This document shows positions 1 to 64,000 of a stretch of DNA of 64,000 bases, piece after piece. The position numbers were made by a program, and so were the translations under genes. Under the pieces are notes generated by a model that saw only the letters and a program-made list of their open reading frames with translations, ran no database searches and was not told the DNA's origin. Positions within the stretch are counted from its first letter, which is position 1; every line of letters begins with the position of its first letter. Source of the DNA: Planctomycetota bacterium (GTDB lineage Bacteria > Planctomycetota > JAJSAM01 > JAJVHW01); contig JAJFFG010000096.1 of assembly GCA_021776825.1 (NCBI GenBank), positions 55,876 through 119,875 of the forward strand, read 5' to 3'.

Positions 1-1863
1 GGCGCCGACGAATGCGACCACGAACAGTCCGTCGCTCTTGAAGGCGATCACGGGATCGAAGATGACGCCGGCTTCGTGCGAATACAGGACGCTCTGCTGC
101 GTCAGGTCCGGCTCGACGCCGGGCTCGATGAACTGCGTCTTCAGCTCGGCGCCATCCTTGTTGTCGTACTGATCCCAGACCGCGACGAACCCGCCGGTGG
201 CGGTGTTCGTGGCGACCGAACACATGGAGATGTCGTTGTCGATCGCGAGGCGCGTCATCGAGAGTTCGTCGGTCAGGTCGTCCCCGGCGGTCACTCGAAC
301 GAACGCCTCGTCCGTCCCGCTGCCGCGGCGCACCCACGTCATCGCCCACACCTGATTAACCGCATCCCAGGCCACCTTCGGGTGCAGGTGACCGAACGTG
401 GAGCTCGGGGCGTTGTAGCTGCTCAGGACGGAGTACGTGTTCGCATCGAGAAGCAGGAATCGCGCCCGGGCGCCGACGACCAACGCGACCAGGATGCGGT
501 CGTTCTCGCTGTCGACAGCCGCGCTCCGCGGGTTGCCTGCGAGGTACACGCTCGCCCCGCTGAGGGCGAAGATCGACTGCGGAGTCGACCGGAAGCCAAC
601 CACCTGGAGCGGAGCGTGGAACGTCCGAGATTCGCCAGCCGGATCGGTCGTGATCACGTCGTACTCCCCCACCTCGAACGGTGGGACGACCACGTCGGCC
701 TTGATCGACGTCGGGCCGATGCGGCTCGAGATTTCCAGGGGCAGCACGAAGCCGTCGTCGCGCCGCCGGAGGAGCAGCTCGCAGTCCGGATCCAGCCCGC
801 GCCCGGTGACCGTCAGTTCCAACGCCGTGGCGGCAGGGATCTCCGGCGCGCTGACCAGCAATAGCGCCGGTGGCCGGTTGGTGACCGAGACCGTCCCCGG
901 CGCCGTGACCGAGTTCCCGAACGGTGTGACGACCCCGATGGTGTAGTCCCCCGCCGGGACTCCCGTGAGGTCGAGTTGCGACGTGATCTCGGTGGGCTGG
1001 AACTCCCCGATCGCCCCCTGCGCGAGCCCACGATCGCCGTCGGAGATCGTGACGATCTGGCCGGGCAGGAACCCGACGCCCTCCACCAGCACGTTCACCA
1101 CACCGTCGTTCTGCAGGACGCCTGGGCTCACCGCAACGATGTCCGGCAGTGCTTCGACGTCGACGAATGCCGGGCTGCGACCGGCGGTGTTCGGCGGCGC
1201 GATGCTCACGAGCCCACGAAACGTCCCAGGCCCGCCTCGGACGCGGATCGTGTAGTTGCCCAGATCCGGGAGCACGGCCGTGGGGCGCGGGGCCTTGGTG
1301 GGCGCGAGGAGCACCGATCCATCGGGCGCCAGGATCTCGATCGACGGCGTGAAGCGCGGATTGCCCTTCGACTTCACGGTCGCGGAGACCTGCGTCCCCG
1401 GCAGGGCCGGGAGTGACGTCTCCCAGATCGCGTCCTCGTCCGCGAGCTCGCCGGTGATCTTCAGCTTGCGCGCCGTCTTCACCTTGACGGTCAGCTCGAC
1501 GTCGCCGCCACCCGCAATGGCCGACACCCCAACGCGCCAGACGCCGGTCGCGTCGATCGGGACCTTCTTCGCGAGCGCGCGCTTCCGGCTCCGCTTCAGG
1601 CGTTTGCCGAGATCGAGCCGCTCGCCGCTCGGGGAGATGACCAGGATCGACGGTTCCACGCCGACTCGGCCGATGCGCTTGGCCTGCAGCGTGACCGCGC
1701 TGCCCTCGATCGCCGCGACCGCGACGTGTCGCTCGTCTCCGGCTCCGAGTTGCGTCCGAAGGCGGTCCCCGGGCAGCAACATGTGGTCAGCGTCGTCCGC
1801 GAGCAGCGGTGCCGCCGCAAGAGCGAGCAGTCCGAGAGCCGTGAGAGCGGCGATCCGATGCAT
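1..1863 (-). CDS. Secreted multi-domain protein with Ig-like/IPT-type beta domains; runs off the window edge (3' end missing)
   Basis: ATG at 1863 preceded by GGAGG; signal peptide MHRIAALTALGLLALAAAPLLA; my translation stays open to base 1 (…FVVAFVGA); absent from the ORF track because no stop lies in the window; segments such as IVAVSPGVLQNDGVVNVLVEGVGFLPG and LELTVTGRGLDP resemble IPT/TIG repeats. Confidence 0.75.
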   Translation of the reverse strand, partial: MHRIAALTALGLLALAAAPLLADDADHMLLPGDRLRTQLGAGDERHVAVAAIEGSAVTLQAKRIGRVGVEPSILVISPSGERLDLGKRLKRSRKRALAKKVPIDATGVWRVGVSAIAGGGDVELTVKVKTARKLKITGELADEDAIWETSLPALPGTQVSATVKSKGNPRFTPSIEILAPDGSVLLAPTKAPRPTAVLPDLGNYTIRVRGGPGTFRGLVSIAPPNTAGRSPAFVDVEALPDIVAVSPGVLQNDGVVNVLVEGVGFLPGQIVTISDGDRGLAQGAIGEFQPTEITSQLDLTGVPAGDYTIGVVTPFGNSVTAPGTVSVTNRPPALLLVSAPEIPAATALELTVTGRGLDPDCELLLRRRDDGFVLPLEISSRIGPTSIKADVVVPPFEVGEYDVITTDPAGESRTFHAPLQVVGFRSTPQSIFALSGASVYLAGNPRSAAVDSENDRILVALVVGARARFLLLDANTYSVLSSYNAPSSTFGHLHPKVAWDAVNQVWAMTWVRRGSGTDEAFVRVTAGDDLTDELSMTRLAIDNDISMCSVATNTATGGFVAVWDQYDNKDGAELKTQFIEPGVEPDLTQQSVLYSHEAGVIFDPVIAFKSDGLFVVAFVGA

Positions 1864-2058
1864 CGCGTGTCCTCCCTCCCCTTCGCGGACGCCACAATAC
1901 AACCCCATCGGAACGGACGACACGACCCGGCCGAGAATCGCGCTCGCGCCACCCCGCGGACTTTCTCGCGGCGGGTGGCCGGCTTCGTATCCTTGGCGGC
2001 TTCCGCGACTCCCAACAGCGGGAGTGCGCTCGGACGAGGTGGACAAGAGGAGAACGGA

Positions 2059-2292
2059 ATGGCCGTTCGCGTCGTGGTGAAGAGCGGTGAGCCGCTGGAG
2101 AAGACTCTCCGCAGGCTCCGCAAGATCTGCAACAACGAGGGATTGACGCGCGACATCAAGCGCTCGTCGGTCTACGAGAAGCCCAGCGAGCAGCGTCGTC
2201 GCAAGGAGCGCGAGCGTCAGAAGGCGCTCCGCCAGGCGGCGAAGAAGCTCAAGGACAAAGCCAAGAAGAAGAAGAAGGGCCCGCGCCGCTGA
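2059..2292 (+). CDS. rpsU: 30S ribosomal protein S21
   Basis: MAVRVVVKSGEPLEKTLRRLRKICNNEGL…YEKPSEQRRRK is the S21 signature; GAGGAG RBS. Confidence 0.95.
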   Translation: MAVRVVVKSGEPLEKTLRRLRKICNNEGLTRDIKRSSVYEKPSEQRRRKERERQKALRQAAKKLKDKAKKKKKGPRR

Positions 2293-2738
2293 TGCGCCTG
2301 GTTCTGGCCGCGGACCACGCTGCCGTCCGCGAGAAGGCCGTGCTCATCGACGAGCTACGCACGGCCGGCCACGAGGTCGAGGATCTCGGGACCAACGGGG
2401 ACGAGAGCGTCGACTACCCGGACTTCGCGGCCCCCGCCGCCCGCGCGGCAGCCTCCGGCGAGGCGGATCGCGCGATCCTCCTCTGCGGCACGGGGATCGG
2501 GCAGTGCATGTCCGCCAACAAGATCCCCGGCGCACGCGCCGCGGTGCTCTGGAACGACCTGAGCGCCGAGATGAGCCGCCGCCACAACGACGCGAACGTT
2601 GCCTGCTTCGGCGTCCGCACCCAGGAGCTGGACGAGATCCGGCGCCTGGTCGGTCTGTGGCTCGAGACCCCGTTCGACGGCGGTCGCCACGCCCGACGCG
2701 TCGGCAAGATCGACGCCCTCGACGCGATCGACGCCTGA
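2292..2738 (+). CDS. rpiB: Ribose-5-phosphate isomerase B
   Basis: AADHAA, SVDYPDFA, LCGTGIG, SRRHNDANV motifs; start overlaps rpsU stop (TGATG). Confidence 0.95.
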   Translation: MRLVLAADHAAVREKAVLIDELRTAGHEVEDLGTNGDESVDYPDFAAPAARAAASGEADRAILLCGTGIGQCMSANKIPGARAAVLWNDLSAEMSRRHNDANVACFGVRTQELDEIRRLVGLWLETPFDGGRHARRVGKIDALDAIDA

Positions 2739-2908
2739 CCGGCGGTCAGAACCGGGCTCGCCCTGTCGAGCGGCCACCGGAAATTCGGTCCCGACTCCGT
2801 CCTCGCGGGGAATACGGCCAGCCTCCGTCCGTCCAACTTCGCGTACGGGGGCCCAGCCCCTACCCTGACGCCCTTCGAGGCCGCCCCAACCAGAGGTCCG
2901 TGACACCC

Positions 2909-5194
2909 ATGATCCGTGCCGCGAAGTTCGCCCTTGTCGCCGCTCTCGCTTTCCTCTGCATGCTGCCCGCTCCGGCGATGGCGCAGGATGGCGAGCCCGA
3001 CACGTCCGAGTACTTCCGCCTGAACCCGAAGGAGGACGGCTGGGAGATCAAGGATCTATTCCGCGCCATCTCCGAGGCTCGCGGGATCTCGATCCTCTTC
3101 GACGACAACAACGCCGTCATCAAGTCGAAGCGTGTCAACTTCATCGGCGAGCAGGTGATCCACCAGGATCGGCTCTTCCACTGGCTCCAGGCGGTGCTCT
3201 CGTACCACAGCCTCGTGCTCGTGCCGGTCGGCCCCGAGAGTCCCTCCGGCCAGCAGCAGTGGTTCGCTGTCGATCAGGCCAACGCAAACCTGACGTCGCG
3301 CCCCGTCTACATCCAAGAGAGCGAGATCCTCGACTTCGCCGACCGGGACGGCCTGTACGTGGTCACGTCGATGACGCTCGAGCACATCAAGGACACATCC
3401 CGCGTCCGCCAGGCGCTCTCGCAGCTCTCGACCAAGACGGCCGGCCTCGGCCGCATCAACGACATCCAGGGCAGTCGCGCGCTCATCGTCGGCGACTTCG
3501 CCCCGATCGTCGCCGCCATGAAGCAGCTCCTGAACGTGATGGATCAGCCGAACAGCACGATCGAGCCCCGCATGGAGGTGCTCCAGCTGTCCCACGCGGT
3601 CGCGTCGGAACTCGAGCCGATCCTCCAGGAGCTGATCGAGCAGAGCCTCAATCCGGCGCAGCCGCGTGGCCGCAACCAGCCGACGGCGATCGACGAGCCC
3701 GAGCCGAAGATCATCGCGGACCCGCGCCTCGACGCGCTGATCATCTACGCCGTCGATTCGCACATGAAGAAGATCAAGGAACTGATCCAGACGCTCGACG
3801 TCCCGAACACGAACTACCGCCAGCGCATCCACTTCCGGCCGCTGCGGCACACCGACGCGAGCGAGCTGGCCGACATCCTCCGTGAGTTGATCAGCGACAC
3901 CGGGATCGGCAGTACCCGCTCGAGCAGCCGCTCGTCGCGCAGCAACCGCCGTAGCCCGACCGGTGGCAACACGGCCGGCGGCGCGCAGAGTCCCTTCGGC
4001 GGCTCGTCCACGGAGGGCGAACCGGTCATCATCGCGGACACGCGCTCGAACAGCCTCATCATCCACGCCAGCCCGACGCAGTTCACGTCGATCGACGACC
4101 TCATCACGCGGCTCGACAACAGCCGCCCGCAGGTGCTGATCGAGACCGCGCTGGTCGAGCTCACCCTCTCCGATCAGCTCACGCTCGGCGTCGAACTGTT
4201 CTCCACGTCGGACGACGTGATCGTCGACACCGACAACGATGGCATCGGCGACGCGCTCACGAACGAGACCGACTTCTTCACCGCCTCGACATTCGGGCTC
4301 GGCAACACGATCACGCAGGACATCGGCGGCGTGCTCGTCCCGACGAACCGCAGCCCGTCCATCGGGACCGGCGTCACGGCGGGCATCTTCAAGGACGGTC
4401 GTCTGCCGCTGCTGCTGTCGGCCTTCCGCAGCTCGGGACGCGCGAAGATCCTGACCATGCCCAGCGTCGTGACGAACGACAATGAGCAGGCGCAGGTCAG
4501 CCTCAGCCGCACGACGTCGTTCCTGCAGAACATCAACGACGACAATGGCCGCAGCGTGGACAGTTTCCAGAGCATCACAGCCACGACGAACCTGACGATC
4601 TCGCCGACGATCTCGTCCGACAACTACCTGCGCCTGACGATCGACCAGTCGGTCGAGAACTTCGGCAACCGTCCCTCGCCCAACGCACCGCCCGATCAGG
4701 TCGCCCGTTCGATCAACACGAACGTGACGATCCCCGACCGCTACACGGTCGTCCTGGGTGGCCTCGTCCAGGAGGAGGAGCGCTCGTCAGTCTCGAAAGT
4801 CCCGTTCCTCGGCGACATCCCGGTCATTGGCTGGCTGTTCCGTCAGTCGGACGATCAGACGAACCCGCAGCACCTGTTCCTCTTCGTGACTCCGCGCATC
4901 CTTCGCGACACCGACAACTTCTCCGAGTACCACCGCCTGACCTGGGAGAAGAAACTCCTGCAGGACGACCTGTTCGGTAGCGAGGTGCGCTTCATCAACG
5001 GCAACTTCCGGGGACCCGATGTCTCCGAGAGCGCGACCGACAAGATCGATCGCCTGGAGCTGTCCGGAGAGCTCGACGCCCCGCGTCTGAGCGCGCCGTT
5101 GACCGACGCCGAGCGGATCGAGCAGGCGCGTCGCGCCGCGGGCACCGACGTGCGGCTGCCGCCGCCGCCGGAGCGTCCCGAGGACGCCAAGTAA
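2909..5194 (+). CDS. gspD: Type II secretion secretin GspD
   Basis: Signal peptide, repeated N-domains (IIADPRLDALII, IIADTRSNSLII), QVLIETALVEL and secretin C-domain (VVLGGLVQ…KVPFLGDIPVIGWLFR…LFLFVTPRIL). Confidence 0.92.
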   Translation: MIRAAKFALVAALAFLCMLPAPAMAQDGEPDTSEYFRLNPKEDGWEIKDLFRAISEARGISILFDDNNAVIKSKRVNFIGEQVIHQDRLFHWLQAVLSYHSLVLVPVGPESPSGQQQWFAVDQANANLTSRPVYIQESEILDFADRDGLYVVTSMTLEHIKDTSRVRQALSQLSTKTAGLGRINDIQGSRALIVGDFAPIVAAMKQLLNVMDQPNSTIEPRMEVLQLSHAVASELEPILQELIEQSLNPAQPRGRNQPTAIDEPEPKIIADPRLDALIIYAVDSHMKKIKELIQTLDVPNTNYRQRIHFRPLRHTDASELADILRELISDTGIGSTRSSSRSSRSNRRSPTGGNTAGGAQSPFGGSSTEGEPVIIADTRSNSLIIHASPTQFTSIDDLITRLDNSRPQVLIETALVELTLSDQLTLGVELFSTSDDVIVDTDNDGIGDALTNETDFFTASTFGLGNTITQDIGGVLVPTNRSPSIGTGVTAGIFKDGRLPLLLSAFRSSGRAKILTMPSVVTNDNEQAQVSLSRTTSFLQNINDDNGRSVDSFQSITATTNLTISPTISSDNYLRLTIDQSVENFGNRPSPNAPPDQVARSINTNVTIPDRYTVVLGGLVQEEERSSVSKVPFLGDIPVIGWLFRQSDDQTNPQHLFLFVTPRILRDTDNFSEYHRLTWEKKLLQDDLFGSEVRFINGNFRGPDVSESATDKIDRLELSGELDAPRLSAPLTDAERIEQARRAAGTDVRLPPPPERPEDAK

Positions 5195-5204
5195 GGGCCC
5201 GGCC

Positions 5205-6914
5205 ATGCGCGACGATCTGCGACGCATCCTGGTGGAACGCGACCTCCTCAGCGCCGAGCGCTTCGAGGAGTGCGTGCAGGAGGAGGTGCACACCGGCGAA
5301 CCGCTGGACCGCATCTTCCTCCAGAAGGGCTACCTCACGGAACTCGACTCCCTGCGCGTGTTCGCGGAGGTGCTCGGTCTGGCCCTGGAGGAGAACCTGA
5401 CGAAAATGCAGGTTCCGGTCGAGTTCGTCAACCAGGTGCCCGTGCACTTCGCACGCAGCTACAACGTGATCGCGATCGCCAGCGACGCGCACGGCATGCG
5501 TGTCGCCACGTGCAGCCCGTTCCAGACGAACGCGCTCGACGATCTGGCCACCATGCTGTCGATCGAGGTCGAGCCGGTGCTCGCGCAGCGCGTCGAGATC
5601 ACGAACCTCATCAACCACGCCTACAAGCGCAAGGCCGACGTGGTGGACGAGGCGCTCGACAACCTCGAAGACGGCGACATGATCGACATGGCCGCTGGTG
5701 TTGACGTCGCCGAGGACATCCTCGACGTCGCCAACAAGGCGCCGATCATCAAGTTGGTCAACATGATCCTGTTCCAGGCGCTCAAGATGCGCGCCTCGGA
5801 CGTGCATCTGCACCCGTACGAGGATCGACTCCAGGTGCGCAACCGGATCGACGGCATCCTGTACGACATGGAGGCGATCCCGAAGCGCGTCCAGGACGCC
5901 GTGATCAGCCGCATCAAGATCATGGGCAAGATGGACATCGCCGAGCGCCGTCTCCCGCAGGACGGCCGCGCGACCATCAAGCTCGGCGACGGGGAGGTCG
6001 ACGTTCGTATCTCGTCGGTCCCGACGTCGAACGGCGAGCGCATCGTCATGCGTCTGCTCGACATGACCGCCCGCGTGCTCCGCATCGAGGAGCTCGGTCT
6101 CGACGACGCGAACCTCGCGATGCTGCGGCGCTTCATCCGCTACACGCACGGCATCATCCTCGTCACGGGGCCGACCGGTTCCGGCAAGACGACGACGCTC
6201 TACGCAGTGCTCCAGCAGATCAACTCCGCCGAGAAGAACTGCATCACGATCGAAGACCCGATCGAGTACCACCTCGACGACATCAGCCAGATCCAGGTCA
6301 ACAACAAGAAGGGCCTCACCTTCGCGACCGGGTTGCGCAGTCTGATGCGTCAGGACCCCGACGTCCTGATGGTCGGTGAGATCCGCGATGAGGAGACGGC
6401 GAAGATCGCCACACAGGCCGCCCTGACCGGCCACCTCGTCTACTCCACGCTGCACACGAACGACGCAGCCGGCGCCGTCGCGCGCATGCTGAACTTCGAG
6501 GTCGAGCCCTATCTCGTCGCCTCGTCGGTGCTGGTCGTCATCGCCCAGCGCCTCGTCCGTCGCATCTGCCAGGAGTGCATCGAGAGCTTCGTCCCGACCG
6601 GCTCCGACCTGATCGAGCTGCAGGACATCGGTCTCGAGATCGCCGACCTGCCAGACGGTCTGCTCTACCGCGGTGCCGGCTGCGCCAACTGCTTCCAAAC
6701 CGGCTACGTCGACCGTTCCGCCATCTACGAGATCCTGCCGATCACCGAAGAGGTGAAGGAGCAGGTGATGGCGCACGAGTCCGCGTCCGTCATCAAGAAG
6801 GAGTCGATCAAGCGCGGCTGCCGCACGCTGCGCATGGACGGCGCCCGCAAGGTGAAGCAGGGCCTGACGACGGTCCAGGAGATCCTGCGCGTCACGCAGC
6901 TGGACATGTTCTGA
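5205..6914 (+). CDS. gspE: Type II secretion ATPase GspE/PilB
   Basis: ASDVHLHP, MDIAERRLPQDG, Walker A GPTGSGKTTT, TIEDPIEY, LMRQDPDVLMVGEIRD, QRLVRRICQEC Zn motif. Confidence 0.95.
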   Translation: MRDDLRRILVERDLLSAERFEECVQEEVHTGEPLDRIFLQKGYLTELDSLRVFAEVLGLALEENLTKMQVPVEFVNQVPVHFARSYNVIAIASDAHGMRVATCSPFQTNALDDLATMLSIEVEPVLAQRVEITNLINHAYKRKADVVDEALDNLEDGDMIDMAAGVDVAEDILDVANKAPIIKLVNMILFQALKMRASDVHLHPYEDRLQVRNRIDGILYDMEAIPKRVQDAVISRIKIMGKMDIAERRLPQDGRATIKLGDGEVDVRISSVPTSNGERIVMRLLDMTARVLRIEELGLDDANLAMLRRFIRYTHGIILVTGPTGSGKTTTLYAVLQQINSAEKNCITIEDPIEYHLDDISQIQVNNKKGLTFATGLRSLMRQDPDVLMVGEIRDEETAKIATQAALTGHLVYSTLHTNDAAGAVARMLNFEVEPYLVASSVLVVIAQRLVRRICQECIESFVPTGSDLIELQDIGLEIADLPDGLLYRGAGCANCFQTGYVDRSAIYEILPITEEVKEQVMAHESASVIKKESIKRGCRTLRMDGARKVKQGLTTVQEILRVTQLDMF

Positions 6915-6918
6915 TCCC

Positions 6919-8154
6919 ATGCCGGTCTATCAGTACAAGGGCTTCGATGCTGGCGGTGGTCCGCGCACCGGAATCGTGGATGCCGACAGCGCGCGCGAGG
7001 CGCGCTCTCAGCTCCGCGCGCTGCGCGTCCACGTCACGGATCTCGATCCCCTCGACACCCTGACCGTCAGCACGTCGCGCCGCTTTCTGCCCGCATTCCT
7101 GCAGCGGCGCCATCGCGAAGAAGTCACGATGCTCACGCGGCAGCTCGCGACCATGCTCCGGTCGGGCATTCCGCTCGCCTCGTGCCTGACCGCGTTGGTC
7201 GAACAGGCCGGTCACCCGGATCTCGAGATCGTGCTGCGCGACATCCGCGAGAAGGTGACGCAGGGCGCGAACTTCGCCGATGCGCTGGCGCACCACCCCG
7301 GCTACTTCGACGAGCTCTTCGCCAACATGGTCAAAGCCGGTGAGGCCGCCGGCAACCTGGACGTGATCCTCGGTCGCCTCGCGGACTTCAACCAGAAGCA
7401 GGACCGCATGCGGGCCAAGCTGAAGGCCTCGATGGCGTACCCGATGGTGCTCATCATCTTCGGCATGGTCGTCGTCGTCGTGCTGATGACCTTCGTCGTG
7501 CCCCGCATCCTGCGGCTGCTGAAGAAGAGCGGCAGCAAGAGCGGCGCCGACCTGCCGCTGCCCACCGAGATCCTCGTCACGGTGAGCGGCTTCGTCGGCA
7601 CCTACTGGCTGGTGCTGGTCGGGATGGTCGTCGCCGCGTGGGTGGTGTTCAAGCTGGCCATGCGCAACGAGGAGTTCCGCTACGGGTTCGACAAGTTCCG
7701 GCTGCGACTTCCGATCGTCGGCGACCTGTTCAAGAAGGTCAGCGTGTCCCGCTTCTGCGTGACGCTCTCGACCCTCTTGAAGAGCGGCATCCCGGCGCTG
7801 CAGGCGCTCAAGATCGTGCAGGGCATCGTCGGGAACATGGTGATGGCCCGTGTCGTCGGCGAGATCCACGACAAGATCGTCGAGGGCGCCGACATCTCCG
7901 CACCTGTGAAGAAGTCCGGCGTGTTCCCTCCGGTCGTCGGCTACATGATCGCCGTCGGCGAGCAGGCGGGCACGCTCGAGGAGATGCTCGAACGCGTCGC
8001 CGAGGCGTACGACGACGAGATCGAGATTACGTCGCAGAAGGTCACGTCGATGGTGGAGCCGATCCTCATCATCGCCCTGGCCCTGGTCATCGGCTTCATC
8101 GTCATCGCGATCCTGCTCCCGATCCTGCAAATCGGGCAGGCCGCGGGCGTCTGA
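6919..8154 (+). CDS. gspF: Type II secretion inner-membrane platform protein GspF
   Basis: TRQLATMLRSGIPL, AGEAAGNLD, AYP, GEQAGTLEEML, EPILII motifs. Confidence 0.95.
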   Translation: MPVYQYKGFDAGGGPRTGIVDADSAREARSQLRALRVHVTDLDPLDTLTVSTSRRFLPAFLQRRHREEVTMLTRQLATMLRSGIPLASCLTALVEQAGHPDLEIVLRDIREKVTQGANFADALAHHPGYFDELFANMVKAGEAAGNLDVILGRLADFNQKQDRMRAKLKASMAYPMVLIIFGMVVVVVLMTFVVPRILRLLKKSGSKSGADLPLPTEILVTVSGFVGTYWLVLVGMVVAAWVVFKLAMRNEEFRYGFDKFRLRLPIVGDLFKKVSVSRFCVTLSTLLKSGIPALQALKIVQGIVGNMVMARVVGEIHDKIVEGADISAPVKKSGVFPPVVGYMIAVGEQAGTLEEMLERVAEAYDDEIEITSQKVTSMVEPILIIALALVIGFIVIAILLPILQIGQAAGV

Positions 8155-8232
8155 GTCGTCCAATGTTCTAGGGCCGTACGATGGAGCCCGGCCGCAGGCC
8201 GGTCCCTCCGGCCCCACGAAGAGGAGCATGAG

Positions 8233-8655
8233 ATGCAGTCCCACCGCACCCGCAGTCAGCACGGTTTCTCGCTCATCGAGCTCATGGTCGTGATCACGAT
8301 CATCGGGCTCCTGGGCGGCATCGTCGGCGTCAACGTGATGGGCATGATGCGGAAGGCCAACATTGGCGCGACGAAGGACCAGATGCGCGAGATCGTGAAC
8401 GCCATCAACGTCTATCGGATCGAGAACCGCCGCCTGCCCGAGTCGCTCGATGACCTGGTCGGCGACGAGGACGCGCCGCTCATGTCCGAGGAGGTCCCGA
8501 CGGACTCCTGGGGCAACGAGTTCTTCTACGAGCCACAGGGCAGCCGCACGTACGAGTTGATCTCGTGGGGCGCCGACGGCGTCGAAGGCGGCGAGAACGA
8601 GGAAGAGGACATCGACCTCGACGCCATGCGTCGCAGGGACTCGGACAAGGAGTAG
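8233..8655 (+). CDS. gspG: Major pseudopilin GspG
   Basis: Class III signal HG|FSLIELMVVITIIG; DSWGNEFFYE and YELISWGADGVEGGE T2SSG motifs. Confidence 0.92.
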   Translation: MQSHRTRSQHGFSLIELMVVITIIGLLGGIVGVNVMGMMRKANIGATKDQMREIVNAINVYRIENRRLPESLDDLVGDEDAPLMSEEVPTDSWGNEFFYEPQGSRTYELISWGADGVEGGENEEEDIDLDAMRRRDSDKE

Positions 8656-9129
8656 CGGGAGGTTTCGATGACCTCCCGTTCACTCCGTCGACGCCGCGCC
8701 GCACACGGCTCCGCGCTCGCCTGGATCGTCGGGGTGATCGGAGTCGTCGGCGTGCTCACCGTGGCCATCGGTGCCAACGTTCGGCCTCAGATGGGCTGCG
8801 GCTGCGGCGGCCCGGGGTACGGGACGAAGGACCAGATGCGTGAGATCGTGATGGCGATCGACGTCTATCGGATCGAGAACCGCCGCCTGCCCGAGTCGCT
8901 CGACGACCTGGTCGGCTACGAGTATGCGCCGCTGATGTCCGACGAGGTCCCCACCGACTCGTGGGGCAACGAGTTCTTCTACGAGCCGCAGGGCAGCCGC
9001 ACGTACGAGCTGATCTCGTGGGGCGCTGACGGCGTCGAAGGCGGCGAGGACGAGGAAGCGGACATCGACCTCAACACCATGCGTCGCAAGGACACGGACA
9101 AGGAGTAGCGGAAGCTTCCGATGACATCC
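8371..9129 (+). repeat. 453-bp-period tandem duplication covering the gspG head domain, its stop codon and the next ATG
   Basis: 8371 aligns with 8824, stops 8655/9108 and ATGs 8668/9121 are all exactly 453 bp apart. Confidence 0.9.
8668..9108 (+). CDS. GspG paralog with altered N-terminal helix (no F+1/E+5) and CGCGG insertion
   Basis: C-terminal 94 aa are 83/94 identical to GspG; N-terminus HG|SALAWIVGVIG; GGAGG RBS. Confidence 0.8.
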   Translation: MTSRSLRRRRAAHGSALAWIVGVIGVVGVLTVAIGANVRPQMGCGCGGPGYGTKDQMREIVMAIDVYRIENRRLPESLDDLVGYEYAPLMSDEVPTDSWGNEFFYEPQGSRTYELISWGADGVEGGEDEEADIDLNTMRRKDTDKE

Positions 9130-9188
9130 GGCCCACCTCCACTCGATCTCACGAGCCTGCGCTCGCGACGCACGGACGACGCACGCTG

Positions 9189-9767
9189 ATGCGCCCGCGC
9201 CGAGCCCGATCGCCGCGCCGCTCGGGCTTCACGTTCATCGAGATGATGGTCGTCATCGCGATCCTCTCGTTGATGGCGGCGCTCGTCGTCGCCAACCTCG
9301 ACGGCGCCACCGCGCGCTCGCAGCTCTCCCGCTCCGGTCGGCACCTCGGCAACAAGCTGCTCTTCCTGCGCGACCTGGCGCTCGTGCAGGCGCGGCCGCT
9401 GAGCCTCGAGATCGACCTCGAGAACAGTCGCTGGCGCGAGGTCGACATCCCGAGCGAGAACGAGATCCCGGACGCCGGCGAGCGCGAGGAGCTGACGTTC
9501 TACGGCGAGTGGTTCGAGGTCGGCGACGGCGTCGTGCTCGACGAGATCGCGTTCGGGCGCAGCAACGCCCTCCTCGGCGACACGTTCATGGTCACGTTCA
9601 GCGAACGGGGCGAGTTGTTCCCCTCGGGCTTCGTGGCCTACCTGCGGCACCAGGACATCAACCCCGACGACGGCATGAGCATCGAGATCGCCGGGCTGAC
9701 CGGGGTCGTGACCTATCACCGCGGTCGCATCGAGGCGGAAGAGATCCGCGAGGAGCACGACTTCTGA
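9189..9767 (+). CDS. Minor pseudopilin, GspH/FimT-like
   Basis: RSG|FTFIEMMVVIAIL prepilin motif; operon position. Confidence 0.8.
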   Translation: MRPRRARSPRRSGFTFIEMMVVIAILSLMAALVVANLDGATARSQLSRSGRHLGNKLLFLRDLALVQARPLSLEIDLENSRWREVDIPSENEIPDAGEREELTFYGEWFEVGDGVVLDEIAFGRSNALLGDTFMVTFSERGELFPSGFVAYLRHQDINPDDGMSIEIAGLTGVVTYHRGRIEAEEIREEHDF

Positions 9768-10330
9768 TGCGCAACCGTTCCCTCTCCACAGCGCGCACGG
9801 CGGGTTTCACGCTCCTCGAGTTGCTCGCGGCCATCGCGATCTTCGGGATCATGGCGGTCTCCGTGATCGACCACATCGACGTGGTGACGACGAGGGCGCT
9901 CGACTCCGTCCGCTCCCGCGAGCTGCGCGTCCTGGCCGACTTTCGACTGGGCCACGTGACCATCTTCGAACGCGAGTTCGACGACATCTTTGTCGGCCAG
10001 GACTTCGACGACCTGGACGAGGACCAGTGGGAGAACTGGGAGTGGGATCTCGACATCCGCGATGTCGTGGTCTTCGGCACGTCGAGCGACGAGCAGGCGG
10101 AGTACCTCTTCGGTGAGCCCGAGGAAGCCGACGAGATCAACAACCCGGATCAGCCCGGTCAGCCCGCCGCGAACACCGGTGAGACGCAGTTCCTACGCGA
10201 GCTCACTCTGACCGTGCGCGGACCGGACATTGAAGGCGAGTCGGACTCGGTCACGATCGTCACGTTCCTGCCTCTCGTCGATCACGGCGCGTCCGGTCCC
10301 CCGGGACAGCAGAACCCGGGGGGCAACTGA
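9767..10330 (+). CDS. Minor pseudopilin, GspI-like
   Basis: AG|FTLLELLAAIAIFG prepilin motif; ATG overlaps previous TGA. Confidence 0.78.
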   Translation: MRNRSLSTARTAGFTLLELLAAIAIFGIMAVSVIDHIDVVTTRALDSVRSRELRVLADFRLGHVTIFEREFDDIFVGQDFDDLDEDQWENWEWDLDIRDVVVFGTSSDEQAEYLFGEPEEADEINNPDQPGQPAANTGETQFLRELTLTVRGPDIEGESDSVTIVTFLPLVDHGASGPPGQQNPGGN

Positions 10331-10331
10331 G

Positions 10332-11096
10332 ATGCAACGACATCGCACGCTCTCCGGATCGCGATCCCAGCGCGGGCTGACGGTCCTCGAGGTGCTGCTG
10401 GCCTCGACCATGCTGCTGATGTTCCTCTCCTCGCTCTTCGGTCTCGTGTGGTCGATCGCCGAGTTCCGCGACCAGATCGAGCAGGAGGTGCGTCCCTACG
10501 ACATGGCGCCGCCGGTTCTCGCGCTGGTGGTCCAGGATCTGAACAACGTCCTCGTGGAGCCGTACAAGGACCGCGACGCGTTCAAGGGCGAGGGCGACAC
10601 GATCGGCGGCGAGGACACGACGAAGCTCGACTTCGTCACGGCGGTCTCGTCACGCAGCGCGGTCGAGATCGACGACGAGTTCGTGAAGAGCGCGATTTGC
10701 GAGATCGGCTACCGCGTACGCCGCAGCGAGGTGTACGACGACCTCTTCGCCCTCTATCGGCGCGAGGACTTCGGCGTCGACGAGGAACCGTTCGAGGGCG
10801 GCAAGTACTACAAGCTGGCCGACCGCATCGCCTCGTTCCGCATCGACTTCTACGAAGAGGATCCGGGCAAGCCGGAGGGCGACGAGGCGAAGGGTCTGCA
10901 GGACTGGGACGCCAAGGAGCAGGGCGGACTGCCGTACGGCTGTCGCATCACGCTGGTGGTCGTCCCGCCGTACGAGACGGACGAGGACGGCAACGCGCTC
11001 GAGGAGCTGCAGGAGATCACGTTCGTGCGCTACGTGGCGTTCCCGCAGCGCTTCGACGTCGACGCCGGCGGATCGTCCGCCCCCGCGGGGCGGTAG
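10332..11096 (+). CDS. Minor pseudopilin, GspJ-like
   Basis: RG|LTVLEVLLAS prepilin motif; EIGYRV…LYRRED…LADRIASFRIDFY typical of GspJ-like proteins. Confidence 0.78.
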   Translation: MQRHRTLSGSRSQRGLTVLEVLLASTMLLMFLSSLFGLVWSIAEFRDQIEQEVRPYDMAPPVLALVVQDLNNVLVEPYKDRDAFKGEGDTIGGEDTTKLDFVTAVSSRSAVEIDDEFVKSAICEIGYRVRRSEVYDDLFALYRREDFGVDEEPFEGGKYYKLADRIASFRIDFYEEDPGKPEGDEAKGLQDWDAKEQGGLPYGCRITLVVVPPYETDEDGNALEELQEITFVRYVAFPQRFDVDAGGSSAPAGR

Positions 11097-11164
11097 CGCG
11101 CGACGTCCCGCGAGCGCCATCGTGCCACCGCAGCCAGTTGAGGCTGAGGGCCGCGTGCTGAGAG

Positions 11165-12355
11165 CTAGGCCATCTCGGGCATCGACGCGTCGAGTCGACG
11201 ACGAGCCTCTTCGAGGGCCCGCTCCATCTCCGTCTCGCCAGGCAGGTTGATGGCGTGTCCCGGGGCGCTGCGGATGTCGTCGATCGTGCGGACCAGATCC
11301 GCGCCGGACTCCTCGAGTCGCAGCACGAGCGGGTTCGCCTCGTCCGCGAGGATGATGAGGTCGTCGTCGCGACTCGTTCGGCAGCGGATGACCGGCACCT
11401 CCATCGGCCGGCCGTCGACCCGGACGACGCTCACGTCCTCGCCGATCTTCTCCAGCGCCACCGGCTCGGGATCACGACGGCGATGGATGATGACCTCGCT
11501 CGCACCGCACTCGACCAGGTCGCGATACACGCCGCGGCCGATCCACGGCGCCGTGGCCTCGGTGCGGCAGCGTTCGCGGTTCGCGAACCAGGCGTCATGG
11601 ATGGCACTCTGGTCGAGGTCGCGCAGATGACGTAGACCGTGGACACCGCCCGTGTAGAGCAGCACAGCCTCCCGCTTCCCCAACGCCACGACGTGGAACA
11701 CCATCGGGTCCGGCTCACCCTCCTCACCGGCCTCCTGATCGATCGAATTCACGCGATACACGAGGCGGGAGCCGGGACGGACGGCGAGCACTGTGCCGAG
11801 CGACTCGATCGGCTCGCGAACGGTGACCGCGGGCTTGAAGCGACGCCGCACGGCCCGCAGTTCAACGGTGCTGCGCAGGCCATCCTCCATCGAGCGCAGC
11901 ATGTTCGCAATCGAGTCGCGGCGAGACGGGTCGGTCGTGCCGTCCTCGAGTTCGCGGCGCAGTGCTTCGACCTTGGCTTCGAGAACCGCGCGCTGCTGGC
12001 CAGGGAAGTCGCGACCGCGAACGAGCACGTTGAGGCTGTCCTCGACGAGAAACGGATCGACCTCCTCCGGTGCCTGCTCGACCGGTGCGCGATGCATCTC
12101 GCTCTGCCCCTGCACGTCGCGCAGTGTCTGCAGACCCGCACCCTCGAGATACCGCACGATCCGACCGCGCGTCCACTGGACGCCCAGGGCGCCGCACTGG
12201 GTGGTGCGCGTCACGTGCCCAGCGTTGCCGAGCGAGTCACGCCCCGGCCGCTCGTCCTCTTTGACGTCGACCCGCAGCACATCCGCATCGTCGATCCAGT
12301 ACGGGACGAGGCGACCCGGCCAGTCGCGGGGATGGTTCTCGGTCGTGCTCGGCAT
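11165..12355 (-). CDS. Hypothetical cytoplasmic protein (396 aa)
   Basis: Long ORF with coding-like GC3; GGAGG RBS before ATG 12355; central coiled coil (VLEAKVEALRRELE). Confidence 0.7.
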   Translation of the reverse strand: MPSTTENHPRDWPGRLVPYWIDDADVLRVDVKEDERPGRDSLGNAGHVTRTTQCGALGVQWTRGRIVRYLEGAGLQTLRDVQGQSEMHRAPVEQAPEEVDPFLVEDSLNVLVRGRDFPGQQRAVLEAKVEALRRELEDGTTDPSRRDSIANMLRSMEDGLRSTVELRAVRRRFKPAVTVREPIESLGTVLAVRPGSRLVYRVNSIDQEAGEEGEPDPMVFHVVALGKREAVLLYTGGVHGLRHLRDLDQSAIHDAWFANRERCRTEATAPWIGRGVYRDLVECGASEVIIHRRRDPEPVALEKIGEDVSVVRVDGRPMEVPVIRCRTSRDDDLIILADEANPLVLRLEESGADLVRTIDDIRSAPGHAINLPGETEMERALEEARRRLDASMPEMA

Positions 12356-12468
12356 GGAGGTCCTCCGGCTCCCCCATCGGAATGTGCGGCGCATGGGCTT
12401 GATCCGAGCCTGGTCCCCGTCGCGGTGAGAGACCCCGTTGCTGGGTGTCCCGCGGGTACCATGACGCG

Positions 12469-14754
12469 ATGAGCCCCGACGAGACGACCCCCGACGAGAT
12501 GACTCCGGCCCCGCTCGACCGCATTGCCCAGAGCGTCGCCGAGCGATTCGAGGGTGACCGCCGGCTCGTGACGTTCGACGACCTGCTGACCCAGTTCCAG
12601 CAGGACCCCTATCCGCTCGTCCGGAACTCCGAGCAGTACCTGCGGGATGCCGTGCTGCACCACGGATCCCACTCGGTGCCCGGGATCGGTGAAGAGGTGA
12701 CGCGCTGGCGGCTCTTCGACGGCGACCAGGCCACCGGCGTGGCCGCGCTCATTGGGCAAGAGGAGGCGCAGCAGGCCGTCATCGAGACGATCTTCGCGGC
12801 GGCCCGCGAGGGACGCCTCAATCGCATGCTCGTCCTGCACGGTCCCAACGGTTCGGGCAAGTCGAGCCTGGTCGAGCTCCTCCAGTGGGGTCTCGAGGTC
12901 TACAGCCACGAGCCGGGCGGCGCGCTCTACGCCCTGCGCTGGATCTTCCCCAAGGCAGACGTCGAGGGCACCGGGCTCGGTTTCGGTGGCACGACCCGCG
13001 GGACCGCCGACAGCGCCGCGTCCTACGCGCTGCTCGAAGCCGAGGACGTCGCGGCGAGGATCGTCTGCGAGCTGCGCTGCAACCCGCTCTTCGTGGTCCC
13101 CGACTCCGAACGTGCTGCGTTCCTCGAGAGCGCCCTCGAGAGTTCCACCGAGCGACGCACTGAGTCATTCCGCCACTTCATCAACGGGAACCTCTGCCCG
13201 CGCTGCAAGCAGGTCTACGAGGCCTTGCTTGCCGCCTACAAGGGCGACTGGCAGCGCGTGGTCCGCCACGTTCAGGTGGAGCGTGTCTTCGTCTCCCGGC
13301 GCTATCGCATCGGCGCGGTCGTCACCCAGCCGCAGGGCACGGCCGACGCACAGATGCGAATCCTCGCCGGTGACTCGCAGATGGCCGGTCTCCCGCCGTT
13401 CCTCCGGTCACTCCCGCTCTTCGAGGTGATGGGAGATCTCCCGGACGCCAACCGTGGCCTGCTCGAGTTCAGCGACTTCCTGAAGCGCAACCTCGAGCTC
13501 TCCAAGTACCTGCTCCAGACCACGGAGAAGGGGTTCGTCACAGTCGGCAATCGCCTCTTCGAGCTGGACGTCGTCTTCTGTGCCAGCGTGAACGAGCGCC
13601 ACCTTCACGCGTTCAAGCAGCTCCCGGAGTTCGCGTCGTTCCAGGCACGCATGTCGTTCGTGCGCGTGCCGTACCTGCGCCAGCTGTCGCAGGAGACGAG
13701 CGTCTACCGAGAGATCTGTAGCGAGATGAGCCGCAGCCGGCACGTGGCACCGCATCTGGCCGAGTACAGCGCGCTGTTCGCCATCCTGACGCGGCTCGAG
13801 CGGCCTCGGGTGGACGACTATGAAGGCGACCTCCGCGAGCTCGTCGCCGGGCTGACGCCACTCGAGAAGGCCTGGCTCTACGCCGAGGGGCGCACGCCGG
13901 ATCGGCTGGACTCCTCGGCCGCGAACGAGCTGCGTCGGCTGCTTCCCCGCATCCGTGACGAGCACCAGCGCGAGACGCAGTACGAAGGGCTCTTCGGCGC
14001 CAGCGTGCGGGAGATGCGCGCCGCACTGATCCAGGCGGCCGTCCGCGACGATCGCCCGTGCGTCTCACCGTCCGCCCTGCGCGAGCAGCTCCGCGAGATG
14101 TGCGCCGATCGCTCGCTCTACCGCTTCCTGCAGGTCGAGGCCGAGGAGCGGTATCACGATGTTTCCGCGCTGCTCGACGACGCCACGCGTCAACTGGGCC
14201 TCTGGATCCTCGTCGACGTGCAGAACGCGATGCAGATCGTCTCCGAGGACGAGGTTGATCGACGCTTCGACGCGTACTTCCAGCACCTGGTCGCGTTCGT
14301 CCAGAACCGCACTGTGCTCGATCCCTCCACGGGCAGCCGGGTGCCGGCGGACGCCCATCTTCTGATCTCCATCGAGAAGCTCCTGCCGATCCAGCAGCCG
14401 ATCGAGGAGTACCGGAGGGAACTCGTCTCGCGCATCGGCGCGTACGCCATCGATCATCCCGATCAGCAGCCTCTCGACTTCGCGAAGCTGTTCCCCGATC
14501 TGCTGCGCTCCCTCCGCCGGAGCTTCTTCGAGGAGCGACGCGAAGCCGTCACCGACGTCCAGCGGCACGTGCTGCTCTACGACACGCCGGGGTTCGAGGA
14601 TCTGCCGAGCGAGGCGCGCGAGGTGGCGACGCGGACGGTGCAGAACCTGACCGCGGAGGATGGACCGGGTGGTGGGTACTGCATCTGGTGTGCGAAAGAC
14701 GCGGTGGACTTCGCGTTGTTGCATCTGGAGGTTGCGGAGAGCGAGGGGGAGTAG
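12469..14754 (+). CDS. prkA: PrkA/YeaG-family AAA+ serine protein kinase
   Basis: LIGQEEA, MLVLHGPNGSGKSSL Walker A, ANRGLLEFSDFLK, VRVPY, GYC terminal segment typical of PrkA. Confidence 0.82.
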   Translation: MSPDETTPDEMTPAPLDRIAQSVAERFEGDRRLVTFDDLLTQFQQDPYPLVRNSEQYLRDAVLHHGSHSVPGIGEEVTRWRLFDGDQATGVAALIGQEEAQQAVIETIFAAAREGRLNRMLVLHGPNGSGKSSLVELLQWGLEVYSHEPGGALYALRWIFPKADVEGTGLGFGGTTRGTADSAASYALLEAEDVAARIVCELRCNPLFVVPDSERAAFLESALESSTERRTESFRHFINGNLCPRCKQVYEALLAAYKGDWQRVVRHVQVERVFVSRRYRIGAVVTQPQGTADAQMRILAGDSQMAGLPPFLRSLPLFEVMGDLPDANRGLLEFSDFLKRNLELSKYLLQTTEKGFVTVGNRLFELDVVFCASVNERHLHAFKQLPEFASFQARMSFVRVPYLRQLSQETSVYREICSEMSRSRHVAPHLAEYSALFAILTRLERPRVDDYEGDLRELVAGLTPLEKAWLYAEGRTPDRLDSSAANELRRLLPRIRDEHQRETQYEGLFGASVREMRAALIQAAVRDDRPCVSPSALREQLREMCADRSLYRFLQVEAEERYHDVSALLDDATRQLGLWILVDVQNAMQIVSEDEVDRRFDAYFQHLVAFVQNRTVLDPSTGSRVPADAHLLISIEKLLPIQQPIEEYRRELVSRIGAYAIDHPDQQPLDFAKLFPDLLRSLRRSFFEERREAVTDVQRHVLLYDTPGFEDLPSEAREVATRTVQNLTAEDGPGGGYCIWCAKDAVDFALLHLEVAESEGE

Positions 14755-14811
14755 GGGCGGCGCGCTGCGTGCTCGCGGGGAAGTGAACGCGGGAGCGACG
14801 CGTGGGACAGA

Positions 14812-14972
14812 CGTTCGCTCCCTTCGGTCGCGGTCGCCTCGGGGCAACCCGTCTCAGTAGCCTCGCGATTGGCCGAGGCGTGCACTCGCTGCGCTCGCGG
14901 TCACGGCGGTTGGACGCCCTTGCCGTAGCCCCGCCGGTGGCCGCCGCGTTCGCTCCCTTCGGTCGCGGTCGC
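14812..14972. repeat. Two identical 26-bp REP-like repeats plus a degenerate middle copy
   Basis: CGTTCGCTCCCTTCGGTCGCGGTCGC at 14812-14837 and 14947-14972; related CACTCGCTGCGCTCGCGGTCACGGCGGTTGGAC at 14883-14915. Confidence 0.75.
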
Positions 14973-15268
14973 TGCGGTTGGACACCGTCTCGAGAGCCAC
15001 CCACGTACCCGCAGCGTTCCCAAACAGTAACGCTGTCACCGCTGGGTCGCGTCCCGGCCACGGCACGCTACCGACAGAACCCGTTATCCTGCAATGCGTT
15101 ACGCATCGGGAGCCACAAGGGGCATCTTCGTCGTGGGTGGCATCTCGGTTGCGGCATACCACTGACGGATCAGGTTTCCGGACCAGGAACGTCACCGAAC
15201 TACGACATCCCATCCCCCGGTGCGGGTCGCGAGAAGAGCGGCGGCCCACGACCAAGGAGACCGCCCCG

Positions 15269-17353
15269 ATGCGTTTGATCCTGACCTCTCTAGCGGGCGC
15301 GGCCCTGCTCATGGCCTTCCCGGCCCTGACCAGCGACGCTTTCGCTCACGGTGGCGCCTATCGCGGCCCTGCGGGCGAAGTCCCGCCGGACAGCCGCGAG
15401 CCTTCCGATCCGCCCCCGCCCCCCGAAGGCGGCGGCCCCACGACTCCCGGCGGTGAGACCGGCGGCCCGAGCACGGGCGGCGGCGACATCGGTGGTCCCT
15501 CGACCGGCGGCGGCGACTCTGGCGGCCCGAGCACGGGTGGCGGCGGCTCCGGCCCGGCCCCCTCGAGCGGTGGCCCTGGCGGCCCGAGCACGGGTGGCGG
15601 CGCTGGCCGTCCCACGTCCTCCAGCAAGGGCCCCGGCTACGAGGACTGGACGTTCTGGTGGAACTTCAACAAGGACGAGATCCTGCTCCTGAAGAGCGAG
15701 GTCAAGAAGGCGCAGACCGGTACCCGGTCCGGCACCTCGGTCCACACGTTCGGCCGCAAGAAGTCCGACACTCAGGTCAAGTCTGCCACTCAGGCCGCGA
15801 TCAACGACAAGATCGTCCCAGCGCTGCGTGACATGCTCGACCAGAAGGACCTCAACTTCGACATCCAGTCGGCTGCAGCCCTGGCGCTCGCGAAGATCGG
15901 CGATACGTCGATCGTGCCGACGCTGAAGAAGATGGCGCGCAACGACAAGACCGGCGGCGGCTACCACCGCGTGGTCGAGGAGTCGGCGGCGCTGGCGTTC
16001 GGCCTCCTTCAGGAGGACACCGACGAGGTCCGTGACTTCCTGATCGAGCTCGTGGGCGACAAGGAGCGCAACGCTTCGTACGTGCGTCCCTTCGCAGCCA
16101 TCTCGCTCGGTCTGCTCGGCGACAAGAATGACAAGGACGGGAAGGTCACTCAGGCCCTCGTCGCCATTCTCGCCGGCAAGGAGACCAAGCAGGACATCAA
16201 GCCGACTGCGCTCGTCGCACTCGGTCTGCTCGAGAACGACGCGATCGTTCCCGACCTCCTCGGCATGCTCGAGAAGGGCAAGGCCGACGTGAAGGGCGCC
16301 GAAGAGCTGTCCGAGACGGAGCTGGCGTTCGTCGTCCAGGCTCTCGGCAAGATCGGCTCGCCCGGCACCGAAGAGAACCCGACCGCCGTCGTCGATGCCG
16401 TCATGGCCCGCGTCGCTGGCAAGAAGGCCAAGAAGTACGACACCAACATTCGCCGCTCGGCCGCGATCGCCCTCGGGCAGCTCGCGCCGCAGTGCGAGTC
16501 CAAGACGCAGCAGAGCATCATCAAGGCCCTGAAGGGCATTGCGAAGGACGGCAAGGATGCCTCCGAGCGCAACTTCGCGATGGTGGCCATGGGCCGCGTC
16601 GCCGCCGCCGACGGCATCGATGCCGAGACGCGGGTCGACGCCATCAAGGCGCTGCAGTACTACCTCGAGAACGGCAAGCCCGCGAACCTGGCGCAGCCCT
16701 TCGCTGCGCTCGGCATGGGCCTGATCGGCCGCGCGATGAAGACTGTCCCCGAGGAGGAGGTTCGTAAGCCTCTCCGGGCCAAGTTCGCCGAGGCTGCCAA
16801 GGGCGATCCTCGCTCGCGCGCCGCCTTCGCCATCGCTTCGGGCCTCGTCAAGGACCCGATGGCGGTCCCCGAGCTCATCGCGGTCCTGAAGGACCGTGGT
16901 GCCGACAAGCGTCTGCGCGGCTACTGCGCGGTCTCGCTCGGCATGATCGGTGACAGCGCCGCTCGTGACGCGATCCGCGGCACGCTGCGCGATGACACGG
17001 ACCGCGACCTGCGCGTCCAGACTGCGGTGGCTGCCGGCCTCATGGGCGACGCGACCGTGATCGGCGACCTCGTGAAGATCCTCGAGGCCGAGAAGGAGTC
17101 TCAGTTCATCCTCGGCTCCGTCGCCCTGGCCCTCGGTCAGATCGGTGACGAGCGTGCGATCGAGCCGCTCCTGAAGATCGCGGCAGACTCTGAGAAGACC
17201 TTCCCCGACATCACTCGTGCCCTCGCCACCGTGGCGCTGGGTCAGATTGGTGATCGCCGCGACACGCCGGTCCTGGCGCGCGTGGCTCGGGACATCAACT
17301 TCCGCGCGATCGGCCGGGTGCCGGCTCTGACCGAGCTCCTGACCATCCTCTAA
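15269..17353 (+). CDS. Secreted HEAT/PBS-lyase-like repeat (alpha-solenoid) protein with Gly/Pro/Thr low-complexity N-terminus
   Basis: AAGGAG RBS; signal peptide ending DAFA|HGG; GGPSTGG repeats; many AAxALGxxG helical repeats. Confidence 0.85.
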   Translation: MRLILTSLAGAALLMAFPALTSDAFAHGGAYRGPAGEVPPDSREPSDPPPPPEGGGPTTPGGETGGPSTGGGDIGGPSTGGGDSGGPSTGGGGSGPAPSSGGPGGPSTGGGAGRPTSSSKGPGYEDWTFWWNFNKDEILLLKSEVKKAQTGTRSGTSVHTFGRKKSDTQVKSATQAAINDKIVPALRDMLDQKDLNFDIQSAAALALAKIGDTSIVPTLKKMARNDKTGGGYHRVVEESAALAFGLLQEDTDEVRDFLIELVGDKERNASYVRPFAAISLGLLGDKNDKDGKVTQALVAILAGKETKQDIKPTALVALGLLENDAIVPDLLGMLEKGKADVKGAEELSETELAFVVQALGKIGSPGTEENPTAVVDAVMARVAGKKAKKYDTNIRRSAAIALGQLAPQCESKTQQSIIKALKGIAKDGKDASERNFAMVAMGRVAAADGIDAETRVDAIKALQYYLENGKPANLAQPFAALGMGLIGRAMKTVPEEEVRKPLRAKFAEAAKGDPRSRAAFAIASGLVKDPMAVPELIAVLKDRGADKRLRGYCAVSLGMIGDSAARDAIRGTLRDDTDRDLRVQTAVAAGLMGDATVIGDLVKILEAEKESQFILGSVALALGQIGDERAIEPLLKIAADSEKTFPDITRALATVALGQIGDRRDTPVLARVARDINFRAIGRVPALTELLTIL

Positions 17354-17374
17354 GGAAGTTCCAGAACAACGACG

Positions 17375-17401
17375 GGCCCCGTTCGCATCGCGAGCGGGGC
17401 C
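17375..17401 (+). terminator. GC-rich hairpin after the HEAT-repeat gene
   Basis: GGCCCCGTTCGC-ATC-GCGAGCGGGGCC 12-bp stem; no U-tract. Confidence 0.5.
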
Positions 17402-17507
17402 TGCTCGATTCCCGGCCTGCTCGATTCACCCCGTGCACCGGTCAGTCGCCGCCGTCGCGCGAGGTCTCCGCACCGCTCTCCCGTCTGCGCGATACACTCC
17501 GTTCGCC

Positions 17508-18014
17508 ATGACGTGGTTCGACCTCGGTGCGTTCGTGATCATCGCGCTGGCCGTCGTGGACGGCGCGCGGAGCGGCCTGGCGTGGGCTGCGATCGAGCTG
17601 GTCCTCCTCATCGGCGCCGCCATCGCTGCGGGAGCCGTCCGCCCGCTCGCCGAGCCCTACCTGCAGAAGGTCGCGGTCGTGAACGACATCGACCTGCCGT
17701 GGATCACCCACGCGGTGCTCTTCGCTCTCGCTGCGTGCATGCTCATGGGCGTGGCGTTCCTCCTGCAGCCGATGGCGAAGAAGTGGCGCTTCCGTCATGA
17801 CCGCTGGCTCGGAGGCGTGCTCGGAGTCCTCACCGGGGCTGTGGCGGCGCTGGTGCTGTTCTCCCTCGCGGTCTGGAGCAGTCCACGGTCGTACGAGAAC
17901 GAGTTGCACCCGAGCATCACCGGCTCTGTGCTGGTGCAGGTCCATGACGCCGGCCTGGAGGCGCTCTTCCCGTCGGCACTGACGCACCGGCTCGATCACC
18001 TGCGCGACTCGTGA
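17508..18014 (+). CDS. cvpA: CvpA-family membrane protein
   Basis: MTWFDLGAFVIIALAVVDGARSGL N-terminus, DRWLGGVLGVLTG motif, S-x-T-G-S-V-L C-terminal segment. Confidence 0.75.
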   Translation: MTWFDLGAFVIIALAVVDGARSGLAWAAIELVLLIGAAIAAGAVRPLAEPYLQKVAVVNDIDLPWITHAVLFALAACMLMGVAFLLQPMAKKWRFRHDRWLGGVLGVLTGAVAALVLFSLAVWSSPRSYENELHPSITGSVLVQVHDAGLEALFPSALTHRLDHLRDS

Positions 18015-18667
18015 GCGCCCCCTCCGTGCGACGGCGCGTCCTCTACGGCGGGACGTTCGATCCCATCCATACGGCGCACGTGGAGATCGCGCGGGCTGCA
18101 GGAGTTCAACTCGGCGCCAACTTGGTCAGCCTCATTCCTGCGGCGGACCCGCCGCACAAGCCCGCCGGGGCCCACGCCTCCGCCGAGCACCGGCTCGCCA
18201 TGGCGCGGATCGCGGTCGCCGAGGAACCGCGCATCGACGTCCTCGACGTCGAGATCCGACGCGGTGGGACCTCCTACACGATCGATACCGTGCTCGCACT
18301 CCGCGACGGTGAGTGCCGGGGGGAGCAACTCATGCTGCTGCTCGGGCAGGACTCGCTCCCGTTGCTCCCGACGTGGCATCGCGTCCGCGAGCTCGCCGCA
18401 CTCATCCCGTTCGCCGTCGCGCCCCGACCGGGGGCCGACGAGCCGCCGTGGGCGGTCCTGGCCGAGGCACTGGGCGAGGAGCCCGTCGCGGGGCTGCGAG
18501 CTCGCTGGCTGCGCACACCGTCGTTCGAGATCTCGTCGACGGATCTACGATTGCGCAGGACCGAGGGCCGCAGCATCCACTGCCGGGCTCCGGATCCGGT
18601 GGTCGACTACATCGAGGAGCACGGGCTCTATCGTCCTGCTCCCCAGGCCGACAGCGAGGTCTGCTGA
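18011..18667 (+). CDS. nadD: Nicotinate-nucleotide adenylyltransferase
   Basis: LYGGTFDPIHTAH, PPHK, SYTIDT, LLGQDSL, ISSTDLR, VVDYIEEHGLY. Confidence 0.92.
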   Translation: MSAPSVRRRVLYGGTFDPIHTAHVEIARAAGVQLGANLVSLIPAADPPHKPAGAHASAEHRLAMARIAVAEEPRIDVLDVEIRRGGTSYTIDTVLALRDGECRGEQLMLLLGQDSLPLLPTWHRVRELAALIPFAVAPRPGADEPPWAVLAEALGEEPVAGLRARWLRTPSFEISSTDLRLRRTEGRSIHCRAPDPVVDYIEEHGLYRPAPQADSEVC

Positions 18668-18977
18668 CATCGAGTTCGGCTGCCGTCGGGCTCGCTGGAG
18701 CCCGGTGACGGAAGCCCTGAGCCTCGCCGGAACCATGCACGGGGCTCGCACGCCTGAGCAAGCGCCCGGAGAGCCGATCATTGCGATGAGCCGCCTCCAC
18801 AACCGGTCCAGGGGCGCCTTCGGCGGCGCGCCGCGATCTCGACTCCCCGCCGGGGCTCTGGACACCAGTCGTCGCTTGTTCATGCCTCGCCACACCCGTT
18901 CGTTGGATCGAATCACACTCGAACGCCGAGGCGAATCGAGCCAGCCTCGTGAACGATCCAAGCCTGAGGTTTTTCCG

Positions 18978-19006
18978 TTGACCGGGCTCGGACCGAAACC
19001 TACTCT
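18978..19006 (+). promoter_or_regulatory. Putative sigma-70 promoter upstream of the small lipoprotein
   Basis: TTGACC-17 bp-TACTCT. Confidence 0.5.
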
Positions 19007-19116
19007 CCGCCGGTCCGTATCGGAGGCGTGCGCAGCACTCGTGCAGCCTCGCGTCGGTCCCCCAGGGCAGGGGGTCAGACGGCAGACACAAACTGCGCGC
19101 GTTGGGAGGAAGTAGG

Positions 19117-19308
19117 ATGGTCCGCAAGGTGTTCACCGCAGCGTTCTTGGCCGCGATCACGGTCAGCGTCAGCGGCTGCTTCTCGCTCACGAACTGGGAC
19201 GAGAACATTCGCATGATCAACCATTACGGTGAGTCGGCGAACGAGTGGCGCGACCTGACGAACAAGTACTTCTTCGACTACGACAAGAACAACCCGTTCG
19301 AGGACTAG
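19117..19308 (+). CDS. Small lipoprotein (63 aa)
   Basis: GGAGG RBS; hydrophobic leader with lipobox VSG|C; strongly biased codons; own promoter and hairpin. Confidence 0.8.
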   Translation: MVRKVFTAAFLAAITVSVSGCFSLTNWDENIRMINHYGESANEWRDLTNKYFFDYDKNNPFED

Positions 19309-19352
19309 TCCCGCACGCGACATCGGCGCCATGCCGATGACCAGCAGCGGAC

Positions 19353-19389
19353 CGGAAGAGGGCGCATCCCCGCGGATGCGCCCTCTTCC
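19353..19389 (+). terminator. Long hairpin after lipoprotein gene
   Basis: GGAAGAGGGCGCATC…GATGCGCCCTCTTCC ~15-bp stem. Confidence 0.6.
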
Positions 19390-19454
19390 TATGTGCTCGC
19401 AGCCGCCCGGGTCGCCCGGTTTCGGTTCCACGGTCTCTCCCCCACCGGCTCTCG

Positions 19455-20414
19455 ATGCCTGACGCGCCGCTCCTCGTGCTGCTCGGCCCGACCGCCTCCG
19501 GCAAGGAGTCGGCAGCCGTGTACGCCGCCGCGGAGTTGAACGCCGAGCTCGTGGTCGCCGACTCGGTGAAGCCCTACCGAGGGCTCGAGATCGCCGCGGC
19601 CGCCCCGCCGCCCGACCACGCCGCGCGTGTGCCGCATCACCTGGTCGGAGTTCTCGACCCCCGCGAGCGACTCCACGCCGCACGCTGGTTGACCCTGGCC
19701 GAAGAGGCGTTCGCCGGGATTCGCAGTCGTGGCCGACGTCCGCTCGTAGTGGGCGGCACGGCGCTCTACCTGAAGTCTCTGCTCTTCGGCATGTTCGACG
19801 GTCCGCCCGCCGATCACGTGCTCCGCGGCCGACTGCGCGAGGACGAGGCCGCGGAGCCCGGCACGCTGCACGCGCGGCTGACGAGCGTGGATCCGGTCTC
19901 GGCCGGGCGCATCCATCAAAACGACACAAAGCGGCTCGTCCGAGCTCTCGAGGTCCACGCCGCGACCGGCGCGCCCATCAGCGACGCGCAGCAAGAGTGG
20001 GACTCTGGTCCACGGATCGCCTACCGAGCCGTGGGGCTCCGTCGGTCTCGGGAGGATCTGCGCGGGCGCATCGTCCGCCGCATCGCGCGGATGGTTGCGG
20101 ACGGACTCGTTGAGGAGGTCGCCGATCGACTGGCCGAAGACGCGCTCGGCCCGACGGCCGCCGAAGCGATCGGCGTGAAGGAACTGCTTCCGGAACTCCG
20201 GCGGCGTGCGGCGGGAGAGGCGCCCGATTCGAAGGCACTGGCTGAGGCCATCGAGTCGATCCGAGCGCACACGTGGCAGCTGGCGCGGCGGCAGAACACG
20301 TGGTGGCGCCGCTTCCCCGGTGTCACGTGGCTCGACATGGGCCCCGACGAGTCTCCAGCCGATGGCGGAGCCCGCGTCGCCGCAGCGTTTCGAGAGGATG
20401 CCGGCTCGGCCTGA
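19455..20414 (+). CDS. miaA: tRNA dimethylallyltransferase
   Basis: LGPTASGK, ADS, PHHLV, VVGGTALYL, RIHQNDTKRLVRALEV, AIGVKE, LARRQNTW. Confidence 0.95.
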   Translation: MPDAPLLVLLGPTASGKESAAVYAAAELNAELVVADSVKPYRGLEIAAAAPPPDHAARVPHHLVGVLDPRERLHAARWLTLAEEAFAGIRSRGRRPLVVGGTALYLKSLLFGMFDGPPADHVLRGRLREDEAAEPGTLHARLTSVDPVSAGRIHQNDTKRLVRALEVHAATGAPISDAQQEWDSGPRIAYRAVGLRRSREDLRGRIVRRIARMVADGLVEEVADRLAEDALGPTAAEAIGVKELLPELRRRAAGEAPDSKALAEAIESIRAHTWQLARRQNTWWRRFPGVTWLDMGPDESPADGGARVAAAFREDAGSA

Positions 20415-20550
20415 TCGGGAAGTGCCGCTCGGCATACACGCCCTCGCAGGGATTGGCTGCCTGGCCCCGCGTTTGCGACGTTCCGGTGACGCGGACGGTG
20501 AGAATGAGATCATCGCACGCTCGAGAACCCCTTCCGGAGGCTGGAGATCG

Positions 20551-21480
20551 ATGAAGCGCGCCGTCCTGACGCCCGTCCTAGCCCTCGTGGTGTTCTCGCT
20601 CGCGAACACCGTGTCCCCACCTGCGAACGTCCTTGCGCAGGATCACGGCGGCGTTCGTCGGGCTCCGCAGCAGGCTCCGACCAGCGACAAGAAGGCGCTC
20701 CAGTACGTCGAGGCCGCTGCGAAGCGCCAGGGCGGTGAGGCCCTCGCCCGAACCGGCGGGTTGAACTCGTTCCGGCTCGAGTTCGGACGCGTCATCGTGC
20801 AGCGCCAGATCCCCCAAGAGGACGGCTCCGTCGTGTACGGCACGGACGAGGCCGAGGCCCTCGCGATCGACTGGATGCGTCACGCTGACGCGCAGCCGTC
20901 GTTGAAGACCCGCTGGGTCCTGAACGGCCGCACCACGACGCGCGCGGTCTTCGGGCCGCGTGACTACTACTGGCTCCACGACGGCGACGAACTGACCGCG
21001 ATCAACGCGGAGACGCACCCGGCCGACTACGAGGACATCGCGCTCCACCGACGCCTGTCGCGCACGCTGCTCGACGTCGCCGTGCTCCGCAAGCTACTCG
21101 TCGACGGCAGCGTCTGGAAGATGGTCGACGACCCGTACTACCCGGGCGTCGCCGTCAAGCGCCTGCCGCCGGCCAACGACTCGACGGCGCTGACGTTCAC
21201 GCTCTGGCTCGATCTCGAGACGCAGGACCCCTACGCGGTCCGCGTCGAGCCGATCGAGAAGGGCGCGTCGATCCTCCACTACCGGCTCGGCTACCTGCCG
21301 GGCTACCCGAAGATCGAGGGCGCGAAGATCCGGTTCCCCCAGCGCGTGACCGTCATGGAGCAGCGCATCAAGGAGCAGGAACCGAAGCTCGCGCTCGACC
21401 TGTTCCTGCGGAAGGTCGCCTTCAACGGCGTGACCGAGGACAGTTTCAAGCCGCCCCGCACCAGCTCCCGCGGCCGATGA
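20551..21480 (+). CDS. Secreted protein, possible LolA-like/lipoprotein-sorting fold
   Basis: Signal peptide; YVEAAAKRQGGEAL N-terminal motif and beta-rich body ending FPQRVTV…KVAFN. Confidence 0.65.
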   Translation: MKRAVLTPVLALVVFSLANTVSPPANVLAQDHGGVRRAPQQAPTSDKKALQYVEAAAKRQGGEALARTGGLNSFRLEFGRVIVQRQIPQEDGSVVYGTDEAEALAIDWMRHADAQPSLKTRWVLNGRTTTRAVFGPRDYYWLHDGDELTAINAETHPADYEDIALHRRLSRTLLDVAVLRKLLVDGSVWKMVDDPYYPGVAVKRLPPANDSTALTFTLWLDLETQDPYAVRVEPIEKGASILHYRLGYLPGYPKIEGAKIRFPQRVTVMEQRIKEQEPKLALDLFLRKVAFNGVTEDSFKPPRTSSRGR

Positions 21481-22373
21481 GGGTTCGCGCCGCGCTCGTC
21501 GTTGTCGCGTCGCTCGCGGCACTGGCCACTGCGGGCGACGGCCCCGCGCCAGCACCGAAGAAGACCCCGTTGGCGTTGCTGCGTAAGGCGGCGACGCGTC
21601 AGGGCGGTGCGGAGCTTGCTGCGGCTGGCGGCATCCGTTCGATGCACATCGAGTTCGGCGCTGCACGCGGCTGGGCCGAGGTCACCGGCAAGGACGGCAA
21701 GGTGAGCCGGCCAGACTTCGATCTTGAGGAGCTCTCGCTCGACTGGCTGCGTCACGACGACGGATCGACGTCGCTGCGAACGCGCAGCGTGTCGGACGGT
21801 CTCGTGGAGATTGCCGCCATCAACGGCGCGTACGACGACATCGGCTGGGTCTCGATCGACGGCGAGGTCGAGACGCTCTCAAGGGCTCAGCACCCAGAGC
21901 AGCTACGGCGTCTCACCCAGCAACGGCGCATCATCGACCTATTGGCCGAGGCGATGCTGCTCTCGCCACTCGACGACGAGCAGTGGATGCCGCTACCGAC
22001 CAGCTCCAACGTGAAAGTTCTCCAGGCGGAGAACGTGAAGATCGAGCAGCCACGGACACGCTTCATCCGCATCGGCGCCGCCGATGCTGCTGACGTGATC
22101 GTCGTCGGCGTGGACCAGACGTCCCACGACGTGACATGGGTCCAACTACCGGAGCGGGACACGGTCCCCTGCGTTACCTACGAGCTCGCCTATCACCCGA
22201 CGCTGCCGCATCGGTCGACGACTGCTCCGAGGATGCCGTTCAAGATCACCGACACGGTGTCGGACACGGTCGGCACGGCCAAGCGCCCACGCCTGGTGCT
22301 CGGAGTCTCGCGAGTCGCCCTCAACGAAGTCGACATCCGCGTCCTCGTCCAGCCGAAGCCGAAGAACGACTAG
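21477..22373 (+). CDS. Secreted protein, paralog of the upstream ORF
   Basis: Signal peptide; LLRKAATRQGGAEL…SMHIEFG, LSLDWLRHDDGSTSLRTR shared with 20551-21480; 4-bp overlap. Confidence 0.65.
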   Translation: MRVRAALVVVASLAALATAGDGPAPAPKKTPLALLRKAATRQGGAELAAAGGIRSMHIEFGAARGWAEVTGKDGKVSRPDFDLEELSLDWLRHDDGSTSLRTRSVSDGLVEIAAINGAYDDIGWVSIDGEVETLSRAQHPEQLRRLTQQRRIIDLLAEAMLLSPLDDEQWMPLPTSSNVKVLQAENVKIEQPRTRFIRIGAADAADVIVVGVDQTSHDVTWVQLPERDTVPCVTYELAYHPTLPHRSTTAPRMPFKITDTVSDTVGTAKRPRLVLGVSRVALNEVDIRVLVQPKPKND

Positions 22374-22378
22374 CCTAT

Positions 22379-22441
22379 CTAGCAGCCTGTCGCGTCGACG
22401 ATCTCTCGCACGGCGACGCGCACACTTCGAGAGGCTGCTAG
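22379..22441. mobile_element. 63-bp CTAG-bounded inverted-repeat element (MITE-like, family A copy 1)
   Basis: CTAGCAGCCT…AGGCTGCTAG; right CTAG contains the mutL TAG stop. Confidence 0.7.
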
Positions 22442-24225
22442 CGCTGGAAGTGGCGCCAGAGCTCGCGGAACGAGACGCGCAGCACCGTCGGCCGGCCGTG
22501 CGCACATCCGTGCGGGTTGTCGATCAGGTCGGCGCGACGCATCAGCTCCGCCGCCTGTTCCTCGGTGATCGGGTCGCCGGCCATGATCGCCGAGCGACAC
22601 GCCATGGAGTGCAGCAGCTCATCGAGCAGTTGCTCACGCGTGCCCGCGCCCTTGCCCGCCGTGATGCGCTCCGCGAGCCCGCGCACAACCGTCGCCGGGT
22701 CACGCCGGGAGAGCAGCGCTGGGAGCGCACTCACCGCGATCGCCGTCTCTCCGAACCGGTCCAAGCGGACCCCGATCCCCGCGAGGGCTTCGCGTTCCGC
22801 GAGCACCGCCTCGACGTCGGATCCAGGTAGTTCGACGACGGCCGGGACGAGCAGCGGCTGTACTTCGAGCGAGCCGTCGCGCACGCGTTCGGTCAGGGCC
22901 TCGAGCTGGATGCGCTCGTGGAGCGCGTGCTGATCGACGATCGCGATCCCGCCCTCGACCTCGAACACGAGGAAGGTGTTGCGTACCTGCAAGTAGCGGC
23001 CGGCAGCACGCGGCGCCGGAGCCGAGGAAGTTGGCGGCGGCGAGCCGCTCGAGATCGGTGTGTGCGGACGCGGTGTGGCGGCCCCGTAGAGCGTCGGTCC
23101 CGCCGGAGGGGATGCGGACGGGCCGTGGAGGAACGCCGCGAGCGCCTCCCCCACCGCCTCACGATGCGAGGTCTGCGGAGAGGTCCCCGCTGTCGATCCT
23201 GCGAGCGCATCCGGCACGATCTCAGGCGCGAGATCGGCCCCGAGAAGCGCGCTCCGGACGCCGCGCCGGACGAGCCGGTGAACCGCGTCTCCGTCTTGGA
23301 AGCGCACCTCCGTCTTCGCCGGATGCACGTTCACGTCGACGCACTCAGGGTCCATCTCGAGGAACACGAAGGCGACCGGCTGCTGACCACGCGTGAGCAA
23401 CCCCTCGTACGCATGCCGCAGCGCGTGCGCCAGACGCCGATCTCGGATCGTGCGCCCGTTGAGGTAGATCTGCATCCAAGCCGATGTCCGCCGCGCGAGC
23501 GACGGCGGCGCCACAAAGCCCTCGAGACGCAGGCCGCGCTCCTCACCCGACACCGGGAGTAGCGCCTCGAAGAGCTGCCGTCCGTAGAAGCGCGCAATGC
23601 GAGAGCGTCGGTCGTCCGAAGCGGAGACCCGAACGACGTCGCGCCCATCACGAGCGAGCGAGAACGCCACGTGCGGGTTCGCGATGGCCAGCCGATGCAG
23701 CGCCGCGGTCACGTGCGACATCTCGGTCCCAGGGGCACGCAGGAACTTGCGTCGCGCGGGCACGTAGCGGAACAGGTTGCGGACCTCGACACGCGTCCCC
23801 GGCGGCGCAGCGGCTTCCTCGACGTCGCCGATCTCGCCACCGCGACTCTCGATCGCGTGGCCGTGCGAAGCACCCTGCTCGCGCGAGACGATGCGGCAGT
23901 CCGCGACGGCCCCCATCGATGCCAGCGCCTCGCCCCGGAAGCCGAACGACGCGATGTGATCGAGATCGCCCACGTCCGCGAGTTTGCTCGTCGCGTGCGA
24001 TACGAGGGCCAGGCGGAGATCGTCCGCCCCCATCCCGATCCCGTCGTCGCGCACGACCACGAGATCGCGGCCACCGGAGCGCACCTCGACGTCGATGCGC
24101 GTGGCACCGGCATCGAGCGCGTTCTCGACGAGTTCCTTGACGATTGATGCCGGCCGCTCGACGACCTCGCCGGCGGCGATGCGATCGATCACGCGCGGCG
24201 GCAGCTTGCGAATGCGGGCAACCAT
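22438..24225 (-). CDS. mutL: DNA mismatch repair protein MutL
   Basis: IAAGEVVERPASIVKELVENALDAGAT, SFGFRGEAL, DVNVHPAKTEVRF, DQHALHER, ACRSAI, CAHGRP. Confidence 0.97.
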   Translation of the reverse strand: MVARIRKLPPRVIDRIAAGEVVERPASIVKELVENALDAGATRIDVEVRSGGRDLVVVRDDGIGMGADDLRLALVSHATSKLADVGDLDHIASFGFRGEALASMGAVADCRIVSREQGASHGHAIESRGGEIGDVEEAAAPPGTRVEVRNLFRYVPARRKFLRAPGTEMSHVTAALHRLAIANPHVAFSLARDGRDVVRVSASDDRRSRIARFYGRQLFEALLPVSGEERGLRLEGFVAPPSLARRTSAWMQIYLNGRTIRDRRLAHALRHAYEGLLTRGQQPVAFVFLEMDPECVDVNVHPAKTEVRFQDGDAVHRLVRRGVRSALLGADLAPEIVPDALAGSTAGTSPQTSHREAVGEALAAFLHGPSASPPAGPTLYGAATPRPHTPISSGSPPPTSSAPAPRAAGRYLQVRNTFLVFEVEGGIAIVDQHALHERIQLEALTERVRDGSLEVQPLLVPAVVELPGSDVEAVLAEREALAGIGVRLDRFGETAIAVSALPALLSRRDPATVVRGLAERITAGKGAGTREQLLDELLHSMACRSAIMAGDPITEEQAAELMRRADLIDNPHGCAHGRPTVLRVSFRELWRHFQR

Positions 24226-24228
24226 CGT

Positions 24229-24469
24229 CTAGCCCGGCCTATTCATGAGGCTCGCGCACCCCGTGGCGACCGTCGTCCGGCAGGTCAGGAGCCGCCTGGG
24301 TGCGGGGGCCACGGCTCGCGCGGAGAGGCCCGCCCTGAGCGAGGACTGGTCGTCGAGATCAAGGCGGGCCGACGACCGCGACGTCGTTCCGTCTCGGAGG
24401 AGGCGCAACGCGGAGATCGGCGATCTGGACCGGTCAGGTGTGTGAGTCGTCATGAATAGTCCGGGCTAG
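24229..24469. mobile_element. 241-bp MITE with 20-bp terminal inverted repeats bounded by CTAG
   Basis: CTAGCCCGGCCTATTCATGA (24229-24248) vs TCATGAATAGTCCGGGCTAG (24450-24469), 19/20 complementary; no transposase inside. Confidence 0.85.
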
Positions 24470-25536
24470 GGCAGCCGTCTCACCGCGGCCGCGAGTCGTG
24501 CCACGGCCACGCGCCCCGCGGGACCGCCGGACTTCATGCCGCGGTCGGTCTCGTCGGCGAAGACCGTCATTGCTTCGAGCGAGCGGCGTTGTCGCGAGGA
24601 GGCGGCCTTCAACGCGCTCTGCTGGGCGCTCCACGGAACGCGCCCCAACCACCGGATCTCCCGACGCGAGACGCCGGCATCGATCTGCTCGCTGGCCGTC
24701 AGCGTACGACACAGCGCGGTGACGAAGGACGAGACGAGCCGCACGGCGATGGCCGGTTCACTGCGCGTGACGCGATGACTACCGGTTCGCTCGGGGATGC
24801 CCTCGGCGAAGCACCGCTCGGACTCGATGAGCGCCCCCGTGACATCGCCCTCGACCAGCCGATCGCCGAACGCCCACACGGACCCCTCGCGCGCGCTCAG
24901 GAACAGCGCCTCGACGTCCTCACGCTCGATCGCGGACTTCTCGCCGGCGTGGATGGACAGAACCTCGACCGCGTTGGCCAGTGTCGCGAGGTCGCTTCCC
25001 AGCAGATCCACGAGCAGATCGGCCTCGCCCCGACCGAGACGCTTCTCACGCTCCGCCGCTTGCCGAGCGACGAAGCGGCTCGGGTCCTCACCGCGTTCCC
25101 CGCGACCACCGCAGCGCACCAGCACGCCGGCCTTCTCGACTCCCGCGAGCACCGTCGGCGCGAGGTCGTCCGCCAGCACGACGGCCACCGCGGCTCGCCC
25201 CGGGTTCTTGCACCACGCCAGGAACGCCCGGCGATACCGCACAAGGAGCGGGCCCGCGTGGCGGAGCGCCACGACCTTCTTCGATCCGAACAACGAGCCG
25301 GTGCGTGTCTCGTCGAAGAAGCGAGCGAGGGTGTCCTGATCCACGTCCGACGTGGTCGCCGCAGCTTGCAGCACGATCACGTCGCGACTCCCGGCGTCTC
25401 CGAGGACCGCCTCGGCAACCTGCGCGAGGACCTGCTCGCGGAGATAGCTCTCGGGGCCGACGGCGGCCACGATCGGAGGACCGACACCGTCCTTGAACGC
25501 TCCCGCCACCGCGTCGGGACGCAGTCGCGGGCTCAA
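24466..25536 (-). CDS. holA: DNA polymerase III delta subunit
   Basis: AAVGPESYLREQ, GSLFGSKKVVAL, GSDLATLANAVEVL, SVWAFGDRL pattern; TTG start inferred. Confidence 0.72.
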   Translation of the reverse strand: MSPRLRPDAVAGAFKDGVGPPIVAAVGPESYLREQVLAQVAEAVLGDAGSRDVIVLQAAATTSDVDQDTLARFFDETRTGSLFGSKKVVALRHAGPLLVRYRRAFLAWCKNPGRAAVAVVLADDLAPTVLAGVEKAGVLVRCGGRGERGEDPSRFVARQAAEREKRLGRGEADLLVDLLGSDLATLANAVEVLSIHAGEKSAIEREDVEALFLSAREGSVWAFGDRLVEGDVTGALIESERCFAEGIPERTGSHRVTRSEPAIAVRLVSSFVTALCRTLTASEQIDAGVSRREIRWLGRVPWSAQQSALKAASSRQRRSLEAMTVFADETDRGMKSGGPAGRVAVARLAAAVRRLP

Positions 25537-25543
25537 CGCGGCC

Positions 25544-26089
25544 TCACTCGTCCCCGCGCTCGCGCAGGAGGTCGCCCGGCGAGGAGATCTCGCCGCGGTC
25601 CATCTTCTCCCAGAGCTCGAGCAGGTCGGGACCGGCCTGGAACTCCTGAGTCGACGTCCCCACGACCTGGCCGGCGCGGAGGCTCGCAGCGAGTTGGTCA
25701 GCGAAGACCGGCTCCGTGGCCGTCGGATCGTCGAGCAGCGCGAGCAGCGGGGCGCAGTCTCCGGGCGCCGCGAGTGCGACGCCATCTCGGAGGAGTTCCC
25801 GCAGCCGGCGCAGCCCGGAGAGTTCGCGCCCGATCCGCGCGAGCTCGCGGTCGACCTGGTCTGACTCCCGCGACATGCGCCGGTGTCGTCGGACGAGAGC
25901 GCGCCGCAACGCGGGCGATGCCGTGGCCGCACCGCGCTCGACGAGGTCCGCCTGCTCGATCGCCAGCGTCTCGATCCGAGCGATCGACTGTTCCTCGCGG
26001 ACGGCGAGACGGTTCTGCTGCCGCCGTACCTCCTCGGGGGTCATCTGCGCCGGATCGGCGCCATCGGCGAGCCAACTCGCGAGCGACAT
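25544..26089 (-). CDS. Helical coiled-coil protein (181 aa), ESCRT-III/Snf7/PspA-like candidate
   Basis: ATG at 26089; long amphipathic helical hairpin followed by short helices; coding-like GC3. Confidence 0.7.
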   Translation of the reverse strand: MSLASWLADGADPAQMTPEEVRRQQNRLAVREEQSIARIETLAIEQADLVERGAATASPALRRALVRRHRRMSRESDQVDRELARIGRELSGLRRLRELLRDGVALAAPGDCAPLLALLDDPTATEPVFADQLAASLRAGQVVGTSTQEFQAGPDLLELWEKMDRGEISSPGDLLRERGDE

Positions 26090-26190
26090 TTGAGATCCCT
26101 CTGAACGCTTGGAGAGTCGGGGGCGACCGCACGCCTCCGAGTCGCCCGAGGATACCGCCGGGCCCGGACGCAGGCAGGATTGCCGCTCCG

Positions 26191-27096
26191 TCAGCGCGCG
26201 AGGACGCCGGTCGCTCCCGCCAGCAGCAGAACGCTGCTGAACACGGCGTTCAGGCGAAAGAACGCCACGCCCATTCGCTCGTACCGTCCGGGGCGCACGA
26301 GACGGTGTTCGAGGAGCAGGAGAGACGCTCCGACGGCAAGTCCGACCCACCACACGGGGCCGAGTCCGGCGAGATGGCCGAAGCCCGCGAAGGCGGCCAC
26401 GCAGACGACGTGGAACGACGCAGCAACGGCGAACGCCCGGTGCACACCGAGGACGCTGGGGATGGAGTGGAGCCCCTCCGTCGCGTCCGTGTCGGCGTCG
26501 GGGCACGCATAGACGATGTCGAAGCCCGCGACCCAGAGTGCCACGGCGCCACCGAGCAGCCATGGGGTCAGTTCGACGGCGCGATCCGCGCCCTGGAACG
26601 TCCCGCGCACTGCGGCCCATGCGCCGAGCGGGGCGATCCCGATTGCGCACCCGAGCACCACATGACAGAGCGCCGTGAGCCGCTTCGTCCACGAGTACCC
26701 CACAAGGAACAGCAGGGCGACCGGCGAGAGCATGAGGCACAGCGGATTGAGCGCCGCCGCGGACGCCACGAACGCGATCCCCGCCACCCCCGCGAAGCAC
26801 GCCATCGTCCCACGAGAGACGCGCCCTGCAGGGACGGCCCGGCCGGCGGTGCGTGCGTTGCGCGCATCGATGTGCGCGTCGGCCGCGCGGTTCACGGCCA
26901 TCGCACACGACCGGGCCGCCACCAGAGCAATCAGGATCAGTCCGAACGTCCGCAGCTCGGGCCAACCGTCCGCCGCCACCAACGCCGAGAGGACCAGGAA
27001 CGGCAGCGAGAACAGCGTCTGCTCGAACCGGATGTCCCGGAGGATCTCGGTCAACGAGCCGAGGCCGGGCTGCCCGGTGGGCGCCACACGGCTCAT
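26191..27096 (-). CDS. UbiA-family prenyltransferase (MqnP-like)
   Basis: IRFEQTLFSLPF, AMAVNRAADAHIDARNARTAGR, YSWTKR, GFDIVYACPDADTD. Confidence 0.9.
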   Translation of the reverse strand: MSRVAPTGQPGLGSLTEILRDIRFEQTLFSLPFLVLSALVAADGWPELRTFGLILIALVAARSCAMAVNRAADAHIDARNARTAGRAVPAGRVSRGTMACFAGVAGIAFVASAAALNPLCLMLSPVALLFLVGYSWTKRLTALCHVVLGCAIGIAPLGAWAAVRGTFQGADRAVELTPWLLGGAVALWVAGFDIVYACPDADTDATEGLHSIPSVLGVHRAFAVAASFHVVCVAAFAGFGHLAGLGPVWWVGLAVGASLLLLEHRLVRPGRYERMGVAFFRLNAVFSSVLLLAGATGVLAR

Positions 27097-27707
27097 GCGT
27101 CGCGCGGGGCCTTCCAACGTGAGATGAGCTCCGTGGCCACACCGAGACGATCGAGCGCCTTCGTCACCACCTGGTCCACCAGGTCGCCGATCGCCTTCGG
27201 GCGGTGATAGAACCCCGGCGACGCCGGCACGATCGACGCACCTGCGTCGTGGGCGCGGAGCTGGTTCTCCAGATGGATGCGAGACATCGGCGCCTCGCGC
27301 GGGACGAGCACGAGCGGCCGGCCTTCCTTCAGCATCACGTCTGCCGCTCGCTCGATGACGTTCGACGACGTTCCCGCCACGATGCGGGCGAGCGTCCCCA
27401 TCGAACACGGGATCACGATCATCCCGTCCACCGGATGCGTGCCGGAGCAGATGCCTGCGGCGATGTCGGAGAGCGCCACCGCGCGCACGGTCGCCGGCAC
27501 GTCGACCCCGTCGGCGAGCCGTAGGAGCGTCGCCGGGTTGGGAGCCTCGGGGTCGACGCGCAGGCCCTCCTCGATCTCGAGGACGCGGGCGCCGCCCGTG
27601 CTGACCGCCAGCGTCACGCTGACACCGGCCTCCGTCAGGACGGCGAGGGCGCGCAATCCGTAGCAGACGCCGCTTGCGCCCGAGATCGCGACGACGACGT
27701 GCTTCAC
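27093..27707 (-). CDS. ubiX: Flavin prenyltransferase UbiX
   Basis: VAISGASG, ICSGT, IPCSMGTLA, IERAADVMLKEGRPLVLVPREAP, PASPGFYHRP. Confidence 0.95.
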   Translation of the reverse strand: MKHVVVAISGASGVCYGLRALAVLTEAGVSVTLAVSTGGARVLEIEEGLRVDPEAPNPATLLRLADGVDVPATVRAVALSDIAAGICSGTHPVDGMIVIPCSMGTLARIVAGTSSNVIERAADVMLKEGRPLVLVPREAPMSRIHLENQLRAHDAGASIVPASPGFYHRPKAIGDLVDQVVTKALDRLGVATELISRWKAPRDA

Positions 27708-28423
27708 GCCCACGACTCCGGTCGCGTGCCGACGTGCACGGTCACGATCCCGAACGTCTGCGTGAGAACGTGGACGTCTTCGAGCCCGCACTCCTCGACG
27801 ATCCGCGCGAGCTCGTGACGGTCGGGGAACGACAGCACGGAGCGCGGCAGGTAGCCGTACGCGTTGCGTTTCCCGCCCGCGACCAGGTTGCCGAGGATCG
27901 GGAGCAGGATCAGGAAGTAGACGTAGTACACGAAGCGGAAGAGCGGGTTCGCCGGCTGCGTGAACTCGAGGATCGCGATCCGTCCGCCGGGCGCCGTGAC
28001 GCGCGCCATCTCCCGGATGCCGCTCCGCAGGTCCGCGACGTTCCGGATGCCGAACCCCACCGTCACCGCACGGAACACGCCCGAGCGGAACGGCAGTCGG
28101 AGCGTGTCCGCGACGCCGAGGCGTGGGGCGCCGCGCTCGTCACCAACCTTGTCCGAGCCGAGGCGCACCATCTCCTCGCAGAAGTCCGTGCCGATCGTCG
28201 TCCCACCGGCGCCCGCCGCGGCGGCGAGTTCGATCGCCAGATCGGCCGTCCCGGTACAGACGTCGAGGACCCGATCGCCCGGACGGACACCGGCAGCCTT
28301 CACGGCGAAGCGTCGCCAGCCCTTGTCCTGGTTCAAGGAGAGAACATGGTTCAGGACGTCGTAGGTGCCGGCGATGGCGGCAAACATGCCGCGGATTCGA
28401 GCCGGTTCCTGCATGGGCTGCAT
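27704..28423 (-). CDS. menG: Demethylmenaquinone methyltransferase UbiE/MenG
   Basis: MFAAIAGTYDVLNHVLSLNQDKGWRR, LDVCTGTADLA, GFGIRNVAD, YGYLPRSV. Confidence 0.93.
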   Translation of the reverse strand: MQPMQEPARIRGMFAAIAGTYDVLNHVLSLNQDKGWRRFAVKAAGVRPGDRVLDVCTGTADLAIELAAAAGAGGTTIGTDFCEEMVRLGSDKVGDERGAPRLGVADTLRLPFRSGVFRAVTVGFGIRNVADLRSGIREMARVTAPGGRIAILEFTQPANPLFRFVYYVYFLILLPILGNLVAGGKRNAYGYLPRSVLSFPDRHELARIVEECGLEDVHVLTQTFGIVTVHVGTRPESWA

Positions 28424-28454
28424 GACACGAGTATCGACGGAACACCGCGGAACA

Positions 28455-28492
28455 CCGAGAACAGTGAATTCCTTCGCCGTGCGCGTTCTTCC
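28455..28492 (+). repeat. 38-bp direct repeat, copy 1 (downstream of HNH gene)
   Basis: CCGAGAACAGTGAATTCCTTCGCCGTGCGCGTTCTTCC; 33/38 identical to 29293-29330. Confidence 0.8.
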
Positions 28493-28537
28493 GCGCCGCG
28501 CGCGCCCGTGCGCGATATCGAAACTCCACGCTGGGGG

Positions 28538-29164
28538 CTAGCGGAACCGCTCAAGTCCGTCCCAGTTCGAGCGCACGGGCTCGCGATGTCGCGGATCAGA
28601 GAGGCCGACCTCCTCCAACGTGTAGTTCATGCGTGCGAAGTTACATGGAGCGCAAGTCACCACTATGTTTCCGATGTTGTTGTCGCCGCCTCTGGCGTGC
28701 GGCAGGACATGATCGTATTGCAGCCACATCGCCTGAAAGCCCGCATGCTGTGACGAGTTGGTGGTTCCCCAGGGGACGGACTCCGGATACGCGCGATGGA
28801 TGCGCTTGCGGACGTTCGGTCGGATCACCGGGATGCGGCAGAACCGGCAGTGGAAGCCATCGCGATCGCGTAGCGTCGACTTCTCCGCTGCCGTGGGCAT
28901 GCGAGCGTGAAGCCGTTCGGACTTCGCGACAGACGGAGGAGCGTGATCCACTGCCCGGTATTGCACGTACGGGCTGTACTTGCCCCAGAGCGACTCAGTC
29001 CAGTCTCGGACCTCCGACGTGTCCGCAAGTACGAGGAGTTCGCTGGCGAGGTCTGCCTTCCCAGCGATATGGGCAGACACGGCTGCATCCAGGAACCGCG
29101 CCGCATCAGCGATGGCGGAGATCGGCTCTCTGAGGCAGCGTCGCAACTCGTCCCGCGCGGTCAT
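28538..29164 (-). CDS. HNH endonuclease
   Basis: GGAGG RBS before ATG 29164; RDGFHCRFC, QYDHVLPHARGGDNNIGNIVVTCAPCNFAR; visibly lower GC than neighbours. Confidence 0.9.
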   Translation of the reverse strand: MTARDELRRCLREPISAIADAARFLDAAVSAHIAGKADLASELLVLADTSEVRDWTESLWGKYSPYVQYRAVDHAPPSVAKSERLHARMPTAAEKSTLRDRDGFHCRFCRIPVIRPNVRKRIHRAYPESVPWGTTNSSQHAGFQAMWLQYDHVLPHARGGDNNIGNIVVTCAPCNFARMNYTLEEVGLSDPRHREPVRSNWDGLERFR

Positions 29165-29292
29165 CGCAACCTCCTCGGCGTACTCGCATCGCTCGTCGTC
29201 GTCGGGATCATCGCACGCGGCGGGCGGAGGTTCAACGACACCTCCGCTGCCGCCGAACCACGCAGCCATGATCTCGCGGTGGCCGCGCAATT

Positions 29293-29330
29293 CCGAGAAC
29301 GGTGGAATCCTTCACCGTGCCCGTTCTTCC
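29293..29330 (+). repeat. 38-bp direct repeat, copy 2 (upstream of HNH gene)
   Basis: CCGAGAACGGTGGAATCCTTCACCGTGCCCGTTCTTCC with internal palindrome ACGGTG/CACCGT. Confidence 0.8.
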
Positions 29331-29359
29331 CCCCCCTCGCTCGCCGTTCGCGTCTCGAA

Positions 29360-29606
29360 CACCGGCCGTGGGTCCGTGAGCGACGCCGACGTTCCAGTCG
29401 AGTTCGGCGAGCTGACAGAGCCGCGCCGCGACCGCGCGCGCGTAGTCGGGGTCCTTGCGCACCAACTCGTCGTCCGTGCGCACACGTTGGTGGATCGGCG
29501 AGATCCCGGCACCGAGGTCGGTGCTCTCCGGTCTGGTCCGGTGCGGGACATGCGCCGGGCGTTCCACGTCCGACCGTCGTTCCCAGACAAGCCGCAGAAG
29601 GCGCAT
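29360..29606 (-). pseudogene. Possible gene remnant of unknown family
   Basis: Frame MRLLRLVWE…IHQRVRTDDELVRKDPDYARAVAARLCQLAELDWNVG has GC-ending codons over ~50 codons; no recognisable family. Confidence 0.3.
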
Positions 29607-29731
29607 CGCGCCGCCGGCGGCCCGGCTGCACCGCAATTCCCCGCCGCTCGCCACCCAGTCGGCCTATGGCTAGCGGGCTGTCGCGCCAACCTGCGTTGCC
29701 CGTCGAGGCCGCAACTCCGACAGCCCGGTAG
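29604..29731. mobile_element. ~128-bp dispersed repeat ending in the 62-bp inverted-repeat element (family A copy 2)
   Basis: CTAGCGGGCTGTCG…CGACAGCCCGGTAG at 29670-29731; upstream 66 bp also match 34338-34402. Confidence 0.75.
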
Positions 29732-29801
29732 CCCGGCGTTCCTCGGCGACGCCCGGCGCCCCGTGTAGGCTCAGGTCCCCCCGCCCCCGGGCCGCTCTGC
29801 G

Positions 29802-30830
29802 TTGCCTGCCGTGAATCACGAACCGATCCTGCATGGCTCTGCCGCCGACGCGGACCAAGGCCTCGACGTCGCTCTTCGTCCACGTGGATTCGAGGAGTTC
29901 ATCGGCCAAGCGAACCTCGTGGAGAACCTCCGCGTCTTCATCTCCGCGGCACGCGCCCGCGAAGAGCCCCTCGACCATGTGCTGCTTTCCGGCCTGCCTG
30001 GTCTCGGAAAGACGTCGCTCGCGCACATCATTGCGCGAGAGATGCAGGGGTCGTGTCGCGCCACGAGCGGGCCGGCGCTGGTTCGTCCGGCTGATCTCGC
30101 CGGCATCCTGACGAACCTCGGCGCCGGGGACGTGCTGTTCATCGACGAGATCCATCGTCTTCCGCCGACCGTCGAGGAGGTCCTCTACTCGGCGATGGAG
30201 GACTTCGAGATCGACATCCTGATCGATACCGGCCCGAGTGCGCGCAGCGTGAAGGTGCCGTTGCAGCGGTTCACGCTCGTCGGGGCCACGACGCGCGAAG
30301 GGCAGCTCTCGGCGGCGTTCCGCAGTCGCTTCGGCCTGTCCGAGAAACTGCGGCCGTACGGCAGCGCGGATCTCGCCGAGATCGTGCGCCGCAGCGCTGA
30401 GCGCCTCAGCGTCGAGATCGACGAGGATGCGACGCACTCCATCGCCTCCCGTGCCCGCGGGACTCCGCGCGTGGCCAACCGCCTCGTCAAGCGCATGCGC
30501 GACTTTGCGCAGGTGCTCGGGGAGGGACGGATCACGACTCCCGTGGCGGCCGACGGGCTCGCGCGCCTCGGCCTCGACACGAACGGGTTCGACGAGTCGG
30601 ATCGGCGGCTGCTGCTCGCGCTTCATCGCGCAGGTCAGCCGCTCGGGCTGAAGGGGCTCGCGGTCGCGATCGGCGAAGAGGAGCAGACGGTCGAGGACGT
30701 CGTCGAGCCCTTCCTGCTCACGCAGGGCTGGATCCTGCGCACGTCGCGCGGACGCTGTCTCACGGAGCGTGGCATCGGGTGGGCGACGACGGCGGAGCCG
30801 GTCGATCCCCCGTCGGGGCAGCTCTTCTGA
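29802..30830 (+). CDS. ruvB: Holliday junction branch migration helicase RuvB
   Basis: LRPRGFEEFIGQ, DHVLLSGLPGLGKTSLA, FIDEIHRL, LYSAMEDF, RARGTPRVANRL, EPFL…RTSRGR. Confidence 0.97.
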   Translation: MPAVNHEPILHGSAADADQGLDVALRPRGFEEFIGQANLVENLRVFISAARAREEPLDHVLLSGLPGLGKTSLAHIIAREMQGSCRATSGPALVRPADLAGILTNLGAGDVLFIDEIHRLPPTVEEVLYSAMEDFEIDILIDTGPSARSVKVPLQRFTLVGATTREGQLSAAFRSRFGLSEKLRPYGSADLAEIVRRSAERLSVEIDEDATHSIASRARGTPRVANRLVKRMRDFAQVLGEGRITTPVAADGLARLGLDTNGFDESDRRLLLALHRAGQPLGLKGLAVAIGEEEQTVEDVVEPFLLTQGWILRTSRGRCLTERGIGWATTAEPVDPPSGQLF

Positions 30831-32080
30831 TGCGATCCACCACCGCAGTCGGACGGGCCCTACTCGGCCTGTGCTTGACTGGACTGGGCATCGGAGGCCT
30901 GTTCCTCGCTGGATGCAGCGGCGACGACATCCCGCCGTCGCGGCAGCCGGTCAGTCCGACCCCGGCCGCGATCCCCGACCTGTTCCTCTCCGCGCCACCG
31001 ACGGTCCATGTCCGGCTCTCCGCGCCCACGCGTGCCGGCGAGGCCCACGTGCGCGTGAGGGGTTCGTTCCAAGTGCGCGATCTCGACGGACGGGTCCAGC
31101 ACCACGGGCGCGACCTCGACGAGGTCGTTCGCCTCGACGCGAGCGGCGTCCGCGTCGCCGGCGTCACGCTCCCGCGCCATGGCGGCGTCGTGGTGCCCGC
31201 GACCTCGGGTGCCATCCAGGTGGGCGACCGGCACTACCCGGGCGATCTGCGCATCGCGCGCTGCGTCGACGGTCGCTGTCGCCTGTACATCGTCACCGAT
31301 CTCGAGACGTACGTGATGGGCGTGGTGCCCGGCGAGATCCCCGCCAAGTTCCCGCGAGCGTCCCAGCGCGTGCAGGCGATCCTCGCGCGCACGTACGCTC
31401 TGTCGAACGTGAAGTCCGCGCTCCGCGGCGCCACGGTCATGGTCTCGGACAGCGGGGGCGAGGATCAGGAGTACGTCGGCATTCCGGCGGTCGCCCGGCA
31501 TCGCAGCGTGGCTCGCGATGCCGTCGAGAGCACGCGCGGCCAAGTGCTCATCGACGGCGAAGCGCCCCTGCGGGCGTGGTACCACAGCACGTGCGGCGGG
31601 AGCACTGCACCGGCCCACACGGTGTTCGACACCACACCCCGTGACGCCCTGGGGGGCGTTCCGTGCGAGTGGTGCTCGGAGAGCAAGTACCACCGCTGGG
31701 AAGCCTCGATCCCGGCCGCCGAGATCGTCCGCGCCGCCCGACTGCGCGGTCGGCTGACGGCCTTCGCCGTCGGCGCCACGGATCCCGGCGGTCGAGCCAC
31801 CACGTTCCACGTCACGACCGACTCGGCCTCCACGGAGGTCGCGGCCCCGGCGTTCCGACTCTCCGTCGGCGCGTCACGTCTCCGTTCGGTCCACGTCGAC
31901 ACCGCCACTATCGACACCGCGGGGAGCGGACCCGCCACACTCGAGCTCTCCGGGCGCGGCTGGGGCCACGGCGTCGGACTCTGTCAGATGGGCGCGAAAG
32001 GCATGGCCGAGGACGGTCGCAGCGCAGAGCGCATCGTGGCCTACTACTACCCCGGCTCGGGACTCGTGCGCCTCTGGTGA
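30830..32080 (+). CDS. SpoIID/LytB-domain lytic transglycosylase-like protein
   Basis: LETYVMGVVPGE, QAILARTYAL, DQEYVG, YHSTCGG, GRGWGHGVGLCQMGA…YYYPG; N-terminal lipoprotein-like LAG|C. Confidence 0.9.
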   Translation: MRSTTAVGRALLGLCLTGLGIGGLFLAGCSGDDIPPSRQPVSPTPAAIPDLFLSAPPTVHVRLSAPTRAGEAHVRVRGSFQVRDLDGRVQHHGRDLDEVVRLDASGVRVAGVTLPRHGGVVVPATSGAIQVGDRHYPGDLRIARCVDGRCRLYIVTDLETYVMGVVPGEIPAKFPRASQRVQAILARTYALSNVKSALRGATVMVSDSGGEDQEYVGIPAVARHRSVARDAVESTRGQVLIDGEAPLRAWYHSTCGGSTAPAHTVFDTTPRDALGGVPCEWCSESKYHRWEASIPAAEIVRAARLRGRLTAFAVGATDPGGRATTFHVTTDSASTEVAAPAFRLSVGASRLRSVHVDTATIDTAGSGPATLELSGRGWGHGVGLCQMGAKGMAEDGRSAERIVAYYYPGSGLVRLW

Positions 32081-33192
32081 GCGCGCTCTCGTTCCGACTC
32101 GAAGCGACCGATGGCTTCGCGCGCGCGGGTCGGATCGTCACGCCTCACGGCGAGGCGACGACTCCGGCGTTCATGCCGGTCGGGACGCGCGCCGCGATGA
32201 AGGTGATGACGGTCCAGGACCTCCGCACCGCCGGCGCCGGTATCGTGCTCGCGAACGCGTATCACCTGATGCAGCGCCCGGGTGAGGACGTCGTCCGGGA
32301 TCTCGGCGGACTCCATCGTTTCATGGGCTGGGACGGCCCGATGCTGACGGATTCGGGCGGGTTCCAGGTGTGGTCTCTGGCCGAGCTCCGACGCATGGAT
32401 GCCGATGGAGTGACCTTCAAGTCCGAGATCGACGGGAACATGCTGCGCCTGACGCCGGAGCGCGCCGTCGAGATCCAGGAGGCGCTCGGCGCCGACATCA
32501 TCATGCCGCTCGATCACTGCATCGAGTACCCCGCCGAACGCGAGGCGGTGGAGCGCGCCGTCGACACGACCATCGCGTGGGCACGACGCAGCGTGGCGGC
32601 GCAGACGCGCACCGATCAGGCGCTCTTTCCCATCGTGCAGGGCGGTATGCACGACGACCTGCGCGTGCGCTGTGCCGAGGCTCTCGTCGAGCTCGACGCG
32701 CCGGGCTACGCGGCCGGCGGCTTCAGCGTCGGCGAGCCGGGCGAGCGCACCTGGGTCACGCTGGCGCGGACCAACGACGTGCTGCCGACAGAACGTCCGC
32801 GCTACCTGATGGGCGTCGGCACGCCGGCGGACTTCCTCGCGGCGGTCGCGGCGGGCACCGACATGATGGACTGCGTTCTGCCGACACGGAACGCGCGTCA
32901 CAAGTACGCGTTCACGCCGCGCGGCACGCTCCGCATGCGCAACCTGAAGCATGCTCGCGACGAGCGCCCGGTCGACGACACGTGCGACTGCGCCACCTGC
33001 ACGACGCACTCACGCGGCTACCTCCGGCACCTCTCCCAGATGGACGAGCCGCTCGTCTGGACGCTGCTCTCCATCCACAACGTGACGTTCATGCTGCGGC
33101 TCGCGCGAGAGACGCGTGCAGCCATCGCCGGAGGCACGTTCGCCGCGTTCCGCACGCGGACCCTCGCTGGTCTCGCCGTGGACGACGCGTGA
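32077..33192 (+). CDS. tgt: Queuine tRNA-ribosyltransferase
   Basis: TPAFMPVGT, ANAYHL, LTDSGGFQV, IVQGG, PRYLMGVG, DMMDCVLPTRNAR, CDCATC. Confidence 0.96.
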   Translation: MSALSFRLEATDGFARAGRIVTPHGEATTPAFMPVGTRAAMKVMTVQDLRTAGAGIVLANAYHLMQRPGEDVVRDLGGLHRFMGWDGPMLTDSGGFQVWSLAELRRMDADGVTFKSEIDGNMLRLTPERAVEIQEALGADIIMPLDHCIEYPAEREAVERAVDTTIAWARRSVAAQTRTDQALFPIVQGGMHDDLRVRCAEALVELDAPGYAAGGFSVGEPGERTWVTLARTNDVLPTERPRYLMGVGTPADFLAAVAAGTDMMDCVLPTRNARHKYAFTPRGTLRMRNLKHARDERPVDDTCDCATCTTHSRGYLRHLSQMDEPLVWTLLSIHNVTFMLRLARETRAAIAGGTFAAFRTRTLAGLAVDDA

Positions 33193-33253
33193 GCCCAGAT
33201 TCCGGTTGCCGGATGCCCGAGGCGTGGGCAGTCTTGAGTCGAAGGGGACGCCC

Positions 33254-34282
33254 ATGAAGCTCAAAGAGGCTCTACTGCTCGTCGGAATGCTCGTGTCCGT
33301 CGCCGTGGCGATGGCGGCGTTCATGCACCCGCAGGGCTTCGACGGCGTCATCGCGATGGTCGTCGGTGGGGAGTCGGCCGCGGAGCCGGAGGACGAGACC
33401 GTCGACACGGGCTCGGCCGTGCGCTCGCCGAAGGCGGCCGCAGACGCCGAACTGCGCAAGGGTGACAGAGCGTACGACTCGGGTCGCTTCAACTCGGCGG
33501 TGACCTTCTACATGATCGCCTACGGCGCTGCGCAGACGCCGCGGCAGAAGCAGCGCGCGAAGCGTGGTCTCCATCAGGCCGTTCTCGCGAACGCCCTGGT
33601 TCGTGGAGCCTCCGTGCCCTCGGGCAGCGTCGGCGCGGCGGACCGCTTCCGCGAGCTGCGGACGAAGGCCGAGTCCTCCCGCACCGAGACGGACTGGCTC
33701 GCCGCCGCTCGCTTCGCCGCTGGAGCGCAGCTCACGGGCGACGTCCGTGACACGGTGCGGTCGGCACTCGACGCAGCCCGGTCCGGAGGGGTGGTCGAGA
33801 CGCAGTTGCTCTCCTCGCTGCCCCACATGGGCGCCAAGTCGCGCCCGCTCCGCGCGGCGATGACCGCCGTCGGGCTCGGAAGTGCGTTCACTCGACCTGG
33901 TTCCACGGCGTCGCTACCTGGAGGGAACGGCAGCGGCGGCACCCGCCGTGGGCTGAGCGACCTCGACGGCCCGAGCGGCATCGGTGGCGTCGGCGCGGCG
34001 TCGATGCCCCACGGTGACTTCTCGCGCGAGATGACGGGCCGCCTCAAACAGGCCATCCAATGGGCGACCGAGGGCTTGGAGCTCTATCGGCAGGCGGGGG
34101 ATACCGAGGCGCTGAACCGCAACGAGCTCCGCACGAAAGCGCACAAGCTGCTGAAACAGGCGCGCGACGTGTTCAACGACGCGCAGGAACAGGACCCCGA
34201 GTCCGGCGACCTCGATCGCTGGATGCACCGCGTGATGGAGGGGATCGCGCAGCTCAACAAGGAGCGCGTCTTCGGCGACTGA
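33254..34282 (+). CDS. Membrane-anchored/secreted helical (TPR-like) hypothetical protein
   Basis: AAGGGG RBS; N-terminal hydrophobic segment; helical repeats (GDRAYDSGRFNSAVTFY; GLELYRQA…ARDVFNDAQEQDP). Confidence 0.7.
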   Translation: MKLKEALLLVGMLVSVAVAMAAFMHPQGFDGVIAMVVGGESAAEPEDETVDTGSAVRSPKAAADAELRKGDRAYDSGRFNSAVTFYMIAYGAAQTPRQKQRAKRGLHQAVLANALVRGASVPSGSVGAADRFRELRTKAESSRTETDWLAAARFAAGAQLTGDVRDTVRSALDAARSGGVVETQLLSSLPHMGAKSRPLRAAMTAVGLGSAFTRPGSTASLPGGNGSGGTRRGLSDLDGPSGIGGVGAASMPHGDFSREMTGRLKQAIQWATEGLELYRQAGDTEALNRNELRTKAHKLLKQARDVFNDAQEQDPESGDLDRWMHRVMEGIAQLNKERVFGD

Positions 34283-34337
34283 GCCGGGCCGACACGCTGA
34301 TCTGGGACCGCTGGGAACTCGATCGACCGCATCGGCA

Positions 34338-34464
34338 CATGGCGCCGCCAGCGGCCCGGCCGCGCCGCAATTCGCCACGGCTCGCCACCCAGGCGGCCAT
34401 AGTTAGCAGGCTGTCGCGCCAACCTGCGTGGCCCGTCGAGGCCGAAACTCCGACAGCCTGCTAG
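34338..34464. mobile_element. ~127-bp dispersed repeat ending in the 62-bp inverted-repeat element (family A copy 3)
   Basis: TTAGCAGGCTGTCG…CGACAGCCTGCTAG at 34403-34464; right CTAG holds the stop of the convergent SH3 gene. Confidence 0.78.
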
Positions 34465-35591
34465 TTGATCTCGATCGACGCCACGTCGAGACGATCCAGC
34501 TGCTTCTCACGCGCGCTGCGTTCGCCCCAGACGCGCACGGTGCGGCCGACGTAGTCGTCGAGGCGAAAGCGCAGGCTCCGCAGTTCGATCGAGCCATCGC
34601 CTTCGACGACGAGGATCAGGCGCCCGGCCTTGCGGATGACCGTTCCGATCGCCGCAGGCGCGCCACGATCTCCTGACCTCGCGCGGTCGAGGTCCTTCAT
34701 CTTCTTCTCGTACTCGGCCTCGCGGCGGCGTAGCTCACGCTGCTTCTGCGCCGCGTCATCCGCCGCAGCCTTCGCGCGTCGGCGCGCGTCAGCAAGACGC
34801 GTCGCTTCGAGGGCTTCGCGGATCGCCCGCGCGACGTCGCGCGCGCGTTTCTGCTGCGCCGCATCCACCGCCTTGCCCGCCAACGCGTCGGCCTGCTTGG
34901 CGTCCGCCTCACGACGGATGCCCGACTTGACGCGCGCCTCGATCTCTGTGAGCCCGGTCTCGACGGCATCGGTTCGGCGAGTCTCGTCGGCAACGCGCTC
35001 GGCAGTCTCCTCAGCCGAGACGCGGCCCTCCGTCAGACCGTCGAGCCGAGTGCGCGCGGCGATCGCCCACCTCTTGGCCAGCTCCGTGGCATCGGACTCG
35101 ATCGCGCGCACGTACTTGCCGTGGATCCACACGTGAACGCGTTCTGGTGCCACCACGCGCAGCCACGAGCCACGTTCGCCGTCGACAGAACCCAGCACGA
35201 CGAGGGACTCACCGCGCCGAAGTCGTTGATCGTGAACGGGGAAGTAGGACTGCGCCGGCGTCGCGCGCATCAGCACGTCATCGGCCGCGACCACTCCGCG
35301 GAGAGCGCCGTCCTCCCACTCCAGGAGGTCGGCGAACACGTGGACGATGGGCCCGCCAGGCAGTTGCGCGCGCCGCCAGTCGCCGTCGCGCTCGGCGACG
35401 CGCACCAAGTCGCCCTTCGCTGCGCGTCCCACTGGGTGGAAGTCCACCGAGGGTCCGGAGCGCAGGTTGACGTCATCGCCTGTGACCTCGGAGATTCCCG
35501 AGAGGGCTTCGGCTGCTGCTGGTTCCTCTGCAGGCCACGCCGGAACGGCGAGGAGGAGGAGGAGCGAGGCGGCGGAGGTGAGAGCGCGCAC
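34461..35591 (-). CDS. Secreted protein with two bacterial SH3 domains, coiled coil and C-terminal OB-like domain
   Basis: Signal peptide; VTGDDVNLRSGPS…VHVFADLL and DVLMRATP…VWIHGKYV SH3b motifs; LDDYVGRTVRVWG. Confidence 0.8.
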   Translation of the reverse strand: MRALTSAASLLLLLAVPAWPAEEPAAAEALSGISEVTGDDVNLRSGPSVDFHPVGRAAKGDLVRVAERDGDWRRAQLPGGPIVHVFADLLEWEDGALRGVVAADDVLMRATPAQSYFPVHDQRLRRGESLVVLGSVDGERGSWLRVVAPERVHVWIHGKYVRAIESDATELAKRWAIAARTRLDGLTEGRVSAEETAERVADETRRTDAVETGLTEIEARVKSGIRREADAKQADALAGKAVDAAQQKRARDVARAIREALEATRLADARRRAKAAADDAAQKQRELRRREAEYEKKMKDLDRARSGDRGAPAAIGTVIRKAGRLILVVEGDGSIELRSLRFRLDDYVGRTVRVWGERSAREKQLDRLDVASIEIN

Positions 35592-35710
35592 GTGGTGAAT
35601 CTAGCCATCCCCACCCCCACGAACTCTCGCCGCGGGAGGCTCAGCCCGACCGCGGCATGCCGCCGAGCGAGTCAGAACCCCCAGCCCGCCGCCGTCGTAG
35701 ACTGCGCGGC

Positions 35711-36847
35711 ATGGACGACCGGCCGATCGAGCCCTTCGAGTACCTGCACTTCGCGCGCACCGAGATGCTGGGCAGCACACACGAGCTCTGCATGTCCGGG
35801 GTGCCGGGCGTCGATCCCGCCGAGCTGCCGGACGACGCACCGGCCGCGGGCGAGGCCGCCAAGGACACAGGGACCGGCTCGCCGTTCGCGCCGGCAATGG
35901 GCGTCGACCCGCTTGTCGAGTGGCAGAGCCTCCTGGCCGCCCGCTACGGCTTCCCCGAGAGCGATCTGCTGCCGACGCTTGGCACGAGTGGCGGTGTGTT
36001 CGTCGCGCTCGCCGCACTCACGAGCCTCTCCGGCTGCCGCGGACCGATCGCGATCGAGGCCCCGGCGTACGGTGTCTTCGCGGCAGGCGCCCGCTTCCTC
36101 GGGCTGCCGATCGTCGACATCGAACGCGCGCGCAACGACGACTACGCCCTGGACATCGATCGCGTCGATGCCGCGTTCGCCGCCGGCGCGCGCGTCTTCT
36201 GTCTGACCGATCTTCACAACCCGTCGGGCGTGCTACTCGACGACGCGACCCTCGCGGATCTGCGCACGTGCGCGCGCAAGCACGACGCGTGGGTGCTCCT
36301 CGACGAGGTGTACCGGGACTTCCGGCCCGGCCCCGTCGGCACCGGCTACGTCCCCGGGGAGCGTGTGATCGTCACGAGCTCGCTCACGAAGTGCTACGGC
36401 CTGGGCGCCCCGCGCGCCGGATGGCTCGCCGGGCCCGCGGAGGTCATCACGGCGGCCGACCACGTGATGGAGATCCTGCACGGCGTGTATCCAGAGCCCT
36501 CCGCGGCGCTGTTCATCCGCGCGCTACGCAGCGCCGAGGACCTGCGCCGGCGTGGCGCCCGCGTCGCGCAGCGTGCGCGGCCGACCATAGATGCATGGGT
36601 CGCGACCGAGGAGCGCGTCTCGTGGGTTCCGCCGGTGGGCGGGATCACAGGACTGCTGCAGATCGAGGGTCTCACGGACTCTCGCGCGGTCTCGCAGCGT
36701 CTGCGGAGCGACCTGGACGTGCAGGTGGTCCCGGGCGCCTACTTCGGCGCCGAGGGGACACTGCGAGTCAGCTTCGGCCTGCCGCCGGCGACGCTGCAGC
36801 GAGCGCTCGAGACGCTCGCGCTCGGCATCGGCGCGCTGGTGCGCTGA
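35711..36847 (+). CDS. PLP-dependent aminotransferase class I/II
   Basis: LTDLHNPSG, LLDEVY, SSLTKCYGLGAPRAGW, VVPGAYFG, LRVSFG. Confidence 0.9.
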   Translation: MDDRPIEPFEYLHFARTEMLGSTHELCMSGVPGVDPAELPDDAPAAGEAAKDTGTGSPFAPAMGVDPLVEWQSLLAARYGFPESDLLPTLGTSGGVFVALAALTSLSGCRGPIAIEAPAYGVFAAGARFLGLPIVDIERARNDDYALDIDRVDAAFAAGARVFCLTDLHNPSGVLLDDATLADLRTCARKHDAWVLLDEVYRDFRPGPVGTGYVPGERVIVTSSLTKCYGLGAPRAGWLAGPAEVITAADHVMEILHGVYPEPSAALFIRALRSAEDLRRRGARVAQRARPTIDAWVATEERVSWVPPVGGITGLLQIEGLTDSRAVSQRLRSDLDVQVVPGAYFGAEGTLRVSFGLPPATLQRALETLALGIGALVR

Positions 36848-36850
36848 GCG

Positions 36851-39745
36851 TCAGCCAACGCAGCCGCGTAGGCGACGCACGGCCCGCCGCACGAGCTCGA
36901 GGAAGCCGAACATCTCGGCCTGGAGTTCGATGTCGGAGACGCACTCGCCGTCGAGGATGCGCTTCAGCCGGAAGGGATCCGAACCGCGCGGGACGAGCCC
37001 GGTGTTGCACGTGGTTCCGCTCACGACGTCGAGCGAGCGCAGCCAATCGAACTGCGCGGGATCGTGCTCATTGCTCGGATAGCAGAGGTGCGTGTACGGA
37101 CCAGGACCGACCAGTGCGAGCACGCGGCGGTTGTCCTCGATCTCGCGGCGCACCACCTCCTCGTCGGACGGGAAGCGGTGTCGATGCGTGTGCAGTTGCA
37201 GATCGATGCCGTCGGCGACGAGCCCCTTCAGTTCCTCCACGGTGAGCAGACCGACGACGCGGCTCTGCTCGAAGGCGTCATAGTCGACCGCGAGTCGTAC
37301 GAACAGTTCGCGAGCGAGGACCTGACGCTCCGGCTCGTCGAGGGCGGTCTCGCCGTGTTCGACGATCGTCCAGAGCGCGGCCTCGCGTGCCGACGCGTCG
37401 TCGAGGTCCAGGGACCCGTTCAGCCCAGGTCCGGTTCCGCTCAGGCCAGGTCCGGTTCCGCTCAGGCCAGGTCCGATTCCGCTCAGGCCCGGCGCCAGTC
37501 CGCTCAGGTCGAGGAAGCGCCGCGGCGCCCGCCACACCGCGTACTGCAGCGCCATGCGGAACACGGGGGTCTGCTTCTCGGTGTAGTAGGTGGTCTGATA
37601 CAGGGTCGCGGGGAAGCCGTTGCGGCGCAGGTGCTCCATCCCGAGCGAGAGGATCGAGTACGGACCGTCGTCGATGGTGATCGCCGTGGCGCAATTCAGC
37701 GCGGTCTCCGCCTCGACCTCCGCGAGCACGTCGCCCAGCACGCCGACCGGGAAGCCCCAGCGCTGCACGAGATCCAGGTGACGGCCGAACGTGTCGGCCT
37801 CCATGAAGAGCCGCGGACCGAGACCGGACTCGTCCTCCACGGAGAAGCCGTGGTAGCAGAGGATGCGCGCCTCGCGGCGCGTCAGATGCCGGGCCAGATG
37901 GAACAGTCCGAGCAGACGCGCGGCATGGAGCACGCCGCGCTTCACGCGTTCCCGTAGGCGCTCCCGACGCGAGACGTGCGGTCGCGGGAACGGAACGCGC
38001 TCGACGGACGGCTCGCCCCGCCGAAGCCAGCCCCGACGAAGCCATCCCGGCGCAACGGCGCGGCTACGTCGTTCGAACCCGAGCGCCGCGGCGGCGCGCA
38101 GAAGCGCGTCGTCCTGACTCGACACGTCGAGCCAGATCGACGACGCGCCGGCGACCGCACCGTCCAGAGCGAGACGAGCGAGCAGATCGCGCTCGGTCCC
38201 CGGAGACGGCGTGACGGGAACGGAGATCAGCGCGGCGCCCGCCGGCAACTCACGAGACCATTCGGCGCGCGCATCCGGCCAACGCTTCGCCTTGTCATCG
38301 CGCCACGCCAGACAGCCCTCTCCGACGTACGCGGACTGGCCGTCTCCGAACCGCCACTCGGCGTCCCCAAGCAGATCGACGAGTGGCGGTCCGTTCGCGC
38401 CGGGCCGCACCTCGACGACGCTCGCGGGACAACCCCGTGCAAACCCGTCTCCGGCATCGAGACGAGCGGCCGTTGCGGCCGGTAGCGAGAGCAGCTCCCG
38501 ACGTGTCGGACGCCCTACCGCCGCGTGGACATCCACAACCGCGCGGAGCAGGCCGGACGGACCCGCGGCGCGGAGGCGACGGAGACGCGCGCGGACGGCA
38601 TCTGGCGAGGAGCCGAGCGACAACGCGACGCGCTTGGCGAGCCGTTCGCCCACCAGTCGGGCGCCGCGCACGAGGCGTGACCCACCGCCGAAGTGCACCT
38701 CGAGCGTGTCAACGTGATCGGTGCGGCTCGCGAACCGTTCCTTCCAACCCGGACCCGGAGTGAGGTCGAGCGTCGCGACGCCCTCTTCCGCCAGAAGCCC
38801 CGCCAGCATCAGCAGGTGAAGCTTGCCCGGTGAGTGTTTCGCGAGTTCCGGCGCGTGGGTGTAGACGCCCAGACTCAGCGAGTCGCCGGTCAGCACACCG
38901 ATGTGTGCCGCGACGATCCGGCCACCGACCCGCATCGTCGAGACGTGCAGGAAGTCGGGTAGCGCGAGCATCGACTCGTGGAACGCTCGCTTCAGCGGAT
39001 CGATCGCGAACGGAAGCACGTGGTGCGCCGCGCCCTGCCGCAGATCGTAGACAGGGATGATCTCGTCCAATGCAGCCACGAACTCGGCCGGAGACGTGAC
39101 GCGCTCGAACACGAGTTCGCCGCCGCGCTTCAGGCGGTTCAACCGGCTCCGGTTGCTCTTCTTTCGGAGCGATGCCGCGCCGCGTTCGTCGTCGTCCGTG
39201 TCGAGCAAGGCGCGCAGCATCGGCGAGCGCACGCAACGTCCCGCCCACGGCTCGTCTCCTGTCCACGCGATCGGCGAACCGGGCGCGAGATAGCGGAACA
39301 CGAGCGCCGCACCCGGATGCCGCGCACGAACAGCCTCGACGGCGGCGGAGGCGAACGCATCGCCGAGCTCCTGCTCGGCGATCCACGTCTGGTACTCCGC
39401 GTGGTGCGAGCCGGCCGCGAGGAGTCGGCCGGAAGCACGCTCGACGCCGAGGGCGAGCACGCCGACGACGGCGCCGTCCGGCGCGTAGCCGACGACCATC
39501 AGCGGCGCGTAGACGGCCTCGTAGGTCGCGTACCAGAGCGCGGTGAAGTCTCGACGCTGGAACGCCGTGCCCCACGGGCAGCGGGCGAGGAGCGCGTCCC
39601 ACGCCTCCTGGAACGCCGGCTCGGCAAGGAGCCGCAGCGCGTCGTCCCCGGAGACGAGCTCGATGCTCGCGAGAGATCGCGCCGGGGCAGCCGCCGAGGC
39701 GGCAGGCGTCACGAGCGAGCGATGGGTGGAGGTGCTGTGGGTCAT
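36851..39745 (-). CDS. Fusion: CelD/BcsL-like GNAT acetyltransferase + degenerate GNAT-like segment + polysaccharide deacetylase (NodB)
   Basis: N-half: AWDALL…TAFQ, LRKKSNRSRLNRL, SPGKLHL…LDLTPG…WKERF; C-half: ILCYHG, AITIDDG, FPATLY, LQLHTHRH, HLCYPS, SGTTCNTG, LKRILD. Confidence 0.85.
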   Translation of the reverse strand: MTHSTSTHRSLVTPAASAAAPARSLASIELVSGDDALRLLAEPAFQEAWDALLARCPWGTAFQRRDFTALWYATYEAVYAPLMVVGYAPDGAVVGVLALGVERASGRLLAAGSHHAEYQTWIAEQELGDAFASAAVEAVRARHPGAALVFRYLAPGSPIAWTGDEPWAGRCVRSPMLRALLDTDDDERGAASLRKKSNRSRLNRLKRGGELVFERVTSPAEFVAALDEIIPVYDLRQGAAHHVLPFAIDPLKRAFHESMLALPDFLHVSTMRVGGRIVAAHIGVLTGDSLSLGVYTHAPELAKHSPGKLHLLMLAGLLAEEGVATLDLTPGPGWKERFASRTDHVDTLEVHFGGGSRLVRGARLVGERLAKRVALSLGSSPDAVRARLRRLRAAGPSGLLRAVVDVHAAVGRPTRRELLSLPAATAARLDAGDGFARGCPASVVEVRPGANGPPLVDLLGDAEWRFGDGQSAYVGEGCLAWRDDKAKRWPDARAEWSRELPAGAALISVPVTPSPGTERDLLARLALDGAVAGASSIWLDVSSQDDALLRAAAALGFERRSRAVAPGWLRRGWLRRGEPSVERVPFPRPHVSRRERLRERVKRGVLHAARLLGLFHLARHLTRREARILCYHGFSVEDESGLGPRLFMEADTFGRHLDLVQRWGFPVGVLGDVLAEVEAETALNCATAITIDDGPYSILSLGMEHLRRNGFPATLYQTTYYTEKQTPVFRMALQYAVWRAPRRFLDLSGLAPGLSGIGPGLSGTGPGLSGTGPGLNGSLDLDDASAREAALWTIVEHGETALDEPERQVLARELFVRLAVDYDAFEQSRVVGLLTVEELKGLVADGIDLQLHTHRHRFPSDEEVVRREIEDNRRVLALVGPGPYTHLCYPSNEHDPAQFDWLRSLDVVSGTTCNTGLVPRGSDPFRLKRILDGECVSDIELQAEMFGFLELVRRAVRRLRGCVG
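37420..37508 (-). repeat. In-frame 21-bp tandem repeat (4 copies plus partial) encoding LSG(T/I)GPG
   Basis: TCAGGCCAGGTCCGGTTCCGC units at 37420, 37441, 37462, 37483. Confidence 0.9.
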
Positions 39746-39902
39746 GACCGCTGCGCACCCGTCGGAACTCCCGGCGCGCGCGTACGAGGACCCTGTCGGG
39801 ATTCGGCTCCCAGGTACTTGACCCGCGCCGAGGCTGACCAGCCTCACTCCACGCGTGATCACGACGCGTCGCGGTGGCGCTCGCTCGCGAGCGCGCGGCC
39901 CG

Positions 39903-40910
39903 CTAGCAGTTCGCGCGGATGCCGGCGAGGACGTCCAACGCGAGCGAGACCGCGGCGAGGCCCTCGGCCCCGCCCACCTCCGGGGTCGTCCGTTCCCGCG
40001 TGCACTGCAGGAACTGACGGATCTCCTCGGTCAGCGGATCGGTCTCGGGCACCGCGAGATGCTCGACGGTCAGCAGGTTCTCGAACACCGCTCCCTGCAG
40101 ATCCGCCATCGACGTAGCGCCGGACCGCATCTGCAGCACGCGCTCGACGGTCAGATCGGGACTCTTGCGGTAGAGCACGCCGCCGCGCTTCCCGAAGTCC
40201 ATCACGAGGTACGAGTCGGGGCTGAAGACGCGCAACTTGCGTTCGACCTTGGTCGCCACGCGGCTCGCCGTCAGGTTCGCGACGCAGCCGTTCTCGAAGA
40301 CGACACGGGCGTTGGCGATGTCCTCGTGCGGCGTGAGCACCGGAACGCCGACGGCCTCGACCCGCGACGGTCGCGAGGCCGCGAGATGCAGCACGATGTC
40401 GATGTCGTGGATCATCAGATCGAGCACGACGCCGACATCGGCGGAGCGGAACGAGAACGGCGCCACTCTCTGAGACTCGATGAACCGCGGCTTGATCTGG
40501 TGCTCGCGGAGCGCCCGCACCGCCGGGTTGAAGCGCTCGACGTGCCCCACCTGCAGGATGGCCCCGCTCATCTCGGCCGCACGGATCAGGTCGCGACCCT
40601 CTTCGAGATCGCGCACCATCGGCTTCTCGATCAACGTCGAGATGCCGCGCGCGAGCAGCGGCTGCGCCACCGCGTGGTGATGCTCCGTCGGCACCGCGAT
40701 CGACACGGCCTCGATGCCCGCGGGGAGCTCCGAGACGTCTGAGAGGACGAGCGCTCCGCACGTCTCACGGACGCGGGCCTGGACCTCGGGGTTCGGATCG
40801 ACCACCGCCACGAGATCGGACTCGGGCAGCTCCGAGTGGATGCGGACGTGATGCCGGCCGAATCCGCCGGCCCCGATCACCGCCGTGCGAACGGCTCGCT
40901 CAGAAGTCAT
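39903..40910 (-). CDS. Gfo/Idh/MocA-family oxidoreductase (GnnA-like)
   Basis: VIGAGGFGRHH, IAVPTEHH, LIEKPM, GHVERFNPA, VVLDLMIHDID, ANLTASRV; start overlaps lpxA stop. Confidence 0.88.
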   Translation of the reverse strand: MTSERAVRTAVIGAGGFGRHHVRIHSELPESDLVAVVDPNPEVQARVRETCGALVLSDVSELPAGIEAVSIAVPTEHHHAVAQPLLARGISTLIEKPMVRDLEEGRDLIRAAEMSGAILQVGHVERFNPAVRALREHQIKPRFIESQRVAPFSFRSADVGVVLDLMIHDIDIVLHLAASRPSRVEAVGVPVLTPHEDIANARVVFENGCVANLTASRVATKVERKLRVFSPDSYLVMDFGKRGGVLYRKSPDLTVERVLQMRSGATSMADLQGAVFENLLTVEHLAVPETDPLTEEIRQFLQCTRERTTPEVGGAEGLAAVSLALDVLAGIRANC

Positions 40911-41767
40911 ACGCTCGACGTCCCGGAGTCCGATGTAGGGGCGTGACCGTTGCCGCCGTCGCGGTCGGCCTCCCGAGCACGTCCCTTCTTGCCGTGGGCG
41001 ACGTCCACGAAGAACGTCCGAAGGCGCTCGATCTCGCTCGAGCGGACACCGTCCTGATCGAGGGCGGCGAACGCGTCCTGCCACGTGGCGTGGCGCCGAC
41101 GGAAGAGGTAGCGGAACGCTGTCTGCAGAGTGCGGATGGAGTCATCGGCAAGACCGTTCCGCTGCAGACCGATCGAGTTGACCTTGGCCACACGCGGCGG
41201 GTTGCCCTCGGTCACCATGTACGGCGGCGCGTCGCGCAGGAGGCGCGAGAGGCCGCCGATGTAGGCCATGGTTCCCACCGTGCCGAAGTGATGCATCGCG
41301 GAGCCGCCGCTCATGATCGCGCGATCCTCGATGACGACGTGCCCGGCGAGCATGACGTTGTTCGAGAGGATCGTGTGGCTGCCGACGTCGCAGTCGTGGG
41401 CCACGTGGGCACCGACCATCAGCAGGTTGCCGCTGCCGATGCGCGTGATGCCGCCGCCCTTCTTCGTCCCCCGATGCACCGTGACATTCTCACGGAACTC
41501 GTTGTCGCTGCCGATGACGCACGTCACCAGCTCGCCGTGGTAGGAGACGTCCTGCGGCGCCCCGCCGATCACGGCGCCGCCCCACACGATGTTGCGATCG
41601 CCGAGCGTGACTCCGGGTCCCTCGATGACCGCGTGGGCGCGAATGTCACAGTCGGCCCCGATGCGCGCTCCCGGACCGACGTACGCGAACGCGCCGACGT
41701 TGGAGCCCTCGCTGATCTCGGCGGTGGGATCGACAAAGGCGCGCGGGTGGATCGTTGCGGTGCTCAT
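40907..41767 (-). CDS. lpxA: UDP-N-acetylglucosamine acyltransferase
   Basis: IHPRAFVDP, hexapeptide repeats, IGGAPQD, RENVTVHRGT, AHVAHDC, LAGHV. Confidence 0.95.
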   Translation of the reverse strand: MSTATIHPRAFVDPTAEISEGSNVGAFAYVGPGARIGADCDIRAHAVIEGPGVTLGDRNIVWGGAVIGGAPQDVSYHGELVTCVIGSDNEFRENVTVHRGTKKGGGITRIGSGNLLMVGAHVAHDCDVGSHTILSNNVMLAGHVVIEDRAIMSGGSAMHHFGTVGTMAYIGGLSRLLRDAPPYMVTEGNPPRVAKVNSIGLQRNGLADDSIRTLQTAFRYLFRRRHATWQDAFAALDQDGVRSSEIERLRTFFVDVAHGKKGRAREADRDGGNGHAPTSDSGTSSV

Positions 41768-43080
41768 GCGTCAGTCAGCATGAAGTTGATCTGCGCTTCA
41801 CAGGCCAGCTTCCCTTCCACGGTCGCGCGACAGTGCACGCGCGCCGAACGAGATCGCACCTTCAACGCCTCGGCCTCGATGCGCAGTTGATCACCCGGAA
41901 CGACCGAGCGCCGCAGCTTCACCTTGTCGATCGAGAGCAGCACCGCCAACTTGTTCGTGTTGTCGAGCTTGCGGAACAGGAGCACGCCGGCGAGCTGCGC
42001 CATGGCCTCGACGATGAGCACGCCCGGCATGATCGGCGCCTGCGGCCAGTGGCCCTGGAAGAACGGCTCGTTGATCGTGACGTTCTTGATGCCCACGGCC
42101 CGCTTGAGCCCCTCGACCTCGATCACGCGGTCGATGAGCAGGAACGGATACCGGTGCGGCAGGATGCGCAGGATCTCGCGGATGTCGATCGTGCGATCGC
42201 GACGCAGGCCGTCGGCAATCTCGCTGTCGCGGATGTGCTTGAGCAGCGTGCGGACCATCGTGGCGTTCAGCTCGTGGCCCGCCTTGGTCGCGACGATCCG
42301 GGCGTGCAGATCGAGGTTCAGTAGGAAGAAGTCGCCAATCAGGTCGAGCAGTTTGTGGCGCACCGGCTCGTCGGGGAAGCGCAGCCGATTCTCGATGACG
42401 CCCTTCTCGCCGAAGACCAGCGTGTTCTCGTACGTGGCACCCTGACCGAGTCCCGCCTGACGCAGGGCGACCGCCTCCTCCTCGAGGCAGAATGTCCGTG
42501 CCGGAGCGATCTCGTTGACGAACGAGCTCTCGGTCATGCGAAGCCAGTGGTACTGGCTGCCGACGAACGGTGAGCCCGCGTAGTCGAGCGTGTAGCTAAA
42601 GGTGAGACCGCGCTCCGCCGGGAGCGCCACGATGGAGGCATCGCCGCCGGCGCTGCTGACCGCGAGCGGCGTGAGCAGCTGAAACTCCGGACGCGGCTCG
42701 TCGAGGTCCTCGGGCTTGGCGCCCTTCAGAGCGTCGACGAAGGGCAGCGCGCTCCCGTCGAGTCCGGGCAGCTCGGGTCCGTCGATCTCGACCACCAGGT
42801 TGTCGATGCGGAGCGCGTGGCACGCTGAGAGCAGATGCTCGACGGTGTGGACCTCGGCACCCTCGTACCGGATCGACGTGCGGCGGCCGGTGTTGTCGAC
42901 GAAGTCGACGTCGGCCGGGATGCGCGGTCGATCGGGCAGGTCGGTCCGTACGAAGTGCACGCCGCTCGACGCAGGCGCCGGCAGGAGGCGAATCGTCGCC
43001 GCCTTCCCGGTATGGAGCCCCACGCCGGAGAGCTCGTACGGCTCACGGATCGACCGTTGCTTCCTGCTCACCGGTTGCAA
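41764..43080 (-). CDS. lpxC: Bifunctional LpxC deacetylase / FabZ dehydratase
   Basis: GVGLHTG, TVEHLLSA, ELPGLDGSA, IAPARTF, HKLLDLIGD, AGHELN then LPHRYPFLLIDRV, FFQGHWP, MPGVLIVEAMAQ. Confidence 0.95.
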   Translation of the reverse strand: MQPVSRKQRSIREPYELSGVGLHTGKAATIRLLPAPASSGVHFVRTDLPDRPRIPADVDFVDNTGRRTSIRYEGAEVHTVEHLLSACHALRIDNLVVEIDGPELPGLDGSALPFVDALKGAKPEDLDEPRPEFQLLTPLAVSSAGGDASIVALPAERGLTFSYTLDYAGSPFVGSQYHWLRMTESSFVNEIAPARTFCLEEEAVALRQAGLGQGATYENTLVFGEKGVIENRLRFPDEPVRHKLLDLIGDFFLLNLDLHARIVATKAGHELNATMVRTLLKHIRDSEIADGLRRDRTIDIREILRILPHRYPFLLIDRVIEVEGLKRAVGIKNVTINEPFFQGHWPQAPIMPGVLIVEAMAQLAGVLLFRKLDNTNKLAVLLSIDKVKLRRSVVPGDQLRIEAEALKVRSRSARVHCRATVEGKLACEAQINFMLTDA

Positions 43081-43150
43081 TTCTCCCCGAGGCCTCGGAC
43101 GGAGTCCAGCGGGGCGAGACCGTACGGCCTCGCCAACGCGCGCGGGCGGG

Positions 43151-43741
43151 CTAGCGAGGCCCCGGTCGGCTGGCGTTCAGGAGGCTCACGATCTCGTCCG
43201 TCAGGTCGAGCGCATCGTGGCTCCAGAGCACCGGGCGAGCCTGGACCAGGACGTTGAGATCGGCCGAGTCCTCGACACTCTCGCCGAGCTTGCGTGAGAG
43301 CACGATCGCCCCGAAGCCGTGCGTGCGTGCGTACGCCTCGGCCTCGCGGACGATCTCCTTGTAGATCAGGATCTCTTGCCGACGCATGTCGTCCTGCAGG
43401 AGCCCCAGACCGCGCTTCTCGTCGTACTGGAGCGTCATCTTGCGCAGCTCGAGTTCGCGCGACTTGTCCTGGAACTGCTTGCTCTTCTTGTTCAGCGTCT
43501 CGAGGCTGTCCATGAGCTCGTCGAGAGCCTCGGCCTCGGCCCGCATCCGGTTCTTCAGACCCTCGACACGCGTGTCGACCGTCTTCTGGATCTCTTGGCG
43601 CTTCCAGTAGTCGGTGAACGTCTGCTGGATGTCGAGGAACCCGATCTTCTCGGGCGGGGTCTGCGTAACGCCCTCACGGGCGGCCAGACCGCCGAGGAGG
43701 GCGGAGGCGATGAGCGCCAGCGCTAGGACGGATCGCTGCAT
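43151..43741 (-). CDS. skp: OmpH/Skp periplasmic chaperone
   Basis: Signal peptide, KIGFLDIQQTF, long coiled coil, DLTDEIVSLLN; between bamA and lpxC. Confidence 0.85.
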   Translation of the reverse strand: MQRSVLALALIASALLGGLAAREGVTQTPPEKIGFLDIQQTFTDYWKRQEIQKTVDTRVEGLKNRMRAEAEALDELMDSLETLNKKSKQFQDKSRELELRKMTLQYDEKRGLGLLQDDMRRQEILIYKEIVREAEAYARTHGFGAIVLSRKLGESVEDSADLNVLVQARPVLWSHDALDLTDEIVSLLNASRPGPR

Positions 43742-43835
43742 GGGACTGACTCTCCGAGGTGCGGACACGGGGTTCTTGCGCACACGCCTGACGCGCGCGG
43801 AACTGTCGGACGTGAGGCGGTCGCGCGGGCTTGGA

Positions 43836-46436
43836 TCAGAAGTCCCGAGCGATCGTGAACGACAGGACCTGCCTATCGTCGCCGTCCTGCTCCCGAATCG
43901 GGAAGCCCAAGTCGAGCGCGATGGGCTGTTGACCGAACGCGGGGATGCGGATGCGCAGGCCGACGCCGACCGACACACGCATGTCGTCGAGGAACGAGGG
44001 GCCGTCGTCGAACGTGAGCTGACGCCCGAGACGCCTCTGCCGCGTGTTGCCGGCGAGGAGGCGGCGACGCAGGCTGGCCACGTCGCTCTCCTCGAGTCCG
44101 TGCGAGCTGCCGAAGTCGTCGCGCACCATGCCCGCGTCGCAGAACACGACGCCCTTCAAGATCGTCTCGTAGAGCGGGAACTGGTACTCCGCCGAGGCGG
44201 TCAGGAGCACGTCACCGCCCATCGGGTCGCCGTCGTTGTCGAGAATCGAGCGCGCGGTCTCTCCAAGGCGCAACTGCTGACGGCCGAAGCGCTCGCGCGG
44301 CCGAGCGGCGAGCCGCGGGTCGCCCTCGCCGTGAGGGCCTGCGCCGCCGAACTCGAAGCCACGGATCGACGAGCTGCCGCCGGCGCGGTACCGCTCGTAG
44401 ATGGGTACGAAGTCCTCGTCCAGCAGGCTGGCCTCGGCGGACTCCGACGACGAGAGCTCCTGCGCGTAGGCCAAACGGCCTCCGATGGAGAGCACGTGCT
44501 CGCGCTCCTCCTCGTCGCGGTGCACCACCCAGAAGCGCCGGCCCTCGAGCTCGTTCTTCCAGAGGCGCACGTCACCGGCGAAGCCCACCTCGGTCGACGC
44601 TTCGGCGAACCAGCCGGTGCTTGGTTCGGCCGAGTTGTCCAGTCGGTCGACCCGCGCGTTCAGGCGCTGCGCGATCAGGCTGAGGTCGTCCTCGGCGAGG
44701 AACGCGTTGGGCGCCGTCTCGCGGTCGACGTTGTCGACCTCGTGCCGTTCGACCCGTGACGTCGTCGTGAGTCCCAGCACCGTGTCCTGCTTCTTGCCCT
44801 CGAACGTGAAGCGTCGACCGAGCGAGACGTTCACGCCACGCCGATCCACGTCGTAGTCGAAGCGCGAGAACTTCGAGAGAAACACGTCCCACCCGAACGA
44901 GATCGGCTTGTCGAAGAGCCACGGTTCGGTGAACGCGACGCGGTACGACGAGAGCTCGGAACCGGGTGCGAGCTCGATAGCGAGGGTCTGGCCCCCTCCC
45001 GAGAACGCGTCGCCGGAGAAGATCTCGCCGAAGCTCTCGGGGGTGTCGCGCCAGTCGAAGTTGCGCTTCGTGATCGTGATGCTGCCGATGAAGCCCAGGT
45101 CGCTGGACACGCCTGCGGCGAACCGCACCTGTCCCGTGCGCGCCGAGTCGTCGACCTGGAAGACGATGTCCTTCTCGTTGGGATCGCCTTCCGCGACGTC
45201 ATTCACCGTGTAGGCCACACGCTGGAAGTAGCGCAGCGACTGCAGGCGACGGACGCTCTTGTCGATCTCGTTCTGGTTCAGCACGCCGCCGGGGAACACG
45301 CTGACGTCACGCCGGATCACCTTGTCGCGCGTGATCGTGTTACCGAGGATGTCGAGCCGCCGGACGCGCACCTTCGACTGCTCCTCGATCGTGAAGACGA
45401 GGTCGACGACGTGCCCTTCGGCCGGCAGCTTGTCTACCTGGAGGACCAACGCCGCGAAGAAGCCCTCTTCGCGGTACGCACGTTCGAGCGCCGACACCGT
45501 GTCGCCGACACCCGCCTGACGACGCCGGTCTCCCGATTCGAGGCGAACGAGTTCGAGCAACGCGTCCACGCCGCCGGGGTAGCTGTCGGCGCCCTGGATG
45601 AAGACGTTCCCGACCGTGTAGGCGTTGCCCTCGGTGACGCCGATCCGCACCGTCACGTCGCCGCGATCGTCGCTGAAGTCGAGGTCCACGAGGTCGACGT
45701 TGGCATCGAGCCAGCCTTCCGACCGCAGGTAGTTGCGAAGCGTCAGGAGGTCGAGTCGGACCGTCTCCTCGACGAAGCTGCTCCCGCCGAGGCCGAGGAA
45801 GCCCGGCTCCCGCGTCGCCATGTGGTCCAGGAGGTCATCACGCGACACCGCATCGTTGCCTTCGAAGAGGATCTCGTCGACGTCGACCGACGGCCCCTCG
45901 AGGATCGTGAAGACGACGCGCTTGTCCTCGCCGACGTCCTCGACGCGCGAGTTGACCTCGACGAAGTGGTAGCCACGGTCGCGGAACAGGCGCGTGATCT
46001 TGCGCGCGTCGTTGTCGACACGGAACTGCGCGAGCGGCCGGCCCGATCGCGTCTCCATCACCGCCGTGACCTCCTTGCGTGAGAGCTGGTCGATCCCGTC
46101 GAGCCGCACTTCGCGAATGAGCGGGTTCTCGGTGACGACGAAGCGAAGGCGCAGGCCCGTGGCCGTCTGGGTCTCGTCGAGCTCGACGGTGTCGAAGAAA
46201 CCGTAGAGCGTGTTGATGTCCTCCTGCAGGAGCGCGCGATCGAGAATCTGCCCCTTCTTGGAGCGCAGCGCGAGACGCAGCGTGTCCTCGTCGTAGCGTC
46301 GGTTGCCGTCGAAGTCGAGCGCCTCGATCCTCACGCCGGCCTGGGCGTGGGCCTCGGAGACGAGGCCGGGCGCGGACCCGACGACACACGCCGCCAACGC
46401 GAGGCGGACCACGAGAGACTGCAGGAAACGCCGCAT
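43836..46436 (-). CDS. bamA: Outer membrane protein assembly factor BamA
   Basis: Signal peptide, POTRA repeats (ILGNTITRDKVIRR), FTEPWLFD, RYRAGGSSSIRGF, C-terminal …SFTIARDF. Confidence 0.95.
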   Translation of the reverse strand: MRRFLQSLVVRLALAACVVGSAPGLVSEAHAQAGVRIEALDFDGNRRYDEDTLRLALRSKKGQILDRALLQEDINTLYGFFDTVELDETQTATGLRLRFVVTENPLIREVRLDGIDQLSRKEVTAVMETRSGRPLAQFRVDNDARKITRLFRDRGYHFVEVNSRVEDVGEDKRVVFTILEGPSVDVDEILFEGNDAVSRDDLLDHMATREPGFLGLGGSSFVEETVRLDLLTLRNYLRSEGWLDANVDLVDLDFSDDRGDVTVRIGVTEGNAYTVGNVFIQGADSYPGGVDALLELVRLESGDRRRQAGVGDTVSALERAYREEGFFAALVLQVDKLPAEGHVVDLVFTIEEQSKVRVRRLDILGNTITRDKVIRRDVSVFPGGVLNQNEIDKSVRRLQSLRYFQRVAYTVNDVAEGDPNEKDIVFQVDDSARTGQVRFAAGVSSDLGFIGSITITKRNFDWRDTPESFGEIFSGDAFSGGGQTLAIELAPGSELSSYRVAFTEPWLFDKPISFGWDVFLSKFSRFDYDVDRRGVNVSLGRRFTFEGKKQDTVLGLTTTSRVERHEVDNVDRETAPNAFLAEDDLSLIAQRLNARVDRLDNSAEPSTGWFAEASTEVGFAGDVRLWKNELEGRRFWVVHRDEEEREHVLSIGGRLAYAQELSSSESAEASLLDEDFVPIYERYRAGGSSSIRGFEFGGAGPHGEGDPRLAARPRERFGRQQLRLGETARSILDNDGDPMGGDVLLTASAEYQFPLYETILKGVVFCDAGMVRDDFGSSHGLEESDVASLRRRLLAGNTRQRRLGRQLTFDDGPSFLDDMRVSVGVGLRIRIPAFGQQPIALDLGFPIREQDGDDRQVLSFTIARDF

Positions 46437-46565
46437 CGAGCACCCCTCCCAGGAGACGCGCACGGGGACGAAACGGCCTCGCGCGCGAGGGAGGCAAGAG
46501 TAGTTGCGGCCGCGGTCGGAGGCGAAGACGGATCGTCCGCACCAGAGAGTACATTTGCCCGTCCC

Positions 46566-47909
46566 ATGGACCGTGTGCCGCCCCACGACAGCGAGGCCGA
46601 GATTGCCGTTCTCGGCTCGATGCTCCTCGACCCGGATGCCGCCGGGCGCGTTGCGTCCATCCTGAAGGCGAGCGACTTCTACCGCGGCCCCCACGGCGAC
46701 GTTTTCGGCGTGCTCACGGCGATCTACGACGAGAACCGCGCCATCGACGTCGTGCTGCTCCGCGAGGAGCTGCAGCGGCTCTCGCTGCTCGACAAGATCG
46801 GCGGCAGCGCGTTCCTCTCGCGGATCGTCGCCGCCGTTCCGACCGCGGCGAACGCCGAGCACTACGCGCGCATCGTCAGGGAGTGCTCGCTGCGCCGAGC
46901 GGTGATCACGGCGTCGAACTCGATCGAGCGCGAGGCGTACGACGGCGGACTGCCCGGCCGCGAGCTGGTCGACTTCGCCGAGAGTCAGTTCTTCGAGCTG
47001 GATCGCAAGACCGAGGGCGGCGAAGCGCTCCACATCAAGGACATCCTGAACGAGACCTTCAAGCGCATCGACGCGATGCAGGGTCAGGCGGGCAGCGTCA
47101 CCGGCGTGCCCACCGGGTTCTACGACCTCGACGACATGACGTCGGGGCTGCAGCCCGGAGAGCTCATCGTCGTGGCGGCGCGACCGTCGATGGGCAAGAC
47201 CACGTTCTGCCTGAACGTCGCCGAGCACGCGGCCGTGGCGGAGAGTTCGCCGGTCGCGATCTTCAGCCTCGAGATGTCGAAGGACTCGCTCGTCCAGAAC
47301 ATGCTTTGCTCTCGCGCCCGGGTGGACTCGCACAAGCTCCGTCGCGGCTTCCTGCGCGACGAGGACTGGGGCCGGATCTCGCAGGCGCTCGGCAAGCTCG
47401 GTGAGGCACCGATCTTCATCGACGACACTCCCGGCCTCACGCCACTGCTGCTCCGCGCGAAAGCGCGACGCCTGAAGGCGCAGCACAACATCGGGATGAT
47501 CATCATCGACTACCTCCAGCTCATGGAGGTGCCCTCGCGCGGTCGCGGCGACGCAAACCGACAGGCCGAGATCTCGTACATCTCGCGCTCGATCAAGGGC
47601 CTCGCCCGCGAGCTCTCCGTTCCGATCGTCGCGCTGTCGCAGTTGAACCGCGGCGTGGACAGCCGCGAGGACCATCGCCCCCGCATGAGCGATCTCCGCG
47701 AGTCGGGCGCCATCGAGCAGGACGCCGATGTGATCATGTTCCTCTACCGGCCCGAGTACTACGAGATGGACCCCGACCGCCGCGCGGAGATCGCGGGTCA
47801 GTCCGAGCTGATCATCAGCAAGCAACGCAACGGGCCGACGGGCACGGTGAACCTGACATTCCTGGCGCAGTACATGCGGTTCGAGTCCGCAACCCGCGAT
47901 CGCTACTGA
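46566..47909 (+). CDS. dnaB: Replicative DNA helicase DnaB
   Basis: PPHDSEAEIAVLG, VPTAANAEHYA, AARPSMGKT, FSLEMS, IIDYLQL, LSQLNR, DLRESGAIEQDAD; no intein seen. Confidence 0.97.
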   Translation: MDRVPPHDSEAEIAVLGSMLLDPDAAGRVASILKASDFYRGPHGDVFGVLTAIYDENRAIDVVLLREELQRLSLLDKIGGSAFLSRIVAAVPTAANAEHYARIVRECSLRRAVITASNSIEREAYDGGLPGRELVDFAESQFFELDRKTEGGEALHIKDILNETFKRIDAMQGQAGSVTGVPTGFYDLDDMTSGLQPGELIVVAARPSMGKTTFCLNVAEHAAVAESSPVAIFSLEMSKDSLVQNMLCSRARVDSHKLRRGFLRDEDWGRISQALGKLGEAPIFIDDTPGLTPLLLRAKARRLKAQHNIGMIIIDYLQLMEVPSRGRGDANRQAEISYISRSIKGLARELSVPIVALSQLNRGVDSREDHRPRMSDLRESGAIEQDADVIMFLYRPEYYEMDPDRRAEIAGQSELIISKQRNGPTGTVNLTFLAQYMRFESATRDRY

Positions 47910-47912
47910 TGC

Positions 47913-48637
47913 GGGGGGTCACGTCGATTGCACGGCGGTGGATTGGTGGGCGCTGATCGGGGCATTCGGCAATCGCCGCGCCCTCGGTGCTGTCTGGCGT
48001 GTGCTCGGTCTCGTCACGCGTCAGACGAGAGCCACCGGCGCCGGTCGAGGACCTCCGCGCGCGCATCTCCCGCGTCACGGCGCCTGCGCTGACGCGCAAC
48101 CGCCGCGCCCCGGGCGAGGATCCGGACGGGTTGGGTCCCCTCCGATCCAACGGCTCCGCTTCGTCAACGGCACCGTAGGGGCGGACCCCCTGGTCCGCCC
48201 CGCCCGCTGGGGTGGCTCGCGCGGGGTGGGTTCGATGGCGCACCGCGAGCGACCCTCGACATGCGGACGGCCACCGGTCGATGACGGTGCTCCCGCTCGT
48301 TGCCGCCTTTCGCCGCGGGTGCACACCCGATCTCCGATGCACGCCACCTCAACCGGGTCGTACGGGCGGATCTCCTGATCCGCCCCGCCCGCTGGAGTTG
48401 CTCGCTCGATGTGGGTCCGATGGCGCACGGCGGACGACCGACGACCGACGTGATGCGGACGGCCATCGGACGACGGCGTCGCCCGCCGATGGTTCCCCCT
48501 CGGCGTCGGCGTCATCGACTCGCGACGTCAATCGCCCGTGGCCGCCCGATCTACCGGCGTCGTTCGCGAAGCGCCATCCCCCATCCCGGCCCGAGCCACG
48601 CGCGTCGGCGCGGGCGGATCAGAGGCTCCGCCCCTAC
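47913..48637. repeat. Composite REP/REPIN-like element: one ~195-bp unit plus three GTAG-type REP hairpins
   Basis: GTAGGGGCGGACCCCCTGGTCCGCCC (48175-48200), GTACGGGCGGATCTCCTGATCCGCCC (48360-48385), inverted GTAGGGGCGGAGCCTCTGATCCGCCC (48612-48637); 48061-48440 aligns to 56151-56530. Confidence 0.85.
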
Positions 48638-50118
48638 GGCGCCTCCGCGCCTCCCCCGCTCCACCGTGGCGGCGTCAACCGCCGCTTCCCGTCCGCCGTC
48701 CGCGGCACGTCGCCCTCGCCCTCGCCGAACTTCCGATCCCAGAGCTGGCACGTGACCTCGACGTGCTTCTGGTCGAGCGCTTCGCAGTAGTTCGTGTAGA
48801 CGCAACGACGCACTGCCCCACCGTGGCCGGCCCGCACCTTCTGCCACCAGTCCGGATCCGCGAGCGACTGGCGCGCCGCTGCGACGATGTCGGCGTGACC
48901 GTCCGCGAGGATCGACTCGGCGAGGTCGAACGTGCCGATGCCTCCCGCGGTAACGACCGGAACGTCGTGTCCGTCGGCCCGCACCGCCGTGCGGATCGCA
49001 GCCGAGAGTGGCACGTTCCGCCCAAACGGGCCGGGGCTGCCCGCGAACACCGTCGGCATGCACTCGTGACCGCTCGGACCCGTGTACGGGTACACGGCCT
49101 CGCCGACGCGTGGCTGCTTGGCATCCTCGAACTTCCCACCCTTCGAGACGGACAGGAAGTCCATCCCGGCCGCGGCGAAGCGGCGTGCATACGCGACCGC
49201 GTCGTCGATGCGCGATCCGCCCTCGATGACCTCGTCGCCGAGGAAGCGACAGCCGACGACAAACTCTGGAGAGACCGCCGATCGAACTCGATCGAACACC
49301 TCGAGCGGCAGACGGACGCGCGCGTCGGGACTGCCGCCGTAGCCGTCGTCGCGATCGTTCGTTCGCGAGAGGAACGAAGCCATCGTGTAGGCGTGCGCGT
49401 AGTGCAGTTCGACACCATCGAACCCGGCTGTCTCCGCCCGGCGCGCTGCGTCGCCGAACAGCGTGGGGAGCGTCGCGGGCAGGTCGCGCACATGCGCCAG
49501 ATCGACGTCCGTCACGCGTTCACGATGGCCGTGGGTCAGCGCCTGGCGCTCACGCTCGTCCAGCACACCGACGAGTTCGTCGTCCGACAGCCCGCAGAGT
49601 GCCTCACGAACGTCGTCATCCGGGCGCGATCGCCACGCCGGATCCGCATGATGACGCGCCAGCCCGTCGCGATGCCCGTCGCGCAGCGCGAGGTAGCGGC
49701 CGAAGTACTTCTCTCGCATGGGCCGACGTCGAACGGAGAGGAAGTCGATCAGCTGGATCAGCAGACGCGTGTTGCCACCGGAGCGACGCCGTACCTCGTC
49801 CACCAGGCGTCGCAGACCCGGCACGAAGCGATCGTCGCCGATCCGGAGGAGCGGCCCGCTGGGCACGTCGCGGATGCCGGTCGCCTCGACGACGAGAACA
49901 CCGGGCCGCCCGTCGGCGAAGCGGCCATACCAGTCCACGACGGCATCGGTCGCGAAGCCCTGTTCGGTGGCGCGCCACGGCACCATCGCGGGCACCCAGG
50001 TGCGCGAGGACGCCACGCAGCTCTGACCGATCCGCACGGGCGAGAACAGTCGAGAGGCCGCGGCCTCGTCAGAGGTCGGCCAGTGCGCATCCGGGAGCGG
50101 GTGGCGCGTGCGTGCCAA
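48634..50118 (-). CDS. NADH:flavin oxidoreductase / old yellow enzyme family
   Basis: LFSPVRIG, VVEATGI, AGFDGVELHYAHAY, RTNDRDDGYGGS…RVRLPLE, ADIVAAARQSLADPDW. Confidence 0.9.
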   Translation of the reverse strand: MARTRHPLPDAHWPTSDEAAASRLFSPVRIGQSCVASSRTWVPAMVPWRATEQGFATDAVVDWYGRFADGRPGVLVVEATGIRDVPSGPLLRIGDDRFVPGLRRLVDEVRRRSGGNTRLLIQLIDFLSVRRRPMREKYFGRYLALRDGHRDGLARHHADPAWRSRPDDDVREALCGLSDDELVGVLDERERQALTHGHRERVTDVDLAHVRDLPATLPTLFGDAARRAETAGFDGVELHYAHAYTMASFLSRTNDRDDGYGGSPDARVRLPLEVFDRVRSAVSPEFVVGCRFLGDEVIEGGSRIDDAVAYARRFAAAGMDFLSVSKGGKFEDAKQPRVGEAVYPYTGPSGHECMPTVFAGSPGPFGRNVPLSAAIRTAVRADGHDVPVVTAGGIGTFDLAESILADGHADIVAAARQSLADPDWWQKVRAGHGGAVRRCVYTNYCEALDQKHVEVTCQLWDRKFGEGEGDVPRTADGKRRLTPPRWSGGGAEAP

Positions 50119-50135
50119 CGCGGTCAGCTCCCCCC

Positions 50136-50203
50136 CCCTGCAGAAGTCACCCTGCGGAAGTCACCCTGCAGAACTCCCTGTCCGGAGTTCCCTGTCCGGA
50201 ACT
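50136..50203. repeat. Five short direct repeats (12-14 bp, CCCTG-led) upstream of the oxidoreductase
   Basis: CCCTGCAGAAGTCA, CCCTGCGGAAGTCA, CCCTGCAGAACT, CCCTGTCCGGAGTT, CCCTGTCCGGAACT. Confidence 0.75.
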
Positions 50204-50291
50204 GCCCATCCCCAACTGGCTCGTCGGGCGGTCCGGAACGGCGCGCGGCCCGTCCACAAGTGGATCGGGCCGCGCCCCACGTTGCGGCGCG

Positions 50292-50768
50292 TTAGGCGCC
50301 GGCTCCGGTCGCGTCCTCGGGGGGAGGCGCGACCACGTACAGCTTCACGGTTGACGTGACGTCGGCGAACACCTTGACGCCGATCTCGTAGATGCCGAGT
50401 TCCTTGATCGGCTCAGCGAGCACGATCCCACTCGCCTCTACAGCGACGCCTTCCTTGGTGATGGCCTCGGCGATGATCGCCGCGGTCACCGAGCCGTAGA
50501 GCGTTCCGCCCTCGGCGGCGCGCGCTTCGACATGCACGGAGACGTTCTCGAGACGGGCAACCTGCGCCGCCGCCTCGTCACGCTTCTTCGCCAGCACGAG
50601 AGTGCGGCGCTTGCCGTAGGCCTCGGCCTGCTTCACGGCATCCGCCGAGATGGGCGCCGCGAGTCGGCGCGGCAACAGGAAGTTGCGCGCGAACCCCGAA
50701 CGGACCTTCACGACGTCACCGGGCTCACCGAGTCCAGCGACCTCTTTCAGCAGCATGAGCTCCTTCAT
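50292..50768 (-). CDS. rplI: 50S ribosomal protein L9
   Basis: LLKEVAGLGEPGDVVKVRSGFARNFLLP, GTLYGSVT, PIKELG. Confidence 0.96.
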   Translation of the reverse strand: MKELMLLKEVAGLGEPGDVVKVRSGFARNFLLPRRLAAPISADAVKQAEAYGKRRTLVLAKKRDEAAAQVARLENVSVHVEARAAEGGTLYGSVTAAIIAEAITKEGVAVEASGIVLAEPIKELGIYEIGVKVFADVTSTVKLYVVAPPPEDATGAGA

Positions 50769-50778
50769 CGGGTCCTCC

Positions 50779-51024
50779 TCAGCGTGCCGCGTACGGCATC
50801 AGTCCCATGAAGCGGGCGTACTTGATCGCGCGCTTCAGCTGTCGCTGGTGACGCGTCGAGATGCCGGAGCGCTTGCGGGAGAAGATCTTCCCCTGCCCGG
50901 TCGTGAAACGCTGGAGGGTCGGGATGTCCTTCCAGTCGATGTACTTGATCTTCGCGCGGGTGAACCGGCAGCGGTTCTTGCCCTTGAAGCGCTTGAAGCG
51001 TTCCTTGCCGTCCTGTTGTCCCAT
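50779..51024 (-). CDS. rpsR: 30S ribosomal protein S18
   Basis: YIDWKDIPTLQRF…GKIFSRKRSG…HQRQLKRAIKYARFMGLMPY. Confidence 0.96.
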   Translation of the reverse strand: MGQQDGKERFKRFKGKNRCRFTRAKIKYIDWKDIPTLQRFTTGQGKIFSRKRSGISTRHQRQLKRAIKYARFMGLMPYAAR

Positions 51025-51605
51025 CAGGCCTCGCCTCCTGCCCCGGTCTCTGCCGGCGCGGCTTCGGTCGCATCCTTCTTCGGAGCCGCGGCCGGAGCCA
51101 CAGCGGGTTCTGCAGCGGGTTCTGCCGTAGCTGCGGCAGCGGGTGCTGCAGCGGCTGCGGCTGGGCGCTCTTCCTCGCGACGACGACGGCCACCGCCGCC
51201 ACCACCGCCGCCACCACCACCGAAGCCACCGCGATCGCGGTCACCGCCGAAGCCGCCACGACGATCCTCTTCCTCGGGCAGCATGCGCTTCTGCTCGAGC
51301 GTCTCCGGAATGGAGGCGTCCTCCGGCATTGCCAGGATCAGGAACCGCAGCACATCCTCCTTCAGGAGGAGGTCGGCGCGCATCTGCGCGATCGACGGCG
51401 GCGGTGCCTTGAAGTACGCCAAGAGGTAGGTGCCGCGGTTGCGACCCTTGATCGGGTAGGCGAGCTTGCGCTCGTCCCACTTCCCATGAAGGACCATCTC
51501 AGCGCCGTAGCGCTCGAGCGTGCTGGTCACCACCTCGACGATGCCGTCCCATTCCTTCACGGCCTGTCCGTTGTCGAACAGGAACATGCCTTCGTAGTTC
51601 CTCAA
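51024..51605 (-). CDS. rpsF: 30S ribosomal protein S6 with Gly/Arg then Ala/Pro/Glu-rich C-terminal tail
   Basis: RNYEGMFLF, WDERKLAYPI, EDVLRFLIL; TTG start. Confidence 0.93.
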   Translation of the reverse strand: MRNYEGMFLFDNGQAVKEWDGIVEVVTSTLERYGAEMVLHGKWDERKLAYPIKGRNRGTYLLAYFKAPPPSIAQMRADLLLKEDVLRFLILAMPEDASIPETLEQKRMLPEEEDRRGGFGGDRDRGGFGGGGGGGGGGGRRRREEERPAAAAAAPAAAATAEPAAEPAVAPAAAPKKDATEAAPAETGAGGEA

Positions 51606-51660
51606 CTCAGCCTCCGTCGGGAGAACACAGGCAGGCGTTCGTTCGCCCGGCCCCCTCCCG

Positions 51661-52218
51661 TCATCCGTTGTGTCTGTTCATCGCTCCGCCGGTTCCCAGG
51701 CGAACCCAGGACTCGACACAGTCGGCGCCGTCCTCGTAGGCCTCCTCGATGCGATCCCGCTCCGAGGGGCGAAAGCGCGTGAGGACGAACTGCTCGGCCT
51801 GCCCTGGAGGGGGCGTGCCGATGCCGACGCGTAGTCGCGGCAGGTCATCGCCGATGTGGGCGATGATCGACCGCATTCCGTTGTGCCCTCCAGCGGAGCC
51901 CTGCGCACGCAGACGCAGGCCGCCCAACTCGAGGTGAAAGTCATCCAAGACGATCAAGACGTCGTCGTGGGCGACGTCGCGCTCGCGCGCGACGCGTGCG
52001 ATCACCGGTCCCGAACGGTTCACGTACGACAACGGCTCGAGGAGGGCGACCTCCTCGTCTCCGATGCGACCGCGAACCATGCGCGCGTTGAGCCTCTTCT
52101 CCCGCTCCAGGGTGAGACCGTTGCGCGATGCCACGCGCTCCACGATCTCGAACCCCACGTTGTGGCGGGTTCCGAGGTACTCGCGTCCAGGATTGCCGAT
52201 GCCCACGACGAGTTTCAT
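51661..52218 (-). CDS. pth: Peptidyl-tRNA hydrolase
   Basis: LVVGIGNPG…TRHNVGF, SYVNRSG, GSAGGHNGMRSI, RLRVGIG. Confidence 0.96.
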   Translation of the reverse strand: MKLVVGIGNPGREYLGTRHNVGFEIVERVASRNGLTLEREKRLNARMVRGRIGDEEVALLEPLSYVNRSGPVIARVARERDVAHDDVLIVLDDFHLELGGLRLRAQGSAGGHNGMRSIIAHIGDDLPRLRVGIGTPPPGQAEQFVLTRFRPSERDRIEEAYEDGADCVESWVRLGTGGAMNRHNG

Positions 52219-52223
52219 CGTGC

Positions 52224-52832
52224 CTAGCTGGCGACCTCGACCGAGGCCTCGTCGTCGCCTTCGTCCTCATCGTCGTCCTCGGTGCCACGCGGCGCCGCGC
52301 AGGTCACGACCACGCTGTCGGGATCGACGGCGAGTGCGACGTTCTCCGGCAGTTCCACGTCGCGAGCGTAGAGCGACTCACCCAGACCGAGCTCGGTCAT
52401 CGTGACGACCACCTTCTCCGGGATGTTCGTCGGAAGGCAGCGCAGCGTGATGTAGTTCGACGTCACCGCCACGATGCCGCCAGCCGAGAGGCCCTTGGGC
52501 ACGCCGACGAAGTCGACGGGCACGGCCAGTTCGATCTCCTTGTCCGGCGACAGCCGCAGGAAGTCGGCGTGGAGCAGACGGCGCCCGAGAGCGTCCCACT
52601 GGACGTCCTTGAGCAGCACACGCGCCTCGCCAACGCCCTCCATCACGAGATCCAGCACGCGCGCGCCGTCCTCGAGTGCGCGCGAGAAGTCACGCATGGT
52701 CAGCGTGACGCTGCGCGGCTCGACGCCCTCGCCGTAGATGATCCCGGGCAACCGGCCCGCACGACGGAACCGCCGCGCGACCGCGGAACCCGTGTCCTCG
52801 CGCGGCTCAGCAGAAAGAGTCACGACCTTCAT
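52224..52832 (-). CDS. rplY: 50S ribosomal protein L25/Ctc
   Basis: ARRFRRAGRLPGIIYG, VLLKDVQWD…LHADF, GLSAGG, CLPTNIPEKV. Confidence 0.95.
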   Translation of the reverse strand: MKVVTLSAEPREDTGSAVARRFRRAGRLPGIIYGEGVEPRSVTLTMRDFSRALEDGARVLDLVMEGVGEARVLLKDVQWDALGRRLLHADFLRLSPDKEIELAVPVDFVGVPKGLSAGGIVAVTSNYITLRCLPTNIPEKVVVTMTELGLGESLYARDVELPENVALAVDPDSVVVTCAAPRGTEDDDEDEGDDEASVEVAS

Positions 52833-52904
52833 CTCTTCATCCTCCTGACCGGTGGGCGTTCCCACCGGACCCTGTTCTCTCTGGGGTTCTCTCTCGGGTT
52901 CTCA

Positions 52905-53852
52905 CTAGACCGGGAACAGCTTCGAGACCGAGCGTCCCTGATGGATCCGTAGGATCGCGTCGCCGAGGAGGTCCCCGCACGACAGCACGGTCACTCCCGA
53001 CGGACTCGACTCCCGCAGCGGGATGCTGTCGGTCACGACGATCGAGTCGATCGGCGCAGCCTCCAGGCGCTCCTTCGCGGGACCACAGAACACAGCGTGC
53101 GTCGCCGCCACGTGCACTTCGCTGGCGCCGTTCTCGCGCAACGCGCGAGCGGCCTCGCTCATCGTGCCCGCGGTCGAGATCATGTCGTCCACGAGCAGGC
53201 AGCGCTTGCCGTCGACGTCGCCGATGATGTGCATCGCCTTGGCCATGTCGGACGACATGCGCCGCTTGTCGACGATGGCGAGCGAGAGGCCCAACAGCTT
53301 CGCGTAGGCACGTGCCTGCTTGATGCCACCCACGTCCGGCGCGACGACACAGCCGTCGTTGCCGAACATGCGGTTGCGCTGGAAGTGATCGAGGAAGACG
53401 CGCGAGCCGTAGAGGTGGTCGACCGGGATGTCGAAGAACCCCTGGATCTGCGCGGCGTGCAGGTCGAGGCAGACCACGCGGTCGACGCCCGAGCGCGTGA
53501 TGATGTTGGCGACCAGCTTGGCGCTGATCGGCACACGGCCCTCGTCCTTGCGATCCTTGCGGGCGTAACCGAAGTACGGGATCACCGCCGTGACGCGCGC
53601 GGCTGACGCACGCCGCAGCGTGTCGACCAGCAGCAGCAGCTCGATCAGGCTGTCGTTCACCGGCGGGCACGTCGGTTGGATCACGAACACGTCGCGGCCG
53701 CGCACGTCCTCGTTGATTTTCACGTCGATCTCGCCGTCGGGAAACGGAGTGATCGACACCTTCCCGACTGGGATCTCCAAGCGGCTGCAGACGCGCCGCG
53801 CGAGGTCCGGGTTGGCATTGCCCGTGAAGACCTGAAGCGGACCGACGATCAT
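52905..53852 (-). CDS. prs: Ribose-phosphate pyrophosphokinase
   Basis: FPDGEIDV, PYFGYARKDRK, DLHAAQIQGFF, VAPDVGG, LVDDMISTAGT, ATHAVF. Confidence 0.97.
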   Translation of the reverse strand: MIVGPLQVFTGNANPDLARRVCSRLEIPVGKVSITPFPDGEIDVKINEDVRGRDVFVIQPTCPPVNDSLIELLLLVDTLRRASAARVTAVIPYFGYARKDRKDEGRVPISAKLVANIITRSGVDRVVCLDLHAAQIQGFFDIPVDHLYGSRVFLDHFQRNRMFGNDGCVVAPDVGGIKQARAYAKLLGLSLAIVDKRRMSSDMAKAMHIIGDVDGKRCLLVDDMISTAGTMSEAARALRENGASEVHVAATHAVFCGPAKERLEAAPIDSIVVTDSIPLRESSPSGVTVLSCGDLLGDAILRIHQGRSVSKLFPV

Positions 53853-55159
53853 CGCTTCCCTCCCTTGCGCGTCGCCTTCACGGCAGCGTGCTTCTGCTTG
53901 CCGAGGCTCCTCGCGGGGACGCCGACCACGACGTCTCCGGGGGCCACGTCTCGTCCGGCCGTCACAACCGCACCGGCACCAGTAGTGGCACCGTCACCGA
54001 CGCGGACGGGTGCGACGAGCACCGTCCCGCTGCCGATGTGGACGTCGTTGCCGATCGTCGTGCGGTGCTTGTTCTTGCCGTCGTAGTTGGCCGTGATCGT
54101 TCCGCAGCCCACGTTCGTCCCCGCACCGATCTCGGTGTCACCGAGATACGTGAGGTGCTTGGCCTTCGTGCGCTCGCCGATGACGGCCTTCTTCGTCTCG
54201 ACGAAGTTCCCGACCTCGGCGCGGTTCTTCATGACCGTGCCCGGTCGCAGATGCGTGAACGGCCCGACCTCGCAGTCCTCGCCTACGACGACGTCCGGCT
54301 CGATCACCGTGCAGGGCAGGATGCGCGTGCCGCGACCGATCTGCGACCCCATCGCCACGAACGTGGTGGCGGGGTCCTGGATCTCCACGCCCGCCGCCAT
54401 CAGCTCCTCGAGGCGGCGCCAGCGCAACCGCGTGCCGGCCTCGGCGAGCTCGCTGAGATTGTTCACCCCGAGGACCTCGTCCTCGGTGCCGCAATCGACG
54501 GCGAGGACGCGCTTGCCACGGCGCAGGAGGATCTGCGGCACGTCCGTCACGTAGTACTCGCCCTGCGCGTTGTTCGATCGCACGGCACGGAGCGCCGAAC
54601 GCAGTTCGTCGGAGTCGAACGCGTAGAGTCCGGAGTTGATCTCGCGCACCGCGCGCTCCTCGTCGGAGCAGTCCTTCGCCTCGCGAACCCCGACGAAGTT
54701 CCCCTTCGCGTCGCGCAGCACGCGGCCGTACGCGCCGGCATCGTCTAGGACGACACTCAGGAGCGAGGCGGCCGAGCGGCCACGGTGATGGCGCTGGACC
54801 AGGGTGCGGAGCGTCTCGGTCCGCACGAGCGGCACGTCGCCGCTGAGGACGACCACGGTTCCGTCGAAGCCCTTCAGCCCGCTCAGACCGGCCTTCACGG
54901 CGTCAGCGGTGCCCTTCTGCTGCTTCTGCACCGCGAACGTGATGCCCGGAATCCCCGCAAGCGCCCTCTCGACCATCTCGCGGCCGTACCCGACGACCAC
55001 GACCACACGCTCCGGGCGCAGACCGCGCACGGCCTCCACCACGTGACGGACCATCGGCCAGCCACAGACCTCGAACGCCACCTTGGGACGCTCGCTCTTC
55101 ATGCGTGTGCCCTGTCCAGCGGCGAGAATCACCGCGGCCAGGGGCCGTCGTCGTGCCAT
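53849..55159 (-). CDS. glmU: Bifunctional UDP-GlcNAc pyrophosphorylase / GlcN-1-P acetyltransferase
   Basis: ILAAGQGTRMKS, GDVPL, YGRVLR, EINSGLY, NAQGEYYVTD, GNFVETK, HLTYLGD, NYDGKNKH. Confidence 0.96.
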   Translation of the reverse strand: MARRRPLAAVILAAGQGTRMKSERPKVAFEVCGWPMVRHVVEAVRGLRPERVVVVVGYGREMVERALAGIPGITFAVQKQQKGTADAVKAGLSGLKGFDGTVVVLSGDVPLVRTETLRTLVQRHHRGRSAASLLSVVLDDAGAYGRVLRDAKGNFVGVREAKDCSDEERAVREINSGLYAFDSDELRSALRAVRSNNAQGEYYVTDVPQILLRRGKRVLAVDCGTEDEVLGVNNLSELAEAGTRLRWRRLEELMAAGVEIQDPATTFVAMGSQIGRGTRILPCTVIEPDVVVGEDCEVGPFTHLRPGTVMKNRAEVGNFVETKKAVIGERTKAKHLTYLGDTEIGAGTNVGCGTITANYDGKNKHRTTIGNDVHIGSGTVLVAPVRVGDGATTGAGAVVTAGRDVAPGDVVVGVPARSLGKQKHAAVKATRKGGKR

Positions 55160-55394
55160 GGGTCAATCCCGTTCAGCCGGGCGGGGGCGCCGTCCGGCGG
55201 GCCGCCACTCAGGGGCCCGTATCTCACGTCATCGAACTCCGGTCGGGGGGCGGCCGGTTGGCCCGGATCACCTGGTCCGGGACCGCGGGAGCGGGGAGCC
55301 CCTGCGGAAGAGGGCGGAGCCTACCAAGCCACTCCGCGGCCCGCCTCATTTTCGGGGAGGCCGGAGGCTGCGGGGTACAGTCCCAGGCAGCGCC

Positions 55395-55465
55395 TCCCCG
55401 GTGGTGTAATGGCAACACAGTGGGTTTTGGTCCCTCTGATCCAGGTTCGAGTCCTGGCCGGGGAT
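55395..55465 (+). tRNA. tRNA-Gln (anticodon TTG)
   Basis: Acceptor TCCCCGG/CCGGGGA, D-arm GTGT/ACAC, anticodon loop TTTTGGT (TTG at 55427-55429), T-arm CCAGG-TTCGAGT-CCTGG; CCA not encoded. Confidence 0.93.
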
Positions 55466-56201
55466 CGCGTCACGGCGCTTGCGCTGACGCGCAACCGCCG
55501 CGCCGCGAACCCCGGCTCTCCTTTCTGGTCGGCTCCGCGGGTGCGAGGGCTCGGCGTCGAGAGCGTGGCCCCTCGGCCGCACCCTTGCGTGGCCTCACCA
55601 GGATCGCGTCACGGCGAGGGGTCACGTCGATTGCTAGCCGGTGGTTGGTGACGCCGACCGGGACATGCGGCAATCGCCGCGCCTCCCGTGTTCCCGGTCG
55701 GCTCCGCGGCTGCGTCACCTCGCACGCGAGCGCGGTGCCCATCGGTCGCAGCCTTGCGTGGCCTCATTCCCCGCGTCACGGCGCTTGCGCTGGCGCGCAA
55801 CCGCCGCGCCCCGGGGTCACGTCGATTGCTGGTTGTCCGTTGGTGACGCGATTCGAACGTGCGGCAATCGCCGCGCCTCCCGTGTTCCTGGTCGGCTCCG
55901 CGGCTGCGTCACCTCGCACGCGAGCGCGGTGCCCATCGGTCGCAGCCTTGCGTGGCCTCATCTCCCGCGTCACGCTGCTTGCGCTCGGGCGCAACCAGCG
56001 CGCCCCGGGGTCACGTCGACTGCTAGCCGGTGGTTGGTGACGCCGACCGGGACATGCGGCAATCGCCGCGCCTCCCGTGTTCCTGGTCGGCTCCGCGGCT
56101 GCGTCACCTCGCACGCGAGCGCGGTGCCCGTCGGTCGCAGCCTTGCGTGGCCTCATCTCCCGCGTCACGCTGCTTGCGCTCGGGCGCAACCAGCGCGCCC
56201 C
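55466..56201 (+). repeat. Tandem array of ~195-bp units (three full units plus a diverged partial) directly downstream of tRNA-Gln
   Basis: GGGGTCACGTCGA unit starts at 55618, 55813, 56007 (periods 195, 194); near-identical bodies. Confidence 0.92.
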
Positions 56202-56560
56202 GGGCGCGGATCCGGACGGGTTGGGTCTCCTCCGATCCAGCGGGTCCGCTTCGTCAATGGCGCCGTAGGGGCGGACCCCCTGGTCCGCCCCGCCCGTTGG
56301 GGTCATCCGCGCCAGGCGGGTCCACTGGCGCACCGCGGACGACCCTCGTGGTGCGGACGGCCCTCGGTCGATGACCTCGCTCCCGCTTCTTGGCGCATCC
56401 GACCGCTGGTGCGGGTCCGATCCTCGGGCCGCGCCACCTCAATCGGGTCGTACGGGCGGATCTCCTGATCCGCCCCGCCCGCTGGGGTCACGCGCTCATC
56501 TGGGGTCCGATGGCGCTCAGCGATCGAACCTCGTGATCCGGACGGCGAGCGGTCCATAGG
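56151..56560 (+). repeat. Second copy of the GTAG-REP doublet element
   Basis: REPs at 56265-56290 and 56450-56475 identical to 48175-48200 and 48360-48385, same 185-bp spacing. Confidence 0.88.
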
Positions 56561-56630
56561 CTTGCCGCCGGTCACCCACGTCGGGGCTGCCGTTGGACGC
56601 CGACGACCGATCCCCGCGGCCCGCGCGCCC

Positions 56631-57869
56631 CTACCCGCCCAGGTGCCGCCGGACCAGATCCAGCGCGCACTTCGTCGCCAGCTCTCTCACCAGCGCGCGA
56701 TCGCCGGGGAGCAGCAGCCGACGATGCGTCGTGTGCCCCTCGGCGGCAAGGGCGAGGTGCGCCAGACCGACCGGCTTCTCCTCCGTCCCGCCGTCCGGTC
56801 CCGCAATCCCGGTGATGCCGATGCCGAGGTCGGTGGCGAACCGCTCGCGGACGCCATCTGCCAGCGCCCGCGCGACCTCTTCACTCACCGCGCCATGCTC
56901 TTCGATCAGCGCCGCCGGCACCCCGGCCAGCCGCGTCTTCTCCTCGTTCGCGTACGCGACGACACTCCCCGGGAAGATCGCGCTCACGCCGGGCTGCGAC
57001 GTCAACGCCGCCGCGACCAGTCCCCCAGTGCAACTCTCCGCCGTCGAGATCGTCGTGCCGGACCTCACCAGAGCCGCTGCGACGACCTCGGGGAGCGTCT
57101 GCCCGTCCACACCGAAGACGTGTCGTCCCAGGCGCCCCTGTACCTCGGCGACGGCGGCATCGAGGAGCGCATCGACCGCGGCGGCGTCTCCCTCGGCGTG
57201 CAGGATCACTCGGATCACGCCGCGCGCCGCCGTGGTCCCGATGCGCGGACGCGCGTCGCGCGCCATCAGCTCTCCGAGCAGTTCGCCCACCCGGGCTTCG
57301 CGTTCGCCGAACGTCTCGAGGCTCCGCGTGCGCACGACGCGCGTCGTCTCGCCCCGCAGTGCTCGAATGCGAGGCAGCACCTCGTCCGCGAGCACCCCGC
57401 GCATCTCCCGAGGTGGCCCCGGGAGCGCCAACAAGCGCGCCTCCCCGACCCGGACCTCGAAGCCCGGGGCGGTGCCGTACGCGTTCGGAACGATCTCGGC
57501 GCCCTCCGGAAGATCCGCCTGCAAGAGGTTGCTCACTGGCATGTCCTGGCCGCGCCGCGCCCAACGCTCCTCCAGCCAGCGAACCAGTTCCGGTGACCGG
57601 ACGACCCTCGTCCCAGCAGCGCGGGCCGCAGCCACGCGCGTGCAGTCGTCCTCCGTCGGACCGAGGCCACCTGACATGACCACCACGTCCGCCACGGACG
57701 CCGCGCGGAGGATCGCCTCGGCCAGGGCGTCCGGGTCATCGCCGACCACCGCGATGCTGACCACAGTCAGTCCCTCGGCGCTCAGAGCCCGGGCGATCTC
57801 TGCCGCGTTGCGATCCTGCGTCCGTCCCCGGACCAACTCGTCACCCGTCGAGAGGATCGCGGCTCGCAT
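56631..57869 (-). CDS. cinA: CinA-family protein (molybdopterin-binding-like domain + NMN deamidase PncC)
   Basis: STGDELVRG, VGDD, SGGLGPTEDDCT, GTAPG, LPGPPREM, TAESCTGG, TGIAGPDGG…KPVG. Confidence 0.95.
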   Translation of the reverse strand: MRAAILSTGDELVRGRTQDRNAAEIARALSAEGLTVVSIAVVGDDPDALAEAILRAASVADVVVMSGGLGPTEDDCTRVAAARAAGTRVVRSPELVRWLEERWARRGQDMPVSNLLQADLPEGAEIVPNAYGTAPGFEVRVGEARLLALPGPPREMRGVLADEVLPRIRALRGETTRVVRTRSLETFGEREARVGELLGELMARDARPRIGTTAARGVIRVILHAEGDAAAVDALLDAAVAEVQGRLGRHVFGVDGQTLPEVVAAALVRSGTTISTAESCTGGLVAAALTSQPGVSAIFPGSVVAYANEEKTRLAGVPAALIEEHGAVSEEVARALADGVRERFATDLGIGITGIAGPDGGTEEKPVGLAHLALAAEGHTTHRRLLLPGDRALVRELATKCALDLVRRHLGG

Positions 57870-57873
57870 GGCG

Positions 57874-58929
57874 TCAGACCGAGAATCTCACGTTGACGAT
57901 GTCGCCGTCCTGCACGACGTACTCGCGGCCCTCGACGCGGAAGCGCCCGGCCTTCTTCACGCCGGCGAGATCGCCGTCGACGCCGCGGAAGTCGTCGTAC
58001 GAATAGACCTCTGCCCGAATGAACCCGCGCTGCAGATCGGTGTGGATCTTGCCCGCTGCCTCCACGGCCGGACAGCCGGTGGGGATCTCCCACGCGCGCA
58101 CCTCGTCCTCGCCCGTGGTGAAGAACGAGATCGTGCCGCACGCGCGGAACGCGGCGGCGACGACCGACTCGCTGGCGAGGCTCTCGATCCCGAGATCCTC
58201 CATGAACTCGGTGCGATCGTCGTCGTCGAGTTCAGCGATCTCGGCCTCCAGTTTCGCCCGCACCGCGAGGCGCGCCTCGAAGTCGCCCGCAACGCCGGCC
58301 ACGTCCGGTCCGCCCTCGTCCGGCAGCGACAGAACCAACGCGATCGGCTTCTCCGTCAGGAAGCGGAATCCGCGCAGCAGCTTCTGTTCGCCGGAATTGA
58401 GACTGACCGTCTTGACCGCCCGACCGTCCTCGAGCGCTTCGCGCACTCGGTGGAGCGCCTTCAGCTCCTGCTTCTCGATGTCGATCGCGTTGCCGCCCTT
58501 GCGCTCGAGTTTCTCGATGCGTCGCATCGCGATCTCGAGGTCGGCGAACACGAGCTCGGTGAGCACGTTCTCGGCGTCGGCGGCGGGATCCGGCGTGGCG
58601 ACGCGGTACGGGTACGTCGGGTCCTCGAACCCGCGTGCGCAGATGATCAGGCCGTCGGCCTCGCGCGCCGCAGCCAGGAGCTCGCTCAGCTTGGCACCGT
58701 CGATCTCGCCGGGCTCCGGCAGGCCGGGGAAGTCGCAGACCTCGATCGCGACCGGCGTGTACTTCTTCGGCTGGTGGTGATCCCGCAGCCACTCCAGCCG
58801 CTCGTCGCGGACGCGCACGACCGCGATGGCCGGCTGATTGGGACGCGGCGGTATCGGTTCATCTCCGGTGAACGCGCGGAAGAGCGTGCTCTTCCCAGCG
58901 CCTCGGGAACCCACGATCGCAAGCCTCAT
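57874..58929 (-). CDS. ychF: YchF/OLA1-family P-loop ATPase (divergent paralog)
   Basis: GSRGAGKSTLF, VRDERL, DFPGL, FLTEKP, FFTTGEDEVRAW, AGKIHTDLQRGFIRAEV, EGREYVVQDGD. Confidence 0.88.
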   Translation of the reverse strand: MRLAIVGSRGAGKSTLFRAFTGDEPIPPRPNQPAIAVVRVRDERLEWLRDHHQPKKYTPVAIEVCDFPGLPEPGEIDGAKLSELLAAAREADGLIICARGFEDPTYPYRVATPDPAADAENVLTELVFADLEIAMRRIEKLERKGGNAIDIEKQELKALHRVREALEDGRAVKTVSLNSGEQKLLRGFRFLTEKPIALVLSLPDEGGPDVAGVAGDFEARLAVRAKLEAEIAELDDDDRTEFMEDLGIESLASESVVAAAFRACGTISFFTTGEDEVRAWEIPTGCPAVEAAGKIHTDLQRGFIRAEVYSYDDFRGVDGDLAGVKKAGRFRVEGREYVVQDGDIVNVRFSV

Positions 58930-59873
58930 CCCGTCTCCTTCTCCCGCCGGCCGCCCATTAGGCGGCACAGCACGATCCCCACTTCGAACAGCAAGATGAT
59001 CGGCACCATGGTCATCGCCAGCGTGACCGCGTCGCCGGTCGGCGTCAGGAACGCCGCGCCGATGACGCTGCCGACGATGAAGTGCCGCCGGAACGCCACG
59101 AACGTCCGCCACTCCGCGATGCCCATGAGCTGCGCGATCACCATGAGAAGCGGCAGCTGGAAGATCAGCCCGTTGATCAGGAGCATCCCGAGGAACAGGT
59201 TGAACCACTCCCCGATGTCCGGCATCACCTTGACGATGACGTCGGACGCCCCGGTCGCTGCCACCTCAACGGTCGCTGCCACCTCAACGGTCGCACCGGC
59301 CGTCCCGGTCGCGATGGCCGTCCCGGTCTCGACCTTCTCCTCGAGACCGAGCAGCGAGGCTCCCGTGCCGTACCCAACGAAGAAGCGCAGCATCACGGGC
59401 TGAACGACGAAGTAGAAGAAGCTGCCTCCGGCGACGAACAGGAGGTACGAGAACGGCGCGAACACGCGGACGTACTTCTTCTCCCGCGCATACAGGCCGG
59501 CGGCCACGAACTTCCAGAGCTGCCAGATCACCATCGGTCCGGTCAGGAAGAGCCCGAACACAATCGACGCCTTCAGAGCGGTGAAGAACACCGTGGGCAG
59601 GCCGGTGGCGATGAGTTCGCCATCGCCCTCGGCGATCGCCTCTCTCACCGGCGCTGCGATGATCTCGAGCAGCTCGCGATCGAACGCCAGGCAGACGCCG
59701 GTCCCGACCGCCAGCCAGAGCGTCGCGAAGATCAGACGCTTCCGCAGTTCCTCAAGGTGCTGCCCGAGGCTCATCGGCTGGTCGTCGGGAGGGCCGTCGT
59801 CGTCGATCGCCGGTCCTTGTTCGTCGGTCACAGGTCCGTCTTCGTCCGCCACAGGTCCATCTGGGTCCGCCAC
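58926..59873 (-). CDS. tatC: Sec-independent translocase TatC
   Basis: MSLGQHLEELRKRL, WKFVAAGLYAREK, FQLP, RRHFIV, AFLTPTGD, LFEVGI; exact start uncertain. Confidence 0.93.
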   Translation of the reverse strand: MADPDGPVADEDGPVTDEQGPAIDDDGPPDDQPMSLGQHLEELRKRLIFATLWLAVGTGVCLAFDRELLEIIAAPVREAIAEGDGELIATGLPTVFFTALKASIVFGLFLTGPMVIWQLWKFVAAGLYAREKKYVRVFAPFSYLLFVAGGSFFYFVVQPVMLRFFVGYGTGASLLGLEEKVETGTAIATGTAGATVEVAATVEVAATGASDVIVKVMPDIGEWFNLFLGMLLINGLIFQLPLLMVIAQLMGIAEWRTFVAFRRHFIVGSVIGAAFLTPTGDAVTLAMTMVPIILLFEVGIVLCRLMGGRREKETG

Positions 59874-59945
59874 AGGTCCATCGGAACGCGAAGCGGGCCG
59901 TGCGTCCAGAGACGCACGGCCCGCAGGGGGTTGTTCGTGAGCGGC

Positions 59946-61253
59946 TTAATAGCGCGTGAACGAGGAGAGCTGGCTCTCCGTGATGATCGGCGTGCCGTAC
60001 TCCTTGGCCCGACGATACGCATCCGTGTCCTCGAGGTTGTCCACGCCGGGTCCCGGCGTGCCCATCACGAGGTAGTGCGTCGTCGTGAGCACGTCGTTGT
60101 CGATCGAAGCGCCGAGCGACGTCAGACGTGACTCAGCCTGCGACTTCCCCATGCGCGAGAACTCGCCCAGGAGGTGGAAGTGCAACTTGCGGTTCGGCGA
60201 GTACGTGCCGCTCTGGACCAGATCGCCGGAGCCGATCGGGTCGGCGCGCGAGGCCTCCTCGATGACGCGGCAACGCGCGGTCTCCGCGTCAACCGAGGTG
60301 ACCTTGACGATCCCCTTGGCGTACAGGGCGCCGCCCTTGGCGCGACCCAGCACGGTGAACACCGTGCCCGGCATGAGCATGTCGGTCTTGCCGCGATCGA
60401 GAATGGCCATGCCGGCGTCAGCAGCCAGCACCTCGCCGTCGGGACCCTCGGAGACAAACGGAACCTCACGCTGGTTGAGGCGCATGACCTCACCCTTCGA
60501 CTGGCTCAGCTTGTTCGAGAGGTCGGCGACCGTCTTGTCGGACTGCGCGCGGAACTCTTCGAGCTCGCTGCGAGCCGAGTTGAGGTTGCCCTCGAGAGCG
60601 GCGATCTGATCGCGCAGGTCGCTGCCCTGCTCCGCCAGGTTGGCCTGGAGGGCCTGCATCTGCGTCTGCAGATCGCTGATCGTCTGATCCTTCTGGGTCA
60701 GGCTGTTGCCATGGGCGCTCTGCGCCGAGGCGAGTCCGGACTCAGCGGTCGCCTTCTGCTGCACGTGGTGGTTCACGTCCACCAGCATGCGCTTGGCAGC
60801 GGCCAAGACGATGGGGAACACGCTCTCGACCGTGGTGGCGCGAGCGAGCTCGGCCTCCGCCGGCATGTACGTCACGCGGAACTTGCCCTGACCGATCTGC
60901 TCGATCTTGCCGCCGTCACCCGTCGGGGCGAACTTGTCAGTCTCGAACTCGAGCGTGAGCTGCTCGCGCATGCTCGTCAGGAACTTCTGGACGTCGGCGC
61001 CGATGGCCTCCTTGTCCGGATAGCTGTCAGTACCCGCGTAGCCCGTCGAGTCGACCAACTCGAGGAGCCGGTTGTTCATCGCGGTGTACTTCGTCTGCCA
61101 CTCGGACGTAGCGGTCTTGGCGCGCGAGGCGTCGGACCGCAGGTCCTCTTCAACCTTCATGGCTTCGTACCACATGAAGGTCACCACCAACAAAGCGACC
61201 AGGCTGACCACGAACGGCCAGTAGGACATCCCTCTTTCACGTGCCCTGAACAT
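59946..61253 (-). CDS. Membrane-anchored coiled-coil protein with beta-barrel segment and C-terminal BRCT domain
   Basis: N-terminal TM helix (WPFVVSLVALLVVTFMWY); heptad-rich middle; GEVL…ILDRG…GTVFTV…GIVKVT…IGSGDLV; BRCT FHLLGEF…LGASI…THYLVMG…AKEYGTPIITE; start could be 61229. Confidence 0.8.
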   Translation of the reverse strand: MFRARERGMSYWPFVVSLVALLVVTFMWYEAMKVEEDLRSDASRAKTATSEWQTKYTAMNNRLLELVDSTGYAGTDSYPDKEAIGADVQKFLTSMREQLTLEFETDKFAPTGDGGKIEQIGQGKFRVTYMPAEAELARATTVESVFPIVLAAAKRMLVDVNHHVQQKATAESGLASAQSAHGNSLTQKDQTISDLQTQMQALQANLAEQGSDLRDQIAALEGNLNSARSELEEFRAQSDKTVADLSNKLSQSKGEVMRLNQREVPFVSEGPDGEVLAADAGMAILDRGKTDMLMPGTVFTVLGRAKGGALYAKGIVKVTSVDAETARCRVIEEASRADPIGSGDLVQSGTYSPNRKLHFHLLGEFSRMGKSQAESRLTSLGASIDNDVLTTTHYLVMGTPGPGVDNLEDTDAYRRAKEYGTPIITESQLSSFTRY

Positions 61254-61521
61254 CAACGCCCTCCCTCCGGTGAGCCGGAGTCTGGTGCAGTCTCGAATGT
61301 CCGATCCAGACGGATGCGCCCGGTCCCAGCATATCCCAACACGCCAACCCTACGGGAATGCCCATTCCCACCCTGAGGTGGCGCGTCGGAACCGGCGGAA
61401 GATAGCCCCGTGGATTCGCGACGGTCAACGGAAAAAGAGCAACCAGCGATCGTGTCAAGTCGTCGTGCGGCCCCGACTTCCGCGCCGGAGGCCCGCGAGC
61501 CCTCCTCCGCACCGAACGAGG

Positions 61522-61550
61522 TTGACACCGATGAGCGGGGCTCCTAACGT
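61522..61550 (+). promoter_or_regulatory. Putative sigma-70 promoter for coaE-rho
   Basis: TTGACA-17 bp-TAACGT. Confidence 0.55.
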
Positions 61551-61765
61551 CTCCGACCGGCGGGGACACCCCTCCCCGCGCTCGCGAGCCACCTCGGCAG
61601 AACGCGAGCCAACCGCCCTTCGCCGCTCGGCCGATCCGGCGTCCAGACCCCCTCGTGGGACCCTCCGGCGCCCCGTCCGACTGCAGGGAAAACTCCCCCG
61701 TCGTCGATCCGCAGTCCCCGCGTCGCGCGCAATGACCCCGCGCGTCGGAGGCGTTCATCTCGGCC

Positions 61766-62467
61766 GTGACCTTCCCGAACGAACCTGTCAGCGAGCTCCG
61801 CGCCGAACGCACCGTTGCGCCCGTCGTGGGCGTGACCGGGGCGGTCGCTGCAGGGAAGTCCGCGGCCTCGCGAGCGTTCGCCGAACTCGGTTGCACTGTG
61901 CTCGATGTCGATCGCATTGGCCACACGGTGCTCCTCGAGCCCCAGGTGCAGCGCGAGGTGGCCGTCGCCTTCGGCCAGTCGGTCGTCGCCGCTGACGGCT
62001 CGCTCGACCGGAGCGCGCTCGCCGCCGCTGTCTTCGACGACGAGGCAGCCCTCGACCGACTCGAGGCCATCGTGCACCCGCGCGTTCGCCAGAGCGTGCT
62101 CGCGGCGCTGGCGGCGGCGCACGTGGACCGGCCGCGCGCCGCGATCATCGACTGTGCCCTGCTCTTCGAGGGTGGGCTCGATGCTCTCTGCGACGTCACG
62201 ATCTGTGTGACTGCCACCGAGGCCCTGAGGCTCAGTCGAGCCCACGAGACGCGCGGTTGGGATGCGAACGAGGTGCGGCGCCGCGCGGAGCGTCAGCTCT
62301 CGGCGGCGGAGAAGGAGGCCCGGTCGGACCGGGTCCTCGAGAACGAGGCCGATGCGGCGACGCTCGGTCGAGAGGTGGCAGCACTTCTCGACGAGATCGC
62401 CCCGGCCGTGACCACGAACGGCGGGAACCATGCCGCCGGAGGATTGGACGATGTCGGAGAGCGCTGA
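61766..62467 (+). CDS. coaE: Dephospho-CoA kinase
   Basis: [55 protein letters not shown]. Confidence 0.93.
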
Positions 62468-64000
62468 GACCCACGAGGGCGAGCCCGAGAAGAAGCCGGC
62501 ACGCAAGCCGCGCAAGACGACCCGTCGTCGCAAGGCGCCAGCGAAAGAGGCGCCGCCGACCGACGAGTTCGGCGCCGACCTCGGCCTCGATGTCGCACCG
62601 AAGTCCAGGGCGCGGGCGAAGGCCGAGCCGGAGGCGGCAGCGCCGTCGTCGAGCTCTGAGCGCTCTGAGCGTTCCGAGCGTTCCGAGCGGTCCGAGCGGT
62701 CCGAGCGCTCCGAGTCGCGCGACACGGTCGACGCGGGAGACGGCGGCGCGAGGGGCGATAGCGACGCGAGTTCCGACGCGAGCCTCGGTCCCGGAGAGTC
62801 TGCAGAGGAGGCGCGTCGCCTTCGCGGTCGACGCGGCCGACGCGGTCGACGCCCGCGCCGAGGCAGCCCGGAGTTCGAGATCTTCGACGTCGAGAACGAG
62901 GACTGGAGCGACTACGAACCCGACTCGGGTCGTCCGTCGACGAACATCTGGGAGTTGCAGATGCTTCCGATGGCCGAAGTCCACAAGCTCGCCATCGAGG
63001 ACGGGCTGACGGACTTCGCCGGGGTGAAGAAGCAGGAGCTCATCTTCCGCATCCTCCGCCACAAGATCGCGCAGCGCGACCTGGTCTACGGCGAAGGCGT
63101 GCTCGAGGTGCTGCCCGACGGGTTCGGGTTCCTGCGCTCACCCTGGTACAGCTTCATCGCGGCGCCCGATGACATCTACGTCTCGCCCTCGCAGATCCGC
63201 CGCTTCAACCTGAGCACCGGACAGCAGATCAAGGGCCCCATCCGCCCGCCGAAGGCGAACGAGCGCTACTTCGCGCTGCTCCGCGTGGACGAAGTCGACG
63301 GGCACAAGTCCGATGACCTACCGACGCGCGTCGTGTTCGACGACCTGACGCCCCTCTACCCCGAGGCGCGGCTGATCATGGAGAACGGTGCCGGTAGCAC
63401 GGAGATGCGCGTGATGGACATCATCACGCCCATCGGCAAGGGCCAGCGCGGCCTCATCGTCTCGCCGCCGCGTGCCGGCAAGACCATGATCCTCCAGAAG
63501 ATCGCGGAGTCGATCGCGACGAACCACCCCGAATGCCACCTCATCGTCCTGCTCATCGACGAGCGGCCCGAGGAGGTCACGGACATGCGGCGGAGCGTGA
63601 AGGGCGAGGTGATCTCGTCGACGTTCGACGAGCCGGCGTCGCGTCACGTGCAGGTGGCCGAAATGGTCATCCAGCGTGCACGCCGACTCGTCGAGTACGG
63701 CAAGGACGTCGTGATCCTGCTCGACTCGATCACGCGACTCGCACGCGCCTACAACACCGAGGTCCCCCACTCCGGGAAGATCCTCTCTGGCGGTGTCGAC
63801 GCGAACGCGCTGCAGCGCCCGAAGCGCTTCTTCGGCGCCGCGCGCAACTGCGAGGAGGGTGGCTCGCTCACCATCCTCGGCACCGCACTCGTCGAGACGG
63901 GCTCGCGCATGGACGAGGTCATCTACGAGGAGTTCAAGGGCACCGGCAACATGGAGCTGCACCTCGAGCGCAAGCTCGCGGACAAGCGCATCTTCCCGGC
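62451..64000 (+). CDS. rho: Transcription termination factor Rho with long N-terminal insertion; truncated by the window end
   Basis: GGAGGA RBS; [81 protein letters not shown]. Confidence 0.97.
62655..62714 (+). repeat. In-frame 9-bp tandem repeat encoding (SER)n in the Rho N-terminal region
   Basis: TC(T/C)GAGCGN x6 plus partial. Confidence 0.9.

Follow-up and report, generated by a model that had tools for sequence, protein, structure and literature searches.

Pilins and pseudopilins are built on a conserved N-terminal assembly helix that carries a variable head. In the 64,000-nucleotide stretch of planctomycetal DNA analysed here (the window), the gene directly behind the major pseudopilin gene gspG, called G' below, presents the reverse of this pattern, and one that is recurrent: the assembly helix has been discarded, a plain anchor has been kept, apparently under selection, and the head has been held close to that of the working subunit, apparently through gene conversion. 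This raises the question of what kind of protein G' is. We favour the answer, with a probability of about 0.6, that G', a product of lineage-specific tandem duplication of gspG, has turned into a single-pass inner-membrane protein. An earlier note on this DNA had described a duplicated major pseudopilin with its head kept and its helix rewritten, and this description is supported by the repeat, the heads and the helix comparison.

The duplicated gspG unit

The gene cluster reads gspD-E-F-G-H-I-J, in which G' comes after G and ahead of the minor pseudopilins H-I-J, and no terminator or promoter was found between G, G' and H. The features of the locus are the following.

8224..8676, + strand: tandem repeat unit 1, 453 nt, made up of gspG, preceded by 9 nt of 5'UTR and followed by a 12-nt spacer and ATGACCTCC
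8233..8655, + strand: gspG, canonical major pseudopilin, 140 aa, with leader MQSHRTRSQHG, then FSLIE
8657..8662, + strand: Shine-Dalgarno-like GGGAGG, 5 nt ahead of the G' ATG (sequence reading)
8668..9108, + strand: G', 146 aa, non-prepilin N-terminus followed by a GspG head, sharing the reading frame of gspG
8668..8709, + strand: G' leader MTSRSLRRRRAAHG, strongly basic, Gly at -1 retained
8677..9129, + strand: tandem repeat unit 2, 453 nt, with a diverged N-terminal part (8677-8819) and a near-identical part (8820-9129)
8710..8781, + strand: predicted G' transmembrane helix SALAWIVGVIGVVGVLTVAIGANV, zero charged residues, Glu+5 replaced by Trp, mean Kyte-Doolittle hydrophobicity 2.0
8782..8823, + strand: G' linker RPQMGCGCGGPGYG, rich in Gly, Pro and Cys, with GGCTGC GGCTGC, in place of the middle of helix alpha1
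8820..9129, + strand: homogenised tract of head, stop codon, spacer and ATGACxTCC; counterpart 8367-8676
9121..9189, + strand: 22-codon ORF MTSGPPPLDLTSLRSRRTDDAR*, the original spacer after gspG
9189..9767, + strand: gspH-like minor pseudopilin, SG followed by FTFIE; PF07963; TIGR01708 48 bits

One 453-bp unit (8224-8676) was duplicated; it begins with 9 nt of leader, takes in the entire gspG and the 12-nt spacer, and runs 9 nt into the small downstream ORF. The exact 453-bp period that had been reported for this duplication was recovered as a direct repeat of 8367-8666 and 8820-9119, which are spaced by exactly 453 and 91% identical, and the orphan ATG at 9121 (ATGACATCC), echoing the G' start (ATGACCTCC), indeed indicates where the repeat ends on its 3' side. 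The duplication junction supplied G' with a ready start codon, a ribosome-binding site and six extra codons. Net length changes in G' amount to three codons gained after NV (RPQ) and three lost in the leader; as these cancel, G' is exactly G plus the six junction codons (146 versus 140 aa). The TGA of the 22-codon ORF overlaps the gspH ATG (TGATG), and its peptide is free of coding selection, since its GC content is equal at all codon positions (0.68/0.68/0.68). In the closest relative an ATGAC... mini-ORF likewise follows the gspG stop codon, a weak hint at an ancestral spacer.

In profile searches gspG matches PF08334 (65 bits), PF07963, the GFxxxE model TIGR02532 and, just under the cut-off of 88.85, TIGR01710 (87.9 bits). 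PF08334 is the sole domain of G' (56 bits, cut-off 21), which scores 49.9 bits against TIGR01710, below the equivalog cut-off of 88.85, and gives no match to PF07963 or TIGR02532 at a threshold as loose as E <= 0.1; matches were obtained for each of G, H and I.

Derivation and probable maintenance of the G' N-terminus

Where G reads HG followed by FSLIE, G' reads HG followed by SALAW, with Phe+1 and Glu+5 gone as the earlier note had stated; position +1 is now Ser rather than the usual Phe or Met, and +5 is Trp rather than Glu. The short basic leader still closes on a Gly at -1 (MTSRSLRRRRAAHG before Ser, aligned to MQSHRTRSQHG before Phe). Among the residues said to stay in register, I10, G14, L16, G21, N23 and V24 do so and can be extended with L3 and V9, whereas the match at M28 hinges on the alignment chosen. 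The best ungapped match between the two helices (48 of 81 nt at offset 444) is equalled at no more than about 5-20 of the 13.7 million positions in the genome, and the N-terminal protein alignment of G' with G has a z-score of 8.3, its score being attained in none of 500 shuffles, compared to 5.9 with I, 3.5 with H and at most 2.7 with other anchored paralogues. By these alignments, the similarity of the G' helix to the G helix is beyond chance and points to derivation from G's own helix.

Other sources of the N-terminus were considered and rejected. Fusion of a gspH N-terminus to the G head, by a duplication extending from the middle of G to the middle of H, would require 8653-8825 to align with 9106-9330, which it fails to do; a gspH-derived helix is contradicted by the closer likeness to G than to H or I; and for a segment imported from elsewhere in the genome, blastn, tblastn and an ungapped scan of 13.7 million positions returned zero donors. 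A Sec or Tat signal peptide was likewise discarded, the profile search giving zero matches to Tat-signal or other leader families and the length of the predicted helix (24 residues, that of an anchor) weighing against it; the sole non-GspG profile match of G' was a sub-threshold one to PspM (E = 0.05).

Behind the helix, the CGCGGPG segment that had been taken for an insertion is present, mostly as a codon-for-codon replacement of MMRKANIGA. It contains the GGCTGC GGCTGC repeat, which looks like the result of replication slippage, and the two Cys of the CxC (Cys44 and Cys46), through which the earlier note had thought disulfide or metal control possible, fall within this low-complexity, slippage-like linker. 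Read from the alignment, G' has lost the class III signal and the polymerisation helix, its mid-helix has been turned into a Gly/Pro/Cys linker, and the segment has nevertheless stayed hydrophobic.

It is unlikely, though worth serious attention, that G' is a young redundant duplicate heading for loss without any function of its own, its head conserved only through recent copying or conversion and its N-terminus decaying, or disabled owing to the harm done by a surplus subunit able to assemble. The earlier note had regarded uniqueness to this genome and a neutrally evolving N-terminus as signs of such a fate. Unique it is: G' is a singleton in all collections searched, with no orthologue among 5.8 billion proteins or across 61 related genomes (none of the same genus), and the sister loci G002, G006 and G007 carry no G' between G and H. 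The N-terminal composition has moved towards the genomic, non-coding background (GC2 0.63 versus about 0.37 in real genes, GC3 0.83 versus 0.93), and the slippage-like linker also fits decay. In the head, maximum-likelihood branch lengths are 0.13 for G' and 0 for G, with most replacements on the G' branch; a manual count polarised by outgroup states assigns about 7-8 to G' and 2-3 to G, so that dN/dS of the G' head is about 0.4-0.6, and neutrality of this head since its last homogenisation is not rejected by branch lengths or replacement counts. An intact ORF carries little weight in a genome of 70% GC. The N-terminus, however, does not look neutral. In simulations with an equal number of substitutions, which take the ungapped alignment to the G helix as true ancestry, neutral drift reached the observed mean hydrophobicity in at most 0.2% of cases (P <= 0.002) and left no charged residue in 2% (P = 0.02), suggesting that anchor hydrophobicity has been maintained under selection. 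Moreover, the G' indels are in frame and cancel exactly, a strong ribosome-binding site is retained before G' and has decayed from GGGAGG to GGAAGC in the copy 3' of it (sequence reading), and the anchored end-state arose repeatedly in other lineages, where it has persisted in one clade of at least 18 diverged sequences.

The helix-head boundary and the fit to the pseudopilus

The heads are as near to identical as had been claimed (83 of 94 aa and 259 of 282 coding nt, 92%), with dS 0.21, dN 0.056 and dN/dS 0.27 between G and G' from 8367/8820 to the unit end, and 17 of 21 nt are identical in the non-coding part of the homogenised tract. This identity has an abrupt 5' edge, at 26-29 per 30 nt inside the repeat versus 6-13 upstream of 8367. 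Nucleotide differences number 29 of 69 in the helix core versus 27 of 303 in the remaining unit (P = 5e-10), and synonymous differences at conserved codons 5 of 10 in the helix versus 11 of 83 in the head (P = 0.012); synonymous and non-coding sites are homogenised in one part only. From these counts the helix appears to be older than the head, or to have been driven. The sharp boundary, whose implication the earlier note had missed, argues for gene conversion rather than gradual rewriting, and we infer that the helix half diverged first, that gspG sequence subsequently replaced the 3' 310 nt, and that divergence has since reached some 0.2 substitutions per neutral site. Because neutral drift rarely keeps a transmembrane helix and the synonymous sites of the helix are the more diverged, we favour an older duplicate with a tethered head that was later re-homogenised.

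Head replacement can be seen directly in a related protein, P0011, a chimera whose anchor is that of the orphan paralogue of the family (z = 10-12.6) and whose head is 100% identical at the amino acid level to a canonical G, despite 11 synonymous differences. The G/G' pair of genome G010 likewise has a sharp 5' edge, with a core that is 100% identical, and on the tree the analogous pairs in G010, G040 and P0011/P0007 group by genome; no sister genome searched carries G'. G and G' resemble known gene-conversion systems such as tuf and pilE/pilS of Neisseria in that same-genome paralogues are more alike than orthologues, with a sharp identity boundary here and mosaic identity in the relative G010. 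In Neisseria, conversion diversifies the pilin head and the N-terminal helix stays fixed, whereas in G/G' conversion would keep the head alike and it is the helix that has changed. Concerted evolution of bacterial paralogues through gene conversion is the subject of a survey (PMC6053082).

A single recent duplication without conversion, in which a burst of positive selection rewrote the G' helix and purifying selection held the head, has the merit that one event suffices, and it would accommodate the exact 453-bp period with its cancelling indels as well as the partial constraint on the G' head (dN/dS 0.27 overall). We consider it quite unlikely, as the helix is more diverged at synonymous sites of conserved codons too and would need about three times the neutral divergence of the remaining unit (JC distance of about 0.6 versus dS 0.21), or about six times if the whole helix change is placed on the G' branch, and as the G010 mosaic and the P0011 chimera show that conversion into anchored paralogues takes place in this group.

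Structural comparison bears on whether G' could still assemble. The best Foldseek matches of the G' head are the Vibrio EpsG structures 3gn9, 4lw9 and 3fu1 (probability 1.0). The AF2 model of G has a single continuous helix over residues 14-65 (mean pLDDT 85) and that of G' has helices at 14-37 and 49-71, separated by a break at 38-48 (pLDDT < 50 at 42-48); the long continuous alpha1 joining membrane segment to head is thus predicted for G and not for G'. With GspG/PulG/EpsG/XcpT, G' shares the PF08334 head, the EpsG fold, the GADG..GG loop, its place in a gspD-E-F-G-H-I-J cluster and its origin from gspG by tandem duplication, but it differs from them by Ser+1/Trp+5 for Phe+1/Glu+5, the missing class III signal motif, the sub-cut-off TIGR01710 score and an alpha1 interrupted by the Gly/Pro/Cys linker.

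Cleavage by prepilin peptidase could still occur, since the Gly at -1 is kept and a hydrophobic stretch follows it, and a prepilin peptidase gene (Peptidase_A24) lies on contig C11. Gly-1 is critical for prepilin processing and Glu5 dispensable for cleavage, and pilins mutated at Glu5 can co-assemble with wild-type subunits (PMC4471445). G' might accordingly remain a pseudopilin that is cut after Gly14 and enters the filament in few copies as first, last or occasional subunit, altering its length or tip, a minor-subunit role that its position between G and H-I-J would suit. We judge this distinctly improbable: the GFxxxE and N_methyl models do not match, 17 of the 23 core helix residues are replaced whereas the G helix is identical across family members, an 11-residue Gly/Pro linker interrupts the predicted helix at precisely the stretch through which subunits pack in the core of the filament, and several analogous proteins in other lineages carry a Sec-type or lipoprotein-type leader in that position instead. 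An artefactual origin of the tandem copy, through misassembly or through the merging of two strain variants into a single contig, is very remote even for a metagenome-assembled draft of 133 contigs, as the copies are 8% different, one of them has a unique in-frame N-terminal segment of 140 nt, the locus is interior to a 133-kb contig, and comparable pairs occur in independent assemblies.

A non-polymerising, membrane-tethered GspG head, a possibility that the earlier note had put forward, is the most likely product, given the missing GFxxxE domain, the break of alpha1 in the model and the hydrophobicity that was kept. The leader is presumably cytoplasmic because it is strongly basic, and a tandem duplicate of gspG turned single-pass protein would then lie N-in/C-out in the inner membrane, its GspG head exposed in the periplasm at the end of a flexible tether. 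Its helix would be unable to pack into the pseudopilus core, hence a head mimic encoded in the same operon rather than a filament subunit. As such a mimic, G' may for instance compete for the partners of the GspG head, act as a brake on them or serve as their docking adaptor.

Anchored GspG heads in other Planctomycetota and a possible role

GspG heads on non-prepilin anchors recur across Planctomycetota, which had escaped the earlier note. By manual reading, about 20 of the 101 GspG-head ORFs in a census of 61 genomes have a non-prepilin anchor, and on the tree the anchored state requires at least six independent origins. They adjoin gspG in G010 and in G040, the latter with an F-G-G'-H arrangement in a genome without close relatives for comparison. 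Some are conserved families, among them the clade of at least 18 diverged sequences; these lie outside T2SS clusters, whereas G' stands in tandem with gspG. The group takes in P0013-type anchored pairs, the orphan paralogue (P0011, G001, G002), Sec and lipoprotein forms and large fusions. Like G', its members (about 126-163 aa) consist of a short leader and either one hydrophobic helix or a signal peptide, joined by a linker of 10-15 residues to alpha1C plus head.

G' does not descend from these proteins, its anchor having a z-score of 8.3 to its own gspG and at most 2.7 to theirs. The same values speak against orthology with the orphan anchored paralogue (P0011, G001:C4, G002:C18), of which the genome of G' has no copy; nor is there a GspG-like gene beside the best 2Fe-2S neighbour homologue on contig C110. 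Literature searches on pseudopilins in Planctomycetes and on T2SSG/PF08334 found no publication describing non-prepilin GspG-head proteins.

Tentatively, and with considerable doubt, we propose that tethered GspG heads form an unrecognised accessory part of the planctomycetal T2SS, acting as a brake on pseudopilus assembly, as its primer or as a docking adaptor. Duplicated major pseudopilins would then repeatedly be turned from filament subunits into fixed head mimics, their heads kept in step by gene conversion because the same partners must be bound, and in the tandem G' such a protein would have been invented anew, in place of the orphan anchored paralogue of sister genera. If tethered heads of this kind do act in secretion, they would represent a new kind of T2SS accessory factor in a phylum whose secretion systems are short of several canonical parts, and would offer a natural head-only, non-polymerising reagent for probing what binds the GspG head. 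Apart from this, the locus may serve as a compact and clear example of how a tandem duplicate neofunctionalises, with a junction, the source of the start codon, that is readable base by base.

The planctomycetal T2SS cluster is without gspC, K, L and M. As the earlier note had remarked, no gspK follows gspJ, the next gene being on the other strand and matching no family. The suggestion that G' stands in for GspK nevertheless finds no support. GspK, which caps the GspI-J-K tip complex, is about 300 aa long and has a large alpha-domain inserted, and tip minor pseudopilins of its class lack Glu+5. G' shares this missing Glu+5, but with 146 aa and PF08334 only it is a GspG head alone, without a GspK-type domain. 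Furthermore, gspK is absent beside the cluster in all eight family genomes, and the sister loci G002, G006 and G007 do without G'. PF03934 matches in this genome are located on other contigs, and the PF03934 model also matches genomes without a T2SS.

Duplication anatomy of the second G-like gene

Behind rpsU and rpiB lies a compact set of type II secretion genes, all on the plus strand, in a 6.9-Mb draft MAG of 133 contigs:

start of window: rpsU and rpiB
about 2909-5194, plus strand: gspD
5205-6914, plus strand: gspE
6919-8154, plus strand: gspF
8233-8655, plus strand: gspG (G)
8668-9108, plus strand: second G-like gene (G')
9121-9189, plus strand: small ORF of 22 codons, now between G' and gspH
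9189-9767, plus strand: gspH
9767-10330, plus strand: gspI-like gene
about 10332-11096, plus strand: gspJ-like gene, the last pseudopilin gene (254 aa, RG/LTVLE)
11165-12394, minus strand: first gene beyond the cluster (409 aa)

The last two matched no Pfam or NCBIfam family. The cluster holds none of gspC, K, L, M and O, in line with the earlier note's remark that no gspK accompanies gspJ, and the prepilin peptidase gene is located on a different contig.

A repeat search confirmed the 453-bp period described in the earlier note, the direct repeats 8367-8666 and 8820-9119 being 91% identical at a spacing of exactly 453. Their 5' edge is abrupt, since matches drop from 26-29 per 30 nt within the repeat to 6-13 upstream of 8367/8820, and the 3' similarity spans the stop codon, a 12-nt spacer and ATGAC(C/A)TCC, ending at 8676/9129. 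The simplest reading would be tandem duplication of a single 453-nt unit (8224-8676 to 8677-9129). As the unit ends 9 nt inside the small ORF formerly 3' of gspG, the junction put the GGGAGG ribosome-binding site and ATG of this ORF upstream of the copied gspG. The junction ATG lies 6 codons before the duplicated start and in its frame, and G' (146 aa) shares the reading frame of G (140 aa) and is exactly 6 codons longer. The heads are identical at 83/94 aa, as counted previously, and at 259/282 nt (NG86: dS 0.21, dN 0.056, dN/dS 0.27); in the non-coding tail of the unit 4/21 positions differ, close to the synonymous rate.

The TGA of the small ORF overlaps the gspH ATG (TGATG), the usual layout of translational coupling; the ORF is not coding-like in composition, and in the closest relative (locus L003) a short ATGAC... 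ORF likewise directly follows the gspG stop. Only TAG and four codons (8653-8670) separate gspG and G' in the same frame, and read-through of TAG would fuse both proteins. The genome encodes one more GspG-type head, the third (C58:10576-10863, minus strand), as the C-terminus of a longer ORF that the contig end truncates; the portion present lacks a hydrophobic segment.

Descent, age and selection of the rewritten N-terminus

G starts with MQSHRTRSQHG/FSLIELMVVITIIGLLGGIVGVNV and G' with MTSRSLRRRRAAHG/SALAWIVGVIGVVGVLTVAIGANV, then RPQMGCGCGGPGYG. G' matches PF08334 (GspG head), matches neither of the prepilin profiles PF07963 and TIGR02532, and scores under the GspG equivalog cut-off. By the models that define them, it belongs neither to the class III signal family nor to the GspG equivalog, yet it is a derivative of GspG.

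By its alignments, the N-terminal segment is still a descendant of a G-type helix. It matches the G helix at 48/81 nt without gaps (offset 444), which only about 5-20 of 13.7 million genome positions equal; protein alignment against shuffles gives z = 8.3 with G, compared with 5.9 with I, 3.5 with H and no more than 2.7 with other lineages' anchors, and no other donor was found anywhere in the genome. Codon changes in G' amount to +3 after NV and -3 in the leader. The CGCGGPG segment, previously read as inserted, is present, but really replaces MMRKANIGA, and the linker holds a slippage-like GGCTGC GGCTGC repeat. Because the G helix is identical in 8/9 recovered family orthologues (P0002-P0009; P0010 differs slightly), essentially all 17/23 core replacements fall on the G' branch.

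Differences are concentrated in the helix core (29/69 nt versus 27/303 in the remainder of the unit, P = 5e-10), also at synonymous sites of amino-acid-conserved codons (helix 5/10 versus head 11/83, P = 0.012), which makes the helix half the older of the two. This favours an older duplication, after which gene conversion from gspG would have overwritten the 3' 310 nt; it is less plausible that the helix, with its synonymous sites, changed at about 3-6 times the neutral rate.

The main evolutionary rival is that G' is a decaying duplicate, for which the earlier note expected a neutrally evolving N-terminus. In the selection tests, which rest on about 50 codons, the G helix was evolved neutrally to the observed number of differences: at an equilibrium GC of 0.7 mean hydrophobicity was 0.55, with the observed 2.0 reached in 0.2% and no charged residue in 2.0% of all simulated sequences, and at 0.9 these values were 0.28, 0% and 2.3%. 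Since hydrophobicity is so rarely kept, the anchor character of G' was held by selection while pilin-specific residues were lost. A counter-signal, however, is that GC2 and GC3 of the segment are shifted towards background composition. Most of the head replacements are assigned to G' (ML branch lengths 0.13 versus 0 for G; about 7-8 versus 2-3 counted from outgroup states) and the G' head is thus more relaxed than that of G, its neutrality since the last homogenisation not being rejected (23 differences).

Recurrence of anchored GspG heads

Among 5.8 billion clustered proteins G' stands alone (nearest non-self protein 55% identical), and the search of relatives proposed earlier found no G' between F, G and H in the orthologous loci read of the same family (G007, G002, G006). 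The architecture is not unique among Planctomycetota. In genome G010, of the same order, the arrangement is F-G'-HNH endonuclease-G-H, and G' there combines a non-prepilin anchor with a head that shares 79% identity with the genome's own G; the pair displays an equally sharp 5' edge, mosaic identity and a 100%-identical core, and the nuclease gene between the copies could promote conversion. This HNH-endonuclease-like ORF of about 1.4 kb, within locus L038 (G010:C40:14300-18000, minus strand) between anchored G' and gspG, has CxxC...HH motifs and is DUF222-like. In G040, from a different family, the genes run F-G-G'-H and the heads share 49% identity. The conserved P0013-type clade comprises 18 anchored heads in a two-gene module outside T2SS clusters. 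At L127 (9001-10377) and L128 (343-1157), this module encodes a protein of about 145 aa starting MLGLGTLRKDAPL... and one of about 126 aa starting MKRR..., next to aldehyde dehydrogenase, RND pump or toxin-antitoxin genes, with at least 18 diverged members. On the ML tree of heads the anchored state takes 7 changes, at least 6 forced by well-supported branches.

Sister genera G001 and G002 have an orphan anchored GspG-head paralogue (L143, G001:C4:1848554-1848907; L144, G002:C18:101045-101437), whose conserved, Cys-containing anchor is common to the metagenomic protein P0011 (z = 10-12.6). The P0011 head has the same amino-acid sequence (100%) as the canonical G P0007, with 11 synonymous differences, and shares just 48% identity with the orphan-type head; P0011 is a chimera in which head replacement is seen directly. 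Similarity of its 1095-nt Logan contig (L032) to L033/L034 runs 23 nt beyond the stop, into the gspH start, to the contig end, and the flanks of L032, L143 and L144 are not syntenic.

Across 61 Planctomycetota genomes, 101 GspG-head ORFs were classified: 54 with the strict prepilin pattern, 14 within larger proteins (including L046 and L158) or without an upstream hydrophobic segment, and 33 with a hydrophobic segment and the pattern unmatched; by reading, about 13 of these 33 appear to be ordinary prepilins (Ala, Ser or Arg at -1), while about 20 bear a non-prepilin anchor, a signal peptide or a lipoprotein leader. In the literature searched, no GspG head with a non-prepilin anchor was described.

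Predicted topology and possible role of G'

Structures predicted from one common 32-sequence alignment give G a single continuous helix (residues 14-65, mean pLDDT 85) and G' (mean pLDDT 74) helices at 14-37 and 49-71, the second followed by the beta-sheet head; residues 38-48 between them are non-helical, with pLDDT under 50 for 42-48. The top PDB matches of the G' model, at probability 1.0, are three structures of Vibrio major pseudopilins (3gn9, 4lw9 and 3fu1). The basic leader with five Arg predicts an N-in, C-out orientation.

The duplication anatomy, the lost class III motif, the kept hydrophobic helix and GspG head, and the recurrence are established. G' would be a single-pass inner-membrane protein carrying a GspG head on a flexible tether, its helix unable to pack in the filament core, and may serve in its own operon as a G-head mimic, with G itself, H-I-J, the secretin or substrate as candidate partners. 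The main mechanistic rival is that G' may be cleaved and rarely incorporated: Gly-1 is critical for prepilin processing, and this rival stands because Glu5, although required for homopolymerisation, is not needed for cleavage and Glu5 mutants can co-assemble with wild-type subunits (PMC4471445). The suggestion that G' takes the place of GspK finds no support, and G' is not GspK-like.

Ahead of F(T/S)L(I/V/L)E, position -1 in many planctomycetal GspG-type prepilins is Ala, Ser or Arg instead of Gly (L017, L030, L031, L041, L044, L142, L146, L147, L149, L151, L157, L184, L187), which would not be expected were Gly-1 a strict requirement for cleavage. Lipoprotein-like leaders precede some heads (LLMSC/G, VVAGC/Y and LSSLAC/D in L155, L186 and L036), and a frameshift of the draft assembly may have disrupted the one in the second ORF of L036 (about 1169-1600).

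Follow-up and report, generated by a model that had tools for sequence, protein, structure and literature searches.

A MITE with IS1380-type ends on the holA stop codon, upstream of mutL, in a Planctomycetota bacterium

Insertion sequences of the IS1380 family (e.g., IS1380, IS1247, and ISEcp1; profile NF033539) have ends that begin with CC and direct repeats of 4 to 5 bp, according to the ISfinder description. IS1247, for example, is 1672 bp long, with 16/13-bp inverted repeats and a 5-bp direct repeat (PMC3281130). In the open-access literature, we found no description of CTAG specificity or of MITEs for the IS1380 family. Here we describe a MITE, which we call MITE-A, that lies between holA and mutL in a 64,000-nt stretch of DNA (the whole stretch analyzed, hereafter the window). 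MITE-A resembles IS1380 elements in its CC-initial terminal repeats of ~16 bp and its 4-bp target duplication, and its ends match those of two transposase carriers (L178 and C122, described below) almost base for base. It differs from them in that it has no transposase, is 241 bp rather than ~1.7 kb long, and has an interior unrelated to the transposase gene.

Several described systems are similar in other respects. In the summaries of Chen et al. 2008 that are given in PMC3184786 and PMC10969869, the Chunjie MITE, found in Geobacter uraniireducens, is likewise short (178 to 235 bp), with terminal repeats of ~21 bp and very stable RNA folds; it is A+T-rich with 9-bp direct repeats and therefore depends on a transposase family and a target other than those of MITE-A. 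The Correia elements of Neisseria, which like MITE-A are multicopy MITEs, are often cotranscribed with their neighbors and can affect expression via promoters, IHF sites, or RNase III cleavage (PMC10969869). Correia elements differ from MITE-A in that they duplicate TA, are 104 to 157 bp long, and have regulatory effects that were shown experimentally. REP/REPIN sequences (GTAG-tagged hairpins mobilized by RAYTs) are also abundant, form hairpins, and lie at gene ends, but MITE-A differs in its long terminal inverted repeats, its target duplication, and its DDE-type IS ends, and the GTAG-tagged short palindrome is missing from it.

The locus very probably records the insertion of a CTAG-targeting, IS1380-type MITE on the holA stop codon, an old and tolerated event after which mutL has continued to be expressed under purifying selection. 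An element of this kind appears able to enter the tightest operon junctions, even before a mismatch repair gene, while breaking neither gene. Its assignment, corrected from IS5/IS1182 to IS1380, should be useful for the repeat annotation of metagenome genomes. Coordinates of the features are collected in Table 1.

Table 1. Features at the holA-mutL junction (positions in the window)
Feature	Position	Strand	Remarks
MITE-A copy, 241 bp with both CTAGs	24229..24469	+	Matches 37 full-length copies in genome
Left CTAG, one of the two target copies	24229..24232	.	3 nt from mutL ATG
Right CTAG, second target copy	24466..24469	.	Bases 1-3 complementary to the holA TAG stop
Left terminal inverted repeat core, CCCGGCCTATTCATGA	24233..24248	+	CC start, like IS1380-family ends
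Right terminal inverted repeat core, inward reading CCCGGACTATTCATGA	24450..24465	-	Repeat finder and arm search
mutL, 595 aa, intact, endonuclease type	22438..24225	-	Pfam, motifs, orthologs
holA (DNA polymerase III delta subunit)	24466..25470	-	5' limit approximate; open frame back to 25932
Open frame of 74 codons spanning the element; no gene is claimed	24229..24453	-	Open in 26/37 copies
Hairpin unit of 63 bp at the mutL stop, bounded by CTAG	22379..22441	.	Separate, IS1182-linked repeat family

Structure and copies of the element

The 241-bp stretch upstream of mutL is a real, gene-less MITE. Features of such elements are present: it is short and noncoding, with terminal inverted repeats, dispersed copies, and a target-site duplication. 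The core of 233 bp (24233-24465) begins with CCCGG and ends with CCGGG, and the net insertion amounts to 237 bp. Its inverted arms, at 24229-24248 (CTAGCCCGGCCTATTCATGA) and 24450-24469 (TCATGAATAGTCCGGGCTAG), were identified in the sequence and by a repeat finder; they are 20 nt long, are paired at 19/20 positions (95% complementary), and have 201 nt between them. With up to 3 mismatches allowed, the 20-mer arm occurs at two places only in the window, and 0/100 shuffles gave a match. There was no Pfam match in the two internal frames of the copy. An Rfam scan of positions 23900-24800 at E <= 1 found nothing, as did a scan of 24000-24700 for sigma-70 promoters and intrinsic terminators. As RNA, the copy is predicted to form a stable fold that closes beside the mutL start codon (-135 kcal/mol, z = -4.4).

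Compared with the rest of the genome, the copy matches 37 full-length copies with 82 to 93% identity, in addition to ~60 partial or contig-end pieces. Terminal-repeat matches in the 6.9-Mb genome number 130 to 145, from which we estimate ~60 to 70 MITE-A copies. They are spread over many contigs, and all are CTAG bounded, with unrelated flanks and conserved arms. The first-pass annotation had called the 241 bp a MITE, with 20-bp arms matching at 19/20 positions and CTAG at both ends, and this description is confirmed in full. The assembly is 93.6% complete, has a G+C content of 69%, and is broken at repeats; MITE-A copies are a main cause of its contig breaks.

Several groups of 4 to 5 copies at contig ends have identical 141-mers, which points to recent activity of MITE-A. 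The holA-mutL copy itself has 18 differences from the family consensus (92.5% identity, or 7.5% divergence, versus a family mean of 94.4%) and shares 93% identity with its nearest copy. Because it is among the more diverged copies, it has probably been fixed for a long time.

The holA-mutL junction and the target site

The gene downstream of the element begins with an ATG at the complement of 24223-25 and matches the Pfam families DNA_mis_repair, MutL_C, and HATPase_c_3. The N terminus of its product, MVARIRKLPPRVIDRIAAGEVVERP, aligns from residue 1-8 with the MutL proteins of nine relatives, and MutL orthologs in the same family of organisms are 60 to 70% identical. The motifs DQHA..E....E, GFRGEAL, ELVENALDA, and CAHGRP are all retained. 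When a neutral mutL was simulated with substitutions alone to 7.5% divergence, the frame was still open in ~10% of runs. An intact mutS (971 bits, no stops) is also present in the genome. The upstream ORF of 488 codons, which ends in a TAG at 24466-24468, was identified as holA by TIGR01128 (89.9 bits versus a cutoff of 80, residues 158-478); Pfam alone gave no match.

When the flanks are joined with a single CTAG, the junction reads ...CGG CTG CCC TAG ACG ATG GTT.... In 9/9 relatives read, holA lies upstream of mutL. The two genes overlap by GTGA in three of these genomes (G002, G005, and G016) and are 10 to 11 nt apart in two (G007 and G003), and for most relatives the junction is such an overlap or a gap of ~10 nt; across the relatives, which belong to other genera, the junction ranges from a 4- to 5-nt overlap to a 38-nt gap, with the exception of a 146-nt repeat-bearing spacer in G006. 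MITE-A is absent from the junction in all nine. Comparison of these loci showed the reconstructed ancestral junction to be tight. It had been claimed from the sequence that the right CTAG holds the holA stop, that 3 nt separate the left one from the mutL ATG, and that removal of the element restores a tight CCC TAG ACG ATG junction; all of this agrees with our results, and the relatives have similar junctions.

Alignment of the junction thus recovered tight, element-free arrangements in other genera, and it did not recover an orthologous empty site in the same species or genus, the closest genomes being those of other genera with 60 to 70% MutL identity. A single further assembly of the locus (Logan SRR15505515) was found, by an exact MutL match. 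It carries the insert, and its contig ends 31 nt inside the element. No record was returned when holA was looked up as an exact protein. A scan of metagenome contigs with MutL, aimed at an empty site from the same species, had a best match of 48% identity, which is useless for this purpose.

An empty site could be read in paralogous form. The MITE-A copy at C24:41723 sits inside another repeat that has >40 empty paralogs. These have the sequence ..GCTGCTAG-CTAT-AGGCCG.., and ..GCTGCTAG-CTAG[core]CTAG-AGGCCG.. is found at the filled site. Between the two, a single 4-bp CTAG-like slot has gained a net 237 bp. This slot may represent a duplication either of CTAG or, if the element ends are G...C, of 2 bp (TA); both fit the data. 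IS1380 copies in a member of the same family of organisms (G001) have CTAA...TTAG flanks, not simple direct repeats.

The site occupied at holA is of a kind that MITE-A frequently occupies. The TAG of a gene is the insertion site for 21/37 full copies, versus 28% of the other 2,210 CTAG sites. CTAG is strongly depleted in this 69% G+C genome, and C+TAG stops make up between a quarter and a third of the sites that remain, so that surviving insertions accumulate on gene ends. Seven other MITE-A copies are found in comparable codirectional junctions, e.g., between cysD and cysN and between the members of an ABC ATPase-permease pair.

We propose the following history. An IS1380-type DDE transposase, acting in trans, would have recognized the CC-initiated 16-bp terminal repeats and placed the 233-bp core into a rare CTAG, duplicating the target. 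That target would have been formed by the last base of a holA Pro codon and the TAG stop in the holA-TAG-ACG-ATG-mutL junction. The duplication would have recreated the holA stop and left mutL unchanged. A hairpin-forming spacer of 237 nt, either untranslated or incidentally translated, now separates the two genes.

Consequences for mutL

Since the insertion appears old and tolerated, mutL is probably expressed enough to remain under purifying selection. We infer both this continued expression and its route, which is presumably read-through from holA.

An alternative hypothesis, which we consider unlikely, is that MITE-A is adapted to operons: it would be kept at stop-start junctions only in one orientation, in which a weaker-folding mRNA and a through-frame relay ribosomes to mutL. 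If so, mutL would have come to rely on a coupling module carried by a transposon. Orientation speaks for this hypothesis among assembled-through copies, where the right end faces the stop of the incoming gene 18 to 19 times and the left end 2 times, and all tight codirectional junctions (8/8) share the right-end-first orientation. However, contig-end copies are biased in the opposite direction (left 9, right 1), and the overall orientation (left 11, right 19) does not deviate significantly (chi-square, p = 0.24). Clustering of the copies did not explain the difference in orientation between assembled and broken copies. Relatives show little association with stop codons; their copies are decayed, with only 3/46 ends on gene stops, so the orientation test is uninformative there.

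The through-frame can be read in a similar way. At holA-mutL, its start is an ATG within the right repeat, 13 nt beyond the holA stop, and its end is the terminal TAG, which lies 3 nt ahead of the mutL ATG. The same frame is open in most copies, as tabulated, and is retained in 262-bp variants; its terminal TGA in the cysD-cysN copy overlaps the cysN GTG, and at C55:12217 a hemY-like gene takes its ATG and its first codons from a 28-bp remnant of a MITE-A end. Against a relay, the frame on the opposite strand is open as often (27/37 copies), and symmetric ends automatically yield a whole-element frame in any high-G+C element whose length is 1 mod 3. Substitutions show no codon periodicity (112/113/120), and with no Pfam family match either, we rejected a coding role for the 74-codon frame.

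The strand transcribed in the favored orientation does fold less stably in 37/37 copies (mean of -119 versus -140 kcal/mol), as the operon-adapted hypothesis would have it. Covariation was also detected, with 13 to 15 pairs showing double-sided changes versus 0 to 4 in slid controls. Since many of the pairs belong to the terminal repeats, where transposase recognition imposes covariation anyway, this is no evidence for a functional RNA.

The first-pass annotation had suggested a possible reversible mutator switch. In such a switch, the insert would lower or abolish mutL expression, precise excision would restore it, and the population would toggle between high and normal mutation rates. Repeats of 4 bp flanking long inverted repeats are a type of substrate that can excise by slippage, and MITE-A has this arrangement; in addition, the insert reaches to within 3 nt of the mutL ATG, replacing an ancestrally tight and probably translationally coupled junction, with its stable RNA fold closing beside the start codon. 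The remaining evidence makes a switch very improbable. The copy is among the more diverged of its family and has therefore probably been fixed for a long time; the mutL frame is full, with all catalytic motifs kept, and mutS is intact. The other assembly of the locus is filled as well, no empty allele was found, and the promoter and terminator scan of 24000-24700 was negative. Seven other copies occupy similar junctions in ordinary metabolic operons, so the position before mutL is what CTAG targeting predicts and is not specific to this gene. A switch, if true, would matter for adaptive control of mutation rate; we found no support for one.

Origin of the ends

An old, tolerated insertion of an IS1380-type MITE, the reading that we prefer, draws its family assignment from elements that carry a transposase. 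A 1683-bp element in a Polyangia MAG (L178:306-1988) encodes an IS1380 transposase (NF033539, 388 bits) that lies between the ends CTAACCCGGATTATTCGTGA and TCATGAATAGTCCGGGCTAG. In the genome studied here, C122:19040-19678 is a 639-bp IS1380 deletion derivative with CTAGCCCGGACTATTCACGA-type ends, which keeps the N terminus of the transposase (82.8 bits, 42% identical to L178). The left-end core of the MITE-A copy at holA-mutL is also found on both of these elements, and its right-end core matches the transposase-distal end of L178 (TTCATGAATAGTCCGGGCTAG) and that of C122:19040. On the basis of these matches, we assign the ends of MITE-A to the IS1380 family, not to IS5 or IS1182.

A search of the genome for the repeat and for a transposase with matching ends yielded the many copies described above and the 639-bp derivative. 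No intact IS1380 transposase with MITE-A ends was found in this repeat-fragmented assembly; since it breaks at repeats, the missing intact partner is not proof of absence. A genome-wide search for end pairs 0.3 to 4 kb apart, as expected for an autonomous copy, returned noise and the C122 element only. When the L178 transposase was compared by tblastn with 80 cross-phylum loci, a full element was detected in L178 only. MITEs from a dozen or more phyla share the 20-nt end of MITE-A, while full-length partners are rare.

IS5 prefers YTAR/CTAG targets, and this preference, together with the presence in the genome of 8 DDE_Tnp_1 loci and of an IS1182-family element at C65:94668-96335 that is also CTAG bounded, could be taken to favor the IS5/IS1182 origin suggested in the first-pass annotation; that origin can be practically dismissed, as 0/8 DDE_Tnp_1 loci (PF01609 search) have MITE-A-like ends, the C65 element ends in CTAGCAGCCTGTCGG... 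like the 63-bp family and not like MITE-A, PF13586 (IS5-type) matched nothing in four genomes, and the matching ends sit on carriers of an IS1380 transposase. A partner with CCCGGNCTATTCATGA ends was sought among the 8 DDE_Tnp_1 loci and the C65 element, and none was found.

The 63-bp unit at the mutL stop belongs to a family of >40 copies, which also flanks the IS1182-family transposase at C65. Among relatives, G001 has 85 IS1380 matches, and G002 has an intact IS1380 element. The ends of the latter are like those of a sister MITE family, family B.

The intergenic element and its genomic family

The 241-bp element between holA and mutL carries the structure described in the first-pass annotation: its 20-bp inverted arms, ending in CTAG and matching at all but one position, adjoin the holA TAG and the mutL ATG. 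Rejoining the flanks with one CTAG yields ...CTG CCC TAG ACG ATG..., the same tight junction that had been proposed. The holA open reading frame was not recognised by Pfam alone and was assigned with a TIGRFAM model. No second site for the arm sequence occurs in the 64-kb window with up to 3 mismatches, and 0 of 100 shuffles matched.

Features of the element, its relatives and its surroundings (G000, genome of the window; coordinates without prefix are window positions; C-numbers are G000 contigs unless another genome is named; L-numbers are individual DNA stretches)
Feature	Location	Strand	Details
Arms of the element, 20 nt each	24229-24248 and 24450-24469		19/20 positions match; CTAG at both ends
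mutL	22438-24225	minus	Pfam DNA_mis_repair (2.5e-36), MutL_C (6e-34), HATPase_c_3; ATG is complement of 24223-24225
holA, upstream of mutL	TAG at 24466-24468	minus	TIGR01128, 89.9 bits (cut-off 80)
63-bp CTAG-bounded hairpin unit	22379-22441		CTAGCAGCCTGTCG...GAGAGGCTGCTAG; right CTAG contains mutL stop
IS1182-family element	C65:94668-96335		NF033551, 328 bits; C-terminus frame-shifted
Full IS1380, Polyangia MAG	L178:306-1988		End pair 1683 bp apart; 441-aa transposase, NF033539 388 bits (cut-off 180)
639-bp element	C122:19040-19678		Same type of ends as 241-bp element
Intact IS1380, relative G002	L263:1217-3046		Ends similar to those of family B
IS1380 copy, relative G001 (example)	L262:1336-3013
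Nested MITE-A copy	C24:41723		Within another high-copy repeat
Family B copies (examples)	C39:36293-36533; C68:57352-57590; C78:267888-268128
Two-ended derivatives	C86:93605-93628; C124:17077-17178; C107:195402-195539		24 bp (CTAGCCCGGCCTGTTCCGGGCTAG); 102 bp; 138 bp
Solo right-end remnants, 20-28 bp	C55:12217-12244; C22:40700; C128:42244
holA-mutL spacer, relative G006	L048 (G006:C8), about 1376-1521		146 nt; short tandem repeat of CACATCTGCGTCACTCA-like units, unrelated to the element

The genome of origin (6.88 Mb, 133 contigs, 69% G+C) is probably that of a planctomycete, as it encodes two PSD1-domain proteins and many of the exact-end matches described below are in Planctomycetota MAGs. 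It contains 37 full-length copies of this family, termed MITE-A, at 82 to 93% identity by blastn, and about 60 more matches that are mostly cut by contig ends. The terminal repeats do recur, as would be expected of the MITE first proposed: 130 to 145 ends were found, corresponding to about 60 to 70 copies. Every copy has CTAG at both termini (with single mutations in a few) and lies in unrelated flanks. Numerous contigs stop exactly 140 to 141 nt into a copy, and identical 141-mers are common to groups of 4 to 5 copies, indicating that MITE-A breaks the assembly and was recently active. Homologues of 241 bp with 68 to 78% identity occur in three further genomes of the same family of organisms. 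On the tests applied for each, the 241-bp element is a MITE and has IS1380-type ends. Chunjie of Geobacter is a functional analogue, likewise a MITE within an operon, but one that is A+T-rich and has 9-bp direct repeats.

Parentage of the ends

An exact search for CTAGCCCGGNCTATTCATGA, limited to a single genome for each species, found this end in more than 113 stretches, which represent at least a dozen phyla, including Planctomycetota, Nitrospira, Eisenbacteria, Acidobacteriota, Gammaproteobacteria, Gemmatimonadota, Armatimonadetes, Dehalococcoidia, Myxococcota, and others. In most of them the end pairs are spaced 167 to 246 bp apart and represent different MITE families that have only the ends in common. 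One such family, of 181 to 185 bp with similar interiors, is common to MAGs labelled Nitrospira, Eisenbacteria, Acidobacteriota, Thermoanaerobaculales, Spirochaetaceae, and Gammaproteobacteria; families of 167 to 168 bp and 202 bp with the exact 20-nt end are also present.

Only 1 of 80 exact-end loci (L149 to L228) holds a full IS1380, that of the Polyangia MAG, in which the end pair encloses an IS1380-family transposase. The 639-bp element in the window's own genome retains the N-terminal ~110 residues of an IS1380-family transposase; this fragment scores 82.8 bits and shares 42% identity with the Polyangia MAG protein. Judged by these ends, the parent family of the 241-bp element is IS1380, although an intact IS1380 partner, the sole membership feature lacking, was not found in the fragmented assembly of this genome. 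The first-pass annotation was therefore right in calling the element a MITE, which is multicopy and CTAG-bounded, but not in linking it to IS5/IS1182-type elements: IS5-type searches gave no partner, and the lone IS1182-family element has other ends. Both ends of that element are formed by 62- to 64-bp CTAG-bounded hairpin units (CTAGCAGCCTGTCGG...), and more than 40 such units lie scattered through the genome on their own, each next to a CTATAGGCCG.. segment. These end units belong with the 63-bp element that adjoins the mutL stop, not with the 241-bp element.

A sister MITE family of about 241 bp, family B, has ends CTAGCCCGGCCTTCTCACC and about 25 to 30 copies in this genome. The relative G002 has a single intact IS1380, and its homologues of MITE-A bear B-type ends, which indicates that the two MITE families are related. 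G001, from the same family of organisms (5.4 Mb, 4 contigs), shows a massive IS1380 expansion: of its 85 matches, 82 are full-length and almost the same in sequence. The flanks examined there were CTAA...TTAG, CTAG...CTAG or unrelated tetramers; that not all are simple direct repeats may reflect recombination between copies.

Target site and stop codons

The genome has 2,607 CTAG sites, about 0.13 of the ~19,700 expected from base composition. IS1380-type element ends make up 261 of 2,471 CTAGs counted, about a tenth. The nested MITE-A copy reads ..GCTGCTAG CTAG[core]CTAG AGGCCG.., and more than 40 empty paralogues of the nesting repeat read ..GCTGCTAG CTAT AGGCCG.., from which it follows that the insertion brought a net gain of 237 bp, with duplication of a 4-bp slot. 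Duplication of TA alone, with an element that ends G...C, is a formally admissible alternative to duplication of CTAG.

The terminal TAG ends a gene-like ORF (GC3 above 0.8) in 21 of the 37 full copies; such an ORF ends at 28% of the 2,210 other CTAG sites. A CTAG target, together with selection against insertions inside genes, is expected to produce this association. TAG is a common stop in long gene-like ORFs of this genome (1,352 TAG, 1,743 TGA, 148 TAA).

Orientation and the position beside mutL

Eight MITE-A copies separate two genes that run in the same direction, the second of which starts no more than ~20 nt from the element. They are found at holA-mutL, cysD-cysN, an ABC ATPase-permease pair, two pseudopilin genes, an unidentified gene and kdsB, two alcohol dehydrogenases, an enoyl-CoA hydratase followed by a dehydratase subunit, and a nuoF-like gene followed by mobA. 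The position adjacent to mutL is not special.

All 8 have the right end facing the incoming stop, as do 18 to 19 assembled-through copies overall, against 2 with the left end. One reading is that MITE-A is operon-compatible and relays translation. The strand transcribed when the right end faces the stop is predicted to fold less stably than the left-to-right strand in 37 of 37 copies (-119 vs -140 kcal/mol), and a frame that begins with an ATG 13 nt past the upstream stop and runs as far as the terminal TAG is intact in 26 of 37. However, that frame has no codon periodicity, the opposite frame is preserved equally often, and symmetric ends create a whole-element frame whenever length equals 1 mod 3. 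The orientation is also reversed in copies broken by contig ends (left 9, right 1), a contrast that clustering of copies does not explain, and the bias over all copies is not significant. We consider such a relay unlikely.

In nine of nine relatives read (same family and order), holA lies immediately upstream of mutL, and the junction is tight in most: a GTGA overlaps the holA TGA with the mutL GTG in G002, G005, and G016, and the gap is 10 to 11 nt in G007 and G003, with G006 the sole exception. The 3-nt gap of TAG ACG ATG fits this pattern, suggesting that the element entered a tight operon junction, as first proposed. JGI metagenome contigs scanned with MutL gave a best match of 48% identity, and the only other assembly with an identical MutL, Logan SRR15505515, breaks off inside the element, 31 nt before the ATG.

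The suggestion that the element acts as a reversible mutator switch is highly improbable: although the mutL-sense RNA is predicted to fold with its arms paired (-135 kcal/mol, z = -4.4), the holA-mutL copy has 18 departures from the consensus over its 241 positions (92.5% identity, against a mean of 94.4% in the family) and its nearest other copy is 93% identical, which marks it as old, mutL is a complete 595-codon frame with ELVENALDA, GFRGEAL, DQHALHERIQLE, ACR, and CAHGRP all present, and mutS, which scores 971 bits, is intact and free of stops. At 7.5% divergence a neutral mutL was still open in ~10% of simulations with substitutions alone, a figure that frameshifts would reduce further, since 5 of 37 MITE-A copies are altered in length by one or two bases. 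The intact motifs strengthen the argument that mutL has remained under selection. A sequence scan found no consensus promoter or terminator in the element; an effect of the modelled RNA fold on mutL translation initiation is conceivable.

The short two-ended derivatives may have arisen from MITE-A by internal deletion, or may be footprints of its excision. The solo right-end remnants lie directly 3' of the upstream gene's TAG, and the next gene takes its ATG from the remnant, so that each looks like a partly deleted MITE with its ATG retained as a start codon. At C55, a hemY-like FAD oxidoreductase also draws its first four codons (MTTH) from the remnant.

Follow-up and report, generated by a model that had tools for sequence, protein, structure and literature searches.

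The segment 55467-56557 of the window, by which we mean the whole 64,000-nt stretch of DNA that was analysed, is with a probability of roughly 0.7 one locus of a lineage-specific, non-coding mosaic repeat family of the REP/BIME type in an uncultured planctomycete, i.e. hairpin DNA, selfish or nearly neutral, that builds up at the 3' ends of genes. REP/BIME-type repeats are abundant and their spread and function are still debated; this family shows clearly that the reiterated piece can be a long unit of 195 bp with three hairpins and not a single REP. In several copies of the family, including the one next to the tRNA-Gln gene of the window, the DNA that follows the hairpin is complementary to the native end of the adjoining gene.

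The repeat mosaic at the tRNA-Gln locus

The tRNA-Gln(UUG) gene, the three tandem units of ~195 bp and the two GTAG/GTAC hairpins 185 bp apart, all named in a preliminary description of this DNA, are present in the sequence, as are the inverted pair CGATTGC/GCAATCG of the units and its CGACTGC variant in the third unit. Its proposal of a composite element that ends in GTAG/GTAC REPs and within which the units are reiterated was borne out, and the related copy that it had placed after dnaB proved to be a mosaic with one unit and REPs. The features of both loci are as follows.

46347-47909, + strand: ORF encoding DnaB (Pfam DnaB_C, 368 bits)
47917-48641, + strand: second mosaic of the same family, H1-H2b-H3-L-R-X-R-X-X'-R', 8 nt after the dnaB stop (module HMMs)
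55395-55466, + strand: tRNA-Gln, anticodon TTG (UUG) (ARAGORN; Rfam RF00005, 57.9 bits)
55458-55468, + strand: arm X, native flank CCGGGGATCGC, comprising the tRNA acceptor 3' strand, the discriminator and 3 nt; pairs with arm X' (sequence, fold)
55469-55504, + strand: alpha hairpin in the short-loop (H3) form, GTCACGGCGCTTGC GCTGACGC GCAACCGCCGCGCC (module HMM H3, 44 bits; fold)
55505-55515, + strand: arm X', GCGAACCCCGG, reverse complement of arm X with one mismatch (sequence, fold)
55516-55528, + strand: T-rich stretch CTCTCCTTTCTGG directly 3' of arm X'
55522-55597, + strand: central hairpin module H2a, diverged copy (repeat search; module HMM, 54.9 bits)
55601-55617, + strand: second junction copy GGATCGC+GTCACGGCG, truncated, joined to unit 1 via AGGG (repeat search)
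55618-55812, + strand: full A unit 1, with H1 alpha hairpin 55620-55684, H2a 55689-55767 and H3 alpha hairpin 55770-55811 (TRF; module HMMs)
55813-56006, + strand: full A unit 2, with H1 55815-55878, H2a 55883-55961 and H3 55964-56005 (TRF; module HMMs)
56007-56204, + strand: full A unit 3, with H1 56009-56073, H2a 56078-56156 and H3 56159-56200 (TRF; module HMMs)
56209-56260, + strand: linker module L (module HMM)
56261-56300, + strand: REP module R1, GTAG (56265-56268) followed by the hairpin GGGGCGGACC CCCT GGTCCGCCCC (sequence, HMM, fold)
56302-56377, + strand: REP extension module X (module HMM)
56447-56485, + strand: REP module R2, GTAC (56450-56453) followed by the hairpin GGGCGGATC TCCT GATCCGCCC (sequence, HMM)
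56487-56557, + strand: REP extension module X, second copy, end of the mosaic (module HMM)

The CCA end is not encoded by the tRNA-Gln gene, whose acceptor 3' strand CCGGGGA occupies 55458-55464, and the stop of cinA (assigned by Pfam) lies at 56631, beyond the end of the mosaic. Between the tRNA and unit 1 the preliminary description had placed a partial unit. Such a piece does exist, and it is really a short-loop alpha hairpin (55469-55504) followed by H2a (55522-55597) and a truncated hairpin start (55601-55616). This H2a copy carries GGGTGCG...CGCACCC, which is compensatory with respect to GGCTGCG...CGCAGCC of the full units. The truncated start is a 16-nt exact repeat of 55462-55477 at a spacing of 139, and the truncated junction TCACGGCG-NGGG-[H1] is found again at other loci. 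The R hairpins follow GTAG/GTAC with the consensus GGGCGGAYC...GRTCCGCCCC, and the first of them in the window folds at -32 kcal/mol (z -3.7).

Tandem Repeats Finder reported a period of 195 at 55618-56204 with 3.0 copies (91% matches, score 1013), and a further repeat search placed the starts of the unit copies at 55618, 55812 and 56007. Unit 2 is 89% identical to unit 1 and differs in its H1 loop, and unit 3 is 94% identical to unit 1 and has an H3 module identical to that of unit 2. A degree of local duplication or conversion is suggested by the likeness of units 1 and 3 and by the 3' module, which is identical in units 2 and 3. The local amplification proposed earlier is thus upheld in part: adjacent units are more alike (82%) than units of different loci (75%) and the window copies resemble each other, whereas of 65 units in multi-unit arrays only 18 are most closely related to a unit of their own array. 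Units would have been gained or reshuffled via unequal recombination or template switching among the many identical hairpin arms, and recent local copying may account for units 1 and 3 and for the H3 module common to units 2 and 3.

As the source genome is a 133-contig MAG (6.9-Mb assembly) with many contigs ending within these repeats, array lengths are uncertain; families of dispersed repeats such as these break assemblies. These contig ends, along with an independent Logan contig that breaks inside the second REP hairpin, could suggest that the three-unit array is an artefact of short-read assembly. We regard this as most improbable. The three window units are mutually 79-94% identical and differ in a mosaic pattern, which makes a simple collapse or expansion unlikely, and arrays of 2-4 units occur at 65 other places. 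Moreover, the Logan contig is identical over the right edge up to the loop of the second REP hairpin, where it breaks. Searching for contigs by the two flanking genes returned one identical Logan contig from one gene and none from the other. The unit as a coding sequence (195 = 65 codons) was also rejected, since the spacing is 194/195, indels separate the copies and the long ORFs across the array are as expected of 69% GC sequence on any strand.

Copy number, module order and distribution of the family

The genome-wide count of the unit, a check named in the preliminary description, gave ~238 copies in ~148 arrays of 1-5 units (82 matches by BLAST and 238 by nhmmer across the assembly). Single units account for 82 of the 148 arrays, followed by 46 double and 17 triple arrays, two of four units and one of five, and multi-unit arrays (2-5 units) are common (66/148). 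The units are linked with a family of GTAG/GTAC REPs that numbers about 380 hairpins (378 R modules). The grammar (H1 H2 H3)n L (R X)m (X' R'), in which X stands for the REP extension, was drawn from 1,411 module matches and holds across 247 loci. H1-H2-H3 constitutes the 195-bp unit, which is reiterated head to tail and usually closes in L-R-X. The commonest architectures are R X and R, followed in third place by R X X' R', a REPIN-like inverted pair. At the window locus every module is in direct orientation, in the order 3 a 1a3 1a3 1a3 L R X R X, and alternating orientation is seen at other loci only.

Both outer hairpins of the unit are forms of the alpha hairpin, which has fixed imperfect arms (GTCACGnCGnTTGC / GCAAnCGCCGCGCC) and is called H1 with a long loop and H3 with a short loop. 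Its conserved core is GTCACGnCG...AAnCGCCGCGCC, its arms are 14 nt long with fixed T-C and A-C mismatches, its loops span 8-35 nt and it lacks the GTAG tag. The central hairpin H2 has two sequence forms, with 102 and 47 copies, that can replace each other. The REP block comprises the linker and GTAG/GTAC-tagged hairpins with a 75-nt extension; the linker L is restricted to the junction from A array to REP (104 copies genome-wide), and extension X is present in 298 copies genome-wide. Matches to a loose hairpin regex with one mismatch per arm were mostly due to chance and were dropped. In the covariation test, which had likewise been named earlier as a check, the two H2 forms were found to differ at many positions while keeping the stem, with pair changes at 86:147 (GC/TA/CG) and 97:134 (GC/TA); this covariation is mostly between the two subfamilies and so reflects few events.

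In the tyrT operon of E. coli, tRNA-Tyr is followed by about three 178-bp repeats that are unique to the tyrT locus. The window locus is similar in that a tRNA is followed directly by about three long tandem repeats, and a piece of the tRNA-end junction is repeated once (55462-55477, 55601-55616). By this analogy the tRNA-Gln promoter would read through the units and each ~195-nt unit would be processed to a structured small RNA. The units are co-oriented with the tRNA and begin at its 3' end, their hairpins are strong and partly covarying, and G-U-type pairs on the given strand (88:145 TG, 93:139 GT) fit its folding. Unlike the tyrT repeats, however, the unit is dispersed over ~148 places, nearly all of them away from tRNAs, and tRNA-end bases are carried only by the one 16-nt junction repeat instead of by each unit. 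A special link to tRNA genes did not survive, as a module lies just downstream of 3 of 60 tRNAs where about 3 are expected by chance. Arrays in tandem-gene contexts show no strand polarity (26 co-oriented vs 20 anti-oriented). The Rfam 15 scan of 54000-58000 at E<=1 returned the tRNA only, no promoter-like site was found in the scan and the canonical terminator scan of 55100-56800 (GC-rich stem-loop, then >=5 T in 8 nt) gave 0 sites. As the covariation also reflects few events and the unit family is absent from relatives, an RNA device of this kind is very unlikely. Caution is needed in annotation, since 'tandem repeats after tRNA genes' in a MAG can belong to dispersed families.

The full unit was absent from ~400 other Planctomycetota genomes. 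This genome has 104 occurrences of the alpha motif, as against 19 in a single genome of a sister genus and 0-1 in the others; the sister genus shares one module, which is present in one of its two genomes and absent from the rest of the family. An exact scan of genome contigs for a conserved 24-mer of the unit gave only two chance matches in Streptomyces. This absence from ~400 genomes, with one module shared by the sister genus, marks the family as a lineage-specific REP/BIME-like mosaic. The metagenome scan with CinA for near strains gave best matches of 35-46% identity, and thus the collections searched contained no close relative for a comparison of filled and empty sites; neither a transposition event nor an empty site was seen in them.

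Hairpins at gene ends and the flank-matching arm

The loci are enriched between convergent genes, with 63 in convergent, 69 in tandem and 8 in divergent contexts against a background of 682, 1,864 and 700, counts that are approximate because the gene calls come from a crude GC3-based ORF filter covering 77% of the genome. Overlap with a called gene by >60 nt was limited to 12 of the 148 A arrays. Of the 95 H1 hairpins that stand first in an array, 48 are preceded by a coding stop no more than 12 nt away and 16 abut it exactly, and TAG makes up 77% of those stops (37/48) vs 39% genome-wide. The alpha hairpin often begins 0-3 nt from the native stop codon (mostly TAG) or tRNA 3' end, and in such copies the 4-12 nt 3' of alpha are the reverse complement of the native 5' flank. 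At tRNA-Gln, arms X and X' pair at 9 of 10 flank positions, and the RNA fold of 55456-55532 reaches -48.7 kcal/mol (z -4.9; 0 of 200 shuffles fold as well). A second tRNA-Gln gene shows the arrangement AACCA[alpha]TGGTT.

Perfect 4-nt complements were present in 18 of 192 H1 copies, as compared to 1.9 in shuffles (maximum 7 in 1,000). When 29 copies were picked solely for a stop within 3 nt, the flank helix was 84% paired, with double changes at all three pairs and a covariation score of 0.138 vs 0.042 that 0 of 500 shuffles reached. The flank-matched class is a minority, comprising ~23 of the 31 copies listed with a stop within 3 nt of the hairpin, and most H1 copies carry only the family's own short GGG/TCCC foot. 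The matches extend over 11 nt at tRNA-Gln, 12 nt at a locus on contig C42 and 7-12 nt in the sister genus, each being unique to one locus.

The flanks themselves are native. The acceptor strand of a tRNA is native by definition, hence so is the flank at tRNA-Gln. An EF-G-like gene next to an alpha hairpin has the same last residue as the orthologues from two genomes of the family, and stops 1-2 residues short of the end of two others; the gene end shared with orthologues indicates that this flank is native as well. At the tRNA-Gln loci of five family genomes the downstream DNA is unrelated. The idea that a terminator already stood at the tRNA and was invaded afterwards finds no support in these five genomes, none of which has a stem overlapping the acceptor; such a terminator could still have been present in this lineage.

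In quasipalindrome template switching (Ripley model), an imperfect inverted repeat is made more perfect in one templated event, from which a flank-complementary arm of several bases would result. At tRNA-Gln, the alpha hairpin may have come to abut the tRNA 3' end directly, after which the segment 3' of the hairpin would have become the complement of this native flank. Intrastrand template switching, with quasipalindrome-type copying at the folded hairpin, would be the likeliest way, and the copying may have lengthened the stem across the tRNA acceptor 3' strand. We infer that arm X' is such a copy, and the flank-matching arm would then be a record of the making of the junction. If copied from the flank, it would offer a natural read-out of hairpin template switching or a pointer to new insertion chemistry, and would account for elements landing exactly at stop codons. 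Unlike this repeat family, Ripley-type switching is a general mutational process and not an element. Taken alone, generic template switching leaves both the abutment of hairpins on stop codons and the preference for TAG unexplained.

More tentatively, the alpha hairpin might be the core of an undescribed hairpin element anchored to the last nucleotides of a gene, be it a stop codon or a tRNA 3' end, whose insertion or repair step copies the native 5' flank into an inverted complement on the 3' side; we consider this rather unlikely. A dedicated reaction, either hairpin-primed fold-back synthesis or a foot-pairing Y1 HUH enzyme, and not generic slippage, could be responsible in that case. The gene end would become part of the stem of the element, which would give mobile DNA a new route to choose safe sites and build terminator-like structures. 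We did not find a gene-specific, flank-complementary arm 3' of a repeat hairpin described in the papers on REP elements that were consulted.

The position at gene ends could also mean that alpha, the flank-matched stem and the T-rich tail serve the host as a terminator or 3'-end stabiliser, whose spread and stem repair would be kept by selection. For half of the hairpins that open an array a stop codon is no more than 12 nt away, TTGTTTCTGG-type T-rich sequence follows the stem and the loci are enriched between convergent genes. The same layout recurs at the sister-genus loci, where stems have 7-17 pairs and some enclose the stop codon, and E. coli REPs have been reported to work as 3'-UTR elements. 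Against this, no site passes the canonical terminator scan, the T tract is weak (4 T in 8 after alpha stems) and a stem after the tRNA would compete with the acceptor helix. The patchy distribution, with one of two sister-genus genomes and no other genome of the family, agrees better with a mobile element than with a conserved host signal, and host use is on the whole doubtful.

The match between element and flank could instead arise from guide-target pairing of the IS200/IS605 type (Y1 HUH), in which a guide at the hairpin foot selects the site. In IS200/IS605 and RAYT systems a foot tetranucleotide pairs at the cleavage site (PMC3479197), and Y1 genes are present in this genome. The CTAG and TCCC classes have several copies with mutual similarities of 0.79 and 0.83 vs 0.74, and the unit 3' end ...CCGGG would be a target for a TCCC/TCCG foot, which would explain the precise head-to-tail arrays. 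The CTAC and CTCA classes, in contrast, are not above average similarity, many copies (e.g. those with a CTCG foot) mismatch their own flank, and the matches extend over 5-12 nt that are unique to single loci, the fifth flank position being complementary in 10 of 16 cases among the listed copies. Such guide pairing is therefore quite unlikely as the origin of the arm.

Relation to known repeats and mobile elements

The GTAG-tagged REP superfamily was described by Di Nocera et al. 2013, and GTAG REPs are already known in Planctomycetes (PMC3733652). The R module is an imperfect palindrome with a 5' GTAG/GTAC, and the family resembles the REP/REPIN/BIME systems with RAYT (TnpA_REP) of E. coli, Pseudomonas and Stenotrophomonas in the tag 5' of a GC-rich imperfect hairpin, the hundreds of extragenic copies (378 R modules), the inverted pairs (R X X' R') and a RAYT-like gene beside REPs. 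As in BIMEs, which are also known for binding IHF, gyrase or Pol I, the REPs are combined with further conserved motifs into mosaics of regular grammar, are reiterated in tandem together with flanking DNA, and lie at the 3' ends of genes, in some cases touching the stop codon or providing it. The family differs in that the reiterated piece is the three-hairpin unit in direct orientation and not alternating REPs, a feature of BIMEs that the all-direct window locus lacks. The alpha hairpin, untagged and with 14-nt mismatched arms, is a further difference, as is the arm 3' of it that is complementary to unique native flank DNA.

REPs within palindromes have been reported as A. variabilis GTAG-15, T. 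roseum GTAG-23 and H. neapolitanus CGTC-1, where the palindromes fit the family consensus (PMC3733652). The alpha copies are similar in having mutually complementary sequence on both sides of a hairpin. Here, however, each locus has another gene whose end (stop codon or tRNA 3' end) forms the left arm, and the right arm changes with it. The CGTC-tagged REPs have an 8-9 bp stem starting with A-T pairs, a 4-5 nt loop and a CCA tail (Di Nocera 2013, PMC3733652), whereas alpha has longer arms, loops that span 8-35 nt and no CCA tail, although the H3 sequence GCGTCACG contains CGTC. The ends of IS200/IS605 elements carry a guide tetranucleotide at the hairpin foot (PMC3479197), and the family resembles these and their MITE-like derivatives in an imperfect hairpin that would be recognised on one strand, in foot pairing nearby, in a site choice that favours TAG and in Y1 HUH genes. 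In contrast to IS200/IS605, no transposase gene lies between such ends, and the pairing is of the Watson-Crick type, 4-12 nt long and locus-specific.

A 344-aa Y1-HTH gene on contig C78 (238800-239831) was rejected as mobiliser of the unit, as it has no modules within 5 kb and its own, different inverted repeats. The REP doublet of the window belongs to a GTAG family that is probably mobilised by a RAYT-type Y1 (HUH) transposase. The candidate gene is a RAYT-like ORF on contig C61 (45952-46500, - strand), which matched NF047646 with 61 bits (cut-off 80, E 1e-16) and Pfam Y1_Tnp with 22 bits (cut-off 23) and has an HLH motif and YIEDNP. None of the R/X modules lies 5' of this ORF, and they are found directly 3' of it.

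Anatomy and module grammar of the repeat family

The mosaic beside the tRNA-Gln gene belongs, as an ordinary member, to a mosaic family that is REP/BIME-like and lineage-specific. The tRNA-Gln gene, the 195-bp units and the two REP hairpins 185 bp apart of the preliminary description were all found in the window, as was the related mosaic after dnaB at 47917-48641. The features of the region are as follows.

46347-47909: dnaB
47917-48641: second mosaic, starting 8 nt past the dnaB stop
53849-55159, minus strand: flanking gene for a GlmU-like nucleotidyl/acetyl-transferase
55395-55466: tRNA-Gln(UUG)
55618-56204: tandem array, period 195 bp, 3.0 copies, 91% matches (Tandem Repeats Finder)
56631-57869, minus strand: flanking gene cinA

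As both flanking genes are on the minus strand, the mosaic is bordered by the tRNA on one side and by the 3' end of a convergently oriented gene on the other. A repeat search of the window placed the unit starts at 55618, 55812 and 56007 and detected partial unit copies in the gap between the tRNA and the first full unit, while downstream of the array a GTAG hairpin at 56265 and a GTAC hairpin at 56450 are spaced by 185 bp. An independent short-read Logan contig (SRR15505515_138799, L090) includes a ychF-like gene and a cinA gene that are the same as in the window, and ends in the second REP hairpin loop, so these repeats break short-read assemblies. Other short-period tandem repeats identified by Tandem Repeats Finder in the window, at 15448-15637 (30/57 bp), 37416-37508 (21 bp), 59790-59882 (21 bp) and 62653-62714 (9 bp), probably lie inside coding sequence.

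A genome-wide count of the unit, proposed in the preliminary description, was made on the whole assembly, a MAG of 6.88 Mb in 133 contigs with 69% GC, in which the window corresponds to C129:55876-119875. BLAST with one unit yielded 82 strong matches and iterated nhmmer 238 unit copies, of which 151-157 were full-length depending on the end filter, with a mean pairwise identity of 76% among full units. The copies fall into 148 arrays on one strand (82 with one unit, 46 with two, 17 with three, 2 with four and 1 with five), these lengths being lower bounds because many contigs terminate within repeats; the sole five-unit array is the window locus with its three full and two partial units. The REP-bearing part was more numerous than the unit (418 nhmmer matches). 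Comparison of single copies with their flanks revealed a sharp left edge at GGGGTCACG, and rightward of single units conservation runs on into the REP part. The family was divided into seven modules, which were then mapped to 1,411 matches at 247 loci.

Modules of the repeat family and number of matches
H1: long-loop alpha hairpin, 212
H2a / H2b: central hairpin in two sequence forms, 164 / 63
H3: short-loop alpha hairpin, 192
L: linker, 104
R: GTAG/GTAC hairpin, 378
X: REP extension, 298

The most frequent architectures at these loci were R X, R alone and R X X' R' (primes denoting inverted copies), the last of which is an inverted, REPIN-like pair, and the units are arranged as (H1 H2 H3)n L R X, plus longer forms. 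In the same notation the window locus reads 3 a 1a3 1a3 1a3 L R X R X and the dnaB locus 1 b 3 L R X R X X' R'. The arms GTCACGnCGnTTGC / GCAAnCGCCGCGCC, in which T-C and A-C mismatches are fixed, are common to H1 and H3. H2a and H2b are separated by many linked differences with the long stem kept in both, and the variation is structure-preserving, though derived from few independent events.

Hairpin arms complementary to native gene-end flanks

The complementarity of this REP/BIME-like family to native flanks at gene ends is unusual and statistically solid, and merits follow-up. The first H1 hairpin of an array is preceded by 4-5 nt (here the arm X, distinct from the REP extension) whose reverse complement makes up the 4-5 nt that come next to it on the other side (X'), and X is very often the stop codon of the upstream gene; inner units carry the family's own GGG/TCCC foot.

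Flank pairs, X and X'
CTAG, CTAG
GTAG, CTAC
GTAA, TTAC
TGAG, CTCA
TTAG, CTAA
AGTA, TACT
TAGCG, CGCTA
TGACG, CGTCA

Perfect 4-nt complements were found in 18 of 192 copies as compared to 1.9 in shuffles (maximum 7 in 1,000). A coding stop ends within 12 nt upstream of 48 of the 95 array-first hairpins, with exact abutment in 16, and these stops were TAG in 37 cases, TGA in 10 and TAA in 1, against genome-wide shares of 39%, 56% and 4.5%, respectively. Covariation was assessed on every non-duplicate copy that has a stop at most 3 nt away (29 copies), irrespective of pairing: the three flank pairs were 84% paired, with both-side changes in all three, and the score of 0.138 (0.042 when shuffled) was reached by 0 of 500 shuffles, slid controls giving 0.006-0.039. 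As the left arms are unique DNA of unrelated genes, shared ancestry cannot yield this pairing signal.

The flank before the hairpin is native. The product of an EF-G-like gene on contig C11 has the C-terminus ...ARHDDD*; the TAG of this gene touches the hairpin, and X' reads CTAAT. The orthologues in the related genomes G001 and G002 stop at that very residue, and those in G005 and G003 run on for one and two residues, respectively. At the window locus X (CCGGGGATCGC) contains the acceptor 3' strand of tRNA-Gln and is complementary to X' (GCGAACCCCGG) at 10 of 11 positions, the X-alpha-X' stem folding at -48.7 kcal/mol (z -4.9); the tRNA-Gln loci of five family genomes have unrelated trailers and no such stem. 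The second tRNA-Gln gene (CUG; C78:7771-7844, minus strand) likewise runs straight into an alpha hairpin that has diverged, CGCACGGCAGGTGC..GCACCTGTCGCGCC, its arm changes being compensatory. The end of this tRNA, AACCA, pairs with TGGTT past the hairpin, and the 130 nt downstream of the gene also take in a T-rich tail and H2a. At C42:83380 (plus strand) a 12-nt arm pair, AGGCACGGGTGC / GCGCCCTTGCCT, surrounds the hairpin in the same layout as in the window (short-loop alpha, H2, full unit), and this alpha is 100% identical to H3 of window unit 1 (55773-55810).

The sister-genus genome G007 has its own mosaic family on the alpha hairpin (loci L171-L189, such as C354:13940-13978 and C246:12660-12700), which was absent from its congener G006. 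It differs from that of the source genome in a longer, canonical 12-nt foot, GGAGCGGCGATC / GATCGCCGCTCC, and in the downstream module, TTACGTTGGCGCGTGCTCGGGCGCGGACAG... Where the left arm is a gene end with TGA, the right arm tracks it, as in CTGAGCGCGATC/GATCGCGCTCAG, GCTGAGC/GCTCAGC and GCTGACC/GGTCAGC.

Origin of the paired flanks and of the arrays

We favour intrastrand template switching, of the type seen in quasipalindrome mutagenesis, as the route by which the flank would have been copied at the folded hairpin; such a process can alter several bases per event. Alternatively, the pairing could be due solely to an IS200/IS605-like, inherited 4-nt guide (PMC3479197). Copies of one X' type are at most weakly more alike than average (mutual similarity 0.79 for CTAG, 0.75 for CTAC and 0.67 for CTCA vs 0.74 overall) and flank matches of 5-12 nt are each unique to one locus, both of which argue against such a guide as the sole cause. 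Template switching, however, leaves the abutment of hairpin and stop and the preference for TAG unexplained, and one possibility is that a putative mobilising enzyme prefers (N)TAG|G sites, related to the REP GTAG tag. GTAG REP termini often provide TAG stops and some REPs sit within palindromes (Di Nocera et al., PMC3733652), but those palindromes follow the family consensus whereas the arms of the planctomycete family are locus-specific. As a secondary effect the hairpins may serve the host by terminating transcription or stabilising 3' ends, a role to which neither a canonical terminator scan nor the patchy distribution lent support.

The window units had been read as a locally amplified part of a REP-bearing composite element, which holds in part: units 1 and 3 are 94% alike and units 2 and 3 have an identical H3 module (the H1 loop of unit 2 differs), but only 18 of the 65 units of multi-unit arrays have their closest relative in their own array. 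Identity was 82% between adjacent units as compared to 75% between loci. The 16-nt junction GGATCGC+GTCACGGCG, which includes tRNA-end bases, recurs truncated 139 bp downstream. This truncated junction, TCACGGCG-NGGG, in which only the first 9 nt of a hairpin are left and are fused to a new unit, precedes a full H1 at 55601-55617 of the window and at C11:68211, C54:11636, C46:13266, C131:22679 and C78:18326, a pattern suggestive of template switching at the GTCACGnCG arm common to the hairpins. Array breakpoints are located in shared hairpin arms. The identity pattern, shared modules and junctions indicate that the arrays are a mix of local duplication or conversion and inter-locus exchange.

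Genomic context, distribution and associated enzymes

Gene contexts derived from a crude ORF filter were convergent for 63 loci, tandem for 69 and divergent for 8, against a background of 682, 1,864 and 700, and unit arrays between tandem genes were co-oriented in 26 cases and anti-oriented in 20. Modules just 3' of a tRNA in the same orientation were found at 3 of 60 tRNAs (both tRNA-Gln genes and tRNA-Ser(GCU)), with ~3 expected from the occupied fraction of intergenic regions. The full unit was absent from 40 relatives and from 400 genomes sampled across the phylum, and no close strain was found in the collections searched. The alpha motif was counted 104 times in the source genome and 19 times in G007 (same family, different genus), with one recognisable in the related genome G023 and 0-1 elsewhere, G006 included. 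Two Y1 (HUH) genes match the NCBIfam REP-associated tyrosine transposase model below its cut-off, and in the Y1 gene on C61 (183 aa) the stop is followed immediately by R and X modules. Copy number, grammar, context, distribution and enzymes together appear to form the signature of REP/BIME-type selfish repeats.

A gene encoding a 344-aa Y1 (HUH) transposase-like protein with a C-terminal HTH (C78:238800-239831, minus strand, L040; NF047646, 75 bits), was considered and no link to the 195-bp family was found. Its product is similar to the 'TIRYT' class of Di Nocera 2013. The gene occurs in 15 of 17 related genomes and is multi-copy here: C17, C24, C107, C91 and C84 carry paralogues or fragments at their ends, as does C40 at 8877-9821, and several copies lie at contig ends or have stop codons. 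An inverted repeat of its own, TACCGAGCCAGGCTC / GAGCCTGGCTCGGTA, borders the C78 copy.
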